From positions 74 through 64,073 of the forward strand of contig JAZOSU010000013.1 in the NCBI GenBank assembly GCA_045657265.1: a DNA stretch of 64,000 nt, read 5' to 3'. A model generated the notes under the pieces. The model was not told the DNA's origin. It did not search any database and saw only the letters and a list, made by a program, of their open reading frames with translations. This stretch comes from Eubacteriales bacterium. GTDB taxonomy: Bacteria; Bacillota; Clostridia; Oscillospirales; QAKW01. Shown here piece after piece: positions 1 through 64,000 of this stretch (positions are counted from its first letter, which is position 1; every line of letters starts with the position of its first letter). Made by a program: the position numbers and the translations under genes.

Positions 1-7
1 TTTTGTT

Positions 8-301
8 ATGCAACAACAAGAAAAAATCACAAGACCTAAAATGCCCCACAATCTGATTATGGAAGGCAGAAAAAAGTTAACTATATCGGGAGTCCTGGAC
101 ATAGACAGTTTTAACGAGCAAGGTGTCATTGCACTTACTGAACAAGGAATACTCATAATCAAAGGTATTGATATACACATCAACAAGTTAAACGTAGACA
201 GCGGAGACATCAGCATAGAATCAAAAGAAATTATCTCACTGACATACACTGACATTCACGACAAAAAAACAGGCTCTATTCTGAAGAGTCTTTTTAAATA
301 A
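8..301 (+). CDS. yabP: sporulation protein YabP
   Basis: 97-aa ORF with the YabP-like pattern (KKLTISGVLDIDSFNEQ...IKG..I.I..L). It sits immediately upstream of yabQ/divIC, the usual Firmicutes order. Confidence 0.8.
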   Translation: MQQQEKITRPKMPHNLIMEGRKKLTISGVLDIDSFNEQGVIALTEQGILIIKGIDIHINKLNVDSGDISIESKEIISLTYTDIHDKKTGSILKSLFK

Positions 302-302
302 T

Positions 303-917
303 ATGGAAATATCGGTCTCTAATCAACTTTTTAATTTTCTGTTAGCACTACAAACAGGAGCTGTAATTTCATTAATCTATGATTTTTTTCGCATTATACG
401 TCTTTCATTCAAAAACGGAAAAGTTTCAGTGTTTATTGAAGACATACTGTTCACGTTTATATCTTTCATAATAATCACTTTGTTCTTTTCAACTTACAAT
501 GACGGAGTTTTTAGGATATATTTATTTTTTGGCATTGTTTCGGGATACTTTATATGTCACTACACTTTAGGGTATCTTATAATACTACAAGCAAAGCTAA
601 TTATAAAGATTACAAAAGCCATAATCCGAATAATTTTGCTACCTTTCAAGATTCTATTTAAGGTTATTTGTAAATTTTTGATGAAAATAAAAATATTTTT
701 AAAAAAAGCCTTTATTTTTTTGAAAAGAAGATGTATTATAATAAAGAAGTGTTTTAAAAAATCAGAAAAAGGAGTGATAAGTACAAATGGCAAAAGCAAC
801 AAAAAAAGGCACAAGTCTTTTAGTAAAAATCGTTTTCGCCTTAGTTATCATCTACCTTTTATACATATTCATAGGACTACAAGTACAAATAAACGAAAAA
901 AAAGCTCAAATAAATAA
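303..917 (+). CDS. yabQ: spore cortex biosynthesis membrane protein YabQ-like
   Basis: Starts 2 nt after the yabP stop. It has hydrophobic N-terminal segments and a long K/R-rich tail. The 3' 131 nt overlap the divIC-like ORF, so the true C-terminus is uncertain. Confidence 0.55.
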   Translation: MEISVSNQLFNFLLALQTGAVISLIYDFFRIIRLSFKNGKVSVFIEDILFTFISFIIITLFFSTYNDGVFRIYLFFGIVSGYFICHYTLGYLIILQAKLIIKITKAIIRIILLPFKILFKVICKFLMKIKIFLKKAFIFLKRRCIIIKKCFKKSEKGVISTNGKSNKKRHKSFSKNRFRLSYHLPFIHIHRTTSTNKRKKSSNK

Positions 918-1071
918 GCTTGATATCCAGATTTCCAACAAAGCAACCGAAAATCAACAGTTATCTGACATACTTGATGCTGAAGTTGATTCAGAATACG
1001 TTGAAAAAGTTGCGAGAGATTTAGGATATGTAAATTCAGATGAGAAAATATATCAAAGTATTACAGACTAA
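787..1071 (+). CDS. divIC: septum formation initiator (DivIC/FtsB family)
   Basis: 94 aa with a single N-terminal TM helix, then a coiled coil (QINEKKAQINKLDIQISNKATENQQL) and a conserved tail (ARDLGYVNSDEKIY). Confidence 0.7.
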   Translation: MAKATKKGTSLLVKIVFALVIIYLLYIFIGLQVQINEKKAQINKLDIQISNKATENQQLSDILDAEVDSEYVEKVARDLGYVNSDEKIYQSITD

Positions 1072-1160
1072 AAACACAAAACGGAGATGCTTCGTAAAGA
1101 AGCAGTCTCCGTTTTTATTATGTAAAACAAAACCGACAAGTCAAAGCTTGTCGGTTTTTC

Positions 1161-1252
1161 TGGCGGAGATGTGGGGATTTGAACCCCAGCGCTGGCAAAA
1201 CCAACCTACCGGATTTCGAATCCGGACCCTTCAACCACTTGGGTACATCTCC
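1161..1252 (-). tRNA. tRNA-Ser (anticodon CGA), class II with long variable arm, CCA encoded
   Basis: The minus strand reads GGAGATG TA CCCAAGTGGTTGAAGGG T CCGGA TTCGAAA TCCGG TAGGTTGGTTTTGCCAGCGC TGGGG TTCAAAT CCCCA CATCTCC G CCA. All stems pair and the anticodon loop gives CGA. Confidence 0.9.
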
Positions 1253-1302
1253 AGATACTATTTAATTTGATAAAAAAACCGGTATTACTACCGGTTTTAT
1301 CG

Positions 1303-1566
1303 TTATGCAAGTTTATTGAGCTTTAATGTCAATGCGCTCTTTTTTCTATTGGCATTGTTTTTGTGGATATTATTGGTCTTTTCAGCCTTTTCTATCTTTT
1401 TAACAGCTTCAACATATGCAACTTTAGCAGCTTCTTTCTCCCCTGCCTGTACAAGTGCTTCAAACTTTTTGATAGAAGATCTAAGCTCTGACTTGATCAT
1501 TTTGTTCTGTAATGTTTTGGTGCTGATTACTAAGCATCTCTTTTTAGCAGATTTAATGTTTGGCAT
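1303..1566 (-). CDS. rpsT: 30S ribosomal protein S20
   Basis: Begins MPNIKSAKKR... with a GGAGGTG Shine-Dalgarno 6 nt upstream of the ATG at 1566. The track ORF starts 9 nt further upstream at a GTG. Confidence 0.9.
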   Translation of the reverse strand: MPNIKSAKKRCLVISTKTLQNKMIKSELRSSIKKFEALVQAGEKEAAKVAYVEAVKKIEKAEKTNNIHKNNANRKKSALTLKLNKLA

Positions 1567-1748
1567 TCCTGGCACCTCCTTTTAATATTTCTTAAAATAG
1601 CAAGTAATATTTTAGCATTAAAATTCAATAAAATCAAGTGTTTTTACAAAAAATATCTATTTTTATTTAATTAAAAGTTTATACACTGCCCAACTTTTAG
1701 TTGCAAGAGATTATTTATACTCTTTTTAACCGCATTAAAATGCTGAGT

Positions 1749-2406
1749 TTACCACATATCTTCTTTTGTTCTGCGGACATCATCTAAATATCCAATTATA
1801 ATTTTTTCGGCATTAAATCTTTTTACAAAGTTAGAAAACAGCTCAACATATTCATTATTTACAACTGTTATAGTTTCGCACGTCAACAGGCATTACTATT
1901 TTTTCGCCATTATATTCAAATACATATCCATATTCATCAACACCACTATGGTCACTTTCAAAAACAGATATTCTGACATTTCCAATGTTTTCATCTTCCC
2001 CTGCCGATACAAAGATACACTTTTTTTCATATTCCGCGACAAGCTTTGACATAAAATCCGGAACAAAACATTTAACATTATTCGGTAAACACTCAATTAT
2101 TTCTTTTTCAAAATGGTCGAATGGCTGTGAGTAAACAAAACAGCATCAAATCTATTATTATATTCAAAAAATAAATTTCTGTTTTTATTGGAAAATGGAA
2201 GTTTATGAAAACTCGGGTCAACAGCTATCAAAATCTCTCCGAGTTTCAAGACATATGATGCAGGTGCAAGCGCAGCTATCAAACAATCTTGTTTTGAAAT
2301 GTTATCAAATATATTACCAATATGATATTTATAATTTTTATATTTTCTAAATGCAAACTTTTTAGAAACAAACTGATATGCAACATTTTTAAAATGCCAT
2401 TCAAAA
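1749..2406 (-). pseudogene. frameshifted metallo-beta-lactamase-fold hydrolase
   Basis: Collinear minus-strand fragments lie in different frames: ...IAALAPASYVLKLGEILIAVDPSF...AVLFTHSHS | DHFEKEIIECLPNNVKCFVPDFMSKLVAEYEKK...PVDVRNYN | VVNNEYVELFSNFVKRFNAEKIIIGYLDD...MW*. Joining the first two restores HSHSDH (HxHxDH motif). The N-terminus also needs a shift, because ATG GCA TTT TAA follows the SD. Confidence 0.6.
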
Positions 2407-2577
2407 TTAACAAAACCACCTCGCTAATATTATACAGTTTTAACGAAAAAAAACAATAATTCCATAAAAAATTGTAAGATTTTTGGAGATTTACCTTGAC
2501 TTTTCAATACTATCATTGTACAATTTTAATAATAATCTAAGAAATTGTACATTATTTTTATTTAAAGGAAGCATTTT

Positions 2578-3123
2578 TTGTTACAACCAGTGGAATTTGA
2601 TACAATTATAAATCAGGCAAAAAACGGTGATGAAATTGCACTTGGCAAGTTGATTAAAGAGTTTTCTTCAATCATATCCGGAATATCCAAGTCTTATTTT
2701 CTTTACGGCGGAGATATTGAAGATTTATATCAGATAGGTCTTATTGGATTTTATGATGCAATACAAAAATTTGACTTTACTAAAAATGATAATTTTACAA
2801 AATTTGCAAAAATTTGTATACACAGCAAAATAATTGATGCTATAAAAGAAGCAAACCGTAAAAAGCATTCACCTCTCAATACCGCAGTGGGAATTGACAA
2901 CGTCAGTATTACCAGCAGCATTGATCCCGAAAAGAGATTTATTGTAAGGGAACAGCTTTTATCTGTTTATTCTGCAATAGATGTCCGATTATCCGACTAT
3001 GAGAAGAAAGTTCTTAATTTATATATAGACGGACTTTCATATAAAGACATAGCAACGCGTATAGGAACAACTCCGAAATCAGTTGACAATGCAATTTCAC
3101 GTATACGCAACAAATTAGTTTAA
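2578..3123 (+). CDS. sigH: RNA polymerase sigma factor, SigH-like (sigma-70 family)
   Basis: TTG start, 181 aa. Region 2 reads DLYQIGLIGFYDAIQKFD and KFAKICIHSKIIDAIKEANRKKH; region 4 HTH reads LSDYEKKVLNLYIDGLSYKDIATRIGTTPKSVDNAISRIRNKL. It aligns by eye with B. subtilis SigH. Confidence 0.65.
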   Translation: MLQPVEFDTIINQAKNGDEIALGKLIKEFSSIISGISKSYFLYGGDIEDLYQIGLIGFYDAIQKFDFTKNDNFTKFAKICIHSKIIDAIKEANRKKHSPLNTAVGIDNVSITSSIDPEKRFIVREQLLSVYSAIDVRLSDYEKKVLNLYIDGLSYKDIATRIGTTPKSVDNAISRIRNKLV

Positions 3124-3226
3124 TGCCCAAAAAAGCTAAGTGGCGGAGCGCTGGTAACTCAGAGGGGACGGTTCAATTCCGTTAAGGGTAAAAAATATTA
3201 CATACCACAAGAGAGGTAAAAGCAAA

Positions 3227-3505
3227 ATGTACGAGGACAAGAAAATCATTTGCAAAGACTGTGGCCAGGAATTTACTTTCACAGCCGGCGAACAGGAATT
3301 TTATGCAGAGAAAGGCTTCCAGAATGAGCCCCAGAGATGCAAAGCTTGCAGAGATGCAAAGAAAGCTGCTGCTAAAGGTCAGCGCGTTCTTTACGATGCA
3401 GTTTGTGCAGAATGTGGCAAAGAAGCTAAAGTTCCCTTCCAGCCTACAGAAGACAGACCTGTTTACTGTAGCGAGTGCTACGCTAAAATTAAAGAGCAGG
3501 CATAA
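3227..3505 (+). CDS. zinc-ribbon protein (two CxxC...CxxC modules)
   Basis: 92 aa containing CKDCG...CKAC and CAECG...CSEC pairs. A GAGAGG SD lies upstream. Confidence 0.6.
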   Translation: MYEDKKIICKDCGQEFTFTAGEQEFYAEKGFQNEPQRCKACRDAKKAAAKGQRVLYDAVCAECGKEAKVPFQPTEDRPVYCSECYAKIKEQA

Positions 3506-3520
3506 GACAAAAAAGTTTAA

Positions 3521-3548
3521 ACGGTGCATTTAAAATGCACCGTTTTTT
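3521..3548. terminator. bidirectional rho-independent terminator between convergent genes
   Basis: A 9-bp stem ACGGTGCAT/ATGCACCGT with a 5-nt loop is followed by TTTTT on the + strand and preceded by an A/T-rich run that serves the - strand. Confidence 0.7.
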
Positions 3549-3751
3549 CATTCCATAAAATCATTTATTATATCCATAACCGTTACCATAGTTACATTCC
3601 CTCTTTCTATTTTTCTGCATAACTCGGTTATAGATTTTTCATTTGTTGTTATATCGTCTATCCTAAGTGTATCGTTTCCGCATTCACATATCATACCGTA
3701 AAAAACAATACCGTTATTATCAGTTTTAGTCGTTGTACATTTCATATTCAT
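3548..3751 (-). CDS. hypothetical small protein (67 aa)
   Basis: ORF with an upstream AGGAGGA SD and no recognisable motif. Confidence 0.4.
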   Translation of the reverse strand: MNMKCTTTKTDNNGIVFYGMICECGNDTLRIDDITTNEKSITELCRKIERGNVTMVTVMDIINDFME

Positions 3752-3866
3752 ATCCTCCTATTATAATTGTACAACCACTTGATTTCTTCAGCAATACATT
3801 ATCAATCGACACATTTCGTTGAAAATCGAAAAATGTCCGAAAGCTTATGCTTTCGGACATTTTTTG

Positions 3867-4379
3867 TTAAAGAGAGAGACTTGGTGCTGTATATACTCTT
3901 GCTGCAAGTTCCTGATCTAAAAGATACAGGCTTTTAGGATCATCACCGAAAAGATTATATTTACTCACAAGTTTATCTGCATTTTCCTCTTCTTCAAGCT
4001 GTTCTTTTACAAACCAATCAAGAAACTGCATACTTCTGAAGTCTTTAACATCGTATGCCGCCTCATAGATAGCGTGAATAAGACTTGTCACATAACGTTC
4101 ATGTTCTGCGCCTGCCAGAAGAGGCTGAAGATGATTTGTGAAATTCTTAGAAGGATCATCAATGAGTTTAAGTTTAGGTTTTACACCGTTGCTCTGAAGA
4201 TATTTCATAAAGAGCATTGCGTGGTCACGCTCTTCCTGAGCCTGAATGGTATACCAATTAGCAAAACCGTCCAGATCGTTATCTTCATAGTAATTAGCTA
4301 TTTCCAGATATAAATAAGCGCTATAGAATTCTTTAGTAATCTGATCATTTAAAAGAGCAACAACTTTTTTATTGAGCAT
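3867..4379 (-). CDS. ftn: non-heme ferritin
   Basis: 170 aa with ferritin-like ferroxidase residues (EFYSAYLYLEIA..., QAQEERDHAMLF, EHERYVT). Confidence 0.85.
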   Translation of the reverse strand: MLNKKVVALLNDQITKEFYSAYLYLEIANYYEDNDLDGFANWYTIQAQEERDHAMLFMKYLQSNGVKPKLKLIDDPSKNFTNHLQPLLAGAEHERYVTSLIHAIYEAAYDVKDFRSMQFLDWFVKEQLEEEENADKLVSKYNLFGDDPKSLYLLDQELAARVYTAPSLSL

Positions 4380-4402
4380 ACAATCACCAACCCAACATAA
4401 AT

Positions 4403-4948
4403 TTATTTAAAATATCTGTTTAAAAGTCCTTCAAAAGCCTTGCCGTGGCGAGCTTCATCTCTTGCCATTTCATGAACTGTATCATGAATTGCATCAAGAC
4501 CTGCCTTTTTAGCACGAACAGCAAGGTCTGTTTTACCTGCTGTAGCACCGTTTTCAGCATCTACTCTCATTTCAAGATTTTTCTTTGTGCTATCTGTTAC
4601 AACTTCACCGAGAAGTTCTGCAAATTTAGCAGCGTGTTCAGCTTCTTCATAGGCTGCTTTTTCCCAATAAAGACCGATTTCAGGATAGCCTTCACGATGT
4701 GCAACTCTTGCCATTGCAAGATACATACCCACTTCTGTACATTCACCCATAAAGTTTGCGCGAAGATCTTCTTTGATATCTTCTGTTACTTCAGGAGCCT
4801 GAGCTACACCAACGATATGTTCAGCAGCCCAGCTCATTTCTGTCATTTCTTCGAATTTTTCTGCAGGCTGTTTACATACAGGGCATTTTTCGGGAGCAGC
4901 ATCGCCTTCGTGAACATATCCGCATACTTTACAAACAAATTTTTTCAT
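4403..4948 (-). CDS. rbr: reverse rubrerythrin (N-terminal rubredoxin-like domain + diiron four-helix bundle)
   Basis: The N-terminus carries [10 protein letters not shown]...CPVCKQP, followed by the ferritin-like EGYPEIG...EEAEHAAKF...DEARHGKAF. Confidence 0.85.
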
Positions 4949-4985
4949 AATCTTTAAATCTCCTTAAAATTAATTATATATTATT

Positions 4986-5384
4986 TTATTTATTACATTT
5001 ATTACAAATACCACCGAAATACACGTCTTTGATATTTGTTTCAAATCCGTCCAGACCTGTAACTGTCAGTTCAGAAACGTTAAAATCGTAAATACTTTTA
5101 CATTTTTCACATTTAAAATGGCCATGCATACTAACATCAGCATCAAATCTGGTACGTTCCCCGTCCAGCTTAACCTCTATTGCAAGGCCTTTTTCCACAA
5201 GAGAGTTCAATACATTATAAACAGTAGCTCTTGTAATACTGTTTTGTTCTTTTTTCATAGCCTCATAAACTTCTTCTGCATCGGGATGAGTTTTATATTT
5301 TTCAAGATACTCATAAACCCACAGTCTTTGCGGCGTAACTCGAAGTCCGGAGTTATGAAGTTTATCACAAATTTCTTTTTTCAT
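4986..5384 (-). CDS. perR: Fur-family peroxide regulator (PerR-like)
   Basis: Contains LRVTPQRLWVYEYL winged helix, HGHFKCEKC...CNKC zinc sites. The internal ATG at 5384 has a GGAAGGAGG SD and is preferred over the track start at 5420. Confidence 0.8.
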   Translation of the reverse strand: MKKEICDKLHNSGLRVTPQRLWVYEYLEKYKTHPDAEEVYEAMKKEQNSITRATVYNVLNSLVEKGLAIEVKLDGERTRFDADVSMHGHFKCEKCKSIYDFNVSELTVTGLDGFETNIKDVYFGGICNKCNK

Positions 5385-5531
5385 ATTACCTCCTTCCCTT
5401 TTATGATTCAAGTTTACCACACAAATACACGCTTGTCAAGAGTTTTTTAGAATAATTCTAAAAAAATAATTAATCAAAATAAAATGCACGTTCACAATTA
5501 ATAAAACGTGCATTTTTTACATTATTATATA

Positions 5532-7187
5532 TTATTTACCTTTACTGTCACGAAGTTCAACAATTGAGTTAAACACAAGTTTATCAGTCTGTTTATTATC
5601 GCGGCAGAAATATCCGTTTCTTACAAACTGGAATTTATCAAGCGGTTTTGCATCTGCAAGGGCTATTTCAACTTTTGCATTTTCAAATTTGCAAACAGAA
5701 TCTGTATTAAGATAATCCCCGTAGGTTTTATCTTCAGGCATTGTAACGAGGTTTTCCTCTGTAAAGAGTTTATCGTATTTAATTATCTGAGCATCTGCGC
5801 AATTTGAAGCAGAAACCCAATGAATAGTACCTTTGATTTTTCGTCCGTCAGAGGGCATATTACTTCCTGTTTCAAGGTCAGCAGTACATCTGATAAGAGT
5901 AACCTCACCGTTATCGTCTGTTTCATAGCCTACACATTTAATAATGTAAGAATTCATAAGGCGGACTTCATTTTCAGGGAAAAGTCTGAAGAATTTCGGC
6001 ACTTTCTCTGTTTTGAAGTCTGCTTTTTCGATATAAAGTTCTCTTGTGAAAGGTATTTTTCTTGTTCCTGCATTTTCGTCGTTAGGATTATTATTTGCCT
6101 CAAAGTATTCCACTTTATCTTCGGGATAGTTTTCAATAACGACTTTAACAGGGTCAATAACAGCTATTCTACGCTGCGCGCTATAGTTGAGTTCATCTCT
6201 GACGCAATGTTCCAGAAGACCTACGTCTACTATTGAAAAGGCTTTTGAAACACCTGCTTTTTTAACAAACTCAATAATTGAAGAAGGTGTATAACCACGT
6301 CTGCGAAGACCGCAAAGAGTAGGCATTCTCGGGTCATCCCAACCGTCAACTATCCCTGTTTCAACAAGTTCACGAAGATATCTTTTACTCATCACAGTAT
6401 GAGTAACATTAAGTCTTGCAAATTCATACTGATGGGGTTTATGCTCAAAACCTATTTTATTTACAACCCAATCATAAAGAGGGCGGTGGTTTTCAAATTC
6501 CAATGAACAAAGAGAATGTGTAATACCCTCAAGAGCATCCTGAATAGGATGAGCAAAATCATAAAGAGGATAGATACACCATTTATTACCCTGACGGTGA
6601 TGATGAGTATGGCTGATTCTGTAAATTGCAGGGTCACGCATATTCATATTAGGGCTTGACATATCAATTTTTGCACGAAGAGTACAAGCGCCGTCTTCAA
6701 ACTCACCGTTTTTCATTTTTTCAAACAGTTCAAGGTTTTCTTCAACAGTTCTGTTTCTGTAAGGGCTTTCTTTACCGGGTGCAGTAAGAGTACCTCTGTA
6801 CTCACGCATCTGTTCGGAATTCAAATCACAAACGTATGCATCGCCCTGTTTGATAAGCTGAACAGCATATTCGTAACATTTATCAAAATAGTCAGAACCG
6901 TAAAAAATACCGCCGTTTGGCTCACAACCGAGCCATTTAAGGTCTTCGTATATACTTTTTACATATTCGTCGTCTTCTTTAACAGGGTTTGTATCATCAT
7001 AACGAAGATTAAAAAGTCCGTCATATTTCTGTGCCGTAAAGTGATTAATAAATATTGCTTTAGCACTTCCTATATGAAGATAGCCGTTAGGCTCGGGTGG
7101 GAATCTTGTATGAATCTTTTGTACTTTCCCCTCTTCAATATCTTTATCTATTATATCGTGAATAAAAAAGGATGTCATTTCTTCCAT
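5532..7187 (-). CDS. glnS: glutaminyl-tRNA synthetase
   Basis: 551 aa with class I HIGH (PEPNGYLHIGSAKA) and a VMSKR motif. The GlnRS-type C-terminal beta-barrel region is present. Confidence 0.9.
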   Translation of the reverse strand: MEEMTSFFIHDIIDKDIEEGKVQKIHTRFPPEPNGYLHIGSAKAIFINHFTAQKYDGLFNLRYDDTNPVKEDDEYVKSIYEDLKWLGCEPNGGIFYGSDYFDKCYEYAVQLIKQGDAYVCDLNSEQMREYRGTLTAPGKESPYRNRTVEENLELFEKMKNGEFEDGACTLRAKIDMSSPNMNMRDPAIYRISHTHHHRQGNKWCIYPLYDFAHPIQDALEGITHSLCSLEFENHRPLYDWVVNKIGFEHKPHQYEFARLNVTHTVMSKRYLRELVETGIVDGWDDPRMPTLCGLRRRGYTPSSIIEFVKKAGVSKAFSIVDVGLLEHCVRDELNYSAQRRIAVIDPVKVVIENYPEDKVEYFEANNNPNDENAGTRKIPFTRELYIEKADFKTEKVPKFFRLFPENEVRLMNSYIIKCVGYETDDNGEVTLIRCTADLETGSNMPSDGRKIKGTIHWVSASNCADAQIIKYDKLFTEENLVTMPEDKTYGDYLNTDSVCKFENAKVEIALADAKPLDKFQFVRNGYFCRDNKQTDKLVFNSIVELRDSKGK

Positions 7188-7190
7188 ATT

Positions 7191-8828
7191 TTAAAACTCC
7201 TTAAGTCTTTTTAAAGTACGTTCTTTTCCGAGAATCTTCATAATACTGTAAAGGTCGGGAGATTGCATTTTACCTGTAACCGCGATGCGAAGCACCATAC
7301 TTACATCACCTACATGACCTTTATACATTTCGGGATTCTTTTTATAGTCTTTTGGTTTTTGAGCATACCCAAGCTCAGATGCTATAACTTTAATTTTTTC
7401 AAACCATTCTGATGAATCGTCGTTTTCGTCGTAGCCCGAAATGAAGTTATCTATAATAGCTTTTGCATCTTCTTTTACATTTTCGGGAAGCTGATCTTTG
7501 ATTTCAAAAAGTCCGTCAAAGAAAAAGCTGAGATATTCGCGTACTTCGTTCCATTTAGCTATATCTTTTCTCGGTTTTGCATCGTTTCTGCCTATTTCAA
7601 AAATTGATTTTGTATAGTCATAATCAGCGCTGAGATATCCGTAAAGTTCCTCATCATTTTCTTTTGCCCAACTGAGAACTTCATCGGTTACTGCCTGTGC
7701 TGACATAACGCTTATAGCATTTTTTGAAACATCATCAAGTTTATCAAGGTCAAACAGTGAACCGCTATGAGCCATTTTAGCTGTTGTGAATTTAAACTCT
7801 TCCAAAGGAGTTTTAGGATTCTGAAGTCTCCACTCTTCATAATTTGAGTTGAGTAAGGTCATAACATATTCACGCACTGCCGAAACAGGATAGCCCTGCT
7901 TGCGATAATAAGTAAGTGCAGCTTCAGGGTCATGACGTTTTGAGAGTTTACGTTTAGAATTACCATCAGATTTCATAAGAAGTGAAATATGAAGGTATTT
8001 AGGAGTTTTAAATCCAAGCAAGTTGAAAAGTTGAACGTGAAGAGGGAGTGATGAAAGCCACTCCTCACCTCTTATAACATGGGTCACTCTCATAATATGA
8101 TCGTCTACTGCATGTGCAAAATGGTATGTAGGTATACCATCGCTTTTAAGAAGAACCTGATCTACATAGTTCTCATCCATTTCAAGTTTGCCTTTTATAA
8201 CGTCAGTAAATTTAATTCTTCCGCCTTCTTTACCGGGTGAACGAAGACGAAGAACATAAGGCACACCATCATCTATAAATTTTTTCACAGTTTCAAAATC
8301 TGCGTCGCGGTATTTTGCCCATTTACCATAAACACCGGGAAGAACTTTAAGCTGTTCCTGTTCACTTCTTATACTTTCAAGTTCTTCTTTAGTATAGAAG
8401 CAAGGATATGCAAGTCCTCTTATCACAAGGTCTTTTGCATAAACGTGATATATAGGAGCACGTTTTGACTGGCTATACGGTCCGTAATTTCCACATTCGC
8501 CGTCAAGAGTTACACCTTCATCAAACTCAAGACCATAATGAGCAAAAGAATTGATTATTGTTTCAACAGCACCTTCAACTTTACGCTGAGAATCTGTATC
8601 TTCAATTCTTAAAATATATACACCACCGCTCTGACGCGCAAGGCGTTCTGATACCAAAGCGGGAAAAAGATTACCAAAATGCACAAAACCCGTAGGGCTT
8701 GGTGCTATACGTGTTACTCTTGCACCTTCCGGAAGCTGACGTTCAGGGAATTCTTTTTCCATATCATCCGGAGTTTTTGTAATATCAGGAAACAAAAGGT
8801 TTGCAAGTAATAAGTTTTTATCTTCCAT
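7191..8828 (-). CDS. gltX: glutamyl-tRNA synthetase (long form, 545 aa)
   Basis: Carries PSPTGFVHFGNLF (HIGH) and KLSKRH (KMSKS). It lies directly upstream of glnS with a 3-nt gap. Confidence 0.9.
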   Translation of the reverse strand: MEDKNLLLANLLFPDITKTPDDMEKEFPERQLPEGARVTRIAPSPTGFVHFGNLFPALVSERLARQSGGVYILRIEDTDSQRKVEGAVETIINSFAHYGLEFDEGVTLDGECGNYGPYSQSKRAPIYHVYAKDLVIRGLAYPCFYTKEELESIRSEQEQLKVLPGVYGKWAKYRDADFETVKKFIDDGVPYVLRLRSPGKEGGRIKFTDVIKGKLEMDENYVDQVLLKSDGIPTYHFAHAVDDHIMRVTHVIRGEEWLSSLPLHVQLFNLLGFKTPKYLHISLLMKSDGNSKRKLSKRHDPEAALTYYRKQGYPVSAVREYVMTLLNSNYEEWRLQNPKTPLEEFKFTTAKMAHSGSLFDLDKLDDVSKNAISVMSAQAVTDEVLSWAKENDEELYGYLSADYDYTKSIFEIGRNDAKPRKDIAKWNEVREYLSFFFDGLFEIKDQLPENVKEDAKAIIDNFISGYDENDDSSEWFEKIKVIASELGYAQKPKDYKKNPEMYKGHVGDVSMVLRIAVTGKMQSPDLYSIMKILGKERTLKRLKEF

Positions 8829-8940
8829 AATTTTACCTCAAATACATACTATTTCAAATAGGTATTATATTATAATACAGTAAACATTTCAATATGAAAA
8901 TAAAAAAAGTAAGAGGTTTTTGAGCCTCTTACTGATTTTT

Positions 8941-9477
8941 TTAATAATTTTTAGCGTTGATTTCAAAGTAGCTCTGAGGATGTGCACATGTAGGACAAAT
9001 TTCAGGAGCTTTTTCACCAACCATAATATGTCCGCAGTTACGGCATTCCCAAACCTGAACTGAGCTTTTTGCAAATACTTCAGCAGCTTCAACATTATGC
9101 AAAAGTGCGCGGTAACGTTCTTCGTGATGTTTTTCTATAGCTGCAACCATTCTGAATTTTGCAGCAAGTTCCGAAAAACCTTCTTTTTCAGCAGTTTCTG
9201 CAAAACCTGCATACATATCTGTCCATTCATAGTTTTCGCCTTCTGCGGCAGAAACAAGATTTTCAGCAGTAGAACCTATTCCGTTAAGTTCTTTGAACCA
9301 AAGCTTTGCATGTTCTTTTTCATTGTCTGCAGTTTTCAAGAAGAGAGCCGCAATCTGTTCAAAACCTTCTTTTTTAGCTTTTGAAGCAAAATAAGTATAC
9401 TTATTTCTTGCTTCTGACTCTCCTGAAAATGCAGCCATAAGATTTTTTTCCGTCTGCGTACCTTTATATTTACTCAT
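8941..9477 (-). CDS. rbr: rubrerythrin (classical, C-terminal rubredoxin domain)
   Basis: Starts [27 protein letters not shown] and ends with CRNCGH...CPTCAHP. Confidence 0.9.
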
Positions 9478-9595
9478 ATTATTTACCTCCTTTGGAATAT
9501 ATATGTATTATAGACCAAAACTTACAATTTTACAATAAAAACAAAAATATTTTTAAGTTGATTTCACATTACAAATATGTTAACATTAAAAAAAT

Positions 9596-9672
9596 GCGCA
9601 TATAGCTCAGCTGGATAGAGCGTCAGACTCCGACTCTGAAGGCCGCACGTTCGAATCGTGTTATGCGCGCCA
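9596..9672 (+). tRNA. tRNA-Arg (anticodon CCG), CCA encoded
   Basis: Reads GCGCATA TA GCTC AGCTGGATA GAGC G TCAGA CTCCGAC TCTGA AGGCC GCACG TTCGAAT CGTGT TATGCGC G CCA, a full cloverleaf. Confidence 0.9.
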
Positions 9673-9680
9673 AAGTAAAA

Positions 9681-9709
9681 AAGGCTGTAAATTTTTACAG
9701 CCTTTTTCT
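9681..9709. terminator. hairpin terminator after tRNA-Arg
   Basis: AAGGCTGTAAA / TTTACAGCCTT stem followed by a T run. Confidence 0.6.
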
Positions 9710-9920
9710 ATTTAATCATAAGTATCACAGGATAGAGTGTTTCAACTTTTACATCTATTGTATAAATATCATTATCTGTATTTTCAAATTCTACAGGAAC
9801 AAGAGTCATACAAAAAAGCGGCATAATAACTACTCCCGATTTCACCTGATCAATTATGTCCTGACATCTTTGTTACAAATTATCTTCTTTAAGCGGCGTA
9901 ACAGAATATGTATAAAGCAT
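9708..9920 (-). pseudogene. short gene remnant with an in-frame TAA
   Basis: The minus strand reads MLYTYSVTPLKEDNL*QRCQDIIDQVKSGVVIMPLFCMTLVPVEFENTDNDIYTIDVKVETLYPVILMIK*. The stop codon lies at 9873-9875. I do not recognise the family. Confidence 0.25.
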
Positions 9921-9994
9921 AATCTTTTCCTCTTTTAAAATAAAATATCAGTTTTAATTTAGCATAGATGACATTAAAAATGAACGCGAATTAT

Positions 9995-10960
9995 CTATTT
10001 CGACATTATTTCGTCAACTGTAGGCACGTTATTTTCAGTAAAGAAATCAGCAAGATTTTCAAGATAAGAATCAGGATCTACAAGATATGCCATACCGTGT
10101 CCGGCATCTTTGACACTAACCATTCTTTTAGGGCAGGTACATACTTCAAAATTCTCAACACTCATATAATGCGGAACATATCTGTCATCATCTCCGTGGA
10201 AGAAAATCACGGGGATTTTACATTTTTCAAGGCTTTCCACGGGCGATGTTTTCTCAAGGTCAAACCTCCCGAAAATTCTCGCTCCGAGATAAACAAAAGG
10301 ATACAAAGTGTCCGCCGGTAATTTCATTTCTTTTATTACTTTTTTTATAATATCTTTTGCCGAGGTATATCCGCAATCAGCAAGAACTCCCACAACGTTT
10401 TCCGGAAGGTCATACCCTGCTGCTATAGAAACAGTTGCCGCTCCCATTGAAATACCTGTCAGAATAATCTTTACGTCTTTGCCGAATTTATCTATAATAA
10501 AATCTATCCACGATAGGCAGTCTCTGCTTTCATTTATACCAAAGCTTATAACGTTACCTCCGCTTAGTCCTGCTCCGCGTTGGTCAACAAGCAAAACGTT
10601 TCTACCAAGAGAAAAGGCACGTTGTACCCCTCCGCAAAGATCACGCTGCGCACTTCCGCGATAGCCGTGAAACATAATTTCTATGGGTGCATTTTTATTA
10701 CATTCATAATATTTACCATACAGAGTCAGTCCGTCAAAGGACACGGTACTGAACTGTTCATAGGGCATCTGTTTTACTTCCATCATCCATTTTAGCATAG
10801 TTTCTCTATACGGAAGGTATATTCTTCCGGGCGGAAGTTCAAACTCCTCTTTTGGTATCTTTTTGGAAGGCAGAACATAAAAAGCCATCAAAAAGCAAAC
10901 AAAAGATACAAGCAATATCAAAATAATTAAAGTGATCAACACTAAAAAAGTTATATACAT
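9995..10960 (-). CDS. membrane-anchored alpha/beta hydrolase
   Basis: N-terminal TM helix, nucleophile elbow GISMGAAT, and HGDDD near the C-terminus. The ATG at 10960 has a GGGAGGTG SD and is preferred over 10999. Confidence 0.75.
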   Translation of the reverse strand: MYITFLVLITLIILILLVSFVCFLMAFYVLPSKKIPKEEFELPPGRIYLPYRETMLKWMMEVKQMPYEQFSTVSFDGLTLYGKYYECNKNAPIEIMFHGYRGSAQRDLCGGVQRAFSLGRNVLLVDQRGAGLSGGNVISFGINESRDCLSWIDFIIDKFGKDVKIILTGISMGAATVSIAAGYDLPENVVGVLADCGYTSAKDIIKKVIKEMKLPADTLYPFVYLGARIFGRFDLEKTSPVESLEKCKIPVIFFHGDDDRYVPHYMSVENFEVCTCPKRMVSVKDAGHGMAYLVDPDSYLENLADFFTENNVPTVDEIMSK

Positions 10961-11056
10961 ATTGCACCTCCCGACAAATAATAACACAAAACAAAGCAAC
11001 TTGCAATTTTATTTGAAATGTTGTAAACTCTTTTTATAAATATTCGGAGGGGATTT

Positions 11057-12322
11057 ATGAATATTGACGTTAATTACAAAAACAAAAAAAGATACAAAAC
11101 TGCAAAATTTCCTATAAGACAACCTAAAATTATAGTTTACCTTATATGGATTTTATCCAAATTTGCACTTTTAGGAAAAAAATACAAAGTAGAAAAAATC
11201 AATATGGACGGCTTAAAACCGCCTTATATGCTTCTTAGCAATCATATGTATTTTATTGATTTTGAACTCTGCGCAATGGGAACATTTCCTCACAGAGTAA
11301 ACAACGTTGTGAGCATTGACGGATATTACAGAAGACCATGGCTTATGGAGCTTATTGGCGCTATATGTACAAGAAAATTCACTATGGATATCCACCTTAT
11401 AAAATCTATAAATAAAGTTTTGAAACGCGGTGATATTCTTTCAATGTACCCTGAGGCAAGATACTCACCGAGCGGAAAACTTTCATTTCTTCCCGATTCT
11501 TTAGGCAAAATCGTTAAAATGAACAAAGTTCCCGTAGTTGCTGTTGTTCATCACGGAAACTATTTACACTCACCTTTCTGGAATTACCGCAAAAAGCGTA
11601 AAGCTCCGCTTTACACAACAATGACTCAGATACTCACTGCAAAACAGATAGAAGAAATGAGCATAGAGCAGATAAACAAAGCTCTGAGAGAAGGTCTTAA
11701 TTACAACGACTACGAATATCAGCAAAAAAACGGAATATTAATAAAAGAAGACTTCCGTGCTGAAGGTATTCACAAAATACTTTATCAGTGCCCACATTGT
11801 ATGGCAGAATCAAAAATGGATTCAAAAGGCACTGAAATATTCTGCAAAGAATGTGGTAAACGCTGGGTTCTTAACGAAAACGGAACCATTTCCGCTCTTG
11901 ACGGAAACACAGAATTCCATCAGGTTAACGACTGGTTTGATTGGGAAAGAGAACAAGTCAAAGCTCAGATTGAAAACGGAACATATCATTTCGAAGATGA
12001 GGTTGATGTCTATTCAATGCCAAGATGCTGGAAATTTGAGAAACTCGGCCATGCAAAACTCACTCATGATACAGAAAACGGATTTACCCTCAAAGGTGTT
12101 TACCGAGAAAAAGAATATCACATTCAAAGAAAACCATTTGAAACAAACAGTCTTCACATAGAATACGATTACTGTTACATCAAACCTTTTGATTGTGTTG
12201 ATATTTCAACCGAAAATGATTCATTCTACTGTTATCCCACAAAAGAAAACGTAGTTACAAAACTCGCATTTGCAACAGAAGAACTCTTCAAAATTCATCA
12301 CAATAAACATAAAAAATGCTAA
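11057..12322 (+). CDS. lysophospholipid (PlsC-family) acyltransferase with C-terminal zinc ribbon
   Basis: Has the HX4D motif NHMYFIDFE and EARYSPSG, followed downstream by CPHC...CKEC. Confidence 0.7.
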   Translation: MNIDVNYKNKKRYKTAKFPIRQPKIIVYLIWILSKFALLGKKYKVEKINMDGLKPPYMLLSNHMYFIDFELCAMGTFPHRVNNVVSIDGYYRRPWLMELIGAICTRKFTMDIHLIKSINKVLKRGDILSMYPEARYSPSGKLSFLPDSLGKIVKMNKVPVVAVVHHGNYLHSPFWNYRKKRKAPLYTTMTQILTAKQIEEMSIEQINKALREGLNYNDYEYQQKNGILIKEDFRAEGIHKILYQCPHCMAESKMDSKGTEIFCKECGKRWVLNENGTISALDGNTEFHQVNDWFDWEREQVKAQIENGTYHFEDEVDVYSMPRCWKFEKLGHAKLTHDTENGFTLKGVYREKEYHIQRKPFETNSLHIEYDYCYIKPFDCVDISTENDSFYCYPTKENVVTKLAFATEELFKIHHNKHKKC

Positions 12323-12458
12323 TTTATGTCAAAACGCGAATTTTTTATCAAAAATATATAAAAGTTTTATAAAATGTATTTATTTTTTGTCTAATATGTG
12401 ATATCATTTGATTGAGATAAAGATAAGCTTTATCAATTTTGAATCGGAGGCAAAAAAT

Positions 12459-12980
12459 ATGAAAACTGTATTTAATTTAAGAAAAGTAGATGTAGCAGAA
12501 AAAGACACATTGCTTATTGAGAAAAAGCTCACAAGACTTGAAAAGTTTTTCAGTAGCAGTGCTATTGCCACCGTAACTATTTCCAAAACAAGAGAAAACA
12601 CAAATGTTGAAGTAACGGTTGCGGAAAAAGGAATGTTTTTCAGAGCTGAGCGTTCAGGCAAAAGTCTTACCGCTTGCGTCGACGAAATTATAGATATACT
12701 CACAAGACAAATAAGAAAGAATAAAACAAGACTCGAAAAACGGTTATATGATGGAAAACCGATGGCTTTTGACAGTGAATACATCGATCAGGAAGAATAT
12801 AACATAGTTAAATCAAAAACGGTATATTTAAAGCCAATGGACAAAGAAGAAGCTATTCTGGAAATGAATATGCTCGGACATTCTTTCTTCCTGTATCAAG
12901 ATGAAGACACTCACAAGGTTTGTCTTGCATACAAAAGACAGGACGGAGATTACGGAATATTGGAAGCCGAAATTCAATAA
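12459..12980 (+). CDS. hpf: ribosome hibernation promoting factor (long HPF)
   Basis: MKTVFNLRKVDV...LTRLEKFF...; the C-terminal dimerisation domain reads KSKTVYLKPMDKEEAILEMNMLGHSFFLYQDEDT...VCLAYKRQDGDYGILE. A GGAGG SD precedes the ATG at 12459. Confidence 0.85.
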   Translation: MKTVFNLRKVDVAEKDTLLIEKKLTRLEKFFSSSAIATVTISKTRENTNVEVTVAEKGMFFRAERSGKSLTACVDEIIDILTRQIRKNKTRLEKRLYDGKPMAFDSEYIDQEEYNIVKSKTVYLKPMDKEEAILEMNMLGHSFFLYQDEDTHKVCLAYKRQDGDYGILEAEIQ

Positions 12981-13025
12981 TCTGAAAACAAAAATAGCTT
13001 AGAGGAAAATCCTCTAAGCTATTTT

Positions 13026-13817
13026 TTATTGTTCTGTTTGTGTATTTTCTTCAACAGCTGTTTCAGTCTGTTCCGGTTTTGTTTGCTCAAAAGGATTATA
13101 TTCCTCCTGAACTTCAACCGTTTCTTCTTCAGCAGCAGGTTGTTCGATAACTTCTGCCTCGTTTTCAAAATCCACTGACTGTTCTTCTTGTTGGAAGTTT
13201 TCATTGCCCTTTATATTTTCAAGCCAGATCTGATATCCACTTTTATTATGACGTATAACAAATATGAAAATACATACTGTCACATGGCATATTACTGACA
13301 AGATTTCAAAAAGCACTGCGTTATCAGGTGAATATTCTTTATAAATTCTATAGAGAGCTATATACATAAAAATCATATAGCATACGCTGAAAACAGAAGT
13401 TAAAAGTGTGATTAATGTTGCCGCAGCTAAAAAAATGTAAGTTTCAAGCAAAAAAGCCGCAACAACAAAGGGAACTGCAAACACAGATAAAACCGACTTC
13501 ACAATATAAAACGATAAAAGTTTTACAGCATAGTTTGATTTTTTGCTCATAGTAGCATCTATATCATCTGCTATTTTACCGAAATAGTAAATATTAGCAA
13601 AAGGAATAAATGCGATGAAAGGATTTTTCATGCCACGGTTTTTAGCTATATTATACAAGCCTATTGACTGGAAAATATATTGTGCAGAAAAAACCACCAA
13701 AGCAAAAAACATTGACAGCAAAATCATAATTATAGCTGACAAAACGTCTTGCACACCCGTTGAAAAAAATTCAGGTGTAGGAGCAAAATCATACTGCGGA
13801 TAATAATCAAAATACAT
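13026..13817 (-). CDS. hypothetical polytopic membrane protein with acidic Q/E-rich tail
   Basis: 263-aa ORF with several hydrophobic segments; no motif recognised. Confidence 0.5.
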   Translation of the reverse strand: MYFDYYPQYDFAPTPEFFSTGVQDVLSAIIMILLSMFFALVVFSAQYIFQSIGLYNIAKNRGMKNPFIAFIPFANIYYFGKIADDIDATMSKKSNYAVKLLSFYIVKSVLSVFAVPFVVAAFLLETYIFLAAATLITLLTSVFSVCYMIFMYIALYRIYKEYSPDNAVLFEILSVICHVTVCIFIFVIRHNKSGYQIWLENIKGNENFQQEEQSVDFENEAEVIEQPAAEEETVEVQEEYNPFEQTKPEQTETAVEENTQTEQ

Positions 13818-13833
13818 AGTTTATATCTCCTGT

Positions 13834-14118
13834 TTATTTAGTTTTAAGCGCACGCTGAAGCCAGATAAGACCTATATCAAGCGCATCATACAAACTTTTC
13901 TTTTCGCTTTTTTTGAGAAGACGCTCCATTGGTGATTTAGTCTCATCAGTAAGCAAAAGTTCAAGTGATACTTTTGTGGGGATATCTTTTGCATCTGTAT
14001 CAAGAATGGTTATAAAAATTATATGCGTATCAGCAGGATTACCGAAATAGATATAATTTTTATAACGAACAAGAGGAAGACCCTTGTATGTTAAATATTT
14101 TTGTTCTTTTGTAGACAT
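13834..14118 (-). CDS. hypothetical protein (94 aa)
   Basis: ORF with an AGGAG SD before the ATG at 14118; function unknown. Confidence 0.4.
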   Translation of the reverse strand: MSTKEQKYLTYKGLPLVRYKNYIYFGNPADTHIIFITILDTDAKDIPTKVSLELLLTDETKSPMERLLKKSEKKSLYDALDIGLIWLQRALKTK

Positions 14119-14301
14119 TGGGATTACTCCTTTATTAATAGTAGAAATATGATACCACATTATTAATCGTTTGTAAATAAAAATATATTGAGTATTTTAT
14201 TAATTTATGTTAAACTATTTGTTAACTCAAGGTGACAAGAATAATCCGCCTTTTAAAAACAAGTTCGGATTATTTTTGTCACCTTACGTTGGAGGAACAA
14301 A

Positions 14302-16566
14302 ATGCAACAAATCAGTAATACAGAAAAAATAAAAGCACAGCTTGATAAAATGAACGATATGCAAAGACTTGCGGTAAATCATACCGAAGGACCGCTTCTC
14401 ATACTCGCAGGTGCCGGTTCGGGCAAAACAACCGTTCTTATCAGCAGAATTGCAAATATACTTTCAAAGGGGCTTTGCTACCCATCAAATATACTTGCCA
14501 TAACATTTACAAATAAAGCGGCAAAAGAACTTGTTACAAGAATTGAAAATCTTTTAGGCGAAGACGGAAGCGGAGTATGGGCATCTACCTTCCACAGTTT
14601 TTGTTCCAAGGTACTCAGACGTAACATTGAAAAAATCGGATATTCCAATGATTTTTCAATTTTTGACACAGACGATTCTTTAAGGGTTATCAAAAACTGT
14701 CAGAAAGAGCTGGGCATCGACCCTCAGATACTTGCACCAAGAGCTGTACTTAGCAGAATATCCCGTTGCAAAGACATCGAAGTATCACCTGCCTCGTACA
14801 CTGCTAATTTCGGTAATGATTCATACAACAACGATATATGCAACATATATGAAAGATACGAAAAGCAGTTAAAACAGTCAAACGCTCTTGATTTTGACGA
14901 TATTATTTTAAAAACAGTTCAGCTTTTTGAAAAATGTCCTGAAGTGCTTGATTTTTATTCATCAAAATTCAAATACATAATGGTAGATGAGTATCAGGAT
15001 ACCAACCCTCTGCAGTACAAACTCATATATATGCTTCAGACCGTAAACAAAAATCTATGCGTTGTTGGTGACGACGACCAAAGTATTTACAAATTCCGCG
15101 GAGCTACAATTGAAAACATACTTTCATTTGAAAAGCATTTTAAAAACGCAACAGTTATCAGGCTCGAACAAAACTACCGTTCATCAGGCAACATACTGAA
15201 TGCCGCAAACAACGTTATTTCAAACAACTCTCAAAGAAAAGGTAAAACTTTATGGACCGCATCGGGAAACGGTGAGCCTATATATGAAAACTGTCTTGAT
15301 GATGAGTATCAGGAAAGTCTTTTTGTTGCAGACACTGTTTTGGATTCTGTCGGCACCGAAAATATGCACTACGGTGATTTTGCGGTTTTATACAGAACAA
15401 ATGCGCAGTCAAACTCTTTGGAGCAGATGTTTGTAAAAAGCGGTATTCCATACAAGATAATCGGCGGTATGAAGTTCTATGAAAGAAAAGAAATCAAAGA
15501 TATCCTTTCATACGTTTATCTTATTCACAACACATCAGACGACCTTCGTCTTATGCGAATTATAAACGAGCCAAAAAGAAAAATAGGACAGACAACCGTT
15601 GATACTATCCGTGAAATAGCCACAAAAGACAATTTATCGATGTTTGAAGTGGCGAAAAATGCCGAAATTTACACCGAACTCTCTCGAAACACTGTCAAGC
15701 TTAAAACCTTTACAGATTTAATAGAAAACATACATACAAACAAAGACAAAATGCCTATATCTGAGATAATAAAAGATATCTCGGTAAAGAGCGGATACAT
15801 TTCGATGCTTGAAGCAGAGAACACAGAAGAAGCACGTGACAGAATCAACAACATTGCAGAGCTTGTATCTACGGCAGTTTTATTTGAACAGCAAAGTGAA
15901 GAACCTACGCTTGCTGCATTTTTAGAAGAAATTTCGCTTATGACGGATATTGACAATCTTGAAGACAGTGATGACAGAGTTATAATGATGACTCTTCACA
16001 GTGCAAAAGGTCTTGAGTTTGACAATGTATTTTTAGTTGGTACAGAAGAAGGATTATTTCCCGGTCAGAGATCAATGGAATCCGAATCTGAGCTTGAAGA
16101 AGAACGCAGACTTATGTATGTTGGTATTACAAGAGCAAGAAAACGCCTTTACATCACACATACTAAACGCAGAACACTTTTTGGCAACACCAAATACAAT
16201 ATGCCCTCAAGATTCTTAAAAGAGATACCCTCCGAAATAATAAAATGCCTTTACAACAAAAATAGTTTCCCGCCTATGACCACTGTAATATCAGGATACG
16301 GACAACAGATGCCCAAAACATCAGGCGTACAGGTTAAAAAGATAGATTTAAACAAACCTGCACCACAGATAAGAAAACCTGTTGCAACCAAAACCGTATC
16401 AGTTGCTGATTTTGATATAGGCGATAGAGTAAGTCATAAAACTTTTGGAGAAGGCACTCTTCTTTCAAAAAAGCCTATGGGTGGAGACACATTACTGGAA
16501 GTCAACTTTGATAAAGTCGGAACTAAAAAGATTATGGCTAATTTTGCAAAACTTGAAAAAATATAA
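14302..16566 (+). CDS. pcrA: ATP-dependent DNA helicase PcrA/UvrD
   Basis: 754 aa with AGAGSGKTTVL (Walker A), DEYQDTN, VGDDDQSIYKFRGA, and TLHSAKGLEFD..VGITRA. Confidence 0.9.
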   Translation: MQQISNTEKIKAQLDKMNDMQRLAVNHTEGPLLILAGAGSGKTTVLISRIANILSKGLCYPSNILAITFTNKAAKELVTRIENLLGEDGSGVWASTFHSFCSKVLRRNIEKIGYSNDFSIFDTDDSLRVIKNCQKELGIDPQILAPRAVLSRISRCKDIEVSPASYTANFGNDSYNNDICNIYERYEKQLKQSNALDFDDIILKTVQLFEKCPEVLDFYSSKFKYIMVDEYQDTNPLQYKLIYMLQTVNKNLCVVGDDDQSIYKFRGATIENILSFEKHFKNATVIRLEQNYRSSGNILNAANNVISNNSQRKGKTLWTASGNGEPIYENCLDDEYQESLFVADTVLDSVGTENMHYGDFAVLYRTNAQSNSLEQMFVKSGIPYKIIGGMKFYERKEIKDILSYVYLIHNTSDDLRLMRIINEPKRKIGQTTVDTIREIATKDNLSMFEVAKNAEIYTELSRNTVKLKTFTDLIENIHTNKDKMPISEIIKDISVKSGYISMLEAENTEEARDRINNIAELVSTAVLFEQQSEEPTLAAFLEEISLMTDIDNLEDSDDRVIMMTLHSAKGLEFDNVFLVGTEEGLFPGQRSMESESELEEERRLMYVGITRARKRLYITHTKRRTLFGNTKYNMPSRFLKEIPSEIIKCLYNKNSFPPMTTVISGYGQQMPKTSGVQVKKIDLNKPAPQIRKPVATKTVSVADFDIGDRVSHKTFGEGTLLSKKPMGGDTLLEVNFDKVGTKKIMANFAKLEKI

Positions 16567-16590
16567 AAGAAATAATTGAGTCTTTGATAT

Positions 16591-16840
16591 GCACCTCCAA
16601 AAGTCAGACACTTTTGCACAAGTTCAGTAAAAACGGACAATAGAAAAAAAGAGCCCCCTATGGTAGAATAAAAGAAACTACCATAGGGGGATTTTGTATA
16701 CCAAGAGAATACAACTTAAAACAAAACTGACTCCCCTTGAAATGAGAAGTCAGTATGTTTCTTAAAATTTATTTTTAACTACCATAAGGTGCTTTTTTTG
16801 TGCTGTCTGCACAAATTGGGGCAGTCCATTTTGGAGGTGC
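16591..16840. repeat. MITE-like hairpin cluster bounded by 12-bp inverted repeats
   Basis: GCACCTCCAAAA (16591-16602) and TTTTGGAGGTGC (16829-16840) are perfect inverted repeats. Inside is a perfect 13-bp hairpin CCCCCTATGGTAG/CTACCATAGGGGG (16654-16690), a third CTACCATAAGG copy (16779-16789) and an ACTGACT/AGTCAGT hairpin (16726-16754). Confidence 0.3.
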
Positions 16841-17070
16841 TATTTGTTTTTTCATTTTTTATTATTGCCTCTTTTATTTTTTATTTTATTATAGCAAAAC
16901 ACAATAATTCGAGCTTATTTTGATAATATGCATAAGAATTCAAACAAAAACAATCAGATCAAAATAAAACGAAAGGTTTTTATGTTCAGCATCTATCCTC
17001 TCAAAGACATTGACGGATTTATTAACGAATAAACAGGTAAATATATATTTATGTTGATTTTTATATTAAA

Positions 17071-18981
17071 ATGAGAGATAATAAAGAAAAAATCAAAAAA
17101 GGTGTAAATACAGTGAACGCTTTTCTTTCAAAAACAAACACAAAAAAATTAACAGGAAATACGCTTCTGGTTGTGGGAATTTTCGTATATTCTTTCATTC
17201 TGGTTGCATTAGGTGAACTTGCGGCACATCACAGTTTGTCACAAATATTTATTTTTTTATCACTGGATAATGTTTTTTTAGCCGTTGCCAACACTTCCCT
17301 GCTTATAGGTCTTATAATAACGTTTCTTACATTTATAACCACAAAACTTTCGATAGGTATTGGCGTTACAAGTGTTGTTACCATAGTTCTTTTTATAGCT
17401 GACGGAATGAAAATTCTCTTCAGAAGCGAACCGCTTTACACATGGGATTTTGCGATTGCCGGAGAGGCAGCAAACGTTCTTGGCAGTGTAGGGCTTAATT
17501 TTTCATCCGCTATGATTCTTGGAATAATTTTCGTTTTATTTTCTATAGCAGCATCTATTATATTCGACATTAAATTTTCAAAAAAACTGTTGATGAAATA
17601 CAGATTTCAGATTATTCCGTCTGTTGTTTGCGTATTACTGTTCGTTATTTGTTGGAACACTTTATTTACAAACAGCTATATGGAAAAGCATAATCTGCAC
17701 GCTGTTAACTGGGAACAGGTAAGAAGCTACAAACGAAACGGTCTTATATATTCGATGCTTTCCAACAAAATACTCGCAAAAGTTACAGAACCTGAAAACT
17801 ATAGCGAAGAAACCATAAACAAAATAATTTCAAAAACAACCATAGGTGAAAATGAAACGGTAAAGCCAAACATAATAATATTTATGAGTGAGGCTTATTC
17901 CGATATTGAAAATGCAAAAAACGTCACATTTTCAAAAGACATTAATGAGAATTTTGATAAATTATCAAATGATTTTATGAGCGGAAGATGTCTGACAAGA
18001 CAGTTTGGCGGCGGTACTGCAAATTCTGAGTTTGAAGTATTAACAGGACTTTCAGCAAGTCTTTTACCGCCCGGAACTATTGCATACACAAGTTACGTAA
18101 ACAAAAGCACTCCGAATTTTGTTTCTTATCTCAACTCTATAGGATATTACACAACTGCATCACATCCATACATCAGAAGTTTTTTCAGTAGAGAATCTGC
18201 ATATGAAGATATGGGATTTGCCGAGTTTCACAGCGAAGAAAATTTCGGTGATGCGCAAAGAAAAAGAGCCGAAAACTACATCACAGACGATGCTTTGGTT
18301 GACAAGATAATATCGCTTTATGAGCAAAACAAACAAAGCGGAAAACCGTTTTTCAATCATTCTGTTTCAATGCAAAATCATTCTTCTTACTGGCCTGACG
18401 AATTTAAAGGCGAAGATCTGGTAACCGCTTCAACAAATGCCGACATAACTGATTCAGAACACAAAGCGTTGGAAACATACGCATCAGGCATTGCGCTTTC
18501 TGACAAAGCTTTAGGAAAGCTTGTGGAATACTTTGAAAAAGTTTCAGAGCCTACCGTTATATTATATTTCGGCGACCATCAGCCTTATCTTTCAGAAGAT
18601 ACTTTTACAATGCTTCAGAAGATAGGATATTTATCATCAGACGAGCTTGAAGCAAATTACAAATATTACTCAACACCGTATCTTATCTGGAATAATTTTG
18701 ACAAAGAAAAACAAAACGAAAAGCAAAGTATGTCGATGTTTCATCTACTTCCGTATATGACGGACAAGCTTAATATGGTAAGACCCGACTACTATTATTT
18801 TATGAATGATTTCTTTTCCGAGTGCAAAGGGTTTACCGACAGGATGTATCTTGACAGTCAAGGCGCTCCAACAACGACACAGACAGAAGATGCTGTAGTT
18901 TTGACAGAAGAATTCAAAATGTTACAGTATGACATATTACACGGAAACAGATATTGCAAAGAATCCTTTTACAACAAATAA
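17071..18981 (+). CDS. LTA synthase family (membrane-anchored sulfatase-domain) protein
   Basis: 636 aa with about 5 N-terminal TM helices and an extracellular sulfatase-like domain (IIIFMSEAYSD..., GGGTANSEFEVLTGL, YFGDHQP). Confidence 0.75.
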   Translation: MRDNKEKIKKGVNTVNAFLSKTNTKKLTGNTLLVVGIFVYSFILVALGELAAHHSLSQIFIFLSLDNVFLAVANTSLLIGLIITFLTFITTKLSIGIGVTSVVTIVLFIADGMKILFRSEPLYTWDFAIAGEAANVLGSVGLNFSSAMILGIIFVLFSIAASIIFDIKFSKKLLMKYRFQIIPSVVCVLLFVICWNTLFTNSYMEKHNLHAVNWEQVRSYKRNGLIYSMLSNKILAKVTEPENYSEETINKIISKTTIGENETVKPNIIIFMSEAYSDIENAKNVTFSKDINENFDKLSNDFMSGRCLTRQFGGGTANSEFEVLTGLSASLLPPGTIAYTSYVNKSTPNFVSYLNSIGYYTTASHPYIRSFFSRESAYEDMGFAEFHSEENFGDAQRKRAENYITDDALVDKIISLYEQNKQSGKPFFNHSVSMQNHSSYWPDEFKGEDLVTASTNADITDSEHKALETYASGIALSDKALGKLVEYFEKVSEPTVILYFGDHQPYLSEDTFTMLQKIGYLSSDELEANYKYYSTPYLIWNNFDKEKQNEKQSMSMFHLLPYMTDKLNMVRPDYYYFMNDFFSECKGFTDRMYLDSQGAPTTTQTEDAVVLTEEFKMLQYDILHGNRYCKESFYNK

Positions 18982-19069
18982 AAAACTTCGGGATATTTTC
19001 CCGAAGTTTTTTATTTACAACAAACGTAAAAAAGGCAACGCATCAGCGTTGCCTTTTAATGAGCATAAA

Positions 19070-19411
19070 TTATACTTTCTGTTTAACTTTAGCAGCTTTA
19101 CCAACTCTGTCACGGATGTAGTAGAGTTTAGCACGTCTAACTTTACCTTTACGGATAATTTCAACGTTTTCTACTTTAGGTGAATGAACAAGGAATGTTC
19201 TTTCTACACCAACACCGTAAGCAACTCTTCTTACTTTAAAAGTTTCAGAAATGCCGCCGCCACGTTTTGCGATGATAGTACCTTCAAATGCCTGAATTCT
19301 TTCTCTGTTACCTTCAGTAACCTTAACGCTTACGCGAACAGTATCACCGATGTTAAGTTCGAATCTGTCAGCTTTGATTTGCTCATCAGTTACAGCTTTC
19401 AAATAATCCAT
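19070..19411 (-). CDS. rplS: 50S ribosomal protein L19
   Basis: [44 protein letters not shown]...; GGAGGA SD before the ATG at 19411. Confidence 0.9.
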
Positions 19412-19545
19412 TGTAACTTTTCCTCCTAAAAATTTAATAAAGGGGATATATCCTTGGGTATTCATACGAGCAAAGGCAGAGGACTACCCATCAGAATTTC
19501 TTCCACAATCTTTAGTATAATAACATATTATTTTCCAATTTGCAA
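19412..19545 (-). promoter_or_regulatory. rplS promoter plus ~100-nt structured 5' UTR (possible L19 leader)
   Basis: On the minus strand: TTGCAA (19540-19545), a 17-nt spacer, then TATTAT (19517-19522). The UTR contains GGGTA...TACCC and AAGG...CCTT pairings. The autoregulatory-leader identity is not verified. Confidence 0.3.
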
Positions 19546-19553
19546 TACTTTTT

Positions 19554-20273
19554 TTAATTTTCTATGTTTGCACAAATGATTTCGGGGAAATTATTTATAC
19601 GCACAGGCAAAAACGCAGGTCCTGCCCCTGTGGTAGAAATCATAGTACAATGTTTTTCTTTATAAAATCTGTTTGAATATTTAGGCAAAAATCCGCCTTT
19701 GGTAGAATAGATTATTCCAAAAAAAGCAAGTCTTATCATAAGTTTTCCGCCGAAATATCCAAAAGCTAAATCTACGTCATTTTTCAAAATATTCATATCA
19801 AACAAAGCAGGAGTTTCGCAAAGGACAATTTTAAAATTTTCAAGTTTTGAAAATGCCTCAAGATCATCTCTTGTTTGCTGATTTATTTTGTGAGATAAAG
19901 CAAAAACCGAATAATCGTTGTAAATTTTCATTTTATTGTTATCCAAAGCATCCTCGCTTTGCATATCCGTAAAAGCAAAGTAAACCTTAGAAATATTTTT
20001 TAACTTTTCAACGATTTTTTCTGTATCACGCAATCCATTTCCCGTAATTATTATAATATCGGGATTACATTTTTCTATTTTACTTATTACACGTCTTACC
20101 GTCAAAGGATATTTATTCAGAAAAACATCCGCTACATAAACAACACGTTTTACAGACGTTTGTTTTTCGGTATTTATATTAAATTTTCGTACAGCAATAA
20201 TATTACTTTTAATTACCCAAATGATAACACAAAACAATATAAATGCCAAAATAACAAACAATACTTCGGTCAT
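19554..20273 (-). CDS. membrane-anchored metallophosphoesterase-like protein with degenerate metal-binding motifs
   Basis: Probable start MTEVLFVILAF... at 20273. The layout VVYVADVF...PDIIIITGNG resembles the MPE D-x-H / GD motifs, but the His and the second Asp are replaced. Confidence 0.45.
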   Translation of the reverse strand: MTEVLFVILAFILFCVIIWVIKSNIIAVRKFNINTEKQTSVKRVVYVADVFLNKYPLTVRRVISKIEKCNPDIIIITGNGLRDTEKIVEKLKNISKVYFAFTDMQSEDALDNNKMKIYNDYSVFALSHKINQQTRDDLEAFSKLENFKIVLCETPALFDMNILKNDVDLAFGYFGGKLMIRLAFFGIIYSTKGGFLPKYSNRFYKEKHCTMISTTGAGPAFLPVRINNFPEIICANIEN

Positions 20274-20355
20274 ATGTAAACCTTTCTTTAACAAAAGCGA
20301 GAATAATTGACAAAATATTACAGTTGATATATACTGAAAACGGAGGTGAAACTCT

Positions 20356-20919
20356 GTGACACAAAATAACGTAAAAAAACAAATTTTAATATTCACTATA
20401 GGCAGTCTTCTAAATTTGCTTCTTTTCTGTCTTACAAAATATACAGCTTTTCCGTTCTGGCTTGATTACACAGGCACATTATACATAACCGCATTATGCG
20501 GAATTGTTATGGGCAGCGTTTCTTTTTTAATACACACAGTATTATTGTGGGTACTTATCGACGGAGCAGTTTCACTGCTTCCGGCAATTCCGATTATATT
20601 GGTAATGGCAACAATTTATCTGTTTATAAAAGACGACAGCAAGAGTGTCATTAAAAACTTTGCTATGGCACTTTGTTCTATAACAATTGCTTTCATATCC
20701 AACGTTCTGATTTTTCTGTGTTGCAAAACTCCCATTGGCAGATACGAAGTATACAGTGATATTTTCAAATCTTTAACATCTGATTTCGGAAAGTTCTATG
20801 CAGCATTCTGCACATCGGCTGCCATAACGTTTTCAGAACTATTATTATGTTTTATGATTTTAGCAGTAGCGTCTGTACTGACACCGCGAAGGTCTGACAA
20901 TTTAACATTCAAAAAATGA
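20356..20919 (+). CDS. hypothetical integral membrane protein
   Basis: GTG start after a GGAGGTG SD; 187 aa with 5-6 hydrophobic helices. Confidence 0.45.
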   Translation: MTQNNVKKQILIFTIGSLLNLLLFCLTKYTAFPFWLDYTGTLYITALCGIVMGSVSFLIHTVLLWVLIDGAVSLLPAIPIILVMATIYLFIKDDSKSVIKNFAMALCSITIAFISNVLIFLCCKTPIGRYEVYSDIFKSLTSDFGKFYAAFCTSAAITFSELLLCFMILAVASVLTPRRSDNLTFKK

Positions 20920-20965
20920 TACAAAGACCCAAAAAATTGGGTCTTTTTTTATACATTTTTTTAGA

Positions 20966-22654
20966 TTACATTTTTTCAGGAGCTTCTATGTTCATAAGAC
21001 AAAGAGCGTTCTTAATAACTGTTTTTGCGCAAAGCACAAGAGCAAGTCTTCCCAAAACTACGTTTTCCTGTTCACCTTTTATATGACATGCATTATAAAA
21101 ACTATGAAAAGCAGATGCTACGTCAATAACATATTTGGTTATTTTGGAAGGTTCCATAGCAACTGCAGAAGCTGTTATTTCCTCAGGGAAACGAGCAAGA
21201 TTCTTAATAAGTTCTTTTTCGGCATCAGTTTCATATGAATAGTTTGCCAAAGCCGAAACGTCTACACCGTTACATTCAAGATTACGTAAAATCGAGCATA
21301 TACGCGCATGGGCATACTGAACATAATACATAGGATTCTCACTATCCTGTTTTACAGCAAGTGACAAATCAAAATCCATTACCGATTCACTGCGGTTCAT
21401 ATTAAAGAAGAAACGAGCGGCATCTGCAGGGATTTCATCAAGAAGATCTGCAAGTGTAATGCTCTTTCCTGTACGTTTTGACATTTTGAAAGGTTTACCG
21501 TCACGCATAAGACGAACAAGCTGCATAAGCACAACGTCAAGTCTGTTTTCTTCAATGCCTAAAGCTTTCATACCCGCTTTATATCTTATCGTATGACCGT
21601 GATGATCTGCGCCGAGTACGTTTATACAACGTTCAAAATTACGTTCACAGAATTTATTACGATGATATGCAAGGTCTACTGCATAATAGGTATAGAAACC
21701 ATTGGCTTTGACCATAACTTCGTCTTTTTCACAACCGTAATCAGTTGCGCGGAACCATTTAGCTCCTTCCGCTTCATAAAGAGCACCGGCTTTTTCCAAA
21801 AGGTCAATAGTTTCTTTTACATACCCGCTCTTATGAAGTGTTGATTCACGGAACCATTTATCATATACGATTTTATATTTTTCAAGGTCGCTTTGCATTC
21901 TTGCGATATTCTTTTCAAGTCCGAACGCAACCATTTCTCCGACAAGAGTTTCTTTATCATCAAAAGAAATATTTCCGCCTTTAAGATCGTAAAATTCTTT
22001 TGCAAGAACTTTAATATCATCGCCGTGATATCCGTCATCGGGGAATTCCATACTATCCTCACCGTTGACAAGCTGATAAATACGCGCATACAAAGATTCT
22101 CCAAAAAGAGAAACCTGATTTCCTGCATCGTTTACATAGAATTCTTTTTTAACGTCAGCCCCTGCCCAACTAAGAACAGAAGAAAGGCAATCACCTATTA
22201 TACCGCCTCTTGCATTACCCATATGCATCGGACCTGTGGGGTTTGCAGATACAAATTCAACAAGGACGGTTTGTCCTTTGAAATAGTCAGATTTACCATA
22301 GTTTTCGGAAAGGTTGAGAATTGTTTCTACAACCATAGAATAATACTTATCTGAAAGTTTAAAGTTAATGAAACCGGGACCTGCAACCGAAACGCTTTCA
22401 ACAAATTCTCCTTTATCAAAGTTATTGATAATAGCGTTTGCTATCATTACAGGTGCTTTTTTTAGCATTTTTACATTTTTCATTGCAAAGTTTGCGGAAA
22501 ATTCACCGTTTGCTGCATCTTTTGGAACTTCTACCTCAAAGTCAGCTATTTCCACCAAATCAAGCTGGGCATTTTTCACTGCATTTTCATATGCCTGTTT
22601 TACTTTTTGTTTTATTAATGTTTTCATATACACTGCCGGATTATTAACTGCCAT
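20966..22654 (-). CDS. argS: arginyl-tRNA synthetase
   Basis: 562 aa with SANPTGPMHMGNARGG (HIGH) and a typical ArgRS anticodon-binding C-terminus ending ...PEKM. Confidence 0.9.
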   Translation of the reverse strand: MAVNNPAVYMKTLIKQKVKQAYENAVKNAQLDLVEIADFEVEVPKDAANGEFSANFAMKNVKMLKKAPVMIANAIINNFDKGEFVESVSVAGPGFINFKLSDKYYSMVVETILNLSENYGKSDYFKGQTVLVEFVSANPTGPMHMGNARGGIIGDCLSSVLSWAGADVKKEFYVNDAGNQVSLFGESLYARIYQLVNGEDSMEFPDDGYHGDDIKVLAKEFYDLKGGNISFDDKETLVGEMVAFGLEKNIARMQSDLEKYKIVYDKWFRESTLHKSGYVKETIDLLEKAGALYEAEGAKWFRATDYGCEKDEVMVKANGFYTYYAVDLAYHRNKFCERNFERCINVLGADHHGHTIRYKAGMKALGIEENRLDVVLMQLVRLMRDGKPFKMSKRTGKSITLADLLDEIPADAARFFFNMNRSESVMDFDLSLAVKQDSENPMYYVQYAHARICSILRNLECNGVDVSALANYSYETDAEKELIKNLARFPEEITASAVAMEPSKITKYVIDVASAFHSFYNACHIKGEQENVVLGRLALVLCAKTVIKNALCLMNIEAPEKM

Positions 22655-22655
22655 T

Positions 22656-23057
22656 TTATATCTCCTTGATAGTTATGTTAATTTTATTTTTTACAGGTTT
22701 TGTTTCCCCTATGCTTATAGAATACTCCAATAAAAGCGTTCCGTTTTGTTCAAGCCTGTCCTCAATCACATCTGTCACAACAGACAAGGGTAAATTCCCC
22801 ATAGGAGTCATATACGACGAAATATGTTCTGCGTTTTTTTCAAAAGTCATAACGCTTCCGCTTTTAAAACGTCTAAGGCGTACTGTTGATTTATCACATA
22901 TAACAGAACACTGCTCAAAACCGTCGTTATAAATCAGATATTTATTATCGTTTTTTATTTGGTATGTACCTTTATAGCTATGATCTGACACTTCATCTTC
23001 CTGAAGCGTTTTCATAAATATCTGCACGTTTTTCTTATCAGTATTTTTCAATGTCAA
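22656..23057 (-). CDS. DUF1934-family beta-barrel protein
   Basis: 133 aa located immediately upstream of argS, as is usual for DUF1934 in Firmicutes. Assigned by context plus size. Confidence 0.6.
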   Translation of the reverse strand: MTLKNTDKKNVQIFMKTLQEDEVSDHSYKGTYQIKNDNKYLIYNDGFEQCSVICDKSTVRLRRFKSGSVMTFEKNAEHISSYMTPMGNLPLSVVTDVIEDRLEQNGTLLLEYSISIGETKPVKNKINITIKEI

Positions 23058-23850
23058 TTTTACTTACCTCTCCGTCAATAGAACGGCGCATAAACAAACT
23101 GCCTAAAGTTTCAAAACCCTCTACGCTGTCTGAAACATAATATCTCTGACTTCCCTGCTTATTTTCAGAAAGCATATCATTTTTTTCAAGATATTCGCGA
23201 ACTGATTTTGCCGCTTCTTTGCCTGAATTAACAAGCACAACGTCATCACCTACATAGTCCCCTATAGTTTTTGCAATTATGGGATAATGGGTACAACCCA
23301 AAATAACCGTATCAGCTCCGAAGTCTTTTATTTCAGAAAGATAATACTTAACCGTTTCTTTTGCAATAATATCCTCACTGTCAATATGTCCGTTCTCAAC
23401 AAGCGGAACAAAAAGCGGACAAGCAACACTGAGCGTTTCACACTCAGGCGCAAGTTGTTTGATTTTTTGTTCATATGCTTTTGATTTTATTGTAGCAGGA
23501 GTTCCTATGATCCCTATTTTTTTATTTTTAGTAGCTGAAATTGCCGCATTTACCGTGCTGTTTATAACACCGATAACCGGAAAAGGATATTCACTTTTTA
23601 TCTCGTCAATAGCAACTGAAGATGCAGTTCCGCAGGCTACCAATGCCGCTTTTATGCCAAATGTACTCAGAAAATTCAAATCCTGTTTTGCATATCGGAT
23701 AATAGTATCGCGGCTTTTAGCGCCATATGGCACTCTTGATGTATCTCCGAAATAAATTATATCTTCTTCGGGAAGTATTTTTATCAATTCTTTGACTGCC
23801 GTGAGACCGCCCAAACCGCTGTCAAATATCCCTATTGCTCCTTTGTTCAT
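23038..23850 (-). CDS. murI: glutamate racemase
   Basis: Contains IGIFDSGLGGLT, ACGTASS and GCTHYP motifs. Confidence 0.9.
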   Translation of the reverse strand: MNKGAIGIFDSGLGGLTAVKELIKILPEEDIIYFGDTSRVPYGAKSRDTIIRYAKQDLNFLSTFGIKAALVACGTASSVAIDEIKSEYPFPVIGVINSTVNAAISATKNKKIGIIGTPATIKSKAYEQKIKQLAPECETLSVACPLFVPLVENGHIDSEDIIAKETVKYYLSEIKDFGADTVILGCTHYPIIAKTIGDYVGDDVVLVNSGKEAAKSVREYLEKNDMLSENKQGSQRYYVSDSVEGFETLGSLFMRRSIDGEVSKIDIEKY

Positions 23851-24905
23851 ATCCTGTCCTCCGAAAGAGCAAGTTCAATAAGTTTATCAGCAAGAGCTTT
23901 ACCTTCAAGACCACCGTATGCCATAAGTTTAGGATACATACTGATATCAGTAAATCCAGGTATCGTGTTAAGTTCATTAAATATGATTTTATCGTCATCA
24001 GTTACGAAAAAGTCAACTCTTGAAAGTCCCTGACATTCCATTGCGGCATAAACTTTCTTTGCATAGTCGATAACAAGATTATATGCTTTTTCGCTTATTT
24101 TAGCAGGAATGAATAATTTGGAATTTTCATCGTTATACTTTGAATCATAACTATAAAATTCTTCTGAAGGTGCAATCTGACCGCAAGTAGGACAGAACAG
24201 CGTACTGTTACCAAGCACAGCCGCTTCGACTTCACATCCTACGATACATTCTTCAACAAGAACTTTAAAATCGTGTTTTGCCGCTTCTTTAAGTCCGTCT
24301 ATAAGTTCCTGTCTGTTATGACATTTATTTACCCCGACACTCGATCCTGCGCTTGAAGGTTTAACAAACATAGGATATTCAAATCTTGATTCAAGAAGTC
24401 TTACTGCATCTTCGCACTGAGCTTTAAGATTTCTTGCATAGAAAAACTCAAAATCAGCCTGCGGAATATTTGCTCTGTCACAGATTATTTTTGTCAGAAC
24501 TTTATCCATACTGTTTGCACCACTTGTCATTGTAGTGGAAGTCTGGGGAATACCTGCAAGTTGTAAAAGAGCGGCAATAGCTCCGTCTTCACCGTTTTTT
24601 CCGTGCATAATCGGGAAAGCCACATCTATGCGGATAGTCTGACCGTCTGAAACATATATACCGTGCACCGATCTGTCAGGCGCAATAAACGCTTGTTTAC
24701 AATCATCGTCAAGCCAATTGTTTTCACGTATATTTTCTGCAGACGCATCAGTAAGATACCATTTTCCGTCTGATGTTATTCCGATTTTGAAAACATTATA
24801 TTTTTCCGGGTCAAGTATTGAAATCACATTAGCTGCCGAAAGGCAGGATATTTCATATTCGCTTGAAACGCCGCCGAAAATGACAGCAACATTTAATTTT
24901 TTCAT
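23847..24905 (-). CDS. ddl: D-alanine--D-alanine ligase
   Basis: Starts VAVIFGGVSSEYEISCLSA, with an ATP-grasp core and NELNTIPGFT. Confidence 0.9.
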   Translation of the reverse strand: MKKLNVAVIFGGVSSEYEISCLSAANVISILDPEKYNVFKIGITSDGKWYLTDASAENIRENNWLDDDCKQAFIAPDRSVHGIYVSDGQTIRIDVAFPIMHGKNGEDGAIAALLQLAGIPQTSTTMTSGANSMDKVLTKIICDRANIPQADFEFFYARNLKAQCEDAVRLLESRFEYPMFVKPSSAGSSVGVNKCHNRQELIDGLKEAAKHDFKVLVEECIVGCEVEAAVLGNSTLFCPTCGQIAPSEEFYSYDSKYNDENSKLFIPAKISEKAYNLVIDYAKKVYAAMECQGLSRVDFFVTDDDKIIFNELNTIPGFTDISMYPKLMAYGGLEGKALADKLIELALSEDRI

Positions 24906-24947
24906 ATTAACCCTCTCAATTAATTATATTATTAATATATAATAACA

Positions 24948-26150
24948 TTATTTATTCTTTATGTAAAGATTAATTTTTCCCGAAAGTCTCAAAAAAGCAT
25001 ACAAAGACGGCAAAAGCATCATTAAATTGATAACGTCTGCCATTTTCCACAATCTTTCAAGTGAAACAATCGCGCCAAAAAAGACGGCGGACACGTAAAT
25101 CACATCATAAAAAGTTGTTGTATCAAAGAAAAAGTCCAATGCTTTTTTTGCTATATAGTACCATCCTATAACTGTCGCAAAAACAAAAAGTGTCATTGAC
25201 AGGCCGAGAAAAGCTTTGCCTGTTTTAAAACTTGAAAATGCCATATCAAGTATAGTTTCAACGTTCATTCCTTTCTTTGCACCGCAGCTTAAAAACATAA
25301 CGCCTGTCACAGAGCACATAACCACAGTATCCCAAAACGCCGTCGTCATTGCAGAGAGAGAACAAAGTTCAATATTTGAATCTCCCGATTCTGCCGCAAG
25401 CAGTCCCCCTGTACCGAGACCGCTTTCGTTTGAATAAAGTCCCCTTGTAATGCCTTGTTTGAGAGCAACTCCTATCCCTCCCCCCGCAACCGCGGAAAAA
25501 GAAAATGCATTTTTTATCATATCTGCAAAAATTTCAGGCAGAAACTGAGCGTTTTTAAGTATAACCAAGCCACAAAACACTGTAAAGCCAACCGACATTA
25601 CAGGCACAAGTAAGCCGCTGACATTTGCTATACCTTTAAATCCAAAAGAAATTGTCAAAGCAACCATAAAACCCAAGACAACACCTGTTATCCAGCGTTC
25701 TGCAGGAAATGAAGTTGCAAGGCTGTTTGACGGTATTGAAGCCCCCATCATCAAACCACCCACACCACACAAAACAGACCATAAAATTGCAAGTTTTTTG
25801 TGGTTCAGATGGCACAGAAGTGCCATTGTACCTCCTACACTTTTTTTATATTTTATACACAGATAGCTTTCTGCATATTTGGTTGCCATTGCAAGAATTC
25901 CGCAAACCCACAACCAGAAAACAGAACCAGAGCCACCCAAAGATATGGCAACTGCCACACCTACTATATTTCCCGGTCCTACCGTTGTTCCAAGTGCCGC
26001 AGCAAACGCTTTATACGTTCCTATACCGCCCTTAGAATCATTATTTTTAAAAGAGTATTTAATTCCTTTAAACGTATGTTTTTGCACAAATTTTAATTTA
26101 AAAGTAAAAAATATATGTACTGCCAGAAGTATATAAACCAAAAGTATCAC
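24948..26150 (-). CDS. sodium:alanine (AgcS family) symporter, shorter than typical
   Basis: Contains GGIGTYKAFAAALGTTVGPGNIVGVAVAISLGGSGSVFWLWV..AMATKYAE and SNESGLG. At 400 aa it may be N-terminally shorter than usual family members. Confidence 0.75.
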   Translation of the reverse strand: MILLVYILLAVHIFFTFKLKFVQKHTFKGIKYSFKNNDSKGGIGTYKAFAAALGTTVGPGNIVGVAVAISLGGSGSVFWLWVCGILAMATKYAESYLCIKYKKSVGGTMALLCHLNHKKLAILWSVLCGVGGLMMGASIPSNSLATSFPAERWITGVVLGFMVALTISFGFKGIANVSGLLVPVMSVGFTVFCGLVILKNAQFLPEIFADMIKNAFSFSAVAGGGIGVALKQGITRGLYSNESGLGTGGLLAAESGDSNIELCSLSAMTTAFWDTVVMCSVTGVMFLSCGAKKGMNVETILDMAFSSFKTGKAFLGLSMTLFVFATVIGWYYIAKKALDFFFDTTTFYDVIYVSAVFFGAIVSLERLWKMADVINLMMLLPSLYAFLRLSGKINLYIKNK

Positions 26151-26198
26151 CTAAATCATTATATTGACCTTTAATGTCAAATATTATATAATAAAAAT

Positions 26199-26654
26199 AT
26201 GAGTGATTTATTTTTTATGAAAAAAGCATATGCACTTGCCAAGAGAGCATATGCCATAGACGAAGTACCTGTCGGAGCTGTCATTGTCAAAGACGGAAAA
26301 ATCATTTCAAGAGCATTCAACAAACGTGAAACCGCAAAAGATTCAACCGCTCATGCCGAACTTTCAGCTATTTTAAAAGCTTGTAAAAAACTTGGCGGAT
26401 GGCGGCTTTCAGGATGCACTCTTTACGTCACTTTAGAACCTTGTGTTATGTGTGCAGGAGCTATAATCAATTCCAGAATTGACAGGGTAGTTATTGGAAC
26501 AAAAGATCCAAAAGCAGGTGCCATGGGAAGTGTTATTGACATCAATTCCCTGCCTCTTAATCACAAAACAGAAGTCACCTATGGTATAATGGAAGAGGAA
26601 TGTAAAAAAATATTAAAAGATTTTTTTGCAAATCTTCGGAAAAAACGCAATTAA
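26199..26654 (+). CDS. tadA: tRNA-specific adenosine deaminase
   Basis: Contains EVPVGAVIV, the HAE zinc ligand motif (AHAELSAI) and PCVMCAGAI. Confidence 0.9.
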   Translation: MSDLFFMKKAYALAKRAYAIDEVPVGAVIVKDGKIISRAFNKRETAKDSTAHAELSAILKACKKLGGWRLSGCTLYVTLEPCVMCAGAIINSRIDRVVIGTKDPKAGAMGSVIDINSLPLNHKTEVTYGIMEEECKKILKDFFANLRKKRN

Positions 26655-26710
26655 CAAAAATTTAAAAATTTGATAACAACTTATATCAAACAAAGTGATA
26701 TAATATGACC

Positions 26711-26800
26711 GAGATAAGAAGATAGAGCTTATCTTAATCCCCCTCCTATTTTTAATGCAAAACGGTAAAGCGGCGTCGGTCAAACGGCGCCGCTTTACTT
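26711..26800 (+). ncRNA. candidate small RNA (extended -10 promoter, hairpin, C-rich tract, GC-rich hairpin)
   Basis: TGATATAAT at 26696-26704. Hairpin AGATAAG/CTTATCT at 26712-26734. Single-stranded TCCCCCTCC at 26738-26746. An 11-bp GC-rich hairpin GTAAAGCGGCG/CGCCGCTTTAC at 26765-26798. The downstream gene has its own TTGTAA-17-TATAAT promoter at 26801-26829. Confidence 0.25.
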
Positions 26801-26857
26801 GTAATATGGAAATAACTATGTTATAATATACAAATACTTTGAAAGGAACATAAATTT

Positions 26858-27211
26858 ATGGCATTTATAGACGATGTAATAGAAAAGGCTCAGAAAGCCG
26901 GCAAAATAGTTATTGAAAAAGCAGGAGATGCTAAAGAGTACGTAACACTTGAATACAAAGCATCCACCATCAGAAATCAGACTGACGGTCTTTACAGAGA
27001 GCTTGGAAGACTTATATACACAAGTTTACAAAGCGATGAAAACGTTGACGACAAAAAGCAGGTGCTTATCGACAGAATCAACGAGTTGATAGCGCAGCAA
27101 AACGAAATTAATGCTCAAATAACAAAATTTAAAAATATATGTACCTCTTGCGGAGCCGCCAACTCATCAAAAGCTGATTTTTGTGCAAAATGCGGCAAAT
27201 CCTTAAGATAA
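26858..27211 (+). CDS. coiled-coil protein with C-terminal zinc ribbon
   Basis: 117 aa ending CTSCG...CAKCG. Confidence 0.5.
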   Translation: MAFIDDVIEKAQKAGKIVIEKAGDAKEYVTLEYKASTIRNQTDGLYRELGRLIYTSLQSDENVDDKKQVLIDRINELIAQQNEINAQITKFKNICTSCGAANSSKADFCAKCGKSLR

Positions 27212-27230
27212 ATTTCGGAGGAAGTTCGTT

Positions 27231-28841
27231 TTGAGTCAAAACACAAGAAAAAACTTTTTAAACGGCGCAATGATACTTACCGTAGCACTTGCGCTCGTTA
27301 AAGTTATAGGATTTATTTACAAAATACCCCTCACAAACATTCTTGAGGGTGACGGATACGGATATTACAACGACGCATATCAGGTATATTCATTATTATT
27401 TGTAATATCAACAGGCGGAATTCCTGTTGCTATTGCAAAAATGATAAGTGAATCTAATGCGATAGGACGCATACACGAGCCTAAAAAAATACTTTCTCTT
27501 GCACTTAAAACCTTTTCAATAATAGGACTTTTAGGCACACTGCTTCTGATTTTTATGGCAAAATGGTTTGCGCAGACTGTTGTCAAAACGCCTGAATCAA
27601 CTATATCTATAATTGCAGTTGCGCCTGCTATATTTTTTGTTTCTTTAGGTTCTGCTTTCAAAGGTTATTTCCAAGGCTACAAAAATATGACGCCTACCGC
27701 CATTTTTCAGATAATAGAAGCAGCCACAAAACTTCTCGGTTTTGTAATTGTTTTTATTCTTATTGCCCTTGGATACAGTGACAGACCTGACGTTTTAGCT
27801 TGTGGTGCCATCTTAGGTGTAACACTTGGTTCACTTGCTTCAACCGCATTTATGTTTTTAAGGTTTTATTTCGGTAAAGAGGAAATTGATACCTCTGTAG
27901 AAACCCCTCTTGAAAACCGTTCAAACAGCGTACTGTTTCGGGCAATGGTTAAAATTGCCGTGCCTGTTACAATAAGCTCTTCTGTTATGAGTATCACGTC
28001 TTTACTTGATATGATATTTGTTAAAAATTCACTTATTGCATCAGGTCTTACTGCTCAGGCTTCTAATTTTGTCTACGGAAGTTATTCGGGTTGTTGTTAT
28101 TCCCTTTTTAATCTTCCGCCAACTATTACTCAGACCATCGGAATTTCCGTACTTCCTTTCATATCGGGGCTTTTCTCTACAGGTAAATTCAAAGAAGCTC
28201 ACAGCAATATGGATTCATCTATGAGAATAGTTTCTCTTATTGCCGCACCCTGCGCAATAGGTCTTTCATTCTTTTCAAAACCAATTTTATCACTGGTATA
28301 CAGCGGTATTCCAAAAGAAGTCGGCGTTGCAGCTCCCGCATTCACTATACTTGCTCTGGGGATATATCTCGTTGCTATGGTTTACCCTACAAGTTTATTC
28401 TTACAAGCCTGTGGCAGAGCATCTATACCTATGATTTCTATGTTAATCGGCGCTGTTTTGAAAATAGTCATCAATATTGTTTTAGTGTCTAATCCGGCTA
28501 TCCGAATAAACGGAGCGCCTTTTGGCACTCTTGCCTGTTACGGCTCAATACTGATAATTAATCTTATAATGCTTTACAAGCATCAGAAATACAAACCTCA
28601 TTTGTTATCAGTATTTATAAAACCTCTTATTGCCGCCATAATTTCTATAGGCGCATCCTATGGGATTTATTTAGTTGCAGGCGGAGGAAAACTTTTAACT
28701 CTTATCTGCATCGCAATTGCCGCAGTTTTATACATCGCGTTTATATTTATTTTTAAAACATTAAACAGATTTGACGTAAAACTCCTGCCAAAAGGCGATA
28801 AAATATGTGATATACTCGTAAGAAAAGGACTTATAAAATGA
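27231..28841 (+). CDS. MOP-superfamily flippase (YabM/SpoVB/MurJ-like polysaccharide biosynthesis protein)
   Basis: TTG start; 536 aa with about 14 TM helices. It sits upstream of mazG-hup-yabO as yabM does in Bacillus. Confidence 0.75.
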   Translation: MSQNTRKNFLNGAMILTVALALVKVIGFIYKIPLTNILEGDGYGYYNDAYQVYSLLFVISTGGIPVAIAKMISESNAIGRIHEPKKILSLALKTFSIIGLLGTLLLIFMAKWFAQTVVKTPESTISIIAVAPAIFFVSLGSAFKGYFQGYKNMTPTAIFQIIEAATKLLGFVIVFILIALGYSDRPDVLACGAILGVTLGSLASTAFMFLRFYFGKEEIDTSVETPLENRSNSVLFRAMVKIAVPVTISSSVMSITSLLDMIFVKNSLIASGLTAQASNFVYGSYSGCCYSLFNLPPTITQTIGISVLPFISGLFSTGKFKEAHSNMDSSMRIVSLIAAPCAIGLSFFSKPILSLVYSGIPKEVGVAAPAFTILALGIYLVAMVYPTSLFLQACGRASIPMISMLIGAVLKIVINIVLVSNPAIRINGAPFGTLACYGSILIINLIMLYKHQKYKPHLLSVFIKPLIAAIISIGASYGIYLVAGGGKLLTLICIAIAAVLYIAFIFIFKTLNRFDVKLLPKGDKICDILVRKGLIK

Positions 28842-29527
28842 GCAAACAACAATTACTTTCAAAAACAGATTACAATTTTGACGACCTCGTTGAAATTGTA
28901 GACATTCTGAGAATGCCGGGTGGATGTCCCTGGGACATGGAACAGACTCATCAATCTATAAGAAAAGGTCTTATAGAAGAAACCTACGAGGTTGTTGAGG
29001 GTATTGACTCATCCGACGATGATATTATGTGTGAAGAGCTTGGTGATCTTATCTTACAGGTTGTATTTCACGCCAGCATAGCAAAAGACAGAAAAGCTTT
29101 TGATATTGATAAAATTTGTGACGGCATCTGTAAAAAACTTATATACAGACATCCCCACGTATTTGCAGACGTAAACGTTGAAAATTCAGAAGAAGTTTTA
29201 ATAAATTGGGACGAACTTAAGAAAAAAGAAAAAGGTCAAAAAAACAAAGCTGACGAACTTTTATCAGTTTCAAAAGCGCTCCCTTCTCTTATGAGAGCAC
29301 AGAAACTTATAAAAAAATCAGGTAACGAATGCAAAGAAAAAGATGTTATTGAAAGCATTGAAAATACAATAACACAAATAAAAAGCGGAAAATCCGAAAA
29401 ATCAGAGCTTATTTCCGATATATTATTTGACTGTGCAAAACTCGGAAATTGCTATAAATTGGATTTAGAACAGCAATTATACGATAAAAATGACAGTTTT
29501 TGTGCTGAAAATACAAAAAATATATGA
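28838..29527 (+). CDS. mazG: MazG-family nucleoside triphosphate pyrophosphohydrolase
   Basis: Contains GCPWDMEQTHQSIRKGLIEETYEVVEGI and ELGDLILQVVFH. Its start overlaps the upstream stop by 4 nt. Confidence 0.8.
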   Translation: MSKQQLLSKTDYNFDDLVEIVDILRMPGGCPWDMEQTHQSIRKGLIEETYEVVEGIDSSDDDIMCEELGDLILQVVFHASIAKDRKAFDIDKICDGICKKLIYRHPHVFADVNVENSEEVLINWDELKKKEKGQKNKADELLSVSKALPSLMRAQKLIKKSGNECKEKDVIESIENTITQIKSGKSEKSELISDILFDCAKLGNCYKLDLEQQLYDKNDSFCAENTKNI

Positions 29528-29631
29528 AAATTCACAAATAAATTTAAAAAATGTATTGCAAAGTTAATTTAAGTTTGAGATAATATAAATATAAATTTCC
29601 TGCAAAGGAAAATTTTTAGGAGGATATAAAA

Positions 29632-29904
29632 ATGAACAAAGCAGAACTTATCGCAGCTGTTGCAGCTAATGCAGGTATTTCACAGAAAGATGCTGGTAAA
29701 GCACTTGCTGCTGTAATCGACGAAATCAAAGGTGCTCTCAAAAAAGGCGACAAAGTACAGCTCGTAGGCTTCGGTTCTTTCGAAGTTAAAAACAAACCTG
29801 AAAGAAAAGGTAAAAACCCAAGAACAGGCGAAGTTATCACAATCAAAGCTTCTAAAGCTCCTGTATTCAAAGCAGGTAAAGCTTTTAAAGACGAAATCGC
29901 TTAA
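29632..29904 (+). CDS. hup: DNA-binding protein HU
   Basis: MNKAELIAAVA...VQLVGFGSFEV...RKGKNPRTGEVI.I... Confidence 0.9.
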   Translation: MNKAELIAAVAANAGISQKDAGKALAAVIDEIKGALKKGDKVQLVGFGSFEVKNKPERKGKNPRTGEVITIKASKAPVFKAGKAFKDEIA

Positions 29905-29911
29905 TTCGAAT

Positions 29912-29946
29912 AAATTGCCGCAGCTAAAAGCTGCGGCAAATTTATT
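29912..29946 (+). terminator. rho-independent terminator of hup
   Basis: AAATTGCCGCAGC / GCTGCGGCAAATTT hairpin followed by a T-rich tail. Confidence 0.7.
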
Positions 29947-29963
29947 ACTACTATGGAGATAAA

Positions 29964-30206
29964 ATGAGAATAGATAAATATTTAAAAGTATCAAGACTTA
30001 TTAAAAGACGAACTGTTGCGCAGGACGCTTGTGACGGCGGAAGAGTAAGCGTAAACGGAAAGGTTGTAAAACCTGCTTACGACGTAAAAGAAGGAGATAT
30101 AATAGAACTTTCCTTCGGTGCAAAGAAAAGCAAAGTAAAGGTGGAAAAAGTTTGTGATTTTATCAAAGCAAACGAAGCTGAAACTATGTATTCTGTAATC
30201 GAATGA
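29964..30206 (+). CDS. yabO: S4-domain RNA-binding protein (YabO/HslR-like)
   Basis: MRIDKYLKVSRLIKRRTVAQDACDGGRVSVNGKVVKPA... Confidence 0.8.
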   Translation: MRIDKYLKVSRLIKRRTVAQDACDGGRVSVNGKVVKPAYDVKEGDIIELSFGAKKSKVKVEKVCDFIKANEAETMYSVIE

Positions 30207-30283
30207 TTTTTGCAGATTAAAAGAAATTATTTTTTAAATATTATAAATAAGAAAAACATCGCAAATTGCGATGTTTTTCTTAT

Positions 30284-31066
30284 TTATTTCAATTTTAATT
30301 CAGTTTTAATTCGCTCTGCTATAGTATTTATGTATGGCGCATTTGACGGTCTGCCTTTATTGGCATCTACGCTGTAGCCGAATATATCATTTATTAAATC
30401 AACGTTACCAAGAAGCCACGATTTATCTATTGCAGAACGAATAGCACGTTCAACTGCCGCAGGAGATGTATTAAACTTCCTTGCGATTTCGGGATACACG
30501 TCTTTAGTCATTTCGAGTTTTGTATCCGATTTATTTGATGCAACAATACAAACTCCTTCTATAACGTAATCATATCCTAAAACACCCGAAGAATGTCCAA
30601 GGTTATGAATGAGAGAAGTTGTTTTTGTACGTATTGCAAACTTTTCATCATCATAAGATGTTTTCGTTGTCATTCCGTTTGATTTATCTTGTACAAGTTT
30701 TCTTATATTTTTATCAAGAGTATAAAAATCAGTAGGAAGCAGAGTAAACAAATCTATACCGCAGTTTAAAACTTTATTTATAAGAGAACTGTCAAAAACA
30801 AAAGTTGCAACAACGAATACTACGTCAGTATCAAGACCCAAAGATTTTATTTCTTCATACAGTCCGCAGGCATCAAGGTCATATACAAACGCATCGCATA
30901 TAACAACCTGCGGTTTGCTCTGAAGCATTTCAGATGCACAGTCAAAACCGTACTGGGTGTTTTTTACAACTTCATAATTAAACAGACCTAAAAACTCAGA
31001 TATCGTTTGTCTCGTTTTAGAGTCGGCGCAAACTAAAGCCGCTTTCAGTTTTTGTGTATTATTCAT
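30284..31066 (-). CDS. Spo0A-like regulator: Spo0A C-terminal DNA-binding domain with an atypical receiver domain
   Basis: The C-terminus YPEIARKFNTSPAAVERAIRSAIDKSW..GN.D.I...FGYSV....G.PSN aligns closely by eye with B. subtilis Spo0A_C. The receiver keeps the acceptor-position Asp (VVICDAF) but has CADS instead of the acidic pair, and LLPTDF where the conserved Lys-Pro is expected. Confidence 0.75.
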   Translation of the reverse strand: MNNTQKLKAALVCADSKTRQTISEFLGLFNYEVVKNTQYGFDCASEMLQSKPQVVICDAFVYDLDACGLYEEIKSLGLDTDVVFVVATFVFDSSLINKVLNCGIDLFTLLPTDFYTLDKNIRKLVQDKSNGMTTKTSYDDEKFAIRTKTTSLIHNLGHSSGVLGYDYVIEGVCIVASNKSDTKLEMTKDVYPEIARKFNTSPAAVERAIRSAIDKSWLLGNVDLINDIFGYSVDANKGRPSNAPYINTIAERIKTELKLK

Positions 31067-31068
31067 AT

Positions 31069-32082
31069 CTATTCTTCGTCGCTGAGCACTATAAATCCGT
31101 TTGGTATAAAACGCATACCGTCTTTATCTGAACCGCTGGGGTCATTTACTATTTCATCTTTATAAGAAAGGACTGTAGATGAACCGCCGTCAAGATTTGC
31201 AGCGTTATAACAGTTTTGTTCAACCATAATATCACGAAGTGTTTTGATTGTAACACCAACAGAGGATGCCGATCTTCCGTCTACTACGACAAAAACAACC
31301 GTTCCATCCTGTCTCTGACCGATAGCTGTACGTGGTGCAAGTCCCCAACCGCCGTTACCTGTCATTTCTGCACTTTCACCGTTAATTACAAGAAACGGGG
31401 TGAACTCAACTGCATCACGAAGATCAAGTTGTTCCAGTTCTGCTCTTGAATATTTACCTGTAACAAGAATATTTTCTTTATTGAAACCTATTACGTTATA
31501 ACTGCTTTTGTTAGGCATATGTAAAACATTACCTTCTGAAATTACAAGACCTATCGGAATCCCACCGTTACCAAAGCCTTTAGCATCACCGAAACCGCCT
31601 GCATTTATACCTGCTATAGCGTTATAGTTTTCAAGCAAATAGGGCATCTTCTGACCTTTTACACCGAAATATTTAGATACGCCGAGAATTACTTTAGAAG
31701 GGTCACTTATTTCAAGCATCCACGCTTTATAGCCATCTTTACTGATATCTGTAAGCACAAGTTTATTTTCTTTATCCATTGTAACATCAATGCTGTTTGT
31801 ATCAGTTACTGTATCAAGATCAATTACGCTGTTATTTGCCATAACCTTATCAATAACACTCTTGGGATAGAACATTGTAGACAGATATTTATGATTAATG
31901 GTTGTCTGAGAAGAGGTTATGAGAAAGTCTCTGAAACCTCCCCAAGGACCATATAACAGTGTAAGAGATACCGTACCCAAAACTATCCAGGTAGAAAACA
32001 TAGAAATAGTAAATTTTCCGGCGCGTTTTTTAGAAAACGCTTTTAAACTGAACTTAGGTTTATTTTTTGCTGTTTTTTTCAT
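31069..32082 (-). CDS. phosphodiester glycosidase (DUF2233/NAGPA-like) family protein, membrane anchored
   Basis: N-terminal TM helix, GINAGGF and NLDGGSSTVL motifs. Confidence 0.65.
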   Translation of the reverse strand: MKKTAKNKPKFSLKAFSKKRAGKFTISMFSTWIVLGTVSLTLLYGPWGGFRDFLITSSQTTINHKYLSTMFYPKSVIDKVMANNSVIDLDTVTDTNSIDVTMDKENKLVLTDISKDGYKAWMLEISDPSKVILGVSKYFGVKGQKMPYLLENYNAIAGINAGGFGDAKGFGNGGIPIGLVISEGNVLHMPNKSSYNVIGFNKENILVTGKYSRAELEQLDLRDAVEFTPFLVINGESAEMTGNGGWGLAPRTAIGQRQDGTVVFVVVDGRSASSVGVTIKTLRDIMVEQNCYNAANLDGGSSTVLSYKDEIVNDPSGSDKDGMRFIPNGFIVLSDEE

Positions 32083-32088
32083 ATTGAA

Positions 32089-33237
32089 TTATTCACCGAA
32101 ATCCTTTGGTTTATCACCTAAATTAAAATAATTGAGAATAGCCTGAACTGTACGTTCAGATGCTTTACCGTCACCATAAGGGTTGACTGCTTTTGACTGT
32201 TTATTATAAGCTTTTTCGTCATTAATAAGCTCATTTGCCATATTTACGATATTATTCGTTTCAACACCCGCTATTTTAACGGTACCGGCCTCAACTGCCT
32301 CAGGTCTTTCTGTTTCTGTGCGAAGCACCAGAACAGGTTTACCAAGTGCAGGAGCTTCTTCCTGAAGACCGCCACTGTCTGTCATTACCATATAACATCT
32401 GTTCATAAGGTTATGCATATCGCAAACATCAACAGGGTCTATGAGAAATACTCTGTCAAGATCACCCAAGATAGCTTTTGCTGTGTCGCGTACTTTTGGA
32501 TTAAGGTGCATAGGATATATAACCTTAACATCAGGATTTTCCAGAACTATCTGTTTCATAGCAAGGCATATCTGTTCGAGGGGTTTACCGAGATTTTCAC
32601 GTCTGTGAGCTGTAAGCAAAATATATTTCGCATCGGTAAAATCAATTTTAGCAAGATTTTCGTCTGCAAAAACATAATCATCACGAACTGTTGTTGAAAG
32701 AGCGTCAATTACAGTATTACCTGTAATATACACGTTTTCTGTTATATTTTCTTTCAAAAGGTTAGCTTTATTTGATGCAGTAGGAGCAAAATGAAGGTCA
32801 GCAAGACGCGATGTCATCTGTCTGTTCATTTCTTCAGGGAACGGAGAATATTTATCATAAGTACGAAGACCTGCTTCAACGTGACCTATTCTCACATTAT
32901 TATAAAATGCTGCAAGAGCTCCTGCAAACGTTGTACTTGTATCGCCGTGTACCAGAAGAACGTCGGGGGTGAGTTTTTCAAGTACTTTTTCCATACCCGT
33001 CAGAATATCGGTAGTAATAGTGGTCACAGTTTGTCCCGGACGCATTATATCAAGGTTATAGTCAGGAGTTATATCAAAAGTTTCAAGAACCTGGATAAGC
33101 ATTTCTCTATGCTGTCCCGTAAGACAAACTATACTTTCTATCTGAGGACATTTTTCAAGTTCTTTTATGAGCGGAGCCATTTTGATAGCTTCAGGACGTG
33201 TGCCGAAAACGGTCATTACTTTAATTTTATTTGTCAT
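32089..33237 (-). CDS. mnaA: UDP-N-acetylglucosamine 2-epimerase (non-hydrolysing)
   Basis: MTVFGTRPEAIKMAPL..., HVEAGLRT, DSGGLQEEAP. Confidence 0.9.
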   Translation of the reverse strand: MTNKIKVMTVFGTRPEAIKMAPLIKELEKCPQIESIVCLTGQHREMLIQVLETFDITPDYNLDIMRPGQTVTTITTDILTGMEKVLEKLTPDVLLVHGDTSTTFAGALAAFYNNVRIGHVEAGLRTYDKYSPFPEEMNRQMTSRLADLHFAPTASNKANLLKENITENVYITGNTVIDALSTTVRDDYVFADENLAKIDFTDAKYILLTAHRRENLGKPLEQICLAMKQIVLENPDVKVIYPMHLNPKVRDTAKAILGDLDRVFLIDPVDVCDMHNLMNRCYMVMTDSGGLQEEAPALGKPVLVLRTETERPEAVEAGTVKIAGVETNNIVNMANELINDEKAYNKQSKAVNPYGDGKASERTVQAILNYFNLGDKPKDFGE

Positions 33238-34294
33238 CTTTAATCTCCTTATGGATCTTATGTTTATACATTACAAGTGAACAGAATATTACAATAACGA
33301 ATACTATAACAACAAGCACTGCCGCACGCATAAAACCTTCACCTGCAAGTAAAACCGCAGTAAGTCCAAGCACAGCGGCAATACCATACATTATTGTAAC
33401 TGCCTGTTTTTGTGAAAAACCAAGGTCTATCAGACGGTGATGCAGATGTGTTTTATCTGCAGACATGGGTGATTTACCGTTAAGAACTCTTCTTATTGAA
33501 ACGAATGCCATATCGAATATGGGAAGTCCGAAAATAAGAAACGGAATTGCAAACGCTATTACCGCATATGCTTTGAAAAGTCCCATTACCGACATAACGG
33601 CAAGTGTATATCCGATGAACATCGAGCCTGTATCACCCATAAACATTTTTGCAGGGTTGAAATTATATGGAATAAATCCGAGACAAGCTCCTGCAAGAGC
33701 TGCTGCCACTATTGCAACAGCCGGTGACACAAGCAATATCAGAATCACCATAACGCACACTGACATTATACAGGAAACGCCTACAGCCAGTCCGTCAAGT
33801 CCGTCAATTAAGTTAACTGCATTAAGAATACACAAAAGCCAGATAATAGTTACGATATACTGAGTAACTGTATTGAGTTGTATATAAGCATTTGACGTGC
33901 TGAAAAAGTTTGGAAATCCTGTTATACGGACACCGAAATACACAGGAATCGCAGTAGCAATAAGCTGAAAACCGAATTTCTGAGACGGTTTTAATGCAAG
34001 AACGTCATCAAATATACCAAGAGCAACAATTACTATTGAACCAAGAAGCATACCTCTTACTTCTCTTGACATATGTTCGGTACAAAAAACAAGCACCGAA
34101 ATATAAAATCCGACAAAAATTGCTATTCCGCCAAGTCTTGGAATTGGTGTTTTATGCATTCTGCGTTTATCTTTAGGAACGTCTATTGCGCCTATCTTAT
34201 ATGCAAAGTTCTTTGCAAGAGGCGAACAGATAAAGGTAAGAATAAATGCAACTGCAAATGCACAGGCAATATAAATATAATCTAATTTTTCCAT
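33227..34294 (-). CDS. tagO: undecaprenyl-phosphate GlcNAc-1-phosphate transferase (WecA/TagO, MraY-like family)
   Basis: Polytopic membrane protein with NLIDGLDGLA, MGDTGSMFIG and HLHHRL motifs. Confidence 0.85.
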   Translation of the reverse strand: MEKLDYIYIACAFAVAFILTFICSPLAKNFAYKIGAIDVPKDKRRMHKTPIPRLGGIAIFVGFYISVLVFCTEHMSREVRGMLLGSIVIVALGIFDDVLALKPSQKFGFQLIATAIPVYFGVRITGFPNFFSTSNAYIQLNTVTQYIVTIIWLLCILNAVNLIDGLDGLAVGVSCIMSVCVMVILILLVSPAVAIVAAALAGACLGFIPYNFNPAKMFMGDTGSMFIGYTLAVMSVMGLFKAYAVIAFAIPFLIFGLPIFDMAFVSIRRVLNGKSPMSADKTHLHHRLIDLGFSQKQAVTIMYGIAAVLGLTAVLLAGEGFMRAAVLVVIVFVIVIFCSLVMYKHKIHKEIKDDK

Positions 34295-34309
34295 AATAAT
34301 ATCATATCC

Positions 34310-35305
34310 TTATCTTTTGATAAAGCCTATTTTCTTCTGAACTTTTGAAAGTGTTTTTCTTGAAAGATAGAATGCTTTTTCTGCGCTTTCGGTATACACT
34401 TTCTGGAGATAATCCTTGTTTGACATAAGATAATCATACTGTTGTTTCAAAGGCGCAAGTGCATCCGCAACAGCTTCGCCGACAGCTAATTTAAACTCAC
34501 CGTATCCCGCATTTTCAAACTGTTTTTGAGCATCTTCAATGGTAACACCTGTCATTACGCTATAGATTGAAAGAAGGTTACTGATACCGGGTTTATCTTC
34601 TGAATATATGATTTTATTATCACTGTCAGTAACTGCACTTTTGAATTTTCTGATAATTGTATCTTTATCGTCAATAATACTGATATATGATTTTGGGTTA
34701 GGGTCTGATTTACTCATTTTCTTTTCGGGCTGAGCAAGAGACATAACCTTTGCACCGACAGAGGGTATATATCCTTCGGGTACTTTGAACACGTCACCGT
34801 AAATTCCGTTAAAGCGAATTGCTATATTACGCGCAAGTTCAAGATGCTGTTTCTGGTCAACACCTACGGGAACAAGATCCGTGTTATAGAGAAGAATATC
34901 TGCAGCCATAAGCGTCGGGTAAGTAAACAAACCTGCGTTAATATTATCTGCGTGTTGTTTTGATTTATCTTTAAACTGAGTCATTCTGCTAAGTTCACCG
35001 TACATTGTATAGCAGTTAAGTATCCACGCAAGTTCTGCATGAGCAGGAACATGGCTCTGAATAAAAACTATATTTTTTTCAGGATCTACGCCTGATGCAA
35101 GAATGATCGCAAGTGTAGACAAAGTACGTGCACGAAGGTCAGCCGGTGTATTTCTTACTGTAATTGCGTGCATATCAACTACAGAAAAGATTCCCAGTCC
35201 CTGTTTTGCAACCAAAGGCCAGTTTTTAACTGCTCCTATATAGTTACCGAGAGTTATAGTTCCACTGGGTTGTATACCGCTGAATATTATCTTCTGGTCC
35301 TCCAT
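34310..35305 (-). CDS. trpS: tryptophanyl-tRNA synthetase
   Basis: GIQPSGTITLGNYIG (HIGH-type) and KMSKS. Confidence 0.9.
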   Translation of the reverse strand: MEDQKIIFSGIQPSGTITLGNYIGAVKNWPLVAKQGLGIFSVVDMHAITVRNTPADLRARTLSTLAIILASGVDPEKNIVFIQSHVPAHAELAWILNCYTMYGELSRMTQFKDKSKQHADNINAGLFTYPTLMAADILLYNTDLVPVGVDQKQHLELARNIAIRFNGIYGDVFKVPEGYIPSVGAKVMSLAQPEKKMSKSDPNPKSYISIIDDKDTIIRKFKSAVTDSDNKIIYSEDKPGISNLLSIYSVMTGVTIEDAQKQFENAGYGEFKLAVGEAVADALAPLKQQYDYLMSNKDYLQKVYTESAEKAFYLSRKTLSKVQKKIGFIKR

Positions 35306-35500
35306 ATATAAACCTCATTTCAAACATAAATATACAGAATATATGATAACATATATAAATCTACAATACAATAACATTTTTAATTTTAATAAAATAAAAC
35401 ATACGAAATTTAAAATTTTGAAAAAAATTTATTTACATTTGCTAAAAATATGTTATACTATTGAGTGGTCAATTATTTTACTTTAAAAGGAGCGGTTATT

Positions 35501-36694
35501 ATGAGCCGTATGATCGGCACTATTTCAAGAGGCGTTCGCGCCCCTATTATCCGTACCGGAGACGATCTGGTTGAAATCGTTACTACATCTGTTATTGAAG
35601 CTGCAAAAGACGGCGGCTATGAAATTCGCGACCGTGATATCGTTGCAATGACTGAATCAATCGTTGCAAGAGCGCAGGGCAACTATGCTTCTGTTGATGA
35701 TATCGCAGTTGACATCAAAGAAAAATTTGGCGGTGGAACTGTAGGTGTTATATTCCCTATCTTAAGCCGTAACAGATTTGCTATTTGTCTTCGCGGTATT
35801 GCAAAAGGAGCAAAGAAAGTAGTCGTTATGCTTTCATACCCTTCAGATGAAGTCGGCAACCATTTGTTTGACATTGATATGATGGACGAAAAGGGCGTTG
35901 ACCCTTACAAAGACGTACTTTCTACAGAAAAATACCGTGAGCTTTTCGGTTACGTTAAGCATACTTTCACAGGTATGGATTACGTTGAATACTATCAGCA
36001 ACTTATTGAAGAATGCGGTGCGGAAGCAGAAATAATTTTTGCAAATAATCCACGCGCTATTCTTGATTATACAAAAAACGTACTTTGCTGTGACATACAC
36101 ACAAGAGCACGTACAAAGAGAATACTCAAAGCTGCAGGTGCAGAAAAAGTTTACGGAATGGACGATATTCTTTCTTCATCCATAAACGGAAGCGGTTGCA
36201 ACGAACAGTACGGACTTTTAGGTTCAAACAAAGCAACCGAAGATACTGTTAAACTCTTCCCCCGTGAGTGTCAACCACTTGTTGATGCTATCCAGAAAAG
36301 CATTTTTGAAAAAACAGGCAAAAACGTTGAGGTAATGGTTTACGGTGACGGCGCTTTCAAAGATCCCGTAGGCAAAATCTGGGAACTTGCTGATCCGGTG
36401 GTTTCACCTGCTTACACAAGCGGTCTTGAGGGTACACCGAACGAACTTAAAATGAAATATCTTGCTGATAACGATTTTGCAGACCTTTCAGGCGATGCAT
36501 TGAAAGAAGCAATTAAAACAAAAATTCAGGAAAAAGACGGAAATCTCGTAGGTCAGATGGCATCTGAGGGTACGACTCCACGTCGTCTTACAGACCTTAT
36601 CGGTTCACTTTGCGACCTTACTTCAGGTTCAGGTGACAAAGGTACACCTATTATCTACATTCAGGGATATTTCGACAACTACACAACTGATTAA
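35501..36694 (+). CDS. CofE-like (F420-0:gamma-glutamyl ligase family) protein, tentative
   Basis: The start MSRMIGTISRGVRAPIIRTGDDL resembles proteins annotated this way in Clostridia. An AAAGGAG SD precedes the ATG at 35501. This is a memory-based call; no catalytic motif was checked. Confidence 0.4.
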   Translation: MSRMIGTISRGVRAPIIRTGDDLVEIVTTSVIEAAKDGGYEIRDRDIVAMTESIVARAQGNYASVDDIAVDIKEKFGGGTVGVIFPILSRNRFAICLRGIAKGAKKVVVMLSYPSDEVGNHLFDIDMMDEKGVDPYKDVLSTEKYRELFGYVKHTFTGMDYVEYYQQLIEECGAEAEIIFANNPRAILDYTKNVLCCDIHTRARTKRILKAAGAEKVYGMDDILSSSINGSGCNEQYGLLGSNKATEDTVKLFPRECQPLVDAIQKSIFEKTGKNVEVMVYGDGAFKDPVGKIWELADPVVSPAYTSGLEGTPNELKMKYLADNDFADLSGDALKEAIKTKIQEKDGNLVGQMASEGTTPRRLTDLIGSLCDLTSGSGDKGTPIIYIQGYFDNYTTD

Positions 36695-36786
36695 TTTATA
36701 AAAAAATCAATACAAAAGCGGCTGTAAAAACTTGTGTTTTTTACAGCCGCTTTCGTTATGAGGATAGAAAAATTTGCTTTTTCTTT

Positions 36787-37341
36787 TTACATATTTATCA
36801 CATAGTCGGCAATACGGGTATCGTCATCATTATGAGTGACAAAAATCACCTGTCTGCCGTCTTTTTTTATTACGTCAAGAAGTTTTTCTCTGCTTTCACT
36901 GTCAAGAGCTGACAAAGGCTCGTCAAGAAGCAAAAGTTTTGCATCATAAGCAAGCGTTCTTGCAAGAGCCACTCTTTGTCTCATACCGCCAGACAATTCA
37001 TCAGGTTTTTTATCAAAATCATAAAACCCGACTTTTTGAAGAATTTCTCTTGATGCATCGAAAGTTTCTTTTTTATCGGAAAGTACAACGTTGACGTTTT
37101 CAAGAGCACTAAGATGAGGAAAAAGTCTCGGTTGCTGAAACATATAAGAGCAGTTGAGATCTGTTACAACCTCTCCTGAATTTTGTTTAAGAAGACCTGC
37201 TATTACATTAAGCAAAGTTGTTTTACCGCAACCCGATTTTCCGCAAAGAGCTATTATCTTATACTCTGACAAATCACAAGAAAAATTATCAATCACGGTA
37301 TTATCGCCAAATTTTACCGTTATATTCTTAAGTTCAAGCAT
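36787..37341 (-). CDS. ABC transporter ATP-binding protein (short, NitT/TauT-like)
   Basis: GKSGCGKTT (Walker A), LSGGMRQRV (signature), LLLDEP (Walker B). Confidence 0.8.
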   Translation of the reverse strand: MLELKNITVKFGDNTVIDNFSCDLSEYKIIALCGKSGCGKTTLLNVIAGLLKQNSGEVVTDLNCSYMFQQPRLFPHLSALENVNVVLSDKKETFDASREILQKVGFYDFDKKPDELSGGMRQRVALARTLAYDAKLLLLDEPLSALDSESREKLLDVIKKDGRQVIFVTHNDDDTRIADYVINM

Positions 37342-38086
37342 TTGGCGTCACCTGCCTTTCATAGCTTTTAAAAGCCATACAAAACAGATATTCAATAACA
37401 GCACTAAGCACTACAACAACTACAGTCCACGCAAAAAGGTCAGTAGTTTCAAGATAGAGTTTACTGTCATAAATCATTTTACCTATTGAGAAAACAGGAA
37501 CAGCCAGAACTTCCGCTGCAATACCCGCTTTCCAGGCAAGGCCAAGTGATGAGCGGCAGGAAGATATGAAATACGGATAGACTGACGGCAGATACAAATG
37601 TTTTACTTTTTTAAAAAAAGAAAACTTGAAAACTTTTGCAACTTCTGCAAGGTTTTTATCAACACTTCCCATACCCTCTGTTATATTTGCAGTAACAACA
37701 GGTACTACAATAAGCACAGCTATAAACATAGGAAGAACTCCCCTGTCTATCCACAAAAGCGCAAGCATTATAAAAGATGCAACAGGGGTTGCTTTAACAA
37801 GGCTCATAATGGGTGAAATAAGAGTTTTTGCAAAATCTGACACAAAACACAAAACTCCAAGCAGTACGCCAACTACAATTGAAATCAAAATTCCCATTGT
37901 TATTCTCAAAAGAGAGGTGGCAACAGTAATCCAGAATTCAGAAGTTACACAAAGTTGTGCAAGGCGCACCAAAACAGATAGCGGTGACGGTACAAGCAGT
38001 TCGCTATCCACAGTCAAGGCAAAAATATGCCATATAACAATCCAGAAAACTACTGCCAATATTTTTTTTGTAATTTTTTTAATCAT
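37334..38086 (-). CDS. ABC transporter permease
   Basis: 250 aa with 6 TM helices. It overlaps both neighbours, by 8 nt and 4 nt. Confidence 0.75.
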   Translation of the reverse strand: MIKKITKKILAVVFWIVIWHIFALTVDSELLVPSPLSVLVRLAQLCVTSEFWITVATSLLRITMGILISIVVGVLLGVLCFVSDFAKTLISPIMSLVKATPVASFIMLALLWIDRGVLPMFIAVLIVVPVVTANITEGMGSVDKNLAEVAKVFKFSFFKKVKHLYLPSVYPYFISSCRSSLGLAWKAGIAAEVLAVPVFSIGKMIYDSKLYLETTDLFAWTVVVVVLSAVIEYLFCMAFKSYERQVTPNA

Positions 38087-39072
38087 TTTGCAATATAGTA
38101 GAAATCATCTGCCGGTAATTTACCGCCGATAGATGATGGCTGTGCTTTATGCAATACGTTATAGAATGCATTAAGCGCAGTTTTCATTTCTTCGTCTTTA
38201 ACAAAACAAATATTGCAGTTAGGAATAGCTTTGGTTGCTATTGGAGCTTTTTCAAAAATTTTATGTTTTGCAATAAGTTCACCTGCAGAACCTACGTTTT
38301 CAGTAACAAACTTCACAGAAGCTTCATACTCTTCAAGGAATTTATTAAGTTCATTGGGGTTTGACTGGGCAAATTCTTTTGTTGCCACAATACATCCCTG
38401 AACAAGAGAACCTTTTTCAGAAACTTTATCCCATTCTTTTGTAAGGTCAACTGCTACATTCAATTCTTTATTAGCTGCGCAAGCTATAGTAACCATAGGT
38501 TCCGGAAGAACCGCAATGTCAACTTTACCTGCAGCAACAGCACTGCGAAGCTCAGCGGGAGCGTTATATGAAAAATCAATAGTAATATCTTTTCCTATTT
38601 CAAAACCGTTCTTTTCGCAAAGATAGTTTACGATATACTCAGGGTTTGAACTTTTACCGGGAACATAAACTGTTTTACCTTTAAGGTCAGCAAATGATTT
38701 AACTGTATTTCCTTTTTCAACAACGTAAAGAACACCTAATGTGTTAACAGCTACAACCTGAACTTTACCGCCTGTTTTGTTATACACAACAGATGCAGCA
38801 TTTGTAGGAAGCGCTGCAAGTTGAGTTGTGCCTTTGATAAGAGCCGCTGTTATTGCAGAAGCGTCTGTCTCAACGGTAAAATTATAGTTAAGTTCAGCTT
38901 TTTCAGCTGTCTTATCTTCCATAAGTTTTGCCATTCCGAAACCTGTTGTACCGTTAAGTACCATAACGTTTATTTCCTTTTCGGTATCAAGGGTGGGCTC
39001 TGCCGGTGCACACGCAAAGAGTGAAACTGCCAAAACAGCTACAAGTACAAGTGCAATAATTCTTTTTTTCAT
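38083..39072 (-). CDS. ABC transporter substrate-binding lipoprotein (SsuA/NMT1-like)
   Basis: MKKRIIALVLVAVLAVSLFAC lipobox. An AAGGAG SD precedes the ATG at 39072. Confidence 0.7.
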   Translation of the reverse strand: MKKRIIALVLVAVLAVSLFACAPAEPTLDTEKEINVMVLNGTTGFGMAKLMEDKTAEKAELNYNFTVETDASAITAALIKGTTQLAALPTNAASVVYNKTGGKVQVVAVNTLGVLYVVEKGNTVKSFADLKGKTVYVPGKSSNPEYIVNYLCEKNGFEIGKDITIDFSYNAPAELRSAVAAGKVDIAVLPEPMVTIACAANKELNVAVDLTKEWDKVSEKGSLVQGCIVATKEFAQSNPNELNKFLEEYEASVKFVTENVGSAGELIAKHKIFEKAPIATKAIPNCNICFVKDEEMKTALNAFYNVLHKAQPSSIGGKLPADDFYYIAK

Positions 39073-39091
39073 CTTTTTTCTCCTTTGGAAA

Positions 39092-39742
39092 TTAATATTT
39101 TTCAAGCATTAAAGCTTTATTTATTACCGTTATAGTGTTTCCGTCGCGTTTAATACATCCGTCAGAAACAAAACGGTCAAAAGCGCGATACAGTGAGGCG
39201 CGTCCGATATCGAGCATATCCGAAAGAGCGCTGTAACTTACTTTTATCTCAATATTTTCACTTTTCTGACTAAGAAGGTAAACTGCAAGTTTTCTCTCAG
39301 CACTACCTGCTGTCAGATAAGTAATTTTTTTATTAAGATAACTTATCTTTTTACTCAGCAGTGCGATATAATTACGCATTACTGCTTTATCAGTTTCAAG
39401 AATTTTTTCAACAGCTCTTTTTTCTATCAGAACTACTTCCGAATTACCTTTAGAAACGCAGCAACTGATTTGCATATCAGGTACAAAAAGTCCTGCCAGA
39501 CCGAAAAACTCATTTTTTTCAACCTTTCTCAAAAGCAAATGCCGTTTACTGTCTATAGAATAAACGCAAACGCATCCTTTCACCACAAAAGCAATTCTAT
39601 TTTGAATATCTACACTTTGCCCGTTTGCATATTCTTGCATATAACATTTATCATCACAAACCAAGGCATTTACATTATCTCGATCAGCGCCGTCAAACAG
39701 TTTATTGTTCAATAATATGTCAATTAAATCAGTTTTTATCAT
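39092..39742 (-). CDS. Crp/Fnr-family transcriptional regulator
   Basis: cNMP-binding-like N-terminal domain and a C-terminal HTH (SYSALSDMLDIGRASLYRAFDRFVSDG). The start at 39742 (MIKTDLIDIL) is preferred over the long track ORF. Confidence 0.8.
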   Translation of the reverse strand: MIKTDLIDILLNNKLFDGADRDNVNALVCDDKCYMQEYANGQSVDIQNRIAFVVKGCVCVYSIDSKRHLLLRKVEKNEFFGLAGLFVPDMQISCCVSKGNSEVVLIEKRAVEKILETDKAVMRNYIALLSKKISYLNKKITYLTAGSAERKLAVYLLSQKSENIEIKVSYSALSDMLDIGRASLYRAFDRFVSDGCIKRDGNTITVINKALMLEKY

Positions 39743-39843
39743 AAAACCTCGCTTTTGTCTCATTTGAGACACTTTTATTTTACAACATAATTTTAAATTT
39801 GTCAATAAAAAAGCCCCGAATTTGAAAATCCGGAGCTTTTGTT

Positions 39844-41874
39844 TTATTTTAAAAATTTTAGTGCGCCTGTAGGACATACATCTACACAAAGATGGCAATC
39901 TTTACAGCAACTGATTGTTTCTTCATTATTAAATTCAGGTCGGATAACAGTTTTAAAGCCACGGTCAACCAAACCTAAGATGCCTTTATTTGCAACTTCT
40001 TTACATTCGCGCACACAAAGGTTACAAAGAATACATTTACCCTGATCACGTTCTATGGAAACAAGTTTTCTCTCAGTAAATGAATTATGTTTTTCACCTT
40101 CGAGTCGTTCAGGCTCGATAGGATACATATTAGCGTATTTAATGAGTTTACAGTCTTTATAGTCGTGACATCCACATTCAAGACAGCGAGAAGCTTCCTT
40201 TATTGCCTGCTTTTCCGTAAAGCCTAAAATAACCTGATCAAAATTTGTTTTACGTGTATTTGCAGGTAACGTACCCATAATCTGACGGGCTGATTTTTCA
40301 TACTTTTCAAAGTATTTAGCATCAGGATTCTTTTCAGATACAAAAGGTTTTGTGTAAGCTACGTCCATTCCAAGCAAATAACCATGCACAACCTTAGCCG
40401 CTTTAGCCGCCTCTCCTATTGCTTCAATAGCAATACTTGCTCCGCGGTTTGTTGCATCACCTACGGCAAAGACGCCCTTCACCGACGTTGCAAAAGTTTT
40501 TGAGTCTGCGCTTATAATTCCTTTGGCATTAAGTTCAAGCTGTTCAAAGCCTTTTACGTTGACTTTCTGACCGATAGCACAAATAACAGTATCAACATCA
40601 AGTATTTCAAATTTTCCTTCAACAGCCACAGGGGAACGTCTGCCTGATTCATCAGGCTCACCAAGTTCCATAACCTGAAGTTTTACCTGAGTCACCTTTG
40701 AATTTTCACCGATAATTTCAGCAGGATTTGTAAGGAATTTAAAGATTACTCCCTCTTCAATTGCTTCGTCTATTTCTATTTCTTCAGCGGGCATTTCATC
40801 ACGTGTACGTCTATAGATTACGTACACGTTCTTGGCACCGCATCTTACTGCAGTTCTACAAGCGTCCATAGCTGTATTTCCGCCACCGACTATTGCAACG
40901 TTCTCTCCGATATCAAGTTTTTCTCCAAGAGCTACCTTACGGAGAAACTCTATACCGCCCATAACGCCGTTAAGTTCTTCACCTTTACAACGAAGCCCCA
41001 TATTGTTCCAGGCGCCTATAGCTACAATAACTGCATCGAATCTCTCTTTGAGATTATCAAGAGTGATATCCTCACCTATTTTAGTGTTGTTTATCATCTC
41101 AACACCTAAAGCTTTTATTTCTGCTATTTCGGCATCAAGAACTTTTTTAGGAAGTCTATATTCGGGAATACCGTATCTGAGCATACCACCCATTTTATCC
41201 ATAGCATCGTAAACGGTTACGCTATGGCCTTTAAGAGCAAGAAAATACGCACTTGTAAGTCCTGCAGGACCACCGCCGACTATTGCAACTTTTTTGCCTG
41301 TTGATTTTTCACATTTCACATCAATTCCGCCATCGGCAAGAACTTTGTCTGCCGCATAAGCTTTAAGGTATGCTATAGAAAGTGGTTGTTCAACGTTCTT
41401 TCTTCTGCAGGCATTTTCACACGGATGAGGACACACTCTGCCGATAGATGCAGGCAAGGGATTAGTCTGTTTGATAAGTTCAACAGCTTTTTTATGTTCA
41501 CCGTTTGCGATATGTTTTATATATCCCTGAGCATCTGTATCTGCAGGGCAATTAAGTGAGCAAGGACCAACGCAGTCTCCCTCGTGGTCACTCATAATCA
41601 GTTCCAGAGCTATTTTTCTGACCTGTTTTACTCTTTCTGATTCTGTAAAGATATTCATTCCGTCAGATGCAACTGTGGAACAAGCTCTCATAAGCTTTGG
41701 CATATTTTCGCCTTCAACCACACAAATACCGCAAGCGCCATAATGTTTAACGTTTTCGTGATGGCACAAAGTGGGTATTTCTATACCATTTGCCTGTGCG
41801 ATTTCAAGAATTGTTTTACCTTTTTCGCTGCTGCATTTTTTACCGTTGATTATAATATTAATAGTTTCCATCAT
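39844..41874 (-). CDS. Fe-S / flavin oxidoreductase: N-terminal [2Fe-2S]+[4Fe-4S] (NuoG/HydA-N-like), GltD/NfnB-like NADPH-FAD module, and a C-terminal ferredoxin-like domain (StnC-like)
   Basis: CGACGICVVEG and HEGDCVGPCSLNCP at the N-terminus. Dinucleotide folds VAIVGGGPAGLTSAYFLALKGHSVTVYD and VAIVGGGNTAMDACRTA. C-terminal CILCNLCVRECK and CKDCHLCVDVCP. Confidence 0.7.
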   Translation of the reverse strand: MMETINIIINGKKCSSEKGKTILEIAQANGIEIPTLCHHENVKHYGACGICVVEGENMPKLMRACSTVASDGMNIFTESERVKQVRKIALELIMSDHEGDCVGPCSLNCPADTDAQGYIKHIANGEHKKAVELIKQTNPLPASIGRVCPHPCENACRRKNVEQPLSIAYLKAYAADKVLADGGIDVKCEKSTGKKVAIVGGGPAGLTSAYFLALKGHSVTVYDAMDKMGGMLRYGIPEYRLPKKVLDAEIAEIKALGVEMINNTKIGEDITLDNLKERFDAVIVAIGAWNNMGLRCKGEELNGVMGGIEFLRKVALGEKLDIGENVAIVGGGNTAMDACRTAVRCGAKNVYVIYRRTRDEMPAEEIEIDEAIEEGVIFKFLTNPAEIIGENSKVTQVKLQVMELGEPDESGRRSPVAVEGKFEILDVDTVICAIGQKVNVKGFEQLELNAKGIISADSKTFATSVKGVFAVGDATNRGASIAIEAIGEAAKAAKVVHGYLLGMDVAYTKPFVSEKNPDAKYFEKYEKSARQIMGTLPANTRKTNFDQVILGFTEKQAIKEASRCLECGCHDYKDCKLIKYANMYPIEPERLEGEKHNSFTERKLVSIERDQGKCILCNLCVRECKEVANKGILGLVDRGFKTVIRPEFNNEETISCCKDCHLCVDVCPTGALKFLK

Positions 41875-41883
41875 CGCACCTCC

Positions 41884-43617
41884 TTACTGTACGGATATAG
41901 CATCAAATTTACAAAGAGTGATACACTGTCCGCATTTAATACATTTATCAATGTCTATTTTATGAGCCGATTTAACAACTCCGTCTATTGCCCCTACAGG
42001 ACATTTTTTAGCACACAAAGTACAGCCTTTACATTTATTTTCGTCAATTACGTATCTTATAAGGTCTGCACATTCGCCGACAGGACATCTTTTTTCGTTT
42101 ATATGAGCCTCATATTCATTTCTGAAATATCTTATAGTTGAAAGAACGGGGTTTGGCGCAGTCTGACCGAGACCGCAAAGAGCACCGTCTTTAACAGAAT
42201 TACAAAGTTCTTCCAAAAGCTCGATATCTCCCTCTTTGCCCTCGCCTTTTGTGATTCGGGTGAGTATTTCAAGCAGTCGTTTTGTTCCTATTCTGCAATG
42301 AACACATTTACCGCAGGATTCTTTTGCGGTAAAATCAAGAAAGAATTTAGCCATACCTACCATACAGGTAGTATCGTCCATAACAACCATACCGCCAGAA
42401 CCCATAATAGCACCTGTTTTTGCAAGTTCTTTATAATCTATTACGGTATCAAACATTTCTGCCGGTATACATCCACCTGAAGGGCCGCCAAGCTGAACTG
42501 CTTTACAGGGACGGCCTGAACGTATACCACCGCCGATATCGTATATTATTTCATTTATTGTCATACCCATAGGTACTTCAACGAGACCGCCACGGTTGAT
42601 TTTACCTGTAAGAGCAAAAACTTTAGTGCCTTTACTGTTTTCGGTTCCCATAGCCGCAAACGCGTTACCGCCATTAAGCATTATCCAGCAAACGTTTGCA
42701 AAAGTTTCAACATTATTTATATTCGAGGGTTGATTATTATAGCCACACTGCGCAGGAAACGGCGGTTTAAGTCTTGGCATACCGCGTTTTCCTTCAAGCG
42801 ATTCAATAAGCGCAGTTTCTTCACCGCACACGAAAGCACCCGCTCCTGCTTTAATACGCATATCACAGCTAAAATCACTGCCCATAATGTTTTTGCCGAG
42901 ATATCCTTTTTCTCTTGCTTTTTCTATAGCCGCCTCAAGACGAACGATAGCAAGAGGATATTCCGCGCGGACATAAACAACAGCTTCCGATGCGCCTATA
43001 GCATAAGCGCCGATAAGCATACCCTCTATAAGAGTATGAGGGTCACTTTCGATAACCGCCCTATCCATAAATGCACCGGGGTCACCTTCATCGGCATTAC
43101 AGATAAGGTATTTTGGGAAAGACTGACTCTGTCTTGCGGCATTCCATTTGAACCAGGTAGGAAATCCTGCGCCACCTCTTCCTGCAAGACCTGATATTTT
43201 TATTTCTTCAATGACCTGTTCAGGTGTCATTTTAAGGACTTTATCAAGAGCTTTATATCCGTCTGCTTTTATGTAGTCTTCTATATCAGTAGGGTCAATT
43301 ATACCGCAGTTTTTGAGAGCTATTCTTGTCTGTTTATCGAGGAAAGTTTTATCTTCATCTGAAATTTCAAGATGTGATACAAGACTCAGGTTACCTGTTT
43401 TAACTGCATCTGCAATTTTCTCTGCATCTGCAGTTTTTACTTTAACAAGGCGCATAAGAGAGTTATCATCTGCATAGATATCAACAATAGGTTCTAAGAA
43501 ACACATACCTATACAGCCTGTTATGGAAGGAGTAATCCCAAGTTCTACAAGTTTTTCATATATTTTATGAGCACCTGCCGCAATACCGCAGCTACCCTCA
43601 CCTACTACTATTTTCAT
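41884..43617 (-). CDS. NuoF/HydB-like NADH-binding FMN Fe-S subunit
   Basis: GLAGRGGAGFPTWFKW, ESCGKCVHCRIG, and two C-terminal CxxCxxCxxxCP ferredoxin motifs. Confidence 0.85.
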   Translation of the reverse strand: MKIVVGEGSCGIAAGAHKIYEKLVELGITPSITGCIGMCFLEPIVDIYADDNSLMRLVKVKTADAEKIADAVKTGNLSLVSHLEISDEDKTFLDKQTRIALKNCGIIDPTDIEDYIKADGYKALDKVLKMTPEQVIEEIKISGLAGRGGAGFPTWFKWNAARQSQSFPKYLICNADEGDPGAFMDRAVIESDPHTLIEGMLIGAYAIGASEAVVYVRAEYPLAIVRLEAAIEKAREKGYLGKNIMGSDFSCDMRIKAGAGAFVCGEETALIESLEGKRGMPRLKPPFPAQCGYNNQPSNINNVETFANVCWIMLNGGNAFAAMGTENSKGTKVFALTGKINRGGLVEVPMGMTINEIIYDIGGGIRSGRPCKAVQLGGPSGGCIPAEMFDTVIDYKELAKTGAIMGSGGMVVMDDTTCMVGMAKFFLDFTAKESCGKCVHCRIGTKRLLEILTRITKGEGKEGDIELLEELCNSVKDGALCGLGQTAPNPVLSTIRYFRNEYEAHINEKRCPVGECADLIRYVIDENKCKGCTLCAKKCPVGAIDGVVKSAHKIDIDKCIKCGQCITLCKFDAISVQ

Positions 43618-44105
43618 TTTGCTTCCTCCTCATAAAGACTGTCAATTACCGACACGGCTTTTTCAGGTGTCAACGACCCGTAGGTTTCTCCGTTTATCAT
43701 CATAACGGGTGACAAACTACAGCATCCAAGACAAGCAACGTTTTTAAGCGAAAACATACCGTCGTCCGTAGTTTCACCGTCTGATATACCGAGTCTTTCG
43801 GAAATTGCCGATTCTATTCGCTCGGATCCGTTTACGTGACAGGCTGTTCCCTGACAAAGCATTATAAGGTATTTTCCGACAGGTTTTAATCTGAACTGAG
43901 TATAGAAAGTTGCAACACCCATAACTTCAGCAGGTGTATTCCCTGTTTTTTCTGCTATATGGTATATTACGTCAGTTGGCAGATATCCATAAATATCCTG
44001 AGCCTTTTGAAGTATTGTTATAAGGCTTCCTGATACTTTTGCATATTTATCTAAAACAGGCGACAAAAGTGAAAGGTCGCTTGAATTACAACTACATTTA
44101 CACAT
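43614..44105 (-). CDS. NuoE/HydC-like [2Fe-2S] subunit
   Basis: LCQGTACHVNG...CLGCCSLSPV thioredoxin-like 2Fe-2S pattern. Overlaps the downstream gene by 4 nt. Confidence 0.85.
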   Translation of the reverse strand: MCKCSCNSSDLSLLSPVLDKYAKVSGSLITILQKAQDIYGYLPTDVIYHIAEKTGNTPAEVMGVATFYTQFRLKPVGKYLIMLCQGTACHVNGSERIESAISERLGISDGETTDDGMFSLKNVACLGCCSLSPVMMINGETYGSLTPEKAVSVIDSLYEEEAK

Positions 44106-44272
44106 AATGATCTCTCCTCAACATTAATTCATTTATTATAATACAGTTATTTCCCATCGTCAATAGAACTTTATACATAATTTTTATTGACATTTAATTA
44201 CAGTTGCTTTAAAATAAATCTATTAATTTTGGATTCGAGTTATTAAACTTATATTTTAAGGAGGAAAAGGAA

Positions 44273-45625
44273 ATGAGTTTTAAAAACGAGTATCTTAATG
44301 GTTTGCTTGAACGTGTTATCGCACGTAATGCAAACGAGCCTGAATTTCATCAGACTGTAAAAGAGGTTTTGGAGTCTATTGAACCTGTTATAGAAGCAAG
44401 ACCTGAATATATAAAAGCAGGTGTTCTTGAAAGAATGGTTGAGCCTGAAAAAATTCACAAATTCCGTGTACCGTGGGTTGATGACAACGGCAACGTACAG
44501 GTTAACCGCGGTTTCCGTATTCAGTTCAACAGTGCTATCGGTCCTTACAAGGGCGGTCTTCGTTTCCATCCATCAGTAAACGAAAGCATTATCAAGTTCC
44601 TTGGTTTTGAACAGACATTCAAAAACTCACTTACATCACTTCCTATGGGCGGTGGTAAAGGTGGTTCTGACTTTGACCCACAGGGAAAATCAGATGCTGA
44701 AGTTATGAGATTCTGCCAGAGCTTTATGACAGAGCTTCACAAATACATCGGACCTGACACAGACGTTCCCGCAGGTGACATCGGTGTTGGCGCAAGAGAA
44801 ATCGGTTATCTCTTCGGTCAGTACAAGAGACTTCGTGACGAGTTCACAGGTGTTCTTACAGGTAAAGGCATTCCTTACGGCGGTTCACTTATCCGTCCTG
44901 AAGCTACAGGTTTCGGTGCTGTTTATTACACAGTAGAAATGCTCAAATACTTCAAAGACGATATCAAAGGTAAAACATTTGCTATTTCAGGTTTCGGTAA
45001 CGTTGCCTGGGGTACAGTTAAAAAAGTTACTGAGCTTGGCGGTAAAGTTGTTACAATTTCAGGTCCTGACGGTTACGTTTACGATCCAGACGGTATCAAC
45101 ACTCCTGAAAAAATCGACTTTATGCTTGAAATGCGTGCTTCTTGCCGCAACAGAGTTGAAGATTATGCTGACAAATTCGGCGTTCAGTTCTTCAAAGGTG
45201 AAAAACCCTGGAGCGTTAAAGCTGACATTCTTATGCCTTGCGCAACACAGAATGAAGTTGATATTAAAGAAGCTGAGCAGATCGTTGCTAACGGCGTAAA
45301 ATACTACGTTGAAGTATCTAATATGCCTACAACAAACGAAGCTATTGCATATCTTAAACAGAATGGTGTTATCATTGCTCCTTCAAAAGCTGTTAATGCA
45401 GGTGGCGTTTCAGTTTCAGGTCTTGAAATGAGCCAGAACTCAATGCGTTACAGTTGGTCAGCTGAAGAAGTTGATGCTAAGCTTTACACAATTATGGCTA
45501 ACATCTTTGCAAACTCAATCAAAGCCGCTAACGAATACGGTTTCGGTGATGATCTTGTTGCAGGTGCTAACATCGCAGGCTTTATCAAAGTTGCTGATGC
45601 TATGCTCTCACAGGGCGTTTGCTAA
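44273..45625 (+). CDS. gdhA: glutamate dehydrogenase (NADP-type hexameric family)
   Basis: YKGGLRFHPSV, PMGGGKGGSDFDP, GFGNVAWG. Confidence 0.9.
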   Translation: MSFKNEYLNGLLERVIARNANEPEFHQTVKEVLESIEPVIEARPEYIKAGVLERMVEPEKIHKFRVPWVDDNGNVQVNRGFRIQFNSAIGPYKGGLRFHPSVNESIIKFLGFEQTFKNSLTSLPMGGGKGGSDFDPQGKSDAEVMRFCQSFMTELHKYIGPDTDVPAGDIGVGAREIGYLFGQYKRLRDEFTGVLTGKGIPYGGSLIRPEATGFGAVYYTVEMLKYFKDDIKGKTFAISGFGNVAWGTVKKVTELGGKVVTISGPDGYVYDPDGINTPEKIDFMLEMRASCRNRVEDYADKFGVQFFKGEKPWSVKADILMPCATQNEVDIKEAEQIVANGVKYYVEVSNMPTTNEAIAYLKQNGVIIAPSKAVNAGGVSVSGLEMSQNSMRYSWSAEEVDAKLYTIMANIFANSIKAANEYGFGDDLVAGANIAGFIKVADAMLSQGVC

Positions 45626-45640
45626 TTAAACAGCAAAAAA

Positions 45641-45666
45641 AGAGGAACAGCAGTTCCTCTTTTTTA
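45641..45666 (+). terminator. rho-independent terminator of gdhA
   Basis: AGAGGAAC AGCA GTTCCTCT followed by TTTTT. Confidence 0.7.
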
Positions 45667-45682
45667 AATTTTGGTGATAATT

Positions 45683-46327
45683 ATGAAAAACATATTATTT
45701 GATTTAGACGGAACGCTTACCGACCCGAAAATCGGCATAACAAAATCGGTTGCACATGCGCTTTCACATTTTGGGATTGAGGTTTCAGTCCTTGATACCT
45801 TATGCCCCTTTATAGGTCCGCCACTTATTCATTCTTTCTGCAACCTTTACGGTTTTTCAGAAGAGCAGGCATCAAAGGCGGTAGACGTATACCGAGAATA
45901 CTTTTCTGTCAAAGGTCTTTTTGAAAACGAGGTTTACAGCGGTATTGAAGATATGCTTTGTGACCTTAAAAAATCAGGCAAAAGGCTTTTTATCGCAACA
46001 AGCAAACCTGAAAAATTTGCAAAACAGATACTTGAGCATTTTAATCTTTCGCAGTATTTTGAATGTATACGCGGCATTGAAATGCACGAAGAAAAAGTTG
46101 AAAAGCCCGAAATTGTACGCAGGGTCATCGACGGATTTAATCTTGATAAATCAGAATGTGTTATGGTAGGTGACAGATTTTACGATATCGTAGGCGCAAA
46201 GGAAAATGGTATCGCATCTGTTGGCGTAACATACGGATATGGTGATTTCGAGGAACTTTCAAAATACGGCGCAGATAAAATAGTCGATACTGTACAAGAA
46301 CTTCATAATCTGCTTAAAACAATGTAA
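45683..46327 (+). CDS. HAD-superfamily phosphatase (phosphoglycolate phosphatase-like)
   Basis: MKNILFDLDGTLTD (motif I), TSK (motif II), and VGDRFYD (motif IV). Confidence 0.8.
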   Translation: MKNILFDLDGTLTDPKIGITKSVAHALSHFGIEVSVLDTLCPFIGPPLIHSFCNLYGFSEEQASKAVDVYREYFSVKGLFENEVYSGIEDMLCDLKKSGKRLFIATSKPEKFAKQILEHFNLSQYFECIRGIEMHEEKVEKPEIVRRVIDGFNLDKSECVMVGDRFYDIVGAKENGIASVGVTYGYGDFEELSKYGADKIVDTVQELHNLLKTM

Positions 46328-46363
46328 ACAAAATACCGCCTGAAATTCAGGCGGTATTTTTTA

Positions 46364-47011
46364 TTAAAAAATGAAAGTCATTGAGGACATATATTCAAAC
46401 GGCAGGTTTATTTTAACTTTACCTTCTTTAACATCAAAGGGTGTTTCGACAAGGTTACCTTTTTTATCAAGCGTAAATATTTCCTTTAAAATCTACGTTT
46501 CCGATTTTAAAGGAAATACTGTCAAAAGTATCTGTATTACCGTTTACGGCTATCATAACGTAATCGTTATCCCGTTCATACAGGTAAGGGCTTATTCCCA
46601 TTTTATCAAAAATCACATATTCTGATTTTTGTTTTGATATTACGTCTGAAAGGAAATATTTACGAAGATCTGAAAAAAGCGGATATTTATAATCAGTTAA
46701 GAAAAACGGGAAAACCGCAAAGTTTTTGCCTTCAACAAAGCAAGGCGCCGCCTTTTCCATAAAGCATTGTACGGACTGAGATACCTTTTTGTTCAAGGGC
46801 AAATTTTGCTTTTTTAAGAACTTGCACCCAAGCTTTTGCAAGTTCAAGCGTTATATGTCCCATGTTGAACTCTTCCTGATTTATAGTCAGCATCACGTTA
46901 TCTATACCGTATTCTTTACAGTGATTTGCGATATTTTTCTATACGCTCATCCTGCATACCGTCGTTTGTTATCTGAATACGCAGACAGTTATGATAAACC
47001 TTATAATCCAT
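46364..47011 (-). pseudogene. decayed gene of unknown family (at least 3 frame disruptions)
   Basis: Four collinear minus-strand fragments in different frames: MDYKVYHNCLRIQITNDGMQDERIE | NIANHCKEYGIDNVMLTINQEEFNMGHITLELAKAWVQVLKKAKFALEQKGISVRTMLY.. | ..FVEGKNFAVFPFFLTDYKYPLFSDLRKYFL...ISFKIGNVDFKGNI | FTLDKKGNLVETPFDVKEGKVKINLPFEYMSSMTFIF*. Confidence 0.5.
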
Positions 47012-47130
47012 AGCGGTACCTTTCTTTTCTAAATGTAGGTTTATCATAACACACACCTTTGTTTTTTCAACGATTATTGACTTTAAAATAACTATAAACT
47101 ATAATATTTACTTAGAAAAGGAGACGAACA

Positions 47131-49296
47131 ATGGACATTATAGCAACACTAACAAAAGAATTCGGTTTAAAGACAGTTAACGTAGAAAATACAGTTAAGC
47201 TTATAGATGAAGGCAACACAATACCTTTTATCGCAAGATACAGAAAGGAAGCAACAGGCTCTCTTGACGATCAGGTACTTCGCAGTTTGTCTGAAAGGCT
47301 TGAATATCTTCGTAATCTTGATGCTCAACGTGAAAAAGTGTTTAACACAATCACAGAGCAGGGACAGATGACAGACGAGATTGCAAAAGCTCTTGAAAAC
47401 GCTGTTACCTTGACAGAAATTGAGGACATATACAGACCATTCAAGCCCAAAAAGAAAACCCGCGCATCTGTTGCCAAAGAAAAAGGGCTTTTACCTCTTG
47501 CTGAGAAAATATACGAGCAACAAAAGGATACACCTGCTATATTCGAGCTTGCAAAAGAGTTTATTGACGAGGAAAAAGGCGTAAACTCGGCAGAAGAAGC
47601 AATGCAGGGCGCATCTGATATTATTGCTGAAATGATTTCTGACGATGCAGCAATAAGAAAAGGTCTTCGTACTGTTTGTATGGCGCACGGCACAATTGTT
47701 TCTACTGCAAATGCAGAAGACCTTGGAGTTTACGAGATGTACGGCGAGTATTCAGAGCCTATAAAGAATATACCCGGACACAGAACTCTTGCAATAAACA
47801 GAGGCGAAAAAGAAAAAATCCTTAAAGTTGACATTGATTTTGACCGTATTCGAGCAATGGACATTGTTTACAGAAATCACGTGGTTGGTGAAGGCGAATG
47901 TGCTGAGTTTGTTAAAAATGCCGCAGAAGATGCATATGACAGACTTATTTTCCCGTCAATCGAACGTGAAATCAGAAATATACTTACAGAAAAAGCAGAA
48001 GAAAGCGCTATAAAGCTTTTCTCAACAAATCTCCGTCAGCTTCTGATGCAACCGCCTGTTAAAGGCAACGTTACCATCGGTCTTGACCCCGGTTACAGAA
48101 CGGGTTGCAAAGTTGCAGTTGTTGACGGCACAGGCAAGGTACTTGACACAGGAGTTATCTTCCCTGTTGACCAGTTCGGCAAAGTTGAACAGGCAAAAGA
48201 AATAATTAAAAAACTTGTTAAAAAGCATAACGTCACAATGTTTGCAATAGGCAACGGTACTGCATCACACGAAACTGAAGTTTTTGCAGCAGACGTAATC
48301 AAAGAGCTTGACTGCGGAATTACTTATATGGTTGTCAGTGAAGCGGGTGCTTCCGTATATTCAGCTTCAAAGCTTGGCGCAGAAGAGTTTCCCGAATTTG
48401 ATGTTTCACTTCGTTCTGCTGTATCCATTGCAAGAAGACTTCAGGACCCACTTTCAGAACTCGTTAAAATAGACCCGAAAGCTATCGGCGTCGGTCAGTA
48501 TCAGCACGATATGCCACAGAATCATCTGTCTTCCGCTCTTGACGGCGTTGTCGAGGGATGTGTTAACTCTGTTGGTGTTGATCTTAACACAGCCTCCGCT
48601 CCGCTTCTTTCAAGAGTTGCAGGTATAGGTGGTTCACTTGCTAAAAACATAGTGAATTACAGACAGGAAAACGGCGCATTTTCATCAAGATCAGAACTCA
48701 AGAAAGTTCCGAAATTAGGACCGAAAGCCTTTGAGCAGTGCGCAGGTTTCCTACGTGTTGCGGAAAGTAAAAACGCTCTTGACAACACAGCGGTTCACCC
48801 CGAAAGTTATACCGCCGCAAAAAAACTTTTAGAGTTTTGCGGATTTACTTCAAAAGACATTCAGAGTAGTAATCTTTCCGAGCTTTCCAAAAAAGCAGAA
48901 GAAATCGGTTACAAAAAACTTGCAGATGATCTTGGCATCGGTGAAGTTACTCTTACAGATATTATAAACGAGCTTATGAGACCTAACCGCGACCCACGTG
49001 ACGAGCTTCCCAAGCCAATGCTTCGCACAGATATTATGAGTATGGAAGACCTTTGCGCAGGTATGGAGCTTAAAGGAACTGTCAGAAACGTAATTGATTT
49101 CGGTGCATTTGTGGACATCGGCGTACATCAGGACGGACTTGTTCACATTTCAAAAATCACCAAAAAATTCATAAAACATCCGTCGGAAGCATTAAGCGTC
49201 GGCGATATAGTAAAGGTTTGGGTTTTAAACGTAGATGCTACTAAAAAACGCATCTCGCTCACTATGATAGACCCCAACGAAAAAGAAAGAAAATAA
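47131..49296 (+). CDS. tex: transcription accessory protein Tex (S1 RNA-binding domain protein)
   Basis: 721 aa with IPFIARYRKE, a YqgF-like centre, HhH motifs and a C-terminal S1 domain (GTVRNVIDFGAFVDIGVHQDGLVHIS). Confidence 0.9.
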   Translation: MDIIATLTKEFGLKTVNVENTVKLIDEGNTIPFIARYRKEATGSLDDQVLRSLSERLEYLRNLDAQREKVFNTITEQGQMTDEIAKALENAVTLTEIEDIYRPFKPKKKTRASVAKEKGLLPLAEKIYEQQKDTPAIFELAKEFIDEEKGVNSAEEAMQGASDIIAEMISDDAAIRKGLRTVCMAHGTIVSTANAEDLGVYEMYGEYSEPIKNIPGHRTLAINRGEKEKILKVDIDFDRIRAMDIVYRNHVVGEGECAEFVKNAAEDAYDRLIFPSIEREIRNILTEKAEESAIKLFSTNLRQLLMQPPVKGNVTIGLDPGYRTGCKVAVVDGTGKVLDTGVIFPVDQFGKVEQAKEIIKKLVKKHNVTMFAIGNGTASHETEVFAADVIKELDCGITYMVVSEAGASVYSASKLGAEEFPEFDVSLRSAVSIARRLQDPLSELVKIDPKAIGVGQYQHDMPQNHLSSALDGVVEGCVNSVGVDLNTASAPLLSRVAGIGGSLAKNIVNYRQENGAFSSRSELKKVPKLGPKAFEQCAGFLRVAESKNALDNTAVHPESYTAAKKLLEFCGFTSKDIQSSNLSELSKKAEEIGYKKLADDLGIGEVTLTDIINELMRPNRDPRDELPKPMLRTDIMSMEDLCAGMELKGTVRNVIDFGAFVDIGVHQDGLVHISKITKKFIKHPSEALSVGDIVKVWVLNVDATKKRISLTMIDPNEKERK

Positions 49297-49412
49297 AATA
49301 AAAAATACCAACTTCTTATATAGAAGTTGGTCAGACTGTCAAAAAGCCACTGTTTTCAAAGTAAGAAAGCAGTGGTTTTTCTGTATAAGGGGCGAAAAAT
49401 AGCTAAAAACTG

Positions 49413-49760
49413 CTAAAAAACGGAGTTCTTCCAACTCCATATTGCCATCTTTTTCAAATTCATGACAGCATATTTAAGCCTGACACATTGCGTAATGTGA
49501 GCCAGAGCTCGATAGTGTGTATAACGCATAACGTGTTTTTGCATCTGCAAAAACACGTTGGATGGTTTGTTTACGTCGTTTGTAAAGTTGTTGCCCACGA
49601 TCAGTTTTGCGAAGCTGCTCTACCAAATCCAAATATTCCTGCCATATATGTGTCTGGAATATCTTTTGTCCCTTTTCGTTAGCGCCGCAAAGTACCTTGT
49701 AGGGACAATCTATACAGTTCTTTGGTGTACTGCGGTAAGTCCGTTTTCCATCTTTTCATT
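49413..49760 (-). mobile_element. C-terminal remnant of an IS1182/IS5-like DDE transposase, frameshifted
   Basis: The minus strand reads KDGKRTYRSTPKNCIDCPYKVLCGANEKGQKIFQTHIWQEYLDLVEQLRKTDRGQQLYKRRKQTIQRVFADAK | KHVMRYTHYRALAHITQCVRLKYAVMNLKKMAIW. This is a typical transposase C-terminal signature (CxxCP...C, RRxxxxxRxFAxxK, NLKKxA). No catalytic N-terminal part is present. Confidence 0.55.
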
Positions 49761-49835
49761 TCTTTCACTCTCTTTTATCATATCAAAAAACTCACTATTT
49801 CTCAATTGAAATAGTGAGTTTTATTGGTTTTTTAT

Positions 49836-50828
49836 TTAAAGTGAAACAGAATCAATTTCGTCAAGTTCTTGTTTGGTAAAATGCAGATTTTCGGTCATTT
49901 TCAGATTTTCGGTTATCTGCTCAGGTTTTGAAGCTCCGATAAGAACACTTGTTATTCCCTCGTGGCTATAAACCCAGGCAAGTGCCATCTGAGCCAATGT
50001 CTGACCTCTGTTTTTGGCAATTTCATTCAGTTTTTTTACTTTTTCAATTTTTTCCGAAGTAAGTGAGCTTTCTTTTAAAAATCTACCGTCGGTTTTTACG
50101 CGGCTATCCTTAGGAATACCGTTTATATATCTATCAGTAAGCATTCCCTGTGCAAGAGGACTGAAAATTATCATTCCTTTTTTGGCGGAAATTGCACTGT
50201 CTAAAATTCCGTTTTTCTCAACTGTTCTATCAAAAATGGAATATCTGTTCTGATTTATTACAAAAGGACAATGAAGCTCTTCCAATATTGCAGCCGCCTG
50301 TTTCATTGTTTCTCCGTTATAATTGGAAAGTCCCACGTACAAAGCTTTTCCGCTTTTTACAATACTATCAAGCGCCCACATAGTTTCATATAAAGGCGTA
50401 TCGGGGTCCATTCTGTGATGATAGAAAATATCAACGTAGTCAACGTTCATTCTTTTAAGACTCTGTTCAATACTTGCAGTCAGATATTTTTTACTGCCAA
50501 AATCTCCGTATGGTCCGGACCACATATAATATCCCGCTTTGGTACTTATAATCATTTCATCACGATAGTGTTTCATATGAGTATTAAGTATTTTGCCGAA
50601 ATTGGTTTCCGCGCTTCCCTCTTTAGGACCATAATTGTTAGCGAGGTCAAAATGTGTAATTCCATTATCGAAGGCAGTAAAGCACATTTTACACATATTT
50701 TCAAAATCTGCATTATCCCCAAAATTGTGCCACAGACCAAGAGAAACCGCAGGAAGTTTCAGTCCGCTTTCTCCGCATTTTCTATATTCGGCAGACTCAT
50801 ATCGTTTTTCATTTGCAATGTATTCCAT
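49836..50828 (-). CDS. aldo/keto reductase (YghZ-like)
   Basis: 330 aa with GLWHNFG, THFDLANNYG, and the VDIFYHHR pattern. Confidence 0.85.
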   Translation of the reverse strand: MEYIANEKRYESAEYRKCGESGLKLPAVSLGLWHNFGDNADFENMCKMCFTAFDNGITHFDLANNYGPKEGSAETNFGKILNTHMKHYRDEMIISTKAGYYMWSGPYGDFGSKKYLTASIEQSLKRMNVDYVDIFYHHRMDPDTPLYETMWALDSIVKSGKALYVGLSNYNGETMKQAAAILEELHCPFVINQNRYSIFDRTVEKNGILDSAISAKKGMIIFSPLAQGMLTDRYINGIPKDSRVKTDGRFLKESSLTSEKIEKVKKLNEIAKNRGQTLAQMALAWVYSHEGITSVLIGASKPEQITENLKMTENLHFTKQELDEIDSVSL

Positions 50829-50956
50829 AATAAATCCTCAAAATTTAAATATCATTGTTATGATATCATACTGTCTCATATATTACAAGTTATACCCAAA
50901 ACGTAGTTGAGATTTTTTAAAAAGGATAGTATACTGATATACGAGGTGCAAATACT

Positions 50957-51352
50957 ATGAAAAAATTAAAAGGATTGATTATTATGTTTTTTATACTTAG
51001 TATGACAGCATGTCAAAGCGATTTTGACAGAACTTACGTTGACGGATACTGGCAGATTTCCGCACAGGAAGCAAAATTTATTATGGACACAAAAGAAGGT
51101 TATACGATAATAGATGCACGTACCGAGCAAGAATTTGCCGAGGGACATATTGAAAATGCCATATTGATTCCCGAATACGAAATTGCAAACAGGGCAGAAA
51201 ATGAACTACCAGACAAAGATGCTTTGATTCTTGTTTATTGTCGTAGCGGCAGACGAAGTAAAATCGCCTCTAAAGAACTTGCACAGCTCGGATACACCAA
51301 GGTATACGAATTCGGAGGTATAATAGACTGGCCGTATGAAACCGTGAAATAA
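50957..51352 (+). CDS. rhodanese-domain lipoprotein
   Basis: Signal/lipobox ILSMTAC; rhodanese active-site loop CRSGRRS. Confidence 0.8.
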   Translation: MKKLKGLIIMFFILSMTACQSDFDRTYVDGYWQISAQEAKFIMDTKEGYTIIDARTEQEFAEGHIENAILIPEYEIANRAENELPDKDALILVYCRSGRRSKIASKELAQLGYTKVYEFGGIIDWPYETVK

Positions 51353-51434
51353 TGTTTTAAATAAATAAAGGTCATTCAATAACAGCCCAATCGGTCAAAT
51401 TTTTAAATTATTCATTACAGAAATCCGTTTTTAA

Positions 51435-51469
51435 TGAATGATGAATATTGAATAATGAAAAATGAATAA
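51435..51469. repeat. five tandem heptads TGAAWNN (TGAATGA TGAATAT TGAATAA TGAAAAA TGAATAA)
   Basis: Read directly from the sequence. Inverted copies of the AATGAATAAT unit occur at 51408-51417, and an ATTCAAT core at 51374-51380. Confidence 0.6.
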
Positions 51470-51480
51470 TACAAAATCAA

Positions 51481-51508
51481 AAATCCGCCGATTTTCATCA
51501 GCGGATTT
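51481..51508 (-). terminator. terminator of the (now truncated) tRNA-Pro gene
   Basis: AAATCCGC / GCGGATTT hairpin lying 8 nt beyond the tRNA CCA end, followed on the minus strand by TTGATTTTGT. Confidence 0.6.
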
Positions 51509-51515
51509 CCGATTT

Positions 51516-51560
51516 TGGTCGAGGTGACAGGGTTCGAACCTGCGGCATCTAGTTCCCAAA
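51516..51560 (-). tRNA. 3' half of tRNA-Pro (UGG): anticodon loop to CCA only (truncated; probable att site)
   Basis: The minus strand reads TTTGGGA ACTAG ATGCC GCAGG TTCGAAC CCTGT CACCTCG A CCA. The C1:G72-type acceptor and UUUGGGA loop are typical of bacterial tRNA-Pro. The required 5' partners (CTAGT, CGAGGTG) are absent from 51561-51640. Confidence 0.65.
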
Positions 51561-51801
51561 GACGCGAACTAACATCCTTTGGCTGATTATGCGTGTTTTT
51601 GAGTCCATTATGTCGCTTTTAGCGTGCTTTTCCGTCCTATTTGTCCATTGATTCCATCGCTTACTTGCGTGGTTGTGGTCAAATATAGGGTCAAAATACA
51701 ACGACCACTCGAAATCTTTTGAGGATCAGAGTGGTCAATTTCATATTCATTTACCACCATCAGTATAACTCTACAACTGAATAAAGTCAAGTGTTTCTAA
51801 A

Positions 51802-51846
51802 AAGGCGAACTGCTCAATTCAATGAGTGGTTCGCCTTTTTTTATTT
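51802..51846 (+). terminator. terminator-like hairpin just upstream of the first element ORF
   Basis: AAGGCGAAC (51802-51810) / GTTCGCCTT (51829-51837) followed by TTTTTTTATTTT. Confidence 0.5.
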
Positions 51847-51869
51847 TCATCGAAAGGAGGTTTTACAGC

Positions 51870-52607
51870 ATGAGAAAAGACACCAATTTGGAAGGAGTGA
51901 AGTCTATAGCAAAGCAGCTTGTGATGGTGGACTTGTGCCTCACAGAGTATTCGCCTGTGGTGGTTCAGCATCCGTTTACTTCAAGCGGAATGGTTGCGAC
52001 TCCATCTGAAGACGGCATCCGCTTACTCGACATCACAAAGAGCAGTCATGATTTTAGAGAGTGGCAGAATTTCATCAAGGCTCAAATTGACCACGCCCGA
52101 AATGCCTATCACATCTACATGATGACAAACAAGCCGTATGCTCTTACCTTCTTAAAAATGGCGAAACCGTTTCTGTCAAAGCACGACTTCTCGGAAATCC
52201 TCTCTGATGCATGGATACGGTCTGAGAACCCTAACCTCGATGCCAACTTTACTCCGAATAAGTTGTTATCGTTGTTCAAGGATGCAGATCCGCAAATCCT
52301 CATGGACGGTGAAGAACGAGAGCAGCTTGAAGAACTTGATGATACTGTAACCGTGTATAGAGGTGTTACCTCCTACAATGCAGATAACATTAAGGCTTTG
52401 TCGTGGACACTCGATTATAAGACGGCTGAGTGGTTTGCACACCGCTTTGATGAAGACGGAACAGTCTATGAAGCACAAATCCCCAAGCAACACATCTATG
52501 CCTTGTTTAACGGCAGAGGTGAATCAGAAATCATTGTTGATCCGAAACACCTCACTGACATAACCGAATCACAAGGTATGGATACAGGAATGAATTTAAG
52601 TCAGTAA
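51870..52607 (+). CDS. hypothetical protein with C-terminal ADP-ribosyltransferase-like (R-S-E) motif order
   Basis: AAAGGAGG SD 9 nt before the ATG at 51870. The C-terminus has TVTVYRGV ... KALSWTLD ... GRGESEIIVDP in that order. Confidence 0.4.
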   Translation: MRKDTNLEGVKSIAKQLVMVDLCLTEYSPVVVQHPFTSSGMVATPSEDGIRLLDITKSSHDFREWQNFIKAQIDHARNAYHIYMMTNKPYALTFLKMAKPFLSKHDFSEILSDAWIRSENPNLDANFTPNKLLSLFKDADPQILMDGEEREQLEELDDTVTVYRGVTSYNADNIKALSWTLDYKTAEWFAHRFDEDGTVYEAQIPKQHIYALFNGRGESEIIVDPKHLTDITESQGMDTGMNLSQ

Positions 52608-52619
52608 AGGAGAAGACAA

Positions 52620-53198
52620 ATGAAAGAAACCTATAAGGTAAAAGTACCGAAGCACATCAAGGTTGGAGATCCTTGGTATTTCAAACAGTTTTCCGGCAGT
52701 GAGTTGGAACGACTGACCGTTGACAATGATATCCCGTCACATCTGACCGAGGCAAGAGTTACTCTCGAAGCAGAACCCTGCGAGGAAATGCCGGAATTAA
52801 CCATACTCGATATGACGCTCTATATCGCACCTAAGCAAACCATCGATACCTACCTTAGCGGTATGATGTATCCCTCACAGGAAATCAAACCGAAAGAGAT
52901 TGGCGTAGATACCGCCCGATACATTCTCGCCATTGGTGATAAAAGCCAAACCGTATATACAGGTGCTGATGGCGGTTGGGGTTGCTACTCCGAGTTTAAG
53001 CACAAAGACGGCAACAACAAACTGTTTGATGCAATCGTCTTGCAGATCGGTTTTAGTTGCGATTTCGATGACATGGAGAGCATGCGAAAGCGCCTTCACG
53101 AAATGTTCGAAGACGTTGAACAAATCGAAAACTTCGAAGTACCGGACGAAGATGAAGGCGAAGATGAAAATATGAATATTGGAGGTATGTCACAGTGA
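52620..53198 (+). CDS. hypothetical protein, acidic C-terminal tail
   Basis: AAGGAGAAG SD. 192 aa with tail DFDDMESM...FEDVEQIENFEVPDEDEGEDEN. The stop overlaps the next start (GTGA). Confidence 0.5.
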   Translation: MKETYKVKVPKHIKVGDPWYFKQFSGSELERLTVDNDIPSHLTEARVTLEAEPCEEMPELTILDMTLYIAPKQTIDTYLSGMMYPSQEIKPKEIGVDTARYILAIGDKSQTVYTGADGGWGCYSEFKHKDGNNKLFDAIVLQIGFSCDFDDMESMRKRLHEMFEDVEQIENFEVPDEDEGEDENMNIGGMSQ

Positions 53199-54046
53199 TA
53201 AATGCAATTATCAATCACAAAGACAAAACATCAGTGGTCGAATTCCCGATGGATCTGTACACCTTATATCACAGCCTTCATGAGATGGACTACCACGGCG
53301 GCCCCCACAGAGTGAACCTCACCGATAATGAAGAAGACGATATGCGTGTGAAGCTTTATTCCGATAATGACTTTGGAAACCACCTTATCCTTCTTTTCAA
53401 GGAAAGTGATACGCTCGAAGATGTCCACACTGTAGTCGGCGCAATTACCAATGCTCCGGATGAGGTCAAAGAGCAGCTTGAAGAATATATCCTTCACGAT
53501 CAGCTCGACAGCAAGGAAGAATTATATGACCTGCTCACCGAACTGAAGGAAGCTAACGCACCTGTCGTGACCACCTTCTACTGCCCGTTGTCCGGTCAGT
53601 TGAACGATGGCGAATACGATGACATGACCGAAGTGGATGGCAGATTTTTGAGAGATTATATCTCGGAAATCGAAGATGCATTAGACCGTGAACACTCTCC
53701 CGATTTCGAAATCGGTAATTACATTACGGATCATCCCACAGCCGATGCAAAGATCAAGATGGCAAGATGGTCGGTTGAAGAAATTGGCGGTGTGCTCTAC
53801 GGCAGAATCGACTGTCGTTCTGCTGAGGCGTTCACCCCCGAAGAAATCGAAGCTATCAAGGATGGCATATCCGGTCAGAACAGTGATGGTTTCGGTGAAG
53901 GCTTCGAACAGCGTGAAATCCATACGGATGACGGCGACTTGTATGTGTCGTTCTGGCAGTCAGGAAACGATTACTTCGTCCATACTCAAAGCGAGATGGA
54001 TGAGTATATAAATCAAGGCCAAGGCTTAAAGATGGGAGGAATGTAA
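53195..54046 (+). CDS. hypothetical strongly acidic protein (283 aa)
   Basis: GTG start coupled to the upstream stop. My hand count gives about 63 D/E against about 20 K/R. No motif recognised. Confidence 0.5.
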   Translation: MINAIINHKDKTSVVEFPMDLYTLYHSLHEMDYHGGPHRVNLTDNEEDDMRVKLYSDNDFGNHLILLFKESDTLEDVHTVVGAITNAPDEVKEQLEEYILHDQLDSKEELYDLLTELKEANAPVVTTFYCPLSGQLNDGEYDDMTEVDGRFLRDYISEIEDALDREHSPDFEIGNYITDHPTADAKIKMARWSVEEIGGVLYGRIDCRSAEAFTPEEIEAIKDGISGQNSDGFGEGFEQREIHTDDGDLYVSFWQSGNDYFVHTQSEMDEYINQGQGLKMGGM

Positions 54047-54049
54047 TAT

Positions 54050-54397
54050 ATGGCTGTGCTTTTCTCTGCGGTAACCGTTACGGCTATCGCAAAAGGCGAA
54101 CAATTGGAACTTCTTGTCGGTGGAGTTCCAAGAGAGTACGATGACCTTGTAGGTTGGACGGCTTTCGATAATTTCATTGGCGAAATCGATGAGGATATGG
54201 ATATCAGTGTTCACGCAGATGCATACATCTACGGCGAAGGCGAAATATTCAAAGCAACGCCCGAAGAAGTCGCATATTTCTATATGCGAAGAAACGACAA
54301 TGCTGACTTCCTCAATGACAGATGCCAAAACATTGAGAAGGTTGACTTCGACTTCAATTGGTCTACCGATGAATTATTTGGAATGGAGATGAAGTAA
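54050..54397 (+). CDS. hypothetical acidic protein (115 aa)
   Basis: GGGAGGA SD embedded in the upstream gene. About 25 D/E against 8 K/R by hand count. Confidence 0.45.
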   Translation: MAVLFSAVTVTAIAKGEQLELLVGGVPREYDDLVGWTAFDNFIGEIDEDMDISVHADAYIYGEGEIFKATPEEVAYFYMRRNDNADFLNDRCQNIEKVDFDFNWSTDELFGMEMK

Positions 54398-54721
54398 ATG
54401 AGCATTTTTCAGGAATGGGCTGAGTTAGCCAAGGAAAACAAAGCAAAATATCCGCCCGGCACTCGAATCGAACTGATTCAGATGAACGATCCGTTTGCTC
54501 CCGTACCTGCAGGTACTCGTGGTACTGTTAACCACGTGGACGATGCCGGTCAGTTGCATATGCAGTGGGATAACGGTCGTACCCTCGCCCTTGTTTCAGG
54601 TGAAGATGCCTTCAGAAAACTCACTGAAAAAGAACTCGCCGAAGAACAGAAGGCTGAGAAAGAACAGGAAAACAATGAAAATTTGGACGAGGACGAAAGT
54701 GGCCCCGTCATGACGATGTGA
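54398..54721 (+). CDS. DUF4314-domain protein
   Basis: PPGTRIELIQMNDPFAPVPAGTRGTVNHVDDAGQLHMQWDNGRTLALVSGEDAF matches my memory of the DUF4314 pattern found on conjugative elements. It has an acidic/K-rich tail. Confidence 0.55.
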   Translation: MSIFQEWAELAKENKAKYPPGTRIELIQMNDPFAPVPAGTRGTVNHVDDAGQLHMQWDNGRTLALVSGEDAFRKLTEKELAEEQKAEKEQENNENLDEDESGPVMTM

Positions 54722-54760
54722 GGTGAAACGGAAAAATAATAAGTAAAGCTCGGATGCTCT

Positions 54761-55927
54761 ATGGCTATTCGATTTTTTGACATGTTCTCCGGCATCGGCG
54801 GTTTCCGTTCGGGTCTTGAATGGATAGGCGGTTTTGAGTGTATCGGCCATTGCGAAATCGACAAATATGCTAACCAAGCCTACAACGCTATTTACGAACC
54901 GAAAGGAGAACTGTTTTATGAAGATGCAAGAACAATCAACCCCGATAACCTGCCCGATATCGACCTTATATGCGCAGGATTTCCTTGTCAGGCTTTTTCA
55001 ATTGCTGGAAGACGGCAAGGATTTGACGATGCAAGAGGAACTCTCTTCTTTGAAATTGCCCGAATTGCCGCCGTTAAAAGACCTCCATTTTTGCTACTTG
55101 AAAATGTTCCCGGACTCCTATCGCATGACGGCGGGTGGACTTTTGCGACCATCCTCCTTACGCTTTCTGAATTGGGGTACGATGTCACATGGCAAGTGCT
55201 TAACAGCAAGGATTTTGGTGTTCCTCAATCCCGAAAACGAGTGTATATTATCGGATTTCTTAGAGAGCGATGCGCCGGAGAAATATTGGCTTTCAATGAA
55301 GCAAATGTTAAGGCTCTTGCACAACGCATTCCCGGACGCGAAGGTAACCGTGTGTATTCCACAGACGGAGTCGCAATCACCCTTACAAGTAATGCCGGAG
55401 GATTCGGAGGAAAAACCGGACTCTACGAAATAAATACGCCGACCGATGAAGAAACACCCTGTGATTCGCAGGGTGTATTTTTTATCGATATGAACGAAGG
55501 TGCGAAGCTGACGGATACTGCTCGATGCATTACAGCACGGCAAGACTCCGGCATCAGCAAGCACAAAGGCGAACACTCAGGTGTTTTCGTTGAGGATCGC
55601 GCAAGAGCTGTCAACTCTCCCGAAAGAGATACGGTAAGACAGCAAGGCAGACGAATCAAAGAGCCGGACGAGCCGATGTTTACTCTGACAACACAGGATA
55701 AGCACGGCATTATGAGATACGGCAGAGTCAGAAGACTGATGCCGATTGAATGCTTCCGTCTCCAAGGATTCACTGATGAACAATTCAAGAAAGCAGAAGC
55801 TACCGGACTCAAGGACGGACGGCTGTACAAGATGGCAGGTAACGCAGTAAGTGTACCTGTCATTTCTGCTTTGGGAATGTTCATCAAATCAATCGCAGAC
55901 AAACACAATATTGGAGGTGAAAACTGA
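54761..55927 (+). CDS. dcm: DNA (cytosine-5)-methyltransferase, orphan
   Basis: Motif I FDMFSGIGGF, motif IV GFPCQAFS, motif VI LLENVPGL, motif VIII QSRKRVYIIG, motif X GNAVSVPV. Confidence 0.9.
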   Translation: MAIRFFDMFSGIGGFRSGLEWIGGFECIGHCEIDKYANQAYNAIYEPKGELFYEDARTINPDNLPDIDLICAGFPCQAFSIAGRRQGFDDARGTLFFEIARIAAVKRPPFLLLENVPGLLSHDGGWTFATILLTLSELGYDVTWQVLNSKDFGVPQSRKRVYIIGFLRERCAGEILAFNEANVKALAQRIPGREGNRVYSTDGVAITLTSNAGGFGGKTGLYEINTPTDEETPCDSQGVFFIDMNEGAKLTDTARCITARQDSGISKHKGEHSGVFVEDRARAVNSPERDTVRQQGRRIKEPDEPMFTLTTQDKHGIMRYGRVRRLMPIECFRLQGFTDEQFKKAEATGLKDGRLYKMAGNAVSVPVISALGMFIKSIADKHNIGGEN

Positions 55928-57204
55928 TGTTGACTAAGAAAGTTATGACTCTTGAATTATCAAGGGAAAACCAATTCTCCGATGGATACTTGTATAGATC
56001 CCTCGAACTTCCTGCACAAGAGTATGAAATCAGGGATGCATTACAGCAGCTCCGTCAGAGAAGTGCAGACATTACGCCCGATCAGATCGAAATCTATAAC
56101 AGCGTGTATATTCCGCAGCTTGAAGATAAACGGTTCGACAGTCCTACGATTGATGAACTGAACTTCTTTGCCAAGCGACTTGCAGCTATGGACGAGAACG
56201 ATATGGCGATTATGCAAGCACTATGCTCCCGTTATATCAAGGATGATGACGAACTCGTTAGCATCAAGGATCTCATCAATATGACATACGGATTGGACAG
56301 CGTGTCTGTCCTTTCCAATGTCACAAACGATGAGCAACTTGCAGACTTCGTTATTGAAAACGAGATGCAAGATGATGTAGCAAGCGTTCCCGAAAATGCA
56401 CGATACCTGTTGGACAAAGCGAGAATCGGTAAGTTGCAGCGTGAAATGGACGGTGGCGTGTACAGTGGCAAGTTCTATGTATGCACCGATCATTTCGAGA
56501 TGCCGAAGGTGTATGACGGCAAGACCTTGCCCGAATCAACGCATGAACCGTGGTTTGCTTTCAGATTGCAGGTTGCACAGGCACCGCAAAGCGATGAACC
56601 CTTCGCAGAACCTGTCGAATGGATATCTCTTCCGATGACGGATGAAGCGATGAAAGAGGTAGCAAAACGGCACAATGCATCAAGTCTCAAAGACCTTGTG
56701 TACTACGATTTTGAGTCGAGTGTACCTCAGATCACAACGGATGATTTCACGCAGATGCTCGATATTGAAAAGTTGAATGCATTAGCTTTCACTATGGCTG
56801 AGATGTCGCCGGATGAACAGATTACGTTCAAGGCAGCACTCGAAGCTGAAAGAAAACACGGCATTAACCTTGACGATATTTTGAACATCTCAAACAACCT
56901 GCACCGTTATGAGATGAATACCAACTGCGAAGGTGCTTCTGACTTCTTCAAGCAGTATCTGCTCACGCACATGGATACCAAGTTCGATGATCGTTGGCTG
57001 GATCCTCTTGTCTACCGCCGTGAAGGTAGCAGATTGCTTGAAAAGCTCGGTGCTACTGTAACGGACTACGGCATTATCTCCTCTGCCGGTGGCTCACTTT
57101 ATAAGCTCGTTTCCTACGATTCCGATGAATCTGAAACGGAAGATATTGCTCCCGATGAGGACGAGGACTTGGGCGAAGATGAAGGGATGGTGATGAGTTT
57201 ATGA
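55927..57204 (+). CDS. ArdA-like antirestriction protein, apparently two ArdA-like modules in tandem
   Basis: Residues ~20-200 align by eye with Tn916 ArdA (..LELPAQEYEI.., TIDELNFFAKRL, VPENARYLLDKARIGKL...GGVYSGKFYV). Residues ~230-400 repeat the pattern (LPMTDEAMKEV.., DIEKLNALAFTM, ..DYGIIS). The tail is acidic. The start overlaps the dcm stop (TGATG). Confidence 0.5.
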   Translation: MLTKKVMTLELSRENQFSDGYLYRSLELPAQEYEIRDALQQLRQRSADITPDQIEIYNSVYIPQLEDKRFDSPTIDELNFFAKRLAAMDENDMAIMQALCSRYIKDDDELVSIKDLINMTYGLDSVSVLSNVTNDEQLADFVIENEMQDDVASVPENARYLLDKARIGKLQREMDGGVYSGKFYVCTDHFEMPKVYDGKTLPESTHEPWFAFRLQVAQAPQSDEPFAEPVEWISLPMTDEAMKEVAKRHNASSLKDLVYYDFESSVPQITTDDFTQMLDIEKLNALAFTMAEMSPDEQITFKAALEAERKHGINLDDILNISNNLHRYEMNTNCEGASDFFKQYLLTHMDTKFDDRWLDPLVYRREGSRLLEKLGATVTDYGIISSAGGSLYKLVSYDSDESETEDIAPDEDEDLGEDEGMVMSL

Positions 57205-57341
57205 CCGAACTTGCGTGGCTCATTACCGGACTTCTGCTTGGCGGTTGTATCGGAATCACCCTCATGTGCTGTCTGCAGCTCAATCGTATCAACGCCTACG
57301 AAGCGGAGATACAAAAGCTGAAAGAGCAAATCAAGAAATAA
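57201..57341 (+). CDS. small single-pass membrane protein (46 aa)
   Basis: MTELAWLITGLLLGGCIGITLMCCLQLNRINAYEAEIQKLKEQIKK. ATGA overlap with the upstream stop. Not in the supplied ORF track because it is under 60 aa. Confidence 0.4.
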   Translation: MTELAWLITGLLLGGCIGITLMCCLQLNRINAYEAEIQKLKEQIKK

Positions 57342-57348
57342 GTAAAAC

Positions 57349-57390
57349 AACGGTGTCTTTCAAAATGAAGGACACCGTTCCTTTGTTTTG
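57349..57390 (+). terminator. rho-independent terminator
   Basis: AACGGTGTC (57349-57357) / GACACCGTT (57371-57379) followed by CCTTTGTTTTG. Confidence 0.6.
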
Positions 57391-58404
57391 ATTGCACCTT
57401 GTAGAAACGAGGTGATCAAAATAAAAACCCCTGTATCAAGAGTTGGAAACAAGACATCCATACTGCACATTCTGTATGCTTGTTTTCCCGTTAAATTTAA
57501 CAGGTTTATCGATGTATTCGGTGGTTCGGGTAGCGTGCTGCTCGGCAAACCGGAGGTACACTCCTTTGAAGTGTATAACGACTTTGACAGAAACCTCGTT
57601 AATCTGTTTCACTGCATGAAAGAAAGAACGATGGCAACGATCCGTGAACTCGGATTCTGCAATCTTAACTCCCGTGAAGATTTTATTGCCATCCGCCGAT
57701 TTTTAGAGCATGAACAGTTTAGCGATGATTACCTGTCAGAAGAACTGCATCTAACCGAGATCATGGTGCCTCCTCCCGATGCAAAGGAATTACAGGAATT
57801 GCGTAAGCGTATCACATTAGACCATGATGTGCGCCGTGCCGCTATGTTTCTGAAACTGCTCCGCTACAGTTATTCAAGCAGCGGAAAGTCCTTTGCCTCA
57901 CAACCGTTTGATATCCGAAGGCTCTTCGGTCTCATCCAAGAGCTTGAAGACAGAATGGCAAATGTGATCATTGAGAATCAGGACTTTGAAACCCTTATCA
58001 AGCACTATGACAGACCGGATTCGTTCTTCTATCTGGACCCTCCTTACTTCTCGACCGAGGATATGTATGAGGTGGGATTTGGATGGGATGACCATGTACG
58101 ACTCAGGGATACGCTGAAGAATATCAAAGGTAAGTTCCTTCTGTCGTATAACGATTGTCCCGAAATCAGAGAACTCTACGAAGGGTTTTCAATGCTCGAC
58201 TTCTCCCGAACACATTCAATGGCACAGAGATACGAAGCTGGAAAGCAATTCGGCGAACTGCTCATTGCCAACTATGACCTGTTCGAGAGAGAAAAGAACA
58301 AACCGCAACAGTTAACCCTCTTCAATGTCTATGGCATGGAAGAAGATTACGACTACGAAAAAATACTGAAGGAGTGTATTATATCATGCAAAATAAGACC
58401 TTAA
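57388..58404 (+). CDS. DNA N6-adenine methyltransferase (Dam/D12-class), orphan
   Basis: Motif I FIDVFGGSGSV and catalytic DPPY (FFYLDPPYFS). The start is uncertain: TTG at 57388 or GTG at 57412. Confidence 0.85.
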   Translation: MIAPCRNEVIKIKTPVSRVGNKTSILHILYACFPVKFNRFIDVFGGSGSVLLGKPEVHSFEVYNDFDRNLVNLFHCMKERTMATIRELGFCNLNSREDFIAIRRFLEHEQFSDDYLSEELHLTEIMVPPPDAKELQELRKRITLDHDVRRAAMFLKLLRYSYSSSGKSFASQPFDIRRLFGLIQELEDRMANVIIENQDFETLIKHYDRPDSFFYLDPPYFSTEDMYEVGFGWDDHVRLRDTLKNIKGKFLLSYNDCPEIRELYEGFSMLDFSRTHSMAQRYEAGKQFGELLIANYDLFEREKNKPQQLTLFNVYGMEEDYDYEKILKECIISCKIRP

Positions 58405-58691
58405 AGGAAACCATGTACGAATTCTGCGACATCGTTGCAGAGGAACTCGATAAGAAAGCATACACTGCGGTGATGCTTCCTATCCCTACGGATTTGCTTG
58501 TCAAAGCAGACATCAAGCCTAACGACAAACTGATTATGATTGCCGAAGATGGCAAGTTAACCATTCAGGCATCCTGCCGTATGGAATGCAGTGCTGACTG
58601 CAACAACTGTCCGGTAGATGATATCGAGTGCGATGGCGATTGTGAAAATTGCCCTTGCCGTTTTAATTGCGATGATTCGGAGGTGGACTAA
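58386..58691 (+). CDS. AbrB/SpoVT-like fold protein with 9-Cys acidic C-terminal tail
   Basis: VMLPIPTDLLVKADIKPNDKLIMIAEDGKLTIQ resembles a swapped-hairpin barrel. The tail reads CRMECSADCNNCPVDDIECDGDCENCPCRFNCDD. Overlaps the methylase 3' end by 19 nt. Confidence 0.45.
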   Translation: MQNKTLKETMYEFCDIVAEELDKKAYTAVMLPIPTDLLVKADIKPNDKLIMIAEDGKLTIQASCRMECSADCNNCPVDDIECDGDCENCPCRFNCDDSEVD

Positions 58692-58694
58692 AAT

Positions 58695-59012
58695 ATGGCG
58701 AAGTTGTTACGTATCCTCGGTAAGCGCGGTCGCATTACCATCCCTTATGAAATCCGTCAGCGTGTCGGTTTCCGATACAATGATGTGCTTTCCTTTGAGG
58801 AAAGTGCTGACGGCCGTAGTGTTGTTGTGAAACGTGAGAAGATCTGTGATAACTGCAAAAGAGAGCAACCCGAAAAAGATGACAAGGTTACTCTCTTTGA
58901 TTTTTTGAATGGCTTATCTCCCGAACAGCAATACGCAGCTCTCGTCCACCTCTCTATGAAGTGGGCAGAGCGTAAAGGCGGTGAAGAAAATGGCAGAGAA
59001 AACATTGTATAG
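58695..59012 (+). CDS. AbrB/SpoVT-family DNA-binding protein
   Basis: LGKRGRITIPYEIRQRVGFRYNDVLSFEESADGRSVVVKRE is a typical SpoVT-AbrB domain. Confidence 0.65.
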   Translation: MAKLLRILGKRGRITIPYEIRQRVGFRYNDVLSFEESADGRSVVVKREKICDNCKREQPEKDDKVTLFDFLNGLSPEQQYAALVHLSMKWAERKGGEENGRENIV

Positions 59013-59703
59013 ATGGTCTTTGCAAGAAGCTCAAAAGCTGGGTGAAGTCGACCTTTGGCGTGAGTCATATAAGGAAAACTGCACCTGCGCAAGAGCAATT
59101 GAAGACTTCATCGCCAACCACTACGCTGACAACTGCCTCAACACAGACGGCGTAGAGGAATTGATTGACAGATTCGGTTTTAACCGTCTCAATTGGGTGC
59201 TTGCGAATACCATTCAGCGAAAGGAAGCTGACGGCAGAATCCGTGAGGAAAACAAGGCTTGGGCGAGAACCACCTATATCCCTAACGATGATATTCGTTG
59301 GCATTACGAGGTCGACTCCCATCCCGGACTGACTGATTTGTTTACCAACCGTGTTCGTAAAGAATGGAACGCTCTCGGCTTGTTCGAGAAGAAACACTGC
59401 ACTAACGAAGGCGATTACGAAGGAAAGGTTCTTGCATTAAAACCGAGTGTTTTGAAGCATGAATATCAGTCGCCCGATTACCAACTGTTCTATGCAACAG
59501 GAGGTTTCGGGTGTGATCCTTCCAAGATCGGCACAGCAGTCTATGGATATTTCCTCAAAGACGATGAACACACCCATTTCAGACGTCAGGATTTTATCGG
59601 TGTCGTTGATGAAGAATACCTTCCCGATTGGGCAAAGGAGAAGCTCGAAGCACCCGACTCAGATGAGTCCGAAGATATTACTATTGGAGGTATGCAGCAG
59701 TGA
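58990..59703 (+). CDS. DUF3849-domain protein
   Basis: LYRWSLQEAQKLGEVDLWRESYKENCTCARAIEDFIANHY..N.L......ELIDRFGFNRLNWVLANTIQ.K..DGR...ENKAWA matches my memory of DUF3849. Confidence 0.65.
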   Translation: MAEKTLYRWSLQEAQKLGEVDLWRESYKENCTCARAIEDFIANHYADNCLNTDGVEELIDRFGFNRLNWVLANTIQRKEADGRIREENKAWARTTYIPNDDIRWHYEVDSHPGLTDLFTNRVRKEWNALGLFEKKHCTNEGDYEGKVLALKPSVLKHEYQSPDYQLFYATGGFGCDPSKIGTAVYGYFLKDDEHTHFRRQDFIGVVDEEYLPDWAKEKLEAPDSDESEDITIGGMQQ

Positions 59704-60368
59704 GAGTAAACATTTATCACATCAACAAAGCAAGGGATGTCAACGGCAAACTCTATTCCGTTTATCAGAACGGAGATGTAGTTGACCCCTCAATCTATGA
59801 CGAGGTATTCAGTGCAGAACTTGATACCACAAACCTCGAAGAAATCCATCGAATGATGAAATTCGAAGGTCATCCGCTGATGAGAGCCGCGAACCTTACG
59901 GTGTCCGATGTTGTGGTCATCAATGGCAGAGCCAGTATCTGTCAGCCTCGCGGATTTGAGGAAATCGACTTCGACGTGAGCAAAACGCAGAAGCCGGATA
60001 ACCTCATGCGTGTAGTGTATGTTGAACCCAACAAACCTGCCTATATTGCAGATGTTGAACATACACTGGAGGCAGAACAAAAGGCAGTTGGTGGCGGTCT
60101 TATTCAGCCTGTGTATTTAGAGGATGATAATACCTGCATCATTTGCAATGAAGAAGCGAAGCTCAACGGTATGGAAGGCAACAGACGGTTCGGAGATGGT
60201 ACATCTATCATCGCCGGACCGTTTTTTGTTTGCGGTCTTACCGAGGATGACTTTAGATCATTAACGGATGAGGAGGTGACGAAATATATGGACAAGTTCG
60301 CTGTGCCTGACCAAATCAGTCAGGACGAAGTCGAAGCCGACATGGGCTTCACATTTATCCCTATGTAA
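59700..60368 (+). CDS. YodL-like domain + DUF3846 domain protein
   Basis: GTG start overlapping the upstream stop. The N-terminus (IYHINK...YDEVFSAEL....LEEIHRMMKFEGHPLMRAANLTVSDVVVING) is YodL-like. The C-terminus (MRVVYVEPNKPAYIADVEHTLEAEQKAVGGGLIQPVY...IICNEEAKLNGMEGNRRF...GPFFVCG) is DUF3846-like. Confidence 0.6.
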   Translation: MRVNIYHINKARDVNGKLYSVYQNGDVVDPSIYDEVFSAELDTTNLEEIHRMMKFEGHPLMRAANLTVSDVVVINGRASICQPRGFEEIDFDVSKTQKPDNLMRVVYVEPNKPAYIADVEHTLEAEQKAVGGGLIQPVYLEDDNTCIICNEEAKLNGMEGNRRFGDGTSIIAGPFFVCGLTEDDFRSLTDEEVTKYMDKFAVPDQISQDEVEADMGFTFIPM

Positions 60369-60395
60369 CAAATAACGAAAGTGAGGTAACGCCTT

Positions 60396-60842
60396 ATGGC
60401 AACTAAAAAAACAACCCCCAAGGCAGCTCCTAAGACTGCCGAGAAGAAAACCAATCAGACTGTGGATAACAATCAGACCGCAGAAAAGCCTCAGTACCGT
60501 GTACCGTTCATTTCTGCCAAGATCGACAGACTTGTTGATTACGATGGTAGTAAGGTGAAGGCAATCGCAAGCGCGGTTATTGGCAACCATTTTGCCGTCC
60601 ACGGCTTCAAGGTTATCGAAAACGATGCCGGTGAACTCGCCGTTTTGAATCCTGCGACAAAGGGTTCTGACGGTAAGTATTATGATAACTTCCACGCAAT
60701 CAGCAAAGATGGTCGTGAAGCTATCAACGGATATATTCTCGATGCCTATGAGCAGAAACTCGCTGAGGAACAAGGCGAGGATCAGGATGCCGAACAGGGC
60801 GAAACTGCCGATGAAGACCAAACAGTCGGCCCCAGTATGTAG
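60396..60842 (+). CDS. SpoVG-like protein with acidic tail
   Basis: DGSKVKAIASAVIGNHFAVHGFKVIENDAGELAVLNPATKGSDGKYYDNFHAISKDGREAINGYILDAYE aligns by eye with the SpoVG core (MKAIASITID..FVVHDIRVI.G..GLFVAMPS.R...G.F.DIAHPI....RE.I...VL). Confidence 0.6.
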   Translation: MATKKTTPKAAPKTAEKKTNQTVDNNQTAEKPQYRVPFISAKIDRLVDYDGSKVKAIASAVIGNHFAVHGFKVIENDAGELAVLNPATKGSDGKYYDNFHAISKDGREAINGYILDAYEQKLAEEQGEDQDAEQGETADEDQTVGPSM

Positions 60843-60921
60843 CCTTTTCGGTTAAAGTTTAGCATAAACGCTGGACTTTTCAGTTTCTCTTTGTATCCTA
60901 AAGGTAAAGAGGTGAACTATT

Positions 60922-61797
60922 ATGATGAAAAGATTACTATCTGCCTTCCTATGTGCTCTCCTTATTGTGAGCCTTTCAGGATGCAAAACTCAACCTGTAG
61001 GTGATGGTTCCGAGATTGCTTCGAGTATCACCGAAACCGCTAAAATGACTGTGTCAGATGTGACATCGGGCAACGATGAAACGACAAAGAGCGATGACAT
61101 CACTGCCACAGAAAGCGAAACGGAAAGCACCGAAGAAAGTAGTTTGACTTCCGAAAAGAAATCCATACCTACAGAAAAAGAAACAACTGAAAAGGCAGAA
61201 CCACCCACACAAAAGGTTGAGGAAACAAAACCTCAAACCAAACCGACAGAAACGCAACCCGAATCAAAGCCAAAGGAAGAACCGGTTAAGGAAACGACCA
61301 CACCAACTGAACCTGTGGTAACAGAAACACCGTATGTAAGACCAAGTGCTTCTGAGGTGGAGAAAGCGGTTGTAAAGTATGTCAATCAATATCGACTTGC
61401 TCAGAGTAGCACCGAAACCACAACACTGCCCGGACTCACAAACGTGGCAAGACATCGAGCAAACCAACTGATATCAAACTTTGCTCATACCGACATCAGA
61501 ACAGTGTGCGCCGAACTCAAGTACGGCAAGTATGTGGACATGACGGAGTATGGGCATCCCGAAACGGACAACTACTATGAAGGCTATAACCGAGAAGCAA
61601 TCGCCAAAGGCGGTTGGGGCGGTACGGCTGATGAGATAGCAGAAAGAATCGCAACGGGATTTAAGAACAGTACAAATCACTGGAGATATGTTGGAGATTC
61701 AAAGTACGGATATATGTCGGTAGGCGTAACCTACAACGAAGCCGATGGAATGTGGTATGTGTGTATCTGTATGAGCAAAGAAAACTACGGCGGTTAA
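60922..61797 (+). CDS. lipoprotein with T/E/K/P-rich linker and CAP (SCP/PR-1-like) domain
   Basis: Lipobox VSLSGC. A low-complexity linker of about 110 aa. The C-terminal domain (KAVVKYVNQYRLAQ..., HTDI.., NHWRYVGDSKYGYMSVGV) looks CAP-like. Confidence 0.55.
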   Translation: MMKRLLSAFLCALLIVSLSGCKTQPVGDGSEIASSITETAKMTVSDVTSGNDETTKSDDITATESETESTEESSLTSEKKSIPTEKETTEKAEPPTQKVEETKPQTKPTETQPESKPKEEPVKETTTPTEPVVTETPYVRPSASEVEKAVVKYVNQYRLAQSSTETTTLPGLTNVARHRANQLISNFAHTDIRTVCAELKYGKYVDMTEYGHPETDNYYEGYNREAIAKGGWGGTADEIAERIATGFKNSTNHWRYVGDSKYGYMSVGVTYNEADGMWYVCICMSKENYGG

Positions 61798-61810
61798 ACC
61801 GTAATAAGCA

Positions 61811-61856
61811 AGGTGGAGTTTGATGCATAAGCATCAGGCTCCACCTATTTTTTATT
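61811..61856 (+). terminator. rho-independent terminator
   Basis: AGGTGGAG...CTCCACCT long hairpin (inner TGATGC/GCATCA) followed by ATTTTTTATTT. Confidence 0.6.
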
Positions 61857-61880
61857 TCAATCTATGAAAGGATGATTTGA

Positions 61881-64000
61881 ATGAAATCTATCAGTAACAA
61901 TTGGAAAAGAACAATGGCGATGTTGCTTGCGGTAATTATGGTGATTGCAGCATTCCCGATGAACGCCTTTGCCGCCGTTGCCTCTGATCTTCCCGAAAAC
62001 ATGGCTGACCACGCTATTCTTAGAGCGTTGGAGTACACTGGTTATGACGTGCAGAAGCAGAAGAATGATGGCACTCTTTATCAGACCAACAGTTATGGTT
62101 CGAGAACCCCTGCAGCTGTGCTTTCTAACATCAGTTATGGCACAAGCACCTCAGGTAAAGAAACCGTTGCAGACAGTTCTACGGTGACCGGCAAAGCACC
62201 GGCAATCGCAACCTTTGAAAGCAAAGGTCTTTGCTGTGCGTCCTTCGTAACCTATTTCGTTTGCAACTATCTGCCTAACATCGAAGGTGCGAATACACAG
62301 TTTATTACCGATGCAATCAATGCAACCGGAATGAACTCTCAGGCTGTTGTAACTTGGCAGACGGCTCTCAACAAACTTGCCAATGAAGGTAAGATCGAGA
62401 AGATCGGCACAAGTTCCTCTAATGTCAATCGAAGCAAACTCACCCCCGGCGACCTTATTATCTTTGGTACTGCTGAAAACTCCCATACCCACATCGCAGT
62501 ATATTCGGGAACCTACAAAGGCGTTGACTACATTATCCATGTTGGTAATGATAGAGGCCCCGAAATCTCCCGTGTTGACTGGATGGGTCAGGCTGGCGAC
62601 AAGTCTTCGTATCCTAACGCATACTACCATCTTCCCGAAGAATTCTTTGAGAATGACGGTACTATCGAAATCTACAAGAAGGATACCAATGGCAAGTCTC
62701 TTGCAGGTGCGACCTTTACCGCAACCGATAGTGCGACCGGTACGAAATATGTAATCGGCCCCACCAATTCCAATGGCTATGCGGAATACACTCTCCCTTA
62801 CGGAACTTATACCGTAGTAGAGTCAGCATTTCCTACCAACTACCGAGCATACGGTACTGCCTCTTGGACGGTTACGCTCGACAGTTCTTCTCCTAACGGA
62901 ACGGTAACTATCAATGCCGTAAATGAACTAATCCCCGGCAATTGTAAGATTGTCAAGACCAGTGAAGACGGCAAGGTTGACGGCATCGACTTCACCATTA
63001 CAGGTAACGGCGTTAATAAGACGGTCACGACTGCAAATGGCGGTCAGATCACCGTTAAGGATCTTAAACCCGGCACCTATACTGTGACCGAGAAAGCCAT
63101 CGACAAATACGAGCCTCAGTCGAGTCAGAGCGTAACAATCGTAAGTGGTCAGACTGCAACGGTCAACTTCTCCAACACCTTAAAGCGTGGCGACCTCAAG
63201 GTAACCAAGACTTCTGAGGACGGCCTCGTAGAAGGCGTACAGTTTAAACTCACAGGTACGTCCCTCAGCGGTGAAAAGATTGAGCAGTTCGCAGTAACCA
63301 ACGCAAAAGGTATCGCAACCTTCTCTGATGTCCTTATCAGTGGCAATGTGAAATACACCTTGTCCGAAGTAAACACCGCAGAGCGATACGAAGTTCCTGC
63401 TTCTCAGTCTGTGGCTGTTGAGTGGAATAAGGTGACCGAAACCTCCGTATATAACAAACTCAAGCGCGGTGATTTGAAGATCACCAAAACGAGTGAAGAC
63501 GGTATGGTTGAAGGCGTTAAGTTCCGCTTGACTGGAACCTCTCTCAGCGGTGAGAAAATCGACTTGACTGCTACCACCAATGCAAACGGTGTGGCACTCT
63601 TCGAAGATATCCTCATCACTGGTCATTCCACCTATACCGTAACTGAGGTTGACACCAAGGCGTATTATATCGCCCCTGTAGCTCAGTCGGTTTCTATCGC
63701 ATGGAATGAAGTTACCAACAAGTCGTTCTATAACGAACTCAAGCGTGGCTCTCTCCGTGTACAGAAGACTTCCGAAGATGGATTCGTGGAAGACATGAGA
63801 TTCCGTCTCACCGGAACCTCTGATTCTGGCATTAAGGTAGACGAAACTGTCTATACCGATGCAAACGGCGTTGCTCTGTTCGAAGATATCCTCATCGGCA
63901 AGAACTATGTACTGACAGAGGAAAAAACGCCTATCCGTTATGTCGTACCTGCTAAGCAGACTGTGGATATTGCGTGGAACAGCGTAACAGGTGCATCCGT
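61881..64000 (+). CDS. secreted surface protein: NlpC/P60-like cysteine peptidase domain + Cna-B/SpaA-type Ig-fold repeats (3' partial)
   Basis: I translated this open frame from the ATG at 61881 to the window end without meeting a stop. It is absent from the ORF track because no stop codon lies in the window. Signal peptide ...AAFPMNAFA|AVAS. Peptidase motifs GLCCASFV ... HTHIAVYSG ... IIHVG. At least five ~93-aa repeats follow (GxLxIxKxxEDG..VEGVxFxLTG...). Confidence 0.8.
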   Translation, partial: MKSISNNWKRTMAMLLAVIMVIAAFPMNAFAAVASDLPENMADHAILRALEYTGYDVQKQKNDGTLYQTNSYGSRTPAAVLSNISYGTSTSGKETVADSSTVTGKAPAIATFESKGLCCASFVTYFVCNYLPNIEGANTQFITDAINATGMNSQAVVTWQTALNKLANEGKIEKIGTSSSNVNRSKLTPGDLIIFGTAENSHTHIAVYSGTYKGVDYIIHVGNDRGPEISRVDWMGQAGDKSSYPNAYYHLPEEFFENDGTIEIYKKDTNGKSLAGATFTATDSATGTKYVIGPTNSNGYAEYTLPYGTYTVVESAFPTNYRAYGTASWTVTLDSSSPNGTVTINAVNELIPGNCKIVKTSEDGKVDGIDFTITGNGVNKTVTTANGGQITVKDLKPGTYTVTEKAIDKYEPQSSQSVTIVSGQTATVNFSNTLKRGDLKVTKTSEDGLVEGVQFKLTGTSLSGEKIEQFAVTNAKGIATFSDVLISGNVKYTLSEVNTAERYEVPASQSVAVEWNKVTETSVYNKLKRGDLKITKTSEDGMVEGVKFRLTGTSLSGEKIDLTATTNANGVALFEDILITGHSTYTVTEVDTKAYYIAPVAQSVSIAWNEVTNKSFYNELKRGSLRVQKTSEDGFVEDMRFRLTGTSDSGIKVDETVYTDANGVALFEDILIGKNYVLTEEKTPIRYVVPAKQTVDIAWNSVTGAS
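63183..64000 (+). repeat. 279-nt (93-codon) tandem coding repeats, three copies in window
   Basis: Units start at 63183, 63462 and 63741 (KRGDLKVTKTSEDG.. / KRGDLKITKTSEDG.. / KRGSLRVQKTSEDG..). They are diverged at the DNA level. Two more distant Cna-B-like units lie at ~62650 and ~62940. Confidence 0.8.

Follow-up and report, generated by a model that had tools for sequence, protein, structure and literature searches.

Does the dense, one-strand run of small genes directly inside the end of a mobile element help that element to settle in a new cell in the face of restriction, or does it serve another purpose? The question is raised by a locus in a 64,000-nucleotide stretch (the window) of contig JAZOSU010000013.1 from a Eubacteriales bacterium. 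An earlier note on this DNA had described 16 tightly packed, co-oriented genes and proposed an establishment and anti-defence module. The count comes down to 14 ORFs, all on the plus strand (the note's own listing also sums to 14), and the packing is as tight as described: neighbouring ORFs either overlap or lie 0–46 nt apart, and 130 of the 8,973 nt are non-coding. Nearly all of the earlier domain calls hold, most of them by Pfam; a second AbrB call is weak. As had been stated, the block yielded neither an integrase nor a relaxase, ATPase, or nuclease, and PADLOC matches the two methylases alone. Judging from sequence comparisons, we think it probable that the block serves anti-restriction and establishment, as an island of an integrative conjugative element (ICE) that has gut Clostridia as hosts and tRNA-Pro(UGG) as its insertion site. 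Its features are collected in Table 1.

Table 1. Features of the putative anti-restriction block and its surroundings, with positions in the window.
Feature	Position	Strand	Basis or remark
tRNA-Pro(UGG) 3' half, anticodon loop to ACCA	51516..51560	-	direct sequence reading
Conserved non-coding leader	51561..51869	+	alignment of relatives
Strong terminator-like hairpin, 18 pairs + T run	51799..51840	+	ends ~20 nt before ORF1 ribosome-binding site
Putative anti-restriction block	51870-60842	+	~9 kb, 14 co-oriented ORFs
ORF1, 245 aa, putative R-S-E ADP-ribosyltransferase-like	51870..52607	+	invariant residues, fold matches
ORF2, 192 aa, acidic, pI 4.4	52620..53198	+	no family match
ORF3, 283 aa, acidic, pI 4.3, two-module family	53195..54046	+	homologue families, fusions
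ORF4, 115 aa, acidic, pI 4.05	54050..54397	+	adjoins ORF3, conserved there
DUF4314 protein, 107 aa	54398..54721	+	Pfam 102.5 bits
C5 cytosine DNA methyltransferase	54761..55927	+	Pfam 263 bits
Tandem ArdA-like acidic protein, 425 aa, pI 4.3	55927..57204	+	Pfam ArdA
Membrane peptide, 46 aa, DUF3789-like	57201..57341	+	Pfam 21.8 bits, cut-off 22
Terminator-like hairpin	57349..57379	+	separates two apparent transcription units
D12-class N6-adenine DNA methyltransferase	57388..58404	+	Pfam 95.6 bits; PADLOC methylase models
ORF10, 101 aa, possible AbrB/SpoVT-like hairpin, Cys-rich (CxxC-type) acidic tail	58386..58691	+	MazE_antitoxin
AbrB/MazE-fold DNA-binding protein, 105 aa	58695..59012	+	Pfam 24.9 bits, cut-off 24.7
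DUF3849 protein, 240 aa	58981..59703	+	Pfam 142.9 bits
YodL + DUF3846 two-domain protein, 222 aa	59700..60368	+	Pfam 32.2 bits YodL, 105 bits DUF3846
SpoVG-like protein, 148 aa, N-terminal Lys-rich extension, acidic tail	60396..60842	+	Pfam 53.9 bits
Neighbour outside island, CAP-like lipoprotein	60922..61797	+	Pfam CAP 20.2 bits, cut-off 21.1
Neighbour, SpaA/Cna-B repeat surface adhesin, N-terminal 706 aa of ~1,750	61881..64000	+	translation

The block was said to lie directly inside an element end, and this is borne out by the tRNA-Pro 3' half, which reads as the attachment-site remnant at the element's left end and lies at the junction in each of five different host settings. No complete tRNA is detected by ARAGORN at this position, and the GC content changes from ~0.37 to ~0.46 at 51.5 kb, i.e., at the junction. 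The same half precedes the island in L006, L007, L008, L012, L100, and L101, where the flanks differ and host-specific base differences occur. The island starts ~310 bp inside the left end, and the leader in between is probably an att arm combined with a regulatory region. The alignment of relatives reveals a leader hairpin (~51706-51740) with compensatory changes, and a promoter scan found an outward-facing promoter-like site on the minus strand (51790..51762; TTGACT-17-TATACT, 10/12 matches). Folding z-scores of the leader are -2.9 (DNA, minus strand) and -5.1 (RNA, plus strand). The hairpin closest to ORF1 is preserved by compensatory changes in L006 and L012 and occupies the region 5' of ORF1, in which no convincing plus-strand promoter was found; the promoter scan and folding analysis likewise showed no Frpo-like single-strand promoter. 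With a second hairpin in the middle of the block, the island appears to consist of two transcription units, each with a strong hairpin ahead.

Because the window ends in the adhesin, whose ORF passes its edge, the secretion and relaxase genes are deduced from relatives. In these, the same strand 3' of the island holds the adhesin, type IV secretion genes, a MobL relaxase, a primase, and a coupling protein, and the claim of a conjugative element is well supported by relatives with the same island that run on into a TrbL/VirB6 protein (TrbL_5), a VirB4-like ATPase, a sortase, the MobL relaxase, a Toprim primase, and VirD4. In L017-L019, full-length adhesin homologues (1,749 aa) are encoded upstream of the type IV secretion genes, so that we take the adhesin gene as the start of the conjugation module; the CAP-like lipoprotein gene also keeps its position next to the island in relatives. 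By this comparison, the block sits in an ICE of gut Clostridia, inserted at tRNA-Pro(UGG). Island gene order and orientation are kept in relatives from several Oscillospirales hosts, at protein identities of 57-100% (L006-L013, L017-L019), and islands that are 98-100% identical occur with other host flanks (L008, L009, L100-L105).

Which of the genes speak for anti-restriction? By sequence, the accepted determinants in the block are the ArdA-like domains and two nuclease-less methylases, and, together with the conjugative-element context, they support the proposed establishment and anti-restriction module. The C5 methylase is matched by PADLOC type II and orphan methylase models; no ORF adjacent to it matches the PADLOC nuclease models, and these offer no partner for the D12 methylase anywhere in the island. 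The ArdA Pfam score of 33.8 bits for the whole protein (cut-off 27) is the sum of two halves of ~20.7 bits each, and therefore the tandem ArdA-like call stands, weakly; in L006, this protein is divided between two genes. Tn916-type conjugative transposons likewise carry an ardA (orf18) region, whose ArdA is a DNA mimic acting on entry. The likeness is that of a Gram-positive integrated conjugative element with ArdA; Tn916 has one canonical ArdA, whereas here a divergent tandem repeat is embedded in a 14-gene island, and the relaxase and secretion-system families differ.

Orphan methylases can be regulatory, and the absence of nuclease partners would thus also suit accessory cargo that has no role in transfer, for example, methylases for host epigenetic regulation accompanied by unrelated small genes. 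The distance of the island from the candidate oriT (see below) fits such cargo as well. Nevertheless, we consider this explanation quite improbable: gene order and content are constant across elements whose true cargo varies, every domain is typical of conjugative elements and phages, and the tightly packed operon has a fixed place between the element end and the mating adhesin.

ORF1 had been called ART-like, and this holds in part. R164, S178, E218, and E220 are invariant across 26 homologues, and the informative low-E Foldseek matches of its AlphaFold model (pLDDT 81.8), namely KptA/Tpt1, CNFy toxin, TreTu, ParT, and PARP10/14 (E 0.014-2), are weak yet all within the ADP-ribosyltransferase superfamily; on the other hand, the protein has no Pfam match. 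Going by the model, ORF1 is plausibly an R-S-E ADP-ribosyltransferase. It matches phrog_4776 (E 1e-32) and has 1,328 homologues. In addition, 109 phage genomes contain homologues, and one homologue adjoins an LPD28 protein (L002); the family is uncharacterised and common to phages.

The AbrB/MazE-fold protein is the sole basic protein of the island (pI 9.0); it matches TIGR01439 AbrB (E 1.9e-5), and its N-terminal residues 8-36 are invariant in relatives. Two AbrB-fold proteins had been claimed; this one scores above the Pfam cut-off, and ORF10 is weakly supported (MazE_antitoxin, 13.4 bits, E 0.075; the same hairpin as its neighbour by hhalign, E 0.0056, probability 6.6%). The cysteines of ORF10 are conserved, and it is probably, by sequence, a regulatory partner of the AbrB gene that follows. 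Hence, of the five ORFs put forward as anti-defence candidates, the one at 58386 resembles a regulator paired with the AbrB protein rather than an effector.

Could ORF1 and the AbrB/MazE-fold protein be the (ParT- or DarT-like) toxin and the antitoxin of an addiction module that stabilises the element? The ORF1 fold matches do include ParT and TreTu, and the AbrB protein has matches in the antitoxin families MazE and PrlF. Still, 6 kb separate the two genes, and the gene 3' of ORF1 is variable or missing, so ORF1 has no fixed partner. The gene 3' of AbrB encodes DUF3849, not a known toxin, and the ORF1 homologues in phages and beside polyvalent-protein domains have no antitoxin-like neighbours. 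We give an addiction module very little credence.

Three acidic proteins were said to belong to no known family, and ORF2, ORF3, and ORF4 agree with this. For ORF2, no match was found in Pfam, NCBIfam, PHROGs, PADLOC, or PDB; it is missing from L012, and in L013 a 167-aa ORF and a 379-aa ArdA protein take its place, marking its position as the variable slot of the island. The close homologues of ORF3 (n=669) are every one 283 aa long, the family forms 1,467 clusters when grouped at 50% identity, and P0470, P0381, and P0462 carry its C-terminal module joined to ArdA and LPD28; the predicted structure (pLDDT 38) gives no usable model. On these grounds, ORF3 represents a large uncharacterised family tied to ArdA by domain fusion, and both the family size and the fusion of its C-terminal module to ArdA/LPD28 are new here. 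ORF4 has no family match in Pfam, PHROGs, NCBIfam, or PADLOC and occurs in all close relatives (57-99% identity). A weak alanine-racemase match of ORF4 has no clear meaning. For none of the unknown ORFs is there confident homology to functions in replication, partition, or assembly; such homology was what the earlier note had named as refuting its idea. ORF2, ORF3, ORF4, and, largely, ORF10 represent families without an activity assignable from sequence.

A further common feature, also new here, is a Met-containing C-terminal tail (Met among the last five residues) in 9/14 island proteins; eight of these nine tails are net acidic, and seven reach the criterion of a net charge <= -3. Single-strand-binding proteins have C-terminal tips similar to these acidic tails. 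The resemblance favours a module mainly for DNA processing and establishment, with counter-restriction limited to ArdA and the methylases; the SpoVG-like, DUF3846, DUF3849, DUF4314, and ORF2-4 proteins would then bind or protect the incoming single strand and aid second-strand synthesis, recircularisation, or integration. Such a role also draws on the SpoVG-family match (solved SpoVG structures are matched at E 2e-7) and on the YodL+DUF3846 gene being among the most conserved (86-98% identity in close relatives), alongside the comparably conserved anti-restriction ArdA and D12 methylase. Moreover, in the proposal of Iyer et al., YodL does not belong to the counter-restriction domains (PMC5512222). 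However, Pfam, NCBIfam, and PHROGs gave no match to replication, recombination, or single-strand-binding families, the primase and relaxase genes lie elsewhere in the element, the C-terminal module of ORF3 has ArdA as a fusion partner, and the variable ORF2 slot acts like an arms-race locus. Overall, we regard a mainly DNA-processing module as unlikely, albeit worth keeping in mind.

When would the island enter a recipient? The relatives offer a single candidate oriT, situated upstream of the relaxase gene and to the right of the SpoVG gene, from which 15.4 kb and 16 genes separate it; the island is 15-24 kb (16 genes) away. The pLS20 MobL relaxase nicks the template strand (PMC5313138), and as a general rule the relaxase is last to enter (PMC11541004). 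If this precedent and this rule apply, the island would be on the leading side, at ORF positions 17-30, with the template as the T-strand. The oriT anatomy also fits the reverse polarity, in which the relaxase, the cargo, and the integrase end would all precede the island into the recipient; early entry is one of two polarities that the candidate oriT allows.

The concept as such is already published in the form of leading-region islands, pLS20 establishment islands, and polyvalent proteins. In leading-region islands (Samuel et al. 2024, PMC11541004), anti-defence genes are co-oriented and clustered on the leading side; shared with our block are a dense one-strand anti-restriction cluster, nuclease-less methylases, and toxin-antitoxin-like and uncharacterised small genes and, if the relaxase is last, a place within the first 30 leading-side ORFs with the template as the transferred strand. 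Unlike those islands, ours is not adjacent to oriT because type IV secretion genes intervene, no Frpo/ssi-type single-strand promoter was found, and SSB, PsiB, and anti-CRISPR genes are absent; its carrier is not a plasmid but a chromosomal ICE whose relaxase is of the MobL type, which that study does not name. Within the accessible part of its supplements, YodL (an 8-member family) and ArdA are the only domain names of the island that appear.

MobL-type pLS20 plasmids carry establishment islands too (Val-Calvo et al. 2021, PMC8708921), and here the likeness is a Firmicutes element with a MobL-family relaxase and anti-restriction/establishment operons behind dedicated upstream regulatory sequences, including hairpins. 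The pLS20 operons are oriented such that the non-template strand is the one transferred, and EGeRS control them, whereas all genes of our island are co-directional with the conjugation genes; the pLS20 family has ArdC, in contrast to ArdA, ART-like, and DUF proteins here. ART, ArdA, and YodL are also domains of polyvalent proteins, predicted to act at entry (Iyer et al. 2017, PMC5512222). These share with the island methylase and LPD-associated domains and a predicted role at the earliest invasion, but the island encodes separate small operon-encoded proteins, not one giant polypeptide, and has no processing peptidase. Finally, as far as the searched text of PMC12084326 goes, Faecalibacterium ICEs of gut Clostridia combine conjugation modules with polyvalent or single-domain YodL and anti-restriction proteins, the single-domain versions lying in variable regions; this island, the tRNA-Pro site, and the ORF1-4 families are not described in that portion of the text.

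Taken as an anti-restriction and establishment island, the block would act on entry of the ICE into a new cell. Methylation of the new duplex would fall to the C5 and N6A methylases, the tandem ArdA-like protein may block type I restriction enzymes by mimicking DNA, and ORF1, if indeed an R-S-E ADP-ribosyltransferase-like enzyme, would modify a host target. Expression of the island may be under the control of the basic AbrB-fold protein together with its Cys-rich neighbour. DUF4314, DUF3849, YodL+DUF3846, the SpoVG-like protein, and ORF2-4 would be stand-alone forms of domains that are fused in polyvalent proteins and may target either the DNA that comes in or the defences of the host. Should the polarity be as in pLS20, the island would arrive within the first 15-25 kb, behind the secretion genes, with the template strand as the transferred strand.

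The earlier note had counted 16 ORFs in the island, whereas its own list held 14, and 14 is also the number that we find on the + strand between 51870 and 60842. Their close packing was described correctly: neighboring genes overlap by 1–32 nt or are separated by gaps of 0–46 nt, leaving 130 of the 8,973 nt non-coding. Nearly all of the domain calls were borne out by Pfam, namely those of DUF4314 (102.5 bits), the C5 methylase (263 bits), the D12 N6A methylase (95.6 bits), DUF3849 (142.9 bits), YodL and DUF3846 (combined in one protein), and SpoVG (53.9 bits, with matches to solved SpoVG structures as well). The 46-aa peptide is DUF3789-like, its 21.8 bits falling just short of the cut-off (22). 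The label "tandem ArdA-like" proved right but weak, with PF07275 scoring 33.8 bits over the whole 425-aa protein (pI 4.3; cut-off 27) and about 20.7 bits for each half scored singly. Both halves are visible to the Pfam profile only, as BLASTP of one half against the other detects no repeat, and the protein has no sequence match to a solved ArdA in the PDB.

The weak spot among the domain calls is the second AbrB-fold protein (ORF10), which stays below the Pfam cut-off for MazE (13.4 bits, E 0.075). Its neighbor, the AbrB/MazE protein proper, passes the cut-off of 24.7 with 24.9 bits, matches TIGR01439 at E 1.9e-5, and is alone among the island proteins in being basic (pI 9.0). A hairpin of ORF10 can be aligned with this neighbor by hhalign (E 0.0056 but a probability of 6.6%), and ORF10 carries a conserved Cys-rich tail. 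Paired with the basic AbrB protein, ORF10, one of the five ORFs put forward as candidates for undescribed anti-defense activities, looks regulatory.

PADLOC matched a defense-system component in the two methylases only, and no nuclease or any defense model was matched by the other 12 island ORFs in Pfam or PADLOC, which is consistent with methylases lacking a nuclease partner. Judged from the predicted ORFs of the island, both are orphans in the sense that no cognate restriction endonuclease lies adjacent. A check of the unknown ORFs for homology to replication, partition, or assembly functions, as the earlier note had proposed, revealed nothing pointing that way. At the DNA level, a plasmid and phage similarity search with 51800–64000 returned short methylase matches only, and Rfam at the gathering threshold gave nothing over 45–64 kb. 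Sequence searches of the PDB yielded nothing usable for ORF1, ORF2, ORF3, ORF4, ArdA, or the YodL/DUF3846 protein.

The island was said to lie directly inside the end of an element, and the junction to its left agrees with this. The GC content steps from ~0.37 to ~0.46 at 51.5 kb, where the minus strand carries the 3' half of a tRNA-Pro(UGG), which spans the anticodon loop through ACCA; no complete tRNA is detected at this position by ARAGORN. The same half-tRNA-Pro, with host-specific base differences, precedes the island in six related loci (L006, L007, L008, L012, L100, and L101). The flanking genes beside it are unrelated between loci, and the left junction occurs in at least five host contexts. 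Because the same half-tRNA lies beside unrelated flanks, the element has probably inserted site-specifically in tRNA-Pro. On this sequence comparison, the insertion point of the element family appears to be the anticodon-loop region of tRNA-Pro(UGG), and element DNA starts at about 51555–51562. Other genomes and metagenomes hold a 98–100% identical island next to unrelated flanking genes, indicating recent transfer between hosts. In composition, the host (GC ~35%) stands apart from the element (46%). The host Tex protein forms a 90% cluster with no other member, as does the host aldo-keto reductase, which marks the host as a poorly sampled low-GC species.

Between the junction and ORF1 lies a conserved leader, the features of which are collected in the table below. 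In the excised circle, transcription from its outward-facing promoter-like site would cross the junction and head for the opposite end of the element. A promoter scan of the + strand gave no convincing site from which the island could be transcribed. A match to the leader sequence in viral contigs was discarded as a chance match inside a phage gene.

Coordinates of the island genes, the element end, and the candidate oriT (positions of the window unless a related locus is named)
Feature	Location	Strand	Remark
3' half of tRNA-Pro(UGG)	51516-51560	minus	anticodon loop to ACCA
Conserved non-coding leader	51561-51869		element end; ~310-330 nt
Hairpin with compensatory changes	~51706-51740		in leader
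Promoter-like site	51790..51762	minus	outward-facing; TTGACT-17-TATACT
Strong terminator-like hairpin	51799-51840		ends ~20 nt before ORF1 ribosome-binding site
ORF1	51870-52607	+	
ORF2	52620-53198	+	
ORF3	53195-54046	+	
ORF4	54050-54397	+	
Second terminator-like hairpin	57349-57379		splits island into two apparent units
ORF10	58386-58691	+	second AbrB call, weak
AbrB/MazE protein	58695-59012	+	
SpoVG gene	60396-60842	+	
Candidate oriT	L017 17900-18236		
Candidate oriT	L018 17900-18426		
Candidate oriT	L019 17636-18156		
Candidate oriT	L022 9162-9524		

The window comprises 64,000 nt of a 64,215-bp contig, so the assembly breaks inside the repeat-rich adhesin gene. What lies beyond can be read from relatives. 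A scan with the YodL/DUF3846 protein gave nine loci in genomes of Acutalibacteraceae, Oscillospiraceae, Avilachnospira, and other Clostridia, in which the island order is conserved at 57–100% protein identity. To the right of the SpoVG gene, and all on one strand, follow a CAP-like lipoprotein, a 1,749-aa SpaA-repeat adhesin, DUF7768 and DUF3852 proteins, TrbL_5 (VirB6-like), a sortase, and a VirB4-like ATPase. After several small genes, DUF6103, a gap of 0.3–0.5 kb, and a 137-aa gene, the order continues with a MobL relaxase (PF18555), a DUF3991/Toprim primase, and a VirD4 coupling protein, and closes with an HTH protein and variable cargo. TrbL_5, the VirB4-like ATPase, MobL, and Toprim were seen in L017–L019 and VirD4 in L025; the conjugation genes are known from these close relatives, the window itself stopping in the adhesin gene. 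By this gene content, the element is an integrative conjugative element (ICE).

The right end and the integrase were not reached in the 10-kb flanks beyond MobL, which end in cargo, and a tRNA-Pro, sought as a mark of the right end, was absent from all 49 loci. A scan of viral contigs with MobL gave one short locus in which the right end was not reached either. Just outside the left end in one relative (L101, 1102–2577), a 491-aa protein with a C-terminal tyrosine-recombinase domain is encoded. As the element's integrase it was rejected, having no relative in any other locus; it probably comes from a neighboring element, possibly a second one sharing the tRNA-Pro site. The cargo differs between elements. 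Downstream of the coupling protein in L022 (17019–21791) are aminoglycoside-modifying-type genes, encoding a GNAT and nucleotidyltransferase/AadA_C fusion and an APH phosphotransferase and kinase domain fusion, from which the element family may carry resistance genes. L025 comes from the metagenome in which the ORF1 and SpoVG genes of the window recur as exact copies. Here (5513–10690), an open frame of >1,726 aa lies behind the coupling protein and HTH gene. Its only Pfam match is BiPBP_C at the last residues, and it may encode a giant surface or polyvalent-type protein.

Only one stretch qualifies as a candidate oriT, namely the gap that precedes the 137-aa gene and MobL. It contains a GC-rich inverted repeat, the arms of which covary between relatives, and beside it an invariant block, TCACA(T/G)CGGACGGCAA(C/A)GCCGACCG, holding a second small repeat. 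A likeness of one repeat arm to the nic flank of plasmid pLS20 was dropped, as that arm varies between relatives. In L017, 15.4 kb and 16 genes separate the SpoVG gene from the candidate oriT to its right. The island as a whole is 15.4–24.4 kb away from the candidate oriT and would occupy ORF positions 17–30 if the relaxase enters last.

Two precedents, the nick made by MobL of pLS20 in the template strand (PMC5313138) and the general location of relaxosome genes in the lagging region (PMC11541004), both point to leftward transfer of the minus strand. If they hold, the secretion genes would enter first and the island next, and the transferred strand would be the template for every island gene. 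Such an order would fit both the orientation rule and the enrichment of anti-defense genes in the "first 30 ORFs" described by Samuel et al. (PMC11541004). The anatomy of the candidate oriT is also compatible with a nick in the other strand, however. Were the plus strand nicked, the island would follow the relaxase, primase, coupling protein, cargo, and integrase into the recipient. Single-strand promoter hairpins of the Frpo/ssi type were not seen by hairpin scan and folding, which gave short terminator-like hairpins only, and folding of the leader does not produce a single long hairpin with a promoter in it. The proposal of an establishment and counter-defense module is upheld in substance, the recognized anti-defense genes and partner-less methylases all lying in one orientation in the island, whereas its early entry depends on a polarity that the candidate oriT fits either way.

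The family of ORF1 (245 aa) comprises 1,328 or more proteins (E <= 0.001), which are uniform in length. ORF1 matches phrog_4776, and relatives occur in 109 phage genomes, mostly of mycobacteriophages, where all are annotated as hypothetical. Across 26 homologs Y163-R164, S178-W179-T180, and E218-S219-E220 show little or no variation, the invariant positions being R164, S178, and E218-x-E220. The conserved Arg, Ser-x-Ser/Thr, and Glu-x-Glu catalytic motifs of R-S-E ADP-ribosyltransferases are present in ORF1. The AlphaFold model (pLDDT 81.8, with a disordered tail) gives informative low-E PDB matches to KptA/Tpt1, the CNFy toxin (domains 4–5 and a larger N-terminal fragment), TreTu, ParT, and PARP10/14. 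These matches to entries of the ART superfamily are weak (E 0.014–2, TM-scores 0.2–0.3), and unrelated folds such as chaperonin-10 also figure in the top 25. The model also gives a full-length match to a Gordonia phage protein that is uncharacterized (E 4e-11), and no Pfam ART family matches ORF1. Motifs and model together make it reasonable to regard ORF1 as a putative ADP-ribosyltransferase-like protein. A 72%-identical homolog lies in a different kind of element (L002, 10001–16851; also L003–L005), where its neighbors are a DEAD-box helicase and a DUF1281_C/LPD28 protein and three serine recombinase genes lie farther downstream; this marks ORF1 as a module moving between element families.

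ORF2, ORF3, and ORF4 are acidic (pI 4.05–4.4) and have no match in Pfam, NCBIfam, PHROGs, PADLOC, or the PDB. The variable slot of the island is that of ORF2, which is absent in L012 and replaced in L013 by a 167-aa ORF and a 379-aa ArdA protein. ORF3 (283 aa) belongs to a very large family, with 669 close homologs (E <= 0.001) and 1,467 clusters at 50% identity; a search of 72,556 plasmids gave no match. It consists of two modules, the C-terminal one of which (residues ~122–283) is found in other proteins fused behind ArdA and also behind ArdA and LPD28. These fusions tie the module to anti-restriction by association. ORF3 and the ArdA protein share no profile similarity in hhalign, and the structure prediction of ORF3 reaches a pLDDT of 38. 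For ORF4, residues 29–67 (54134–54250 of the window) align locally, over a short stretch, with an alanine racemase in its C-terminal domain (PDB 4luy). With a whole-sequence E of 6.8e-5 but a domain E of only 0.056, this likeness is probably not meaningful.

Nine of the 14 island proteins (52580–60842), namely ORF1–4, DUF4314, ArdA, DUF3849, YodL/DUF3846, and SpoVG, end in a short Gly/Met/hydrophobic peptide. Examples are ...DEDEGEDENMNIGGMSQ, ...NLDEDESGPVMTM, ...GEDEGMVMSL, ...DEVEADMGFTFIPM, and ...ADEDQTVGPSM. The linker before this peptide is net acidic in eight of the nine, with a net charge of -3 or below in seven; the tails of ORF1 and ORF3 reach only -2. Compared with 48 host proteins in the same window, a Met among the last five residues is enriched (9/14 versus 5/48; Fisher p = 1.2e-4), and so is its combination with an acidic linker (7/14 versus 2/48; p = 2e-4). 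Diverse members of the ORF3 family (<50% mutual identity) mostly end in MGGM or MGGI, and in relatives (L013, L015, L018, and L022) the primase and further soluble conjugation-region proteins have comparable tails. The explanation of the "GG" as a by-product of the following gene's ribosome-binding site holds in part: IGG is encoded by ATTGGAGGT in ORF2, the C5 methylase, and DUF3849, and MGG by the related GGGAGG in ORF3, but a ribosome-binding site fails to explain the terminal Met, or the tails before gaps of 27–80 nt.

C-terminal signals are frequent on type IV secretion substrates (PMC11288057), F-type plasmids co-transfer plasmid-encoded proteins (PMC8406263), and domains of polyvalent proteins are predicted to be delivered with DNA (PMC5512222). 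Taken together, these precedents make a secretion signal a testable possibility, although we consider it rather unlikely that the tail is recognized by the type IV coupling protein of the element. It could alternatively be a degron that shortens protein life or a mimic of the SSB tail. Were it a secretion signal, the island would encode small effector proteins that the donor produces and injects together with the DNA, as the operon-encoded equivalent of polyvalent proteins. The tail would also represent a new class of Gram-positive type IV secretion signal, making protein co-transfer in Gram-positive conjugation directly testable.

The grouping of anti-defense genes on conjugative elements is an established general principle. 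The closest known systems are leading-region anti-defense islands (PMC11541004), the establishment/anti-defense islands of MobL-type pLS20 plasmids (PMC8708921), polyvalent proteins (PMC5512222), and the single-domain YodL and anti-restriction genes in variable regions of Faecalibacterium ICEs (PMC12084326). By analogy, the island is predicted to act as these do. It differs from them in being set apart from the candidate oriT by secretion genes, in having no Frpo-type promoters, in carrying its domains on separate small proteins, and in its particular families, which are uncharacterized. Polyvalent proteins combine several unrelated effector domains per large polypeptide; the island shares the domains but not this architecture, as its largest protein has 425 aa and two domains are found only in YodL+DUF3846 and the tandem ArdA.

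The homolog numbers of ORF1 and ORF3 mark the element family as very common in gut and rumen metagenomes, and a TrbL search gave >7,000 matches (E <= 1e-30). For anaerobic Firmicutes, a group with almost no tested counter-defense genes, the island provides a compact, conserved list of candidates: an ADP-ribosyltransferase-like family common to mycobacteriophages, the very large ArdA-associated ORF3 family, and the acidic ORF2 and ORF4 families. Its value lies in this short list of conserved and abundant candidates, together with the observation of a shared tail.

Follow-up and report, generated by a model that had tools for sequence, protein, structure and literature searches.

ArdA is a textbook DNA mimic, which carries resistance-bearing conjugative transposons across restriction barriers. 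It inhibits type I restriction-modification enzymes and forms an elongated dimer, on whose surface the carboxylates are arranged like the phosphates of B-DNA. [quoted passage not shown] A published docking model with EcoKI has domains 1 and 2 touching the methylase at the ends of its DNA groove and facing the HsdR subunits. ArdA domains are also found in polyvalent proteins of Firmicutes, where they have been proposed to act at entry (PMC5512222), and anti-defence genes concentrate in leading regions (PMC11541004).

The window, a stretch of 64,000 nucleotides from a gut Clostridia genome, contains the edge of an integrative conjugative element, where three co-oriented and translationally coupled genes encode the proteins A192 (52620..53198), B283 (53195..54046) and C115 (54050..54397), all on the + strand. 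These ORFs and their junctions, a GTGA overlap between A192 and B283 and a 3-nt gap between B283 and C115, are as described in an earlier note on this DNA, and there is no promoter- or terminator-like site on the + strand between the three ORFs. Both downstream genes have a GGAGG Shine-Dalgarno on the + strand that is embedded in frame in the codons of the preceding gene, at 53181..53185 for B283 (encoding the Gly-Gly of ...IGGMSQ in A192) and at 54035..54039 for C115 (encoding the Gly-Gly of ...KMGGM in B283). A TAAATG overlap then joins the stop of C115 to the start of a DUF4314 gene (54398..54721, + strand; PF14192, E 1.2e-29), which is followed on the same strand by an anti-restriction block (54761..58404) made of a C5 cytosine methylase (54761-55927), a tandem ArdA-like protein of 425 aa (55927-57204; PF07275, E 6e-8) and a D12 adenine methylase (57388-58404). 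Pfam matches thus bear out the DUF4314, methylase and ArdA-like neighbours named in the note, and the family of the ArdA-like neighbour matches ArdA twice in hhalign (98.7% and 97.2%). On the other side of the trio, the first gene within the element is up261 (51822..52607, + strand; true start probably 51870), a member of a family of unknown function (phrog_4776, E 1.4e-32) whose homologues adjoin B283 relatives in many loci and A192 relatives in the related loci L083-L086. A terminator-like hairpin (51799-51840) overlaps the long start of this gene.

The strong acidity that had drawn attention to the three proteins is far past chance when measured against the 1,403 ORFs of the host, whose median net charge is -0.012 per residue (1st percentile, -0.089). 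With net charges per residue of -0.104 for A192, -0.152 for B283 and -0.148 for C115, each of them falls in the most acidic 0.4% of host ORFs, those at -0.10 or below. Their pI values are 4.44, 4.26 and 4.05, respectively, and the ratios of D/E to K/R are 39:19 in A192 and, exactly as counted by hand before, 63:20 in B283 and 25:8 in C115. A192 does end in the acidic run reported for it (...DEDEGEDENMNIGGMSQ). However, acidity is island-wide (7 of the first 12 island ORFs are at -0.09 per residue or below, and DUF4314, DUF3846 and one AbrB-like protein are among the acidic ones), so it does not single out the trio and is weak evidence for any one gene. In the B283 family as a whole, the median charge per residue is -0.107, and it is -0.151 for the C-terminal domain, the same value as for authentic ArdA domains. 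The family keeps its net acidity, yet conserved D/E positions amount to 8 columns only.

None of the three proteins could be given a family name, in agreement with the earlier note, since Pfam (2025 copy, searched down to E<=10), PHROG and NCBIfam match none of them. Sequence searches of the PDB with single sequences and profiles found no match either, and Foldseek returned no significant neighbour for the B283 model in the PDB and BFVD or for the A192 model in the PDB. Neither an ordinary enzyme fold nor pure disorder, the outcomes that would have spoken against the note's idea, was seen for A192 and B283, which yielded confident globular AF2 models without a PDB neighbour. These models do not show an all-alpha elongated fold of the Ocr type either. 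Ocr (from phage T7) and other DNA mimics resemble the trio in their comparable net negative charge and in their proposed use against restriction systems, but Ocr is all-helical, whereas B283 is predicted to be mixed alpha/beta and A192 to be beta-rich, with no fold match.

A link to a characterised anti-restriction protein comes from B283, for which AF2 predicts two domains with confidence (pLDDT 89). Judged by profile comparison, its N-terminal half (residues 1-122; 53195..53560, + strand) is a previously unrecognised remote homologue of ArdA domains 1 and 2. In hhalign, residues 13-112 match positions 17-106 of authentic ArdA at 94.6% (P 6.7e-8), and the N-terminal half matches the tandem-ArdA family at 95.6% (P 1.1e-8). 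Deeper profiles strengthened both signals (from 86% to 94.6% and from 84% to 95.6%, respectively), while negative controls with reversed or shuffled sequences stayed at 3.5% or less. In the AF2 model, three strands and a helix are followed by four helices, which is the published order of secondary-structure elements in ArdA domains 1 and 2 (PMC2731889). B283 is also like ArdA in being strongly net negative and in belonging to the same kind of gene array, next to orphan methylases on a Firmicutes conjugative element. The differences are that B283 has no Pfam match to the PF07275 model even at E<=10, no ArdA structure (2W82) is among the top 50 Foldseek matches of its model in the PDB, and ArdA domain 3 is absent, its place being taken by a 160-residue domain with an invariant motif of its own, which is unrelated to ArdA (0.5% in hhalign). 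Because it lacks domain 3, B283 is ArdA-related rather than an ArdA and, since this domain is essential for ArdA activity, the ArdA mechanism is not simply transferable. The 'missing' domain 3 was sought in C115 and in the C-terminal half of B283, and both candidates were rejected at 0.5% or less.

This C-terminal half (residues 123-283; 53561..54046, + strand) is an undescribed acidic alpha/beta domain with no match in Pfam or the PDB. In the family alignment, P131, K186, G203, E217, the GQNSDG.GE..E stretch (227-238) and W254 are invariant, FYCPL, LYG(K/R)I and VSFW are conserved, and the GQNSDGFGEGFEQ motif is invariant to near-invariant. Going by this pattern of conservation, the GQNSDGFGEGFEQ loop is suggestive of a specific site for binding or catalysis rather than of a generic mimic surface. 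The domain, which occurs in 2,415 representative clusters (50% identity), has spread as a module of its own through gut Firmicutes, in their conjugative elements and phages (one of the phage records is a 735-kb phage), with the architectures C, C-C, N-C, ArdA-C, ArdA-ArdA-C and N-ArdA-C. In 7 of 149 representatives, genuine ArdA replaces or joins the N module (ArdA-C, ArdA-ArdA-C, N-ArdA-C and N-N-C-ArdA), so that the C domain and ArdA domains are physically fused. Elsewhere, the C domain is fused to LPD28, DUF3848, DUF6329 or DUF4314, as in another element that has a DUF4314-C fusion (L082:4773-5768).

A192 (40 homologues, none of them named) is predicted to be rich in beta structure and to end in a disordered acidic tail, and it is unrelated to ArdA. 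Its AF2 model (pLDDT 86.1, pTM 0.82) has a globular core and a tail, residues 178-192, with values below 50. In the alignment, the core (residues 1 to about 170) has invariant GDPxY and VD motifs and nearly invariant TA.Y and T..DG.WG motifs. A relationship with DUF4241 (PF14025), whose motifs are alike by eye, was discarded when eight aligned DUF4241 domains scored 0.1% in hhalign. A192 relatives typically lie at or near an element boundary, and some of them adjoin recombinases in neighbourhoods where neither ArdA nor methylase genes were called. As for the small acidic protein C115, its 325 homologues include none that is named for a function (one is entered at NCBI as 'hypothetical protein'). 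In 16 of 22 loci it lies next to a B283 homologue, either gene coming first, and it does so again in L088-L090; because this adjacency is kept in both orders, C115 is likely to be a partner of B283. Neither A192 nor C115 exceeds 0.7% in hhalign against ArdA-type profiles (0.4% against authentic ArdA), and the two reach at most 0.1% against each other. A counter-defence role for these two proteins is suggested by charge and context alone.

B283 relatives are encoded on the same strand in all 59 related loci; DUF4314, Dcm, ArdA-like and Dam genes typically surround them. The three families are found together in L094-L096, in shuffled order; the trio is a set of shuffled modules and not a fixed one. 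No relatives of B283 or of the ArdA fusions were found among PLSDB plasmids, and none of A192 or C115 in the phage collection. Two types of system described elsewhere invite comparison. The modules of polyvalent proteins (LPD domains, DUF3848/3849 and YodL; Iyer, Burroughs and Aravind, 2017) resemble the B283 C domain, which is likewise found alone, in tandem or fused, in varied architectures with known conflict domains, in mobile elements and phages, and which has DUF3849, YodL and DUF3846 genes as neighbours. However, it matches no LPD or other model in the 2025 copy of Pfam, the genes are here small, separate and coupled instead of forming one giant protein and, unlike for polyvalent proteins, no processing peptidase was seen within the window. 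The anti-defence islands of plasmid leading regions (Samuel et al., 2024) are similarly packed, one-strand arrays in which anti-restriction genes and orphan methylases mix with many uncharacterised families, but the array described here belongs to an integrated Clostridia element rather than a plasmid, and it is at most a putative leading region, with oriT and relaxase not on the contig. A search of the MAG by GC content for the rest of the element recovered host surface-protein genes only, the remainder being absent from the assembly, and a relaxase is on the same contig in one relative only, 52 kb downstream and on the same strand. The best explanation for these observations is that the trio is part of a modular 'establishment / anti-restriction' array at the element boundary.

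We consider it somewhat probable that, within this array, an ArdA-derived B283 blocks a nucleic-acid-targeting defence enzyme, with C115 as its partner and A192 as an accessory factor. B283 would have kept ArdA domains 1 and 2 and swapped the dimerising domain 3 for another domain, which is no less acidic and is highly conserved. We infer that its acidic surface, possibly by mimicking DNA, would bind and block a host defence enzyme, the first candidate being type I restriction-modification, and that it would do so shortly after the element's arrival in a new cell. C115 would probably be a partner bound to B283 or a modulator of it, and A192 would probably be another accessory factor in counter-defence or establishment.

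A quite different role for part of the acidity comes to mind when the C-terminal tails of island proteins are considered, that is, that acidic tails mark substrates of type IV secretion and that the proteins enter the recipient together with the DNA. Tails made of an acidic run and GGM were counted in 35/615 vs 0/1,403 host ORFs, a contrast that seemed statistically very strong, acidic runs with GG[MIL] are found on about nine unrelated families of these islands, and the tails are predicted by AF2 to be disordered. Protein transfer through an F-type system has a precedent (PMC8406263), and delivery has been proposed for polyvalent proteins (PMC5512222). However, 63 of 70 tails use the codons GGA GGN, with the third base of the second codon free, nearly every tail lies within a few bases of a start codon that it precedes or overlaps, and frame-shifted versions yield ...MEGM and ...MEVQ tails. 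This codon usage and the frame analysis show that Gly-Gly-Met is the in-frame Shine-Dalgarno of the coupled downstream gene, which led us to downgrade the tail as a secretion or degradation signal, and authentic ArdA proteins elsewhere do not have it. With the Gly-Gly-Met part accounted for by an embedded ribosome-binding site, secretion is a very improbable explanation. A residual Gly-Gly frame bias and the acidic runs themselves are left unexplained by the Shine-Dalgarno.

The trio might also have nothing to do with defence and consist of establishment or housekeeping factors of the element, with a part in, for instance, replication, segregation, the SOS response or the cytoskeleton, like the roles put forward for neighbouring YodL-type domains, in which case acidity would be a trait of the lineage. 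This would fit the island-wide acidity described above, the YodL, DUF3846 and DUF3849 modules in the same array, whose proposed roles are not in counter-restriction, and the conserved GQNSDGFGEGFEQ loop, which suggests a site for a specific ligand or partner. We nevertheless hold it to be unlikely, in view of the ArdA homology of the N-terminal half of B283, the repeated fusions of its C domain with ArdA and the way in which two orphan methylases and ArdA-like genes tightly enclose B283 relatives in most loci. It is common for small acidic proteins to inhibit enzymes, and the three proteins could instead counter toxic partners encoded by this element, as inhibitors or immunity proteins, with A192 neutralising the product of up261 and C115 serving as antidote or regulator of B283. 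Homologues of A192 and up261 do co-occur in two element types (that of the window and that of L083-L086), and the adjacency of B283 and C115 survives a flip in gene order, as in two-gene modules. However, A192 is found without up261 in L087 and L091-L096, 36 of 58 loci with B283 relatives have no C115 (within the up to 6 kb examined on each side), neither an enzymatic fold nor a toxin family turned up for B283, and none did for up261 in Pfam, PHROG and NCBIfam, which makes this explanation quite improbable. That the genes are chance open frames or decayed remnants devoid of function is barely conceivable, since their homologues number hundreds to thousands, at 28-100% identity and with conserved length and motifs, the models of A192 and B283 are confident and translational coupling is conserved; a few relatives do have an internal stop, and otherwise only annotation is missing. 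A bolder and tentative reading, which we find rather doubtful, is that the 'GQNSDGFGEGFEQ' domain is a new counter-defence effector module, very widespread in the mobile elements and phages of gut Firmicutes, which would take the place of the central domain of ArdA and direct an ArdA-like scaffold, perhaps in a heteromer of B283 and C115, at some defence other than classical type I restriction.

Returning to the reading that we favour, an ArdA-derived blocker with its partner and an accessory factor, the earlier proposal of the three proteins as candidate DNA mimics or decoys is partly supported. For B283, 'DNA mimic' is a reasonable hypothesis (its N-terminal half is homologous to ArdA, its C domain is fused to genuine ArdA in other proteins, and the family-wide median charge of this domain equals that of authentic ArdA domains). 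For A192 and C115, which have no link to ArdA or any characterised anti-defence protein, it is a weak one. It is nevertheless plausible that the trio are new counter-defence genes, and they offer three inexpensive and directly testable candidates for restriction-alleviation screens. If confirmed, the B283-type family, which is unannotated and comprises more than 2,400 clusters at 50% identity, would (i) widen the known range of anti-restriction architectures, (ii) give a name to a domain that is now invisible to annotation pipelines and (iii) provide a handle on how the elements of gut Clostridia establish themselves in new hosts.

The three consecutive open reading frames (ORFs) that the earlier note picked out as strongly acidic, translationally coupled DNA-mimic candidates are present as it described them, on the forward strand: A192 (52620-53198; 39 D/E, 19 K/R, pI 4.44), B283 (53195-54046; 63 D/E, 20 K/R, pI 4.26) and C115 (54050-54397; 25 D/E, 8 K/R, pI 4.05). 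A192 and B283 share a GTGA overlap, a 3-nt gap separates B283 from C115, C115 meets the next gene in a TAAATG overlap, and neither a promoter-like nor a terminator-like site was found between the three on that strand. Their acidity is borne out by these values and by 1,403 ORFs elsewhere in the genome, whose net charge per residue has its median at -0.012 and its 1st percentile at -0.089; measured against these, each of the three ranks within the most acidic 0.4%. The whole island is acidic, with a net charge of -0.09 per residue or lower in 7 of its first 12 ORFs (window 51822-64000), including those for DUF4314, the ArdA-like protein, an AbrB-like protein and DUF3846; in the host, 0.4% of ORFs reach -0.10 or lower. 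Charge therefore does not set A192, B283 and C115 apart.

The island forms the array of genes at the boundary of an integrative conjugative element. At 52 kb of the window, G+C content climbs from roughly 0.37 to roughly 0.455, and domain matches downstream of C115 (DUF4314, a C5 cytosine methylase, the ArdA-like protein, a D12 adenine methylase, DUF3849 and YodL+DUF3846) agree with the claimed site upstream of DUF4314, a methylase and an ArdA-like gene. A surface protein with Cna-B repeats (61881-64000) follows and runs off the contig, which ends 215 bases beyond the window; conjugation machinery, relaxase, integrase and the remaining element are absent from the 1.56-Mb assembly, and a search of 51000-52000 with ARAGORN found no complete tRNA. 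A strong terminator-like hairpin (51799-51840; 18 pairs, then a T run) covers the start of the longest version of up261 (51822-52607, forward strand, phrog_4776 family), the first gene in the island, which makes the ATG at 51870 its probable real start. B283 relatives (28-100% identity) occur in 59 related loci of gut and rumen Clostridia, always co-oriented with members of the shared gene pool, whose order and content vary. One contig with a B283 relative carries a same-strand relaxase 52 kb further downstream, an arrangement that would fit a leading-region position once the element circularised but does not prove it.

B283, which matched nothing in Pfam, PHROG, NCBIfam or PDB sequences, is best understood as a new ArdA-derived architecture. 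Its AlphaFold2 model is confident (pLDDT 89.3, pTM 0.80) and has two domains, one of three strands and a helix and then four helices (residues 1-121) and one of alpha/beta type (residues 124-280); Foldseek searches of PDB and BFVD returned no significant neighbour for the model. When profiles were compared with hhalign, using as reference ten authentic ArdA domains from Pfam-positive loci in related genomes, residues 13-112 aligned with ArdA positions 17-106, with a probability of 86% when the B283 profile held 38 sequences and 94.6% (P 6.7e-8) when it held 72. Tandem-ArdA proteins of another, independent family (about 380-400 aa), whose genes in many loci immediately precede those of B283 relatives, gave 84% and then 95.6% (P 1.1e-8), against at most 3.3% for unrelated families, 0.2-0.6% for reversed profiles and at most 3.5% for twenty block-shuffled ArdA profiles. 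As a positive control, the family of the 425-aa ArdA-like protein of the window (55927-57204) matched ArdA twice (98.7% and 97.2%; residues about 26-188 and 233-342) and is therefore confirmed as tandem ArdA. The B283 N-half scored only 0.7-5.6% against this family, although the weak alignment still fell on the equivalent motif. [quoted passage not shown] The aligned region of B283 corresponds to domains 1 and 2, with the same order of elements in the model, so that the two outer modules are kept, whereas nothing in B283 corresponds to domain 3, the C-half reaching 0.5% against ArdA. It is thus very probable that the N-half (residues 1-122) is homologous to ArdA, in a protein that nevertheless misses a defining feature of ArdA.

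In an alignment of 38 sequences, the N-half of B283 is variable and the C-half (residues 123-283) strongly conserved, with the motifs FYCPL, LYG(K/R)I and VSFW and invariant P131, K186, G203, E217, GQNSDG-x-GE-xx-E (residues 227-238) and W254. At a cut-off of E<=1e-3, an exhaustive profile search returned 2,415 representative clusters, among the best 149 of which the N-C architecture accounts for 90 and the C domain alone for 26, with 10 more joining C to other unassigned sequence, and tandem C-C forms also occur. Seven of these 149 are fusions to genuine ArdA domains (ArdA-C, ArdA-ArdA-C, N-ArdA-C and N-N-C-ArdA), and additional partners of the C domain are LPD28, DUF3848 and DUF6329. A stand-alone 141-aa C domain with the motif GQMSDGIGEGFEQ is encoded in a 735-kb uncultured phage (LR756501.1, L081:4986-5411), and a 331-aa DUF4314-C fusion (L082:4773-5768) in a human faecal/gut record labelled 'UNVERIFIED Bacteriophage sp.' (MT835617.1), which may be a mislabelled conjugative element and has an array of that type like the window's, with tandem ArdA-like genes and a D12 methylase. 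Single in-frame stop codons in three B283 relatives (L020, L024 and L055, the last a TGA) and one C115 relative (L016) may reflect pseudogenes, sequencing errors or recoding.

The other two proteins are of different kinds. C115 has 325 homologues, none functionally named, and showed no match in Pfam, PHROG, NCBIfam or a phage collection and no relation to the ArdA, B283 or A192 profiles. It adjoins a B283 relative in 16 of the 22 loci that have it, ten times with C115 exactly 3 nt downstream of that relative and five times in the reverse order with a 7-10-nt overlap, and the former order recurs on three more independent contigs (about 58% identity). That adjacency survives the flip in order suggests a physical or functional pair; C115 is missing near most B283 relatives within the up to 6 kb per side examined, and is best described as a frequent partner. 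A192, for which an independent accessory factor is the best-supported reading, has forty homologues sharing invariant GDPxY and VD and near-invariant TA.Y and T..DG.WG (VDTAxY, TGADGxWG) ahead of a variable acidic tail. Its model (AlphaFold2; pLDDT 86.1, pTM 0.82) is mostly beta in the core and disordered in residues 178-192, and had no neighbour among PDB folds; a likeness to DUF4241 was tested and rejected. Relatives with 44-58% identity lie repeatedly at or near the element edge, just after host rplA (L095, L096) or large serine recombinases (L091-L093). In L094-L096 they stand at the head of arrays in which C115, DUF4314, Dcm and B283 relatives occur in a reshuffled order, and A192 is found with up261 relatives in two element types. 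In L083-L087 and L091-L093, an element type different from the window's, some A192 relatives adjoin a trio of large serine recombinases, with DinG-like helicase, ImmA/IrrE peptidase, KilA-N, Metallophos and Imm51 genes.

A192 and B283 also end in GG[MIL] tails (codons at 53181-53198 and 54035-54046, forward strand). In its bare form such a tail closes 3 of 16 ORFs in the island and 5 of 1,403 in the host. With an acidic run in front, it closes 35 of 615 non-B283 ORFs in related loci but none of the 1,403 host ORFs (P ~4e-19), across about nine unrelated families, and it is absent from authentic ArdA proteins of other elements. A shared protein signal is argued against by the coding, which is GGA GGN in 63 of 70 tails (the first codon never GGT or GGG, the third base of the second varying freely), by the start codon that nearly every tail overlaps or precedes by about 0-8 nt, and by frame-2 versions of GGAGG (...MEGM in some B283 relatives, ...MEVQ or ...GMEMK in C115 relatives), both frames being seen at host ORF ends too. 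The tail thus mainly reflects a Shine-Dalgarno sequence that lies in frame and serves the coupled gene downstream, a reading that accounts neither for the Gly-Gly frame bias (42:17 in the island, 27:48 in the host) nor for the acidic runs.

As for function, the anti-restriction idea of the earlier note has gained ground for B283, through the ArdA homology of its N-half and the ArdA fusions, and is still conjecture for A192 and C115. Net charge is conserved across the B283 family (median -0.107 per residue; -0.151 in the C domain, the value of authentic ArdA domains) with only eight positionally conserved D/E columns, the pattern that would be expected of a charged decoy surface; the invariant loop of the C domain, however, points to a specific site. 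We lean slightly towards B283 countering restriction and consider it rather unlikely to be a DNA mimic in the strict sense. No characterisation of the three families was found in the literature, the searchable part of which mentions DUF4314, DUF3848 and DUF3849 nowhere, DUF3846 in a single, unrelated paper on a cyanophage and LPD28 in none but the 2017 paper on polyvalent proteins (PMC5512222). Anti-defence genes cluster in leading regions (PMC11541004), and ArdA domains have been found in polyvalent proteins of Firmicutes, for which action at entry has been proposed (PMC5512222). The best-supported reading of the array is that of a modular set of counter-defence and establishment genes.
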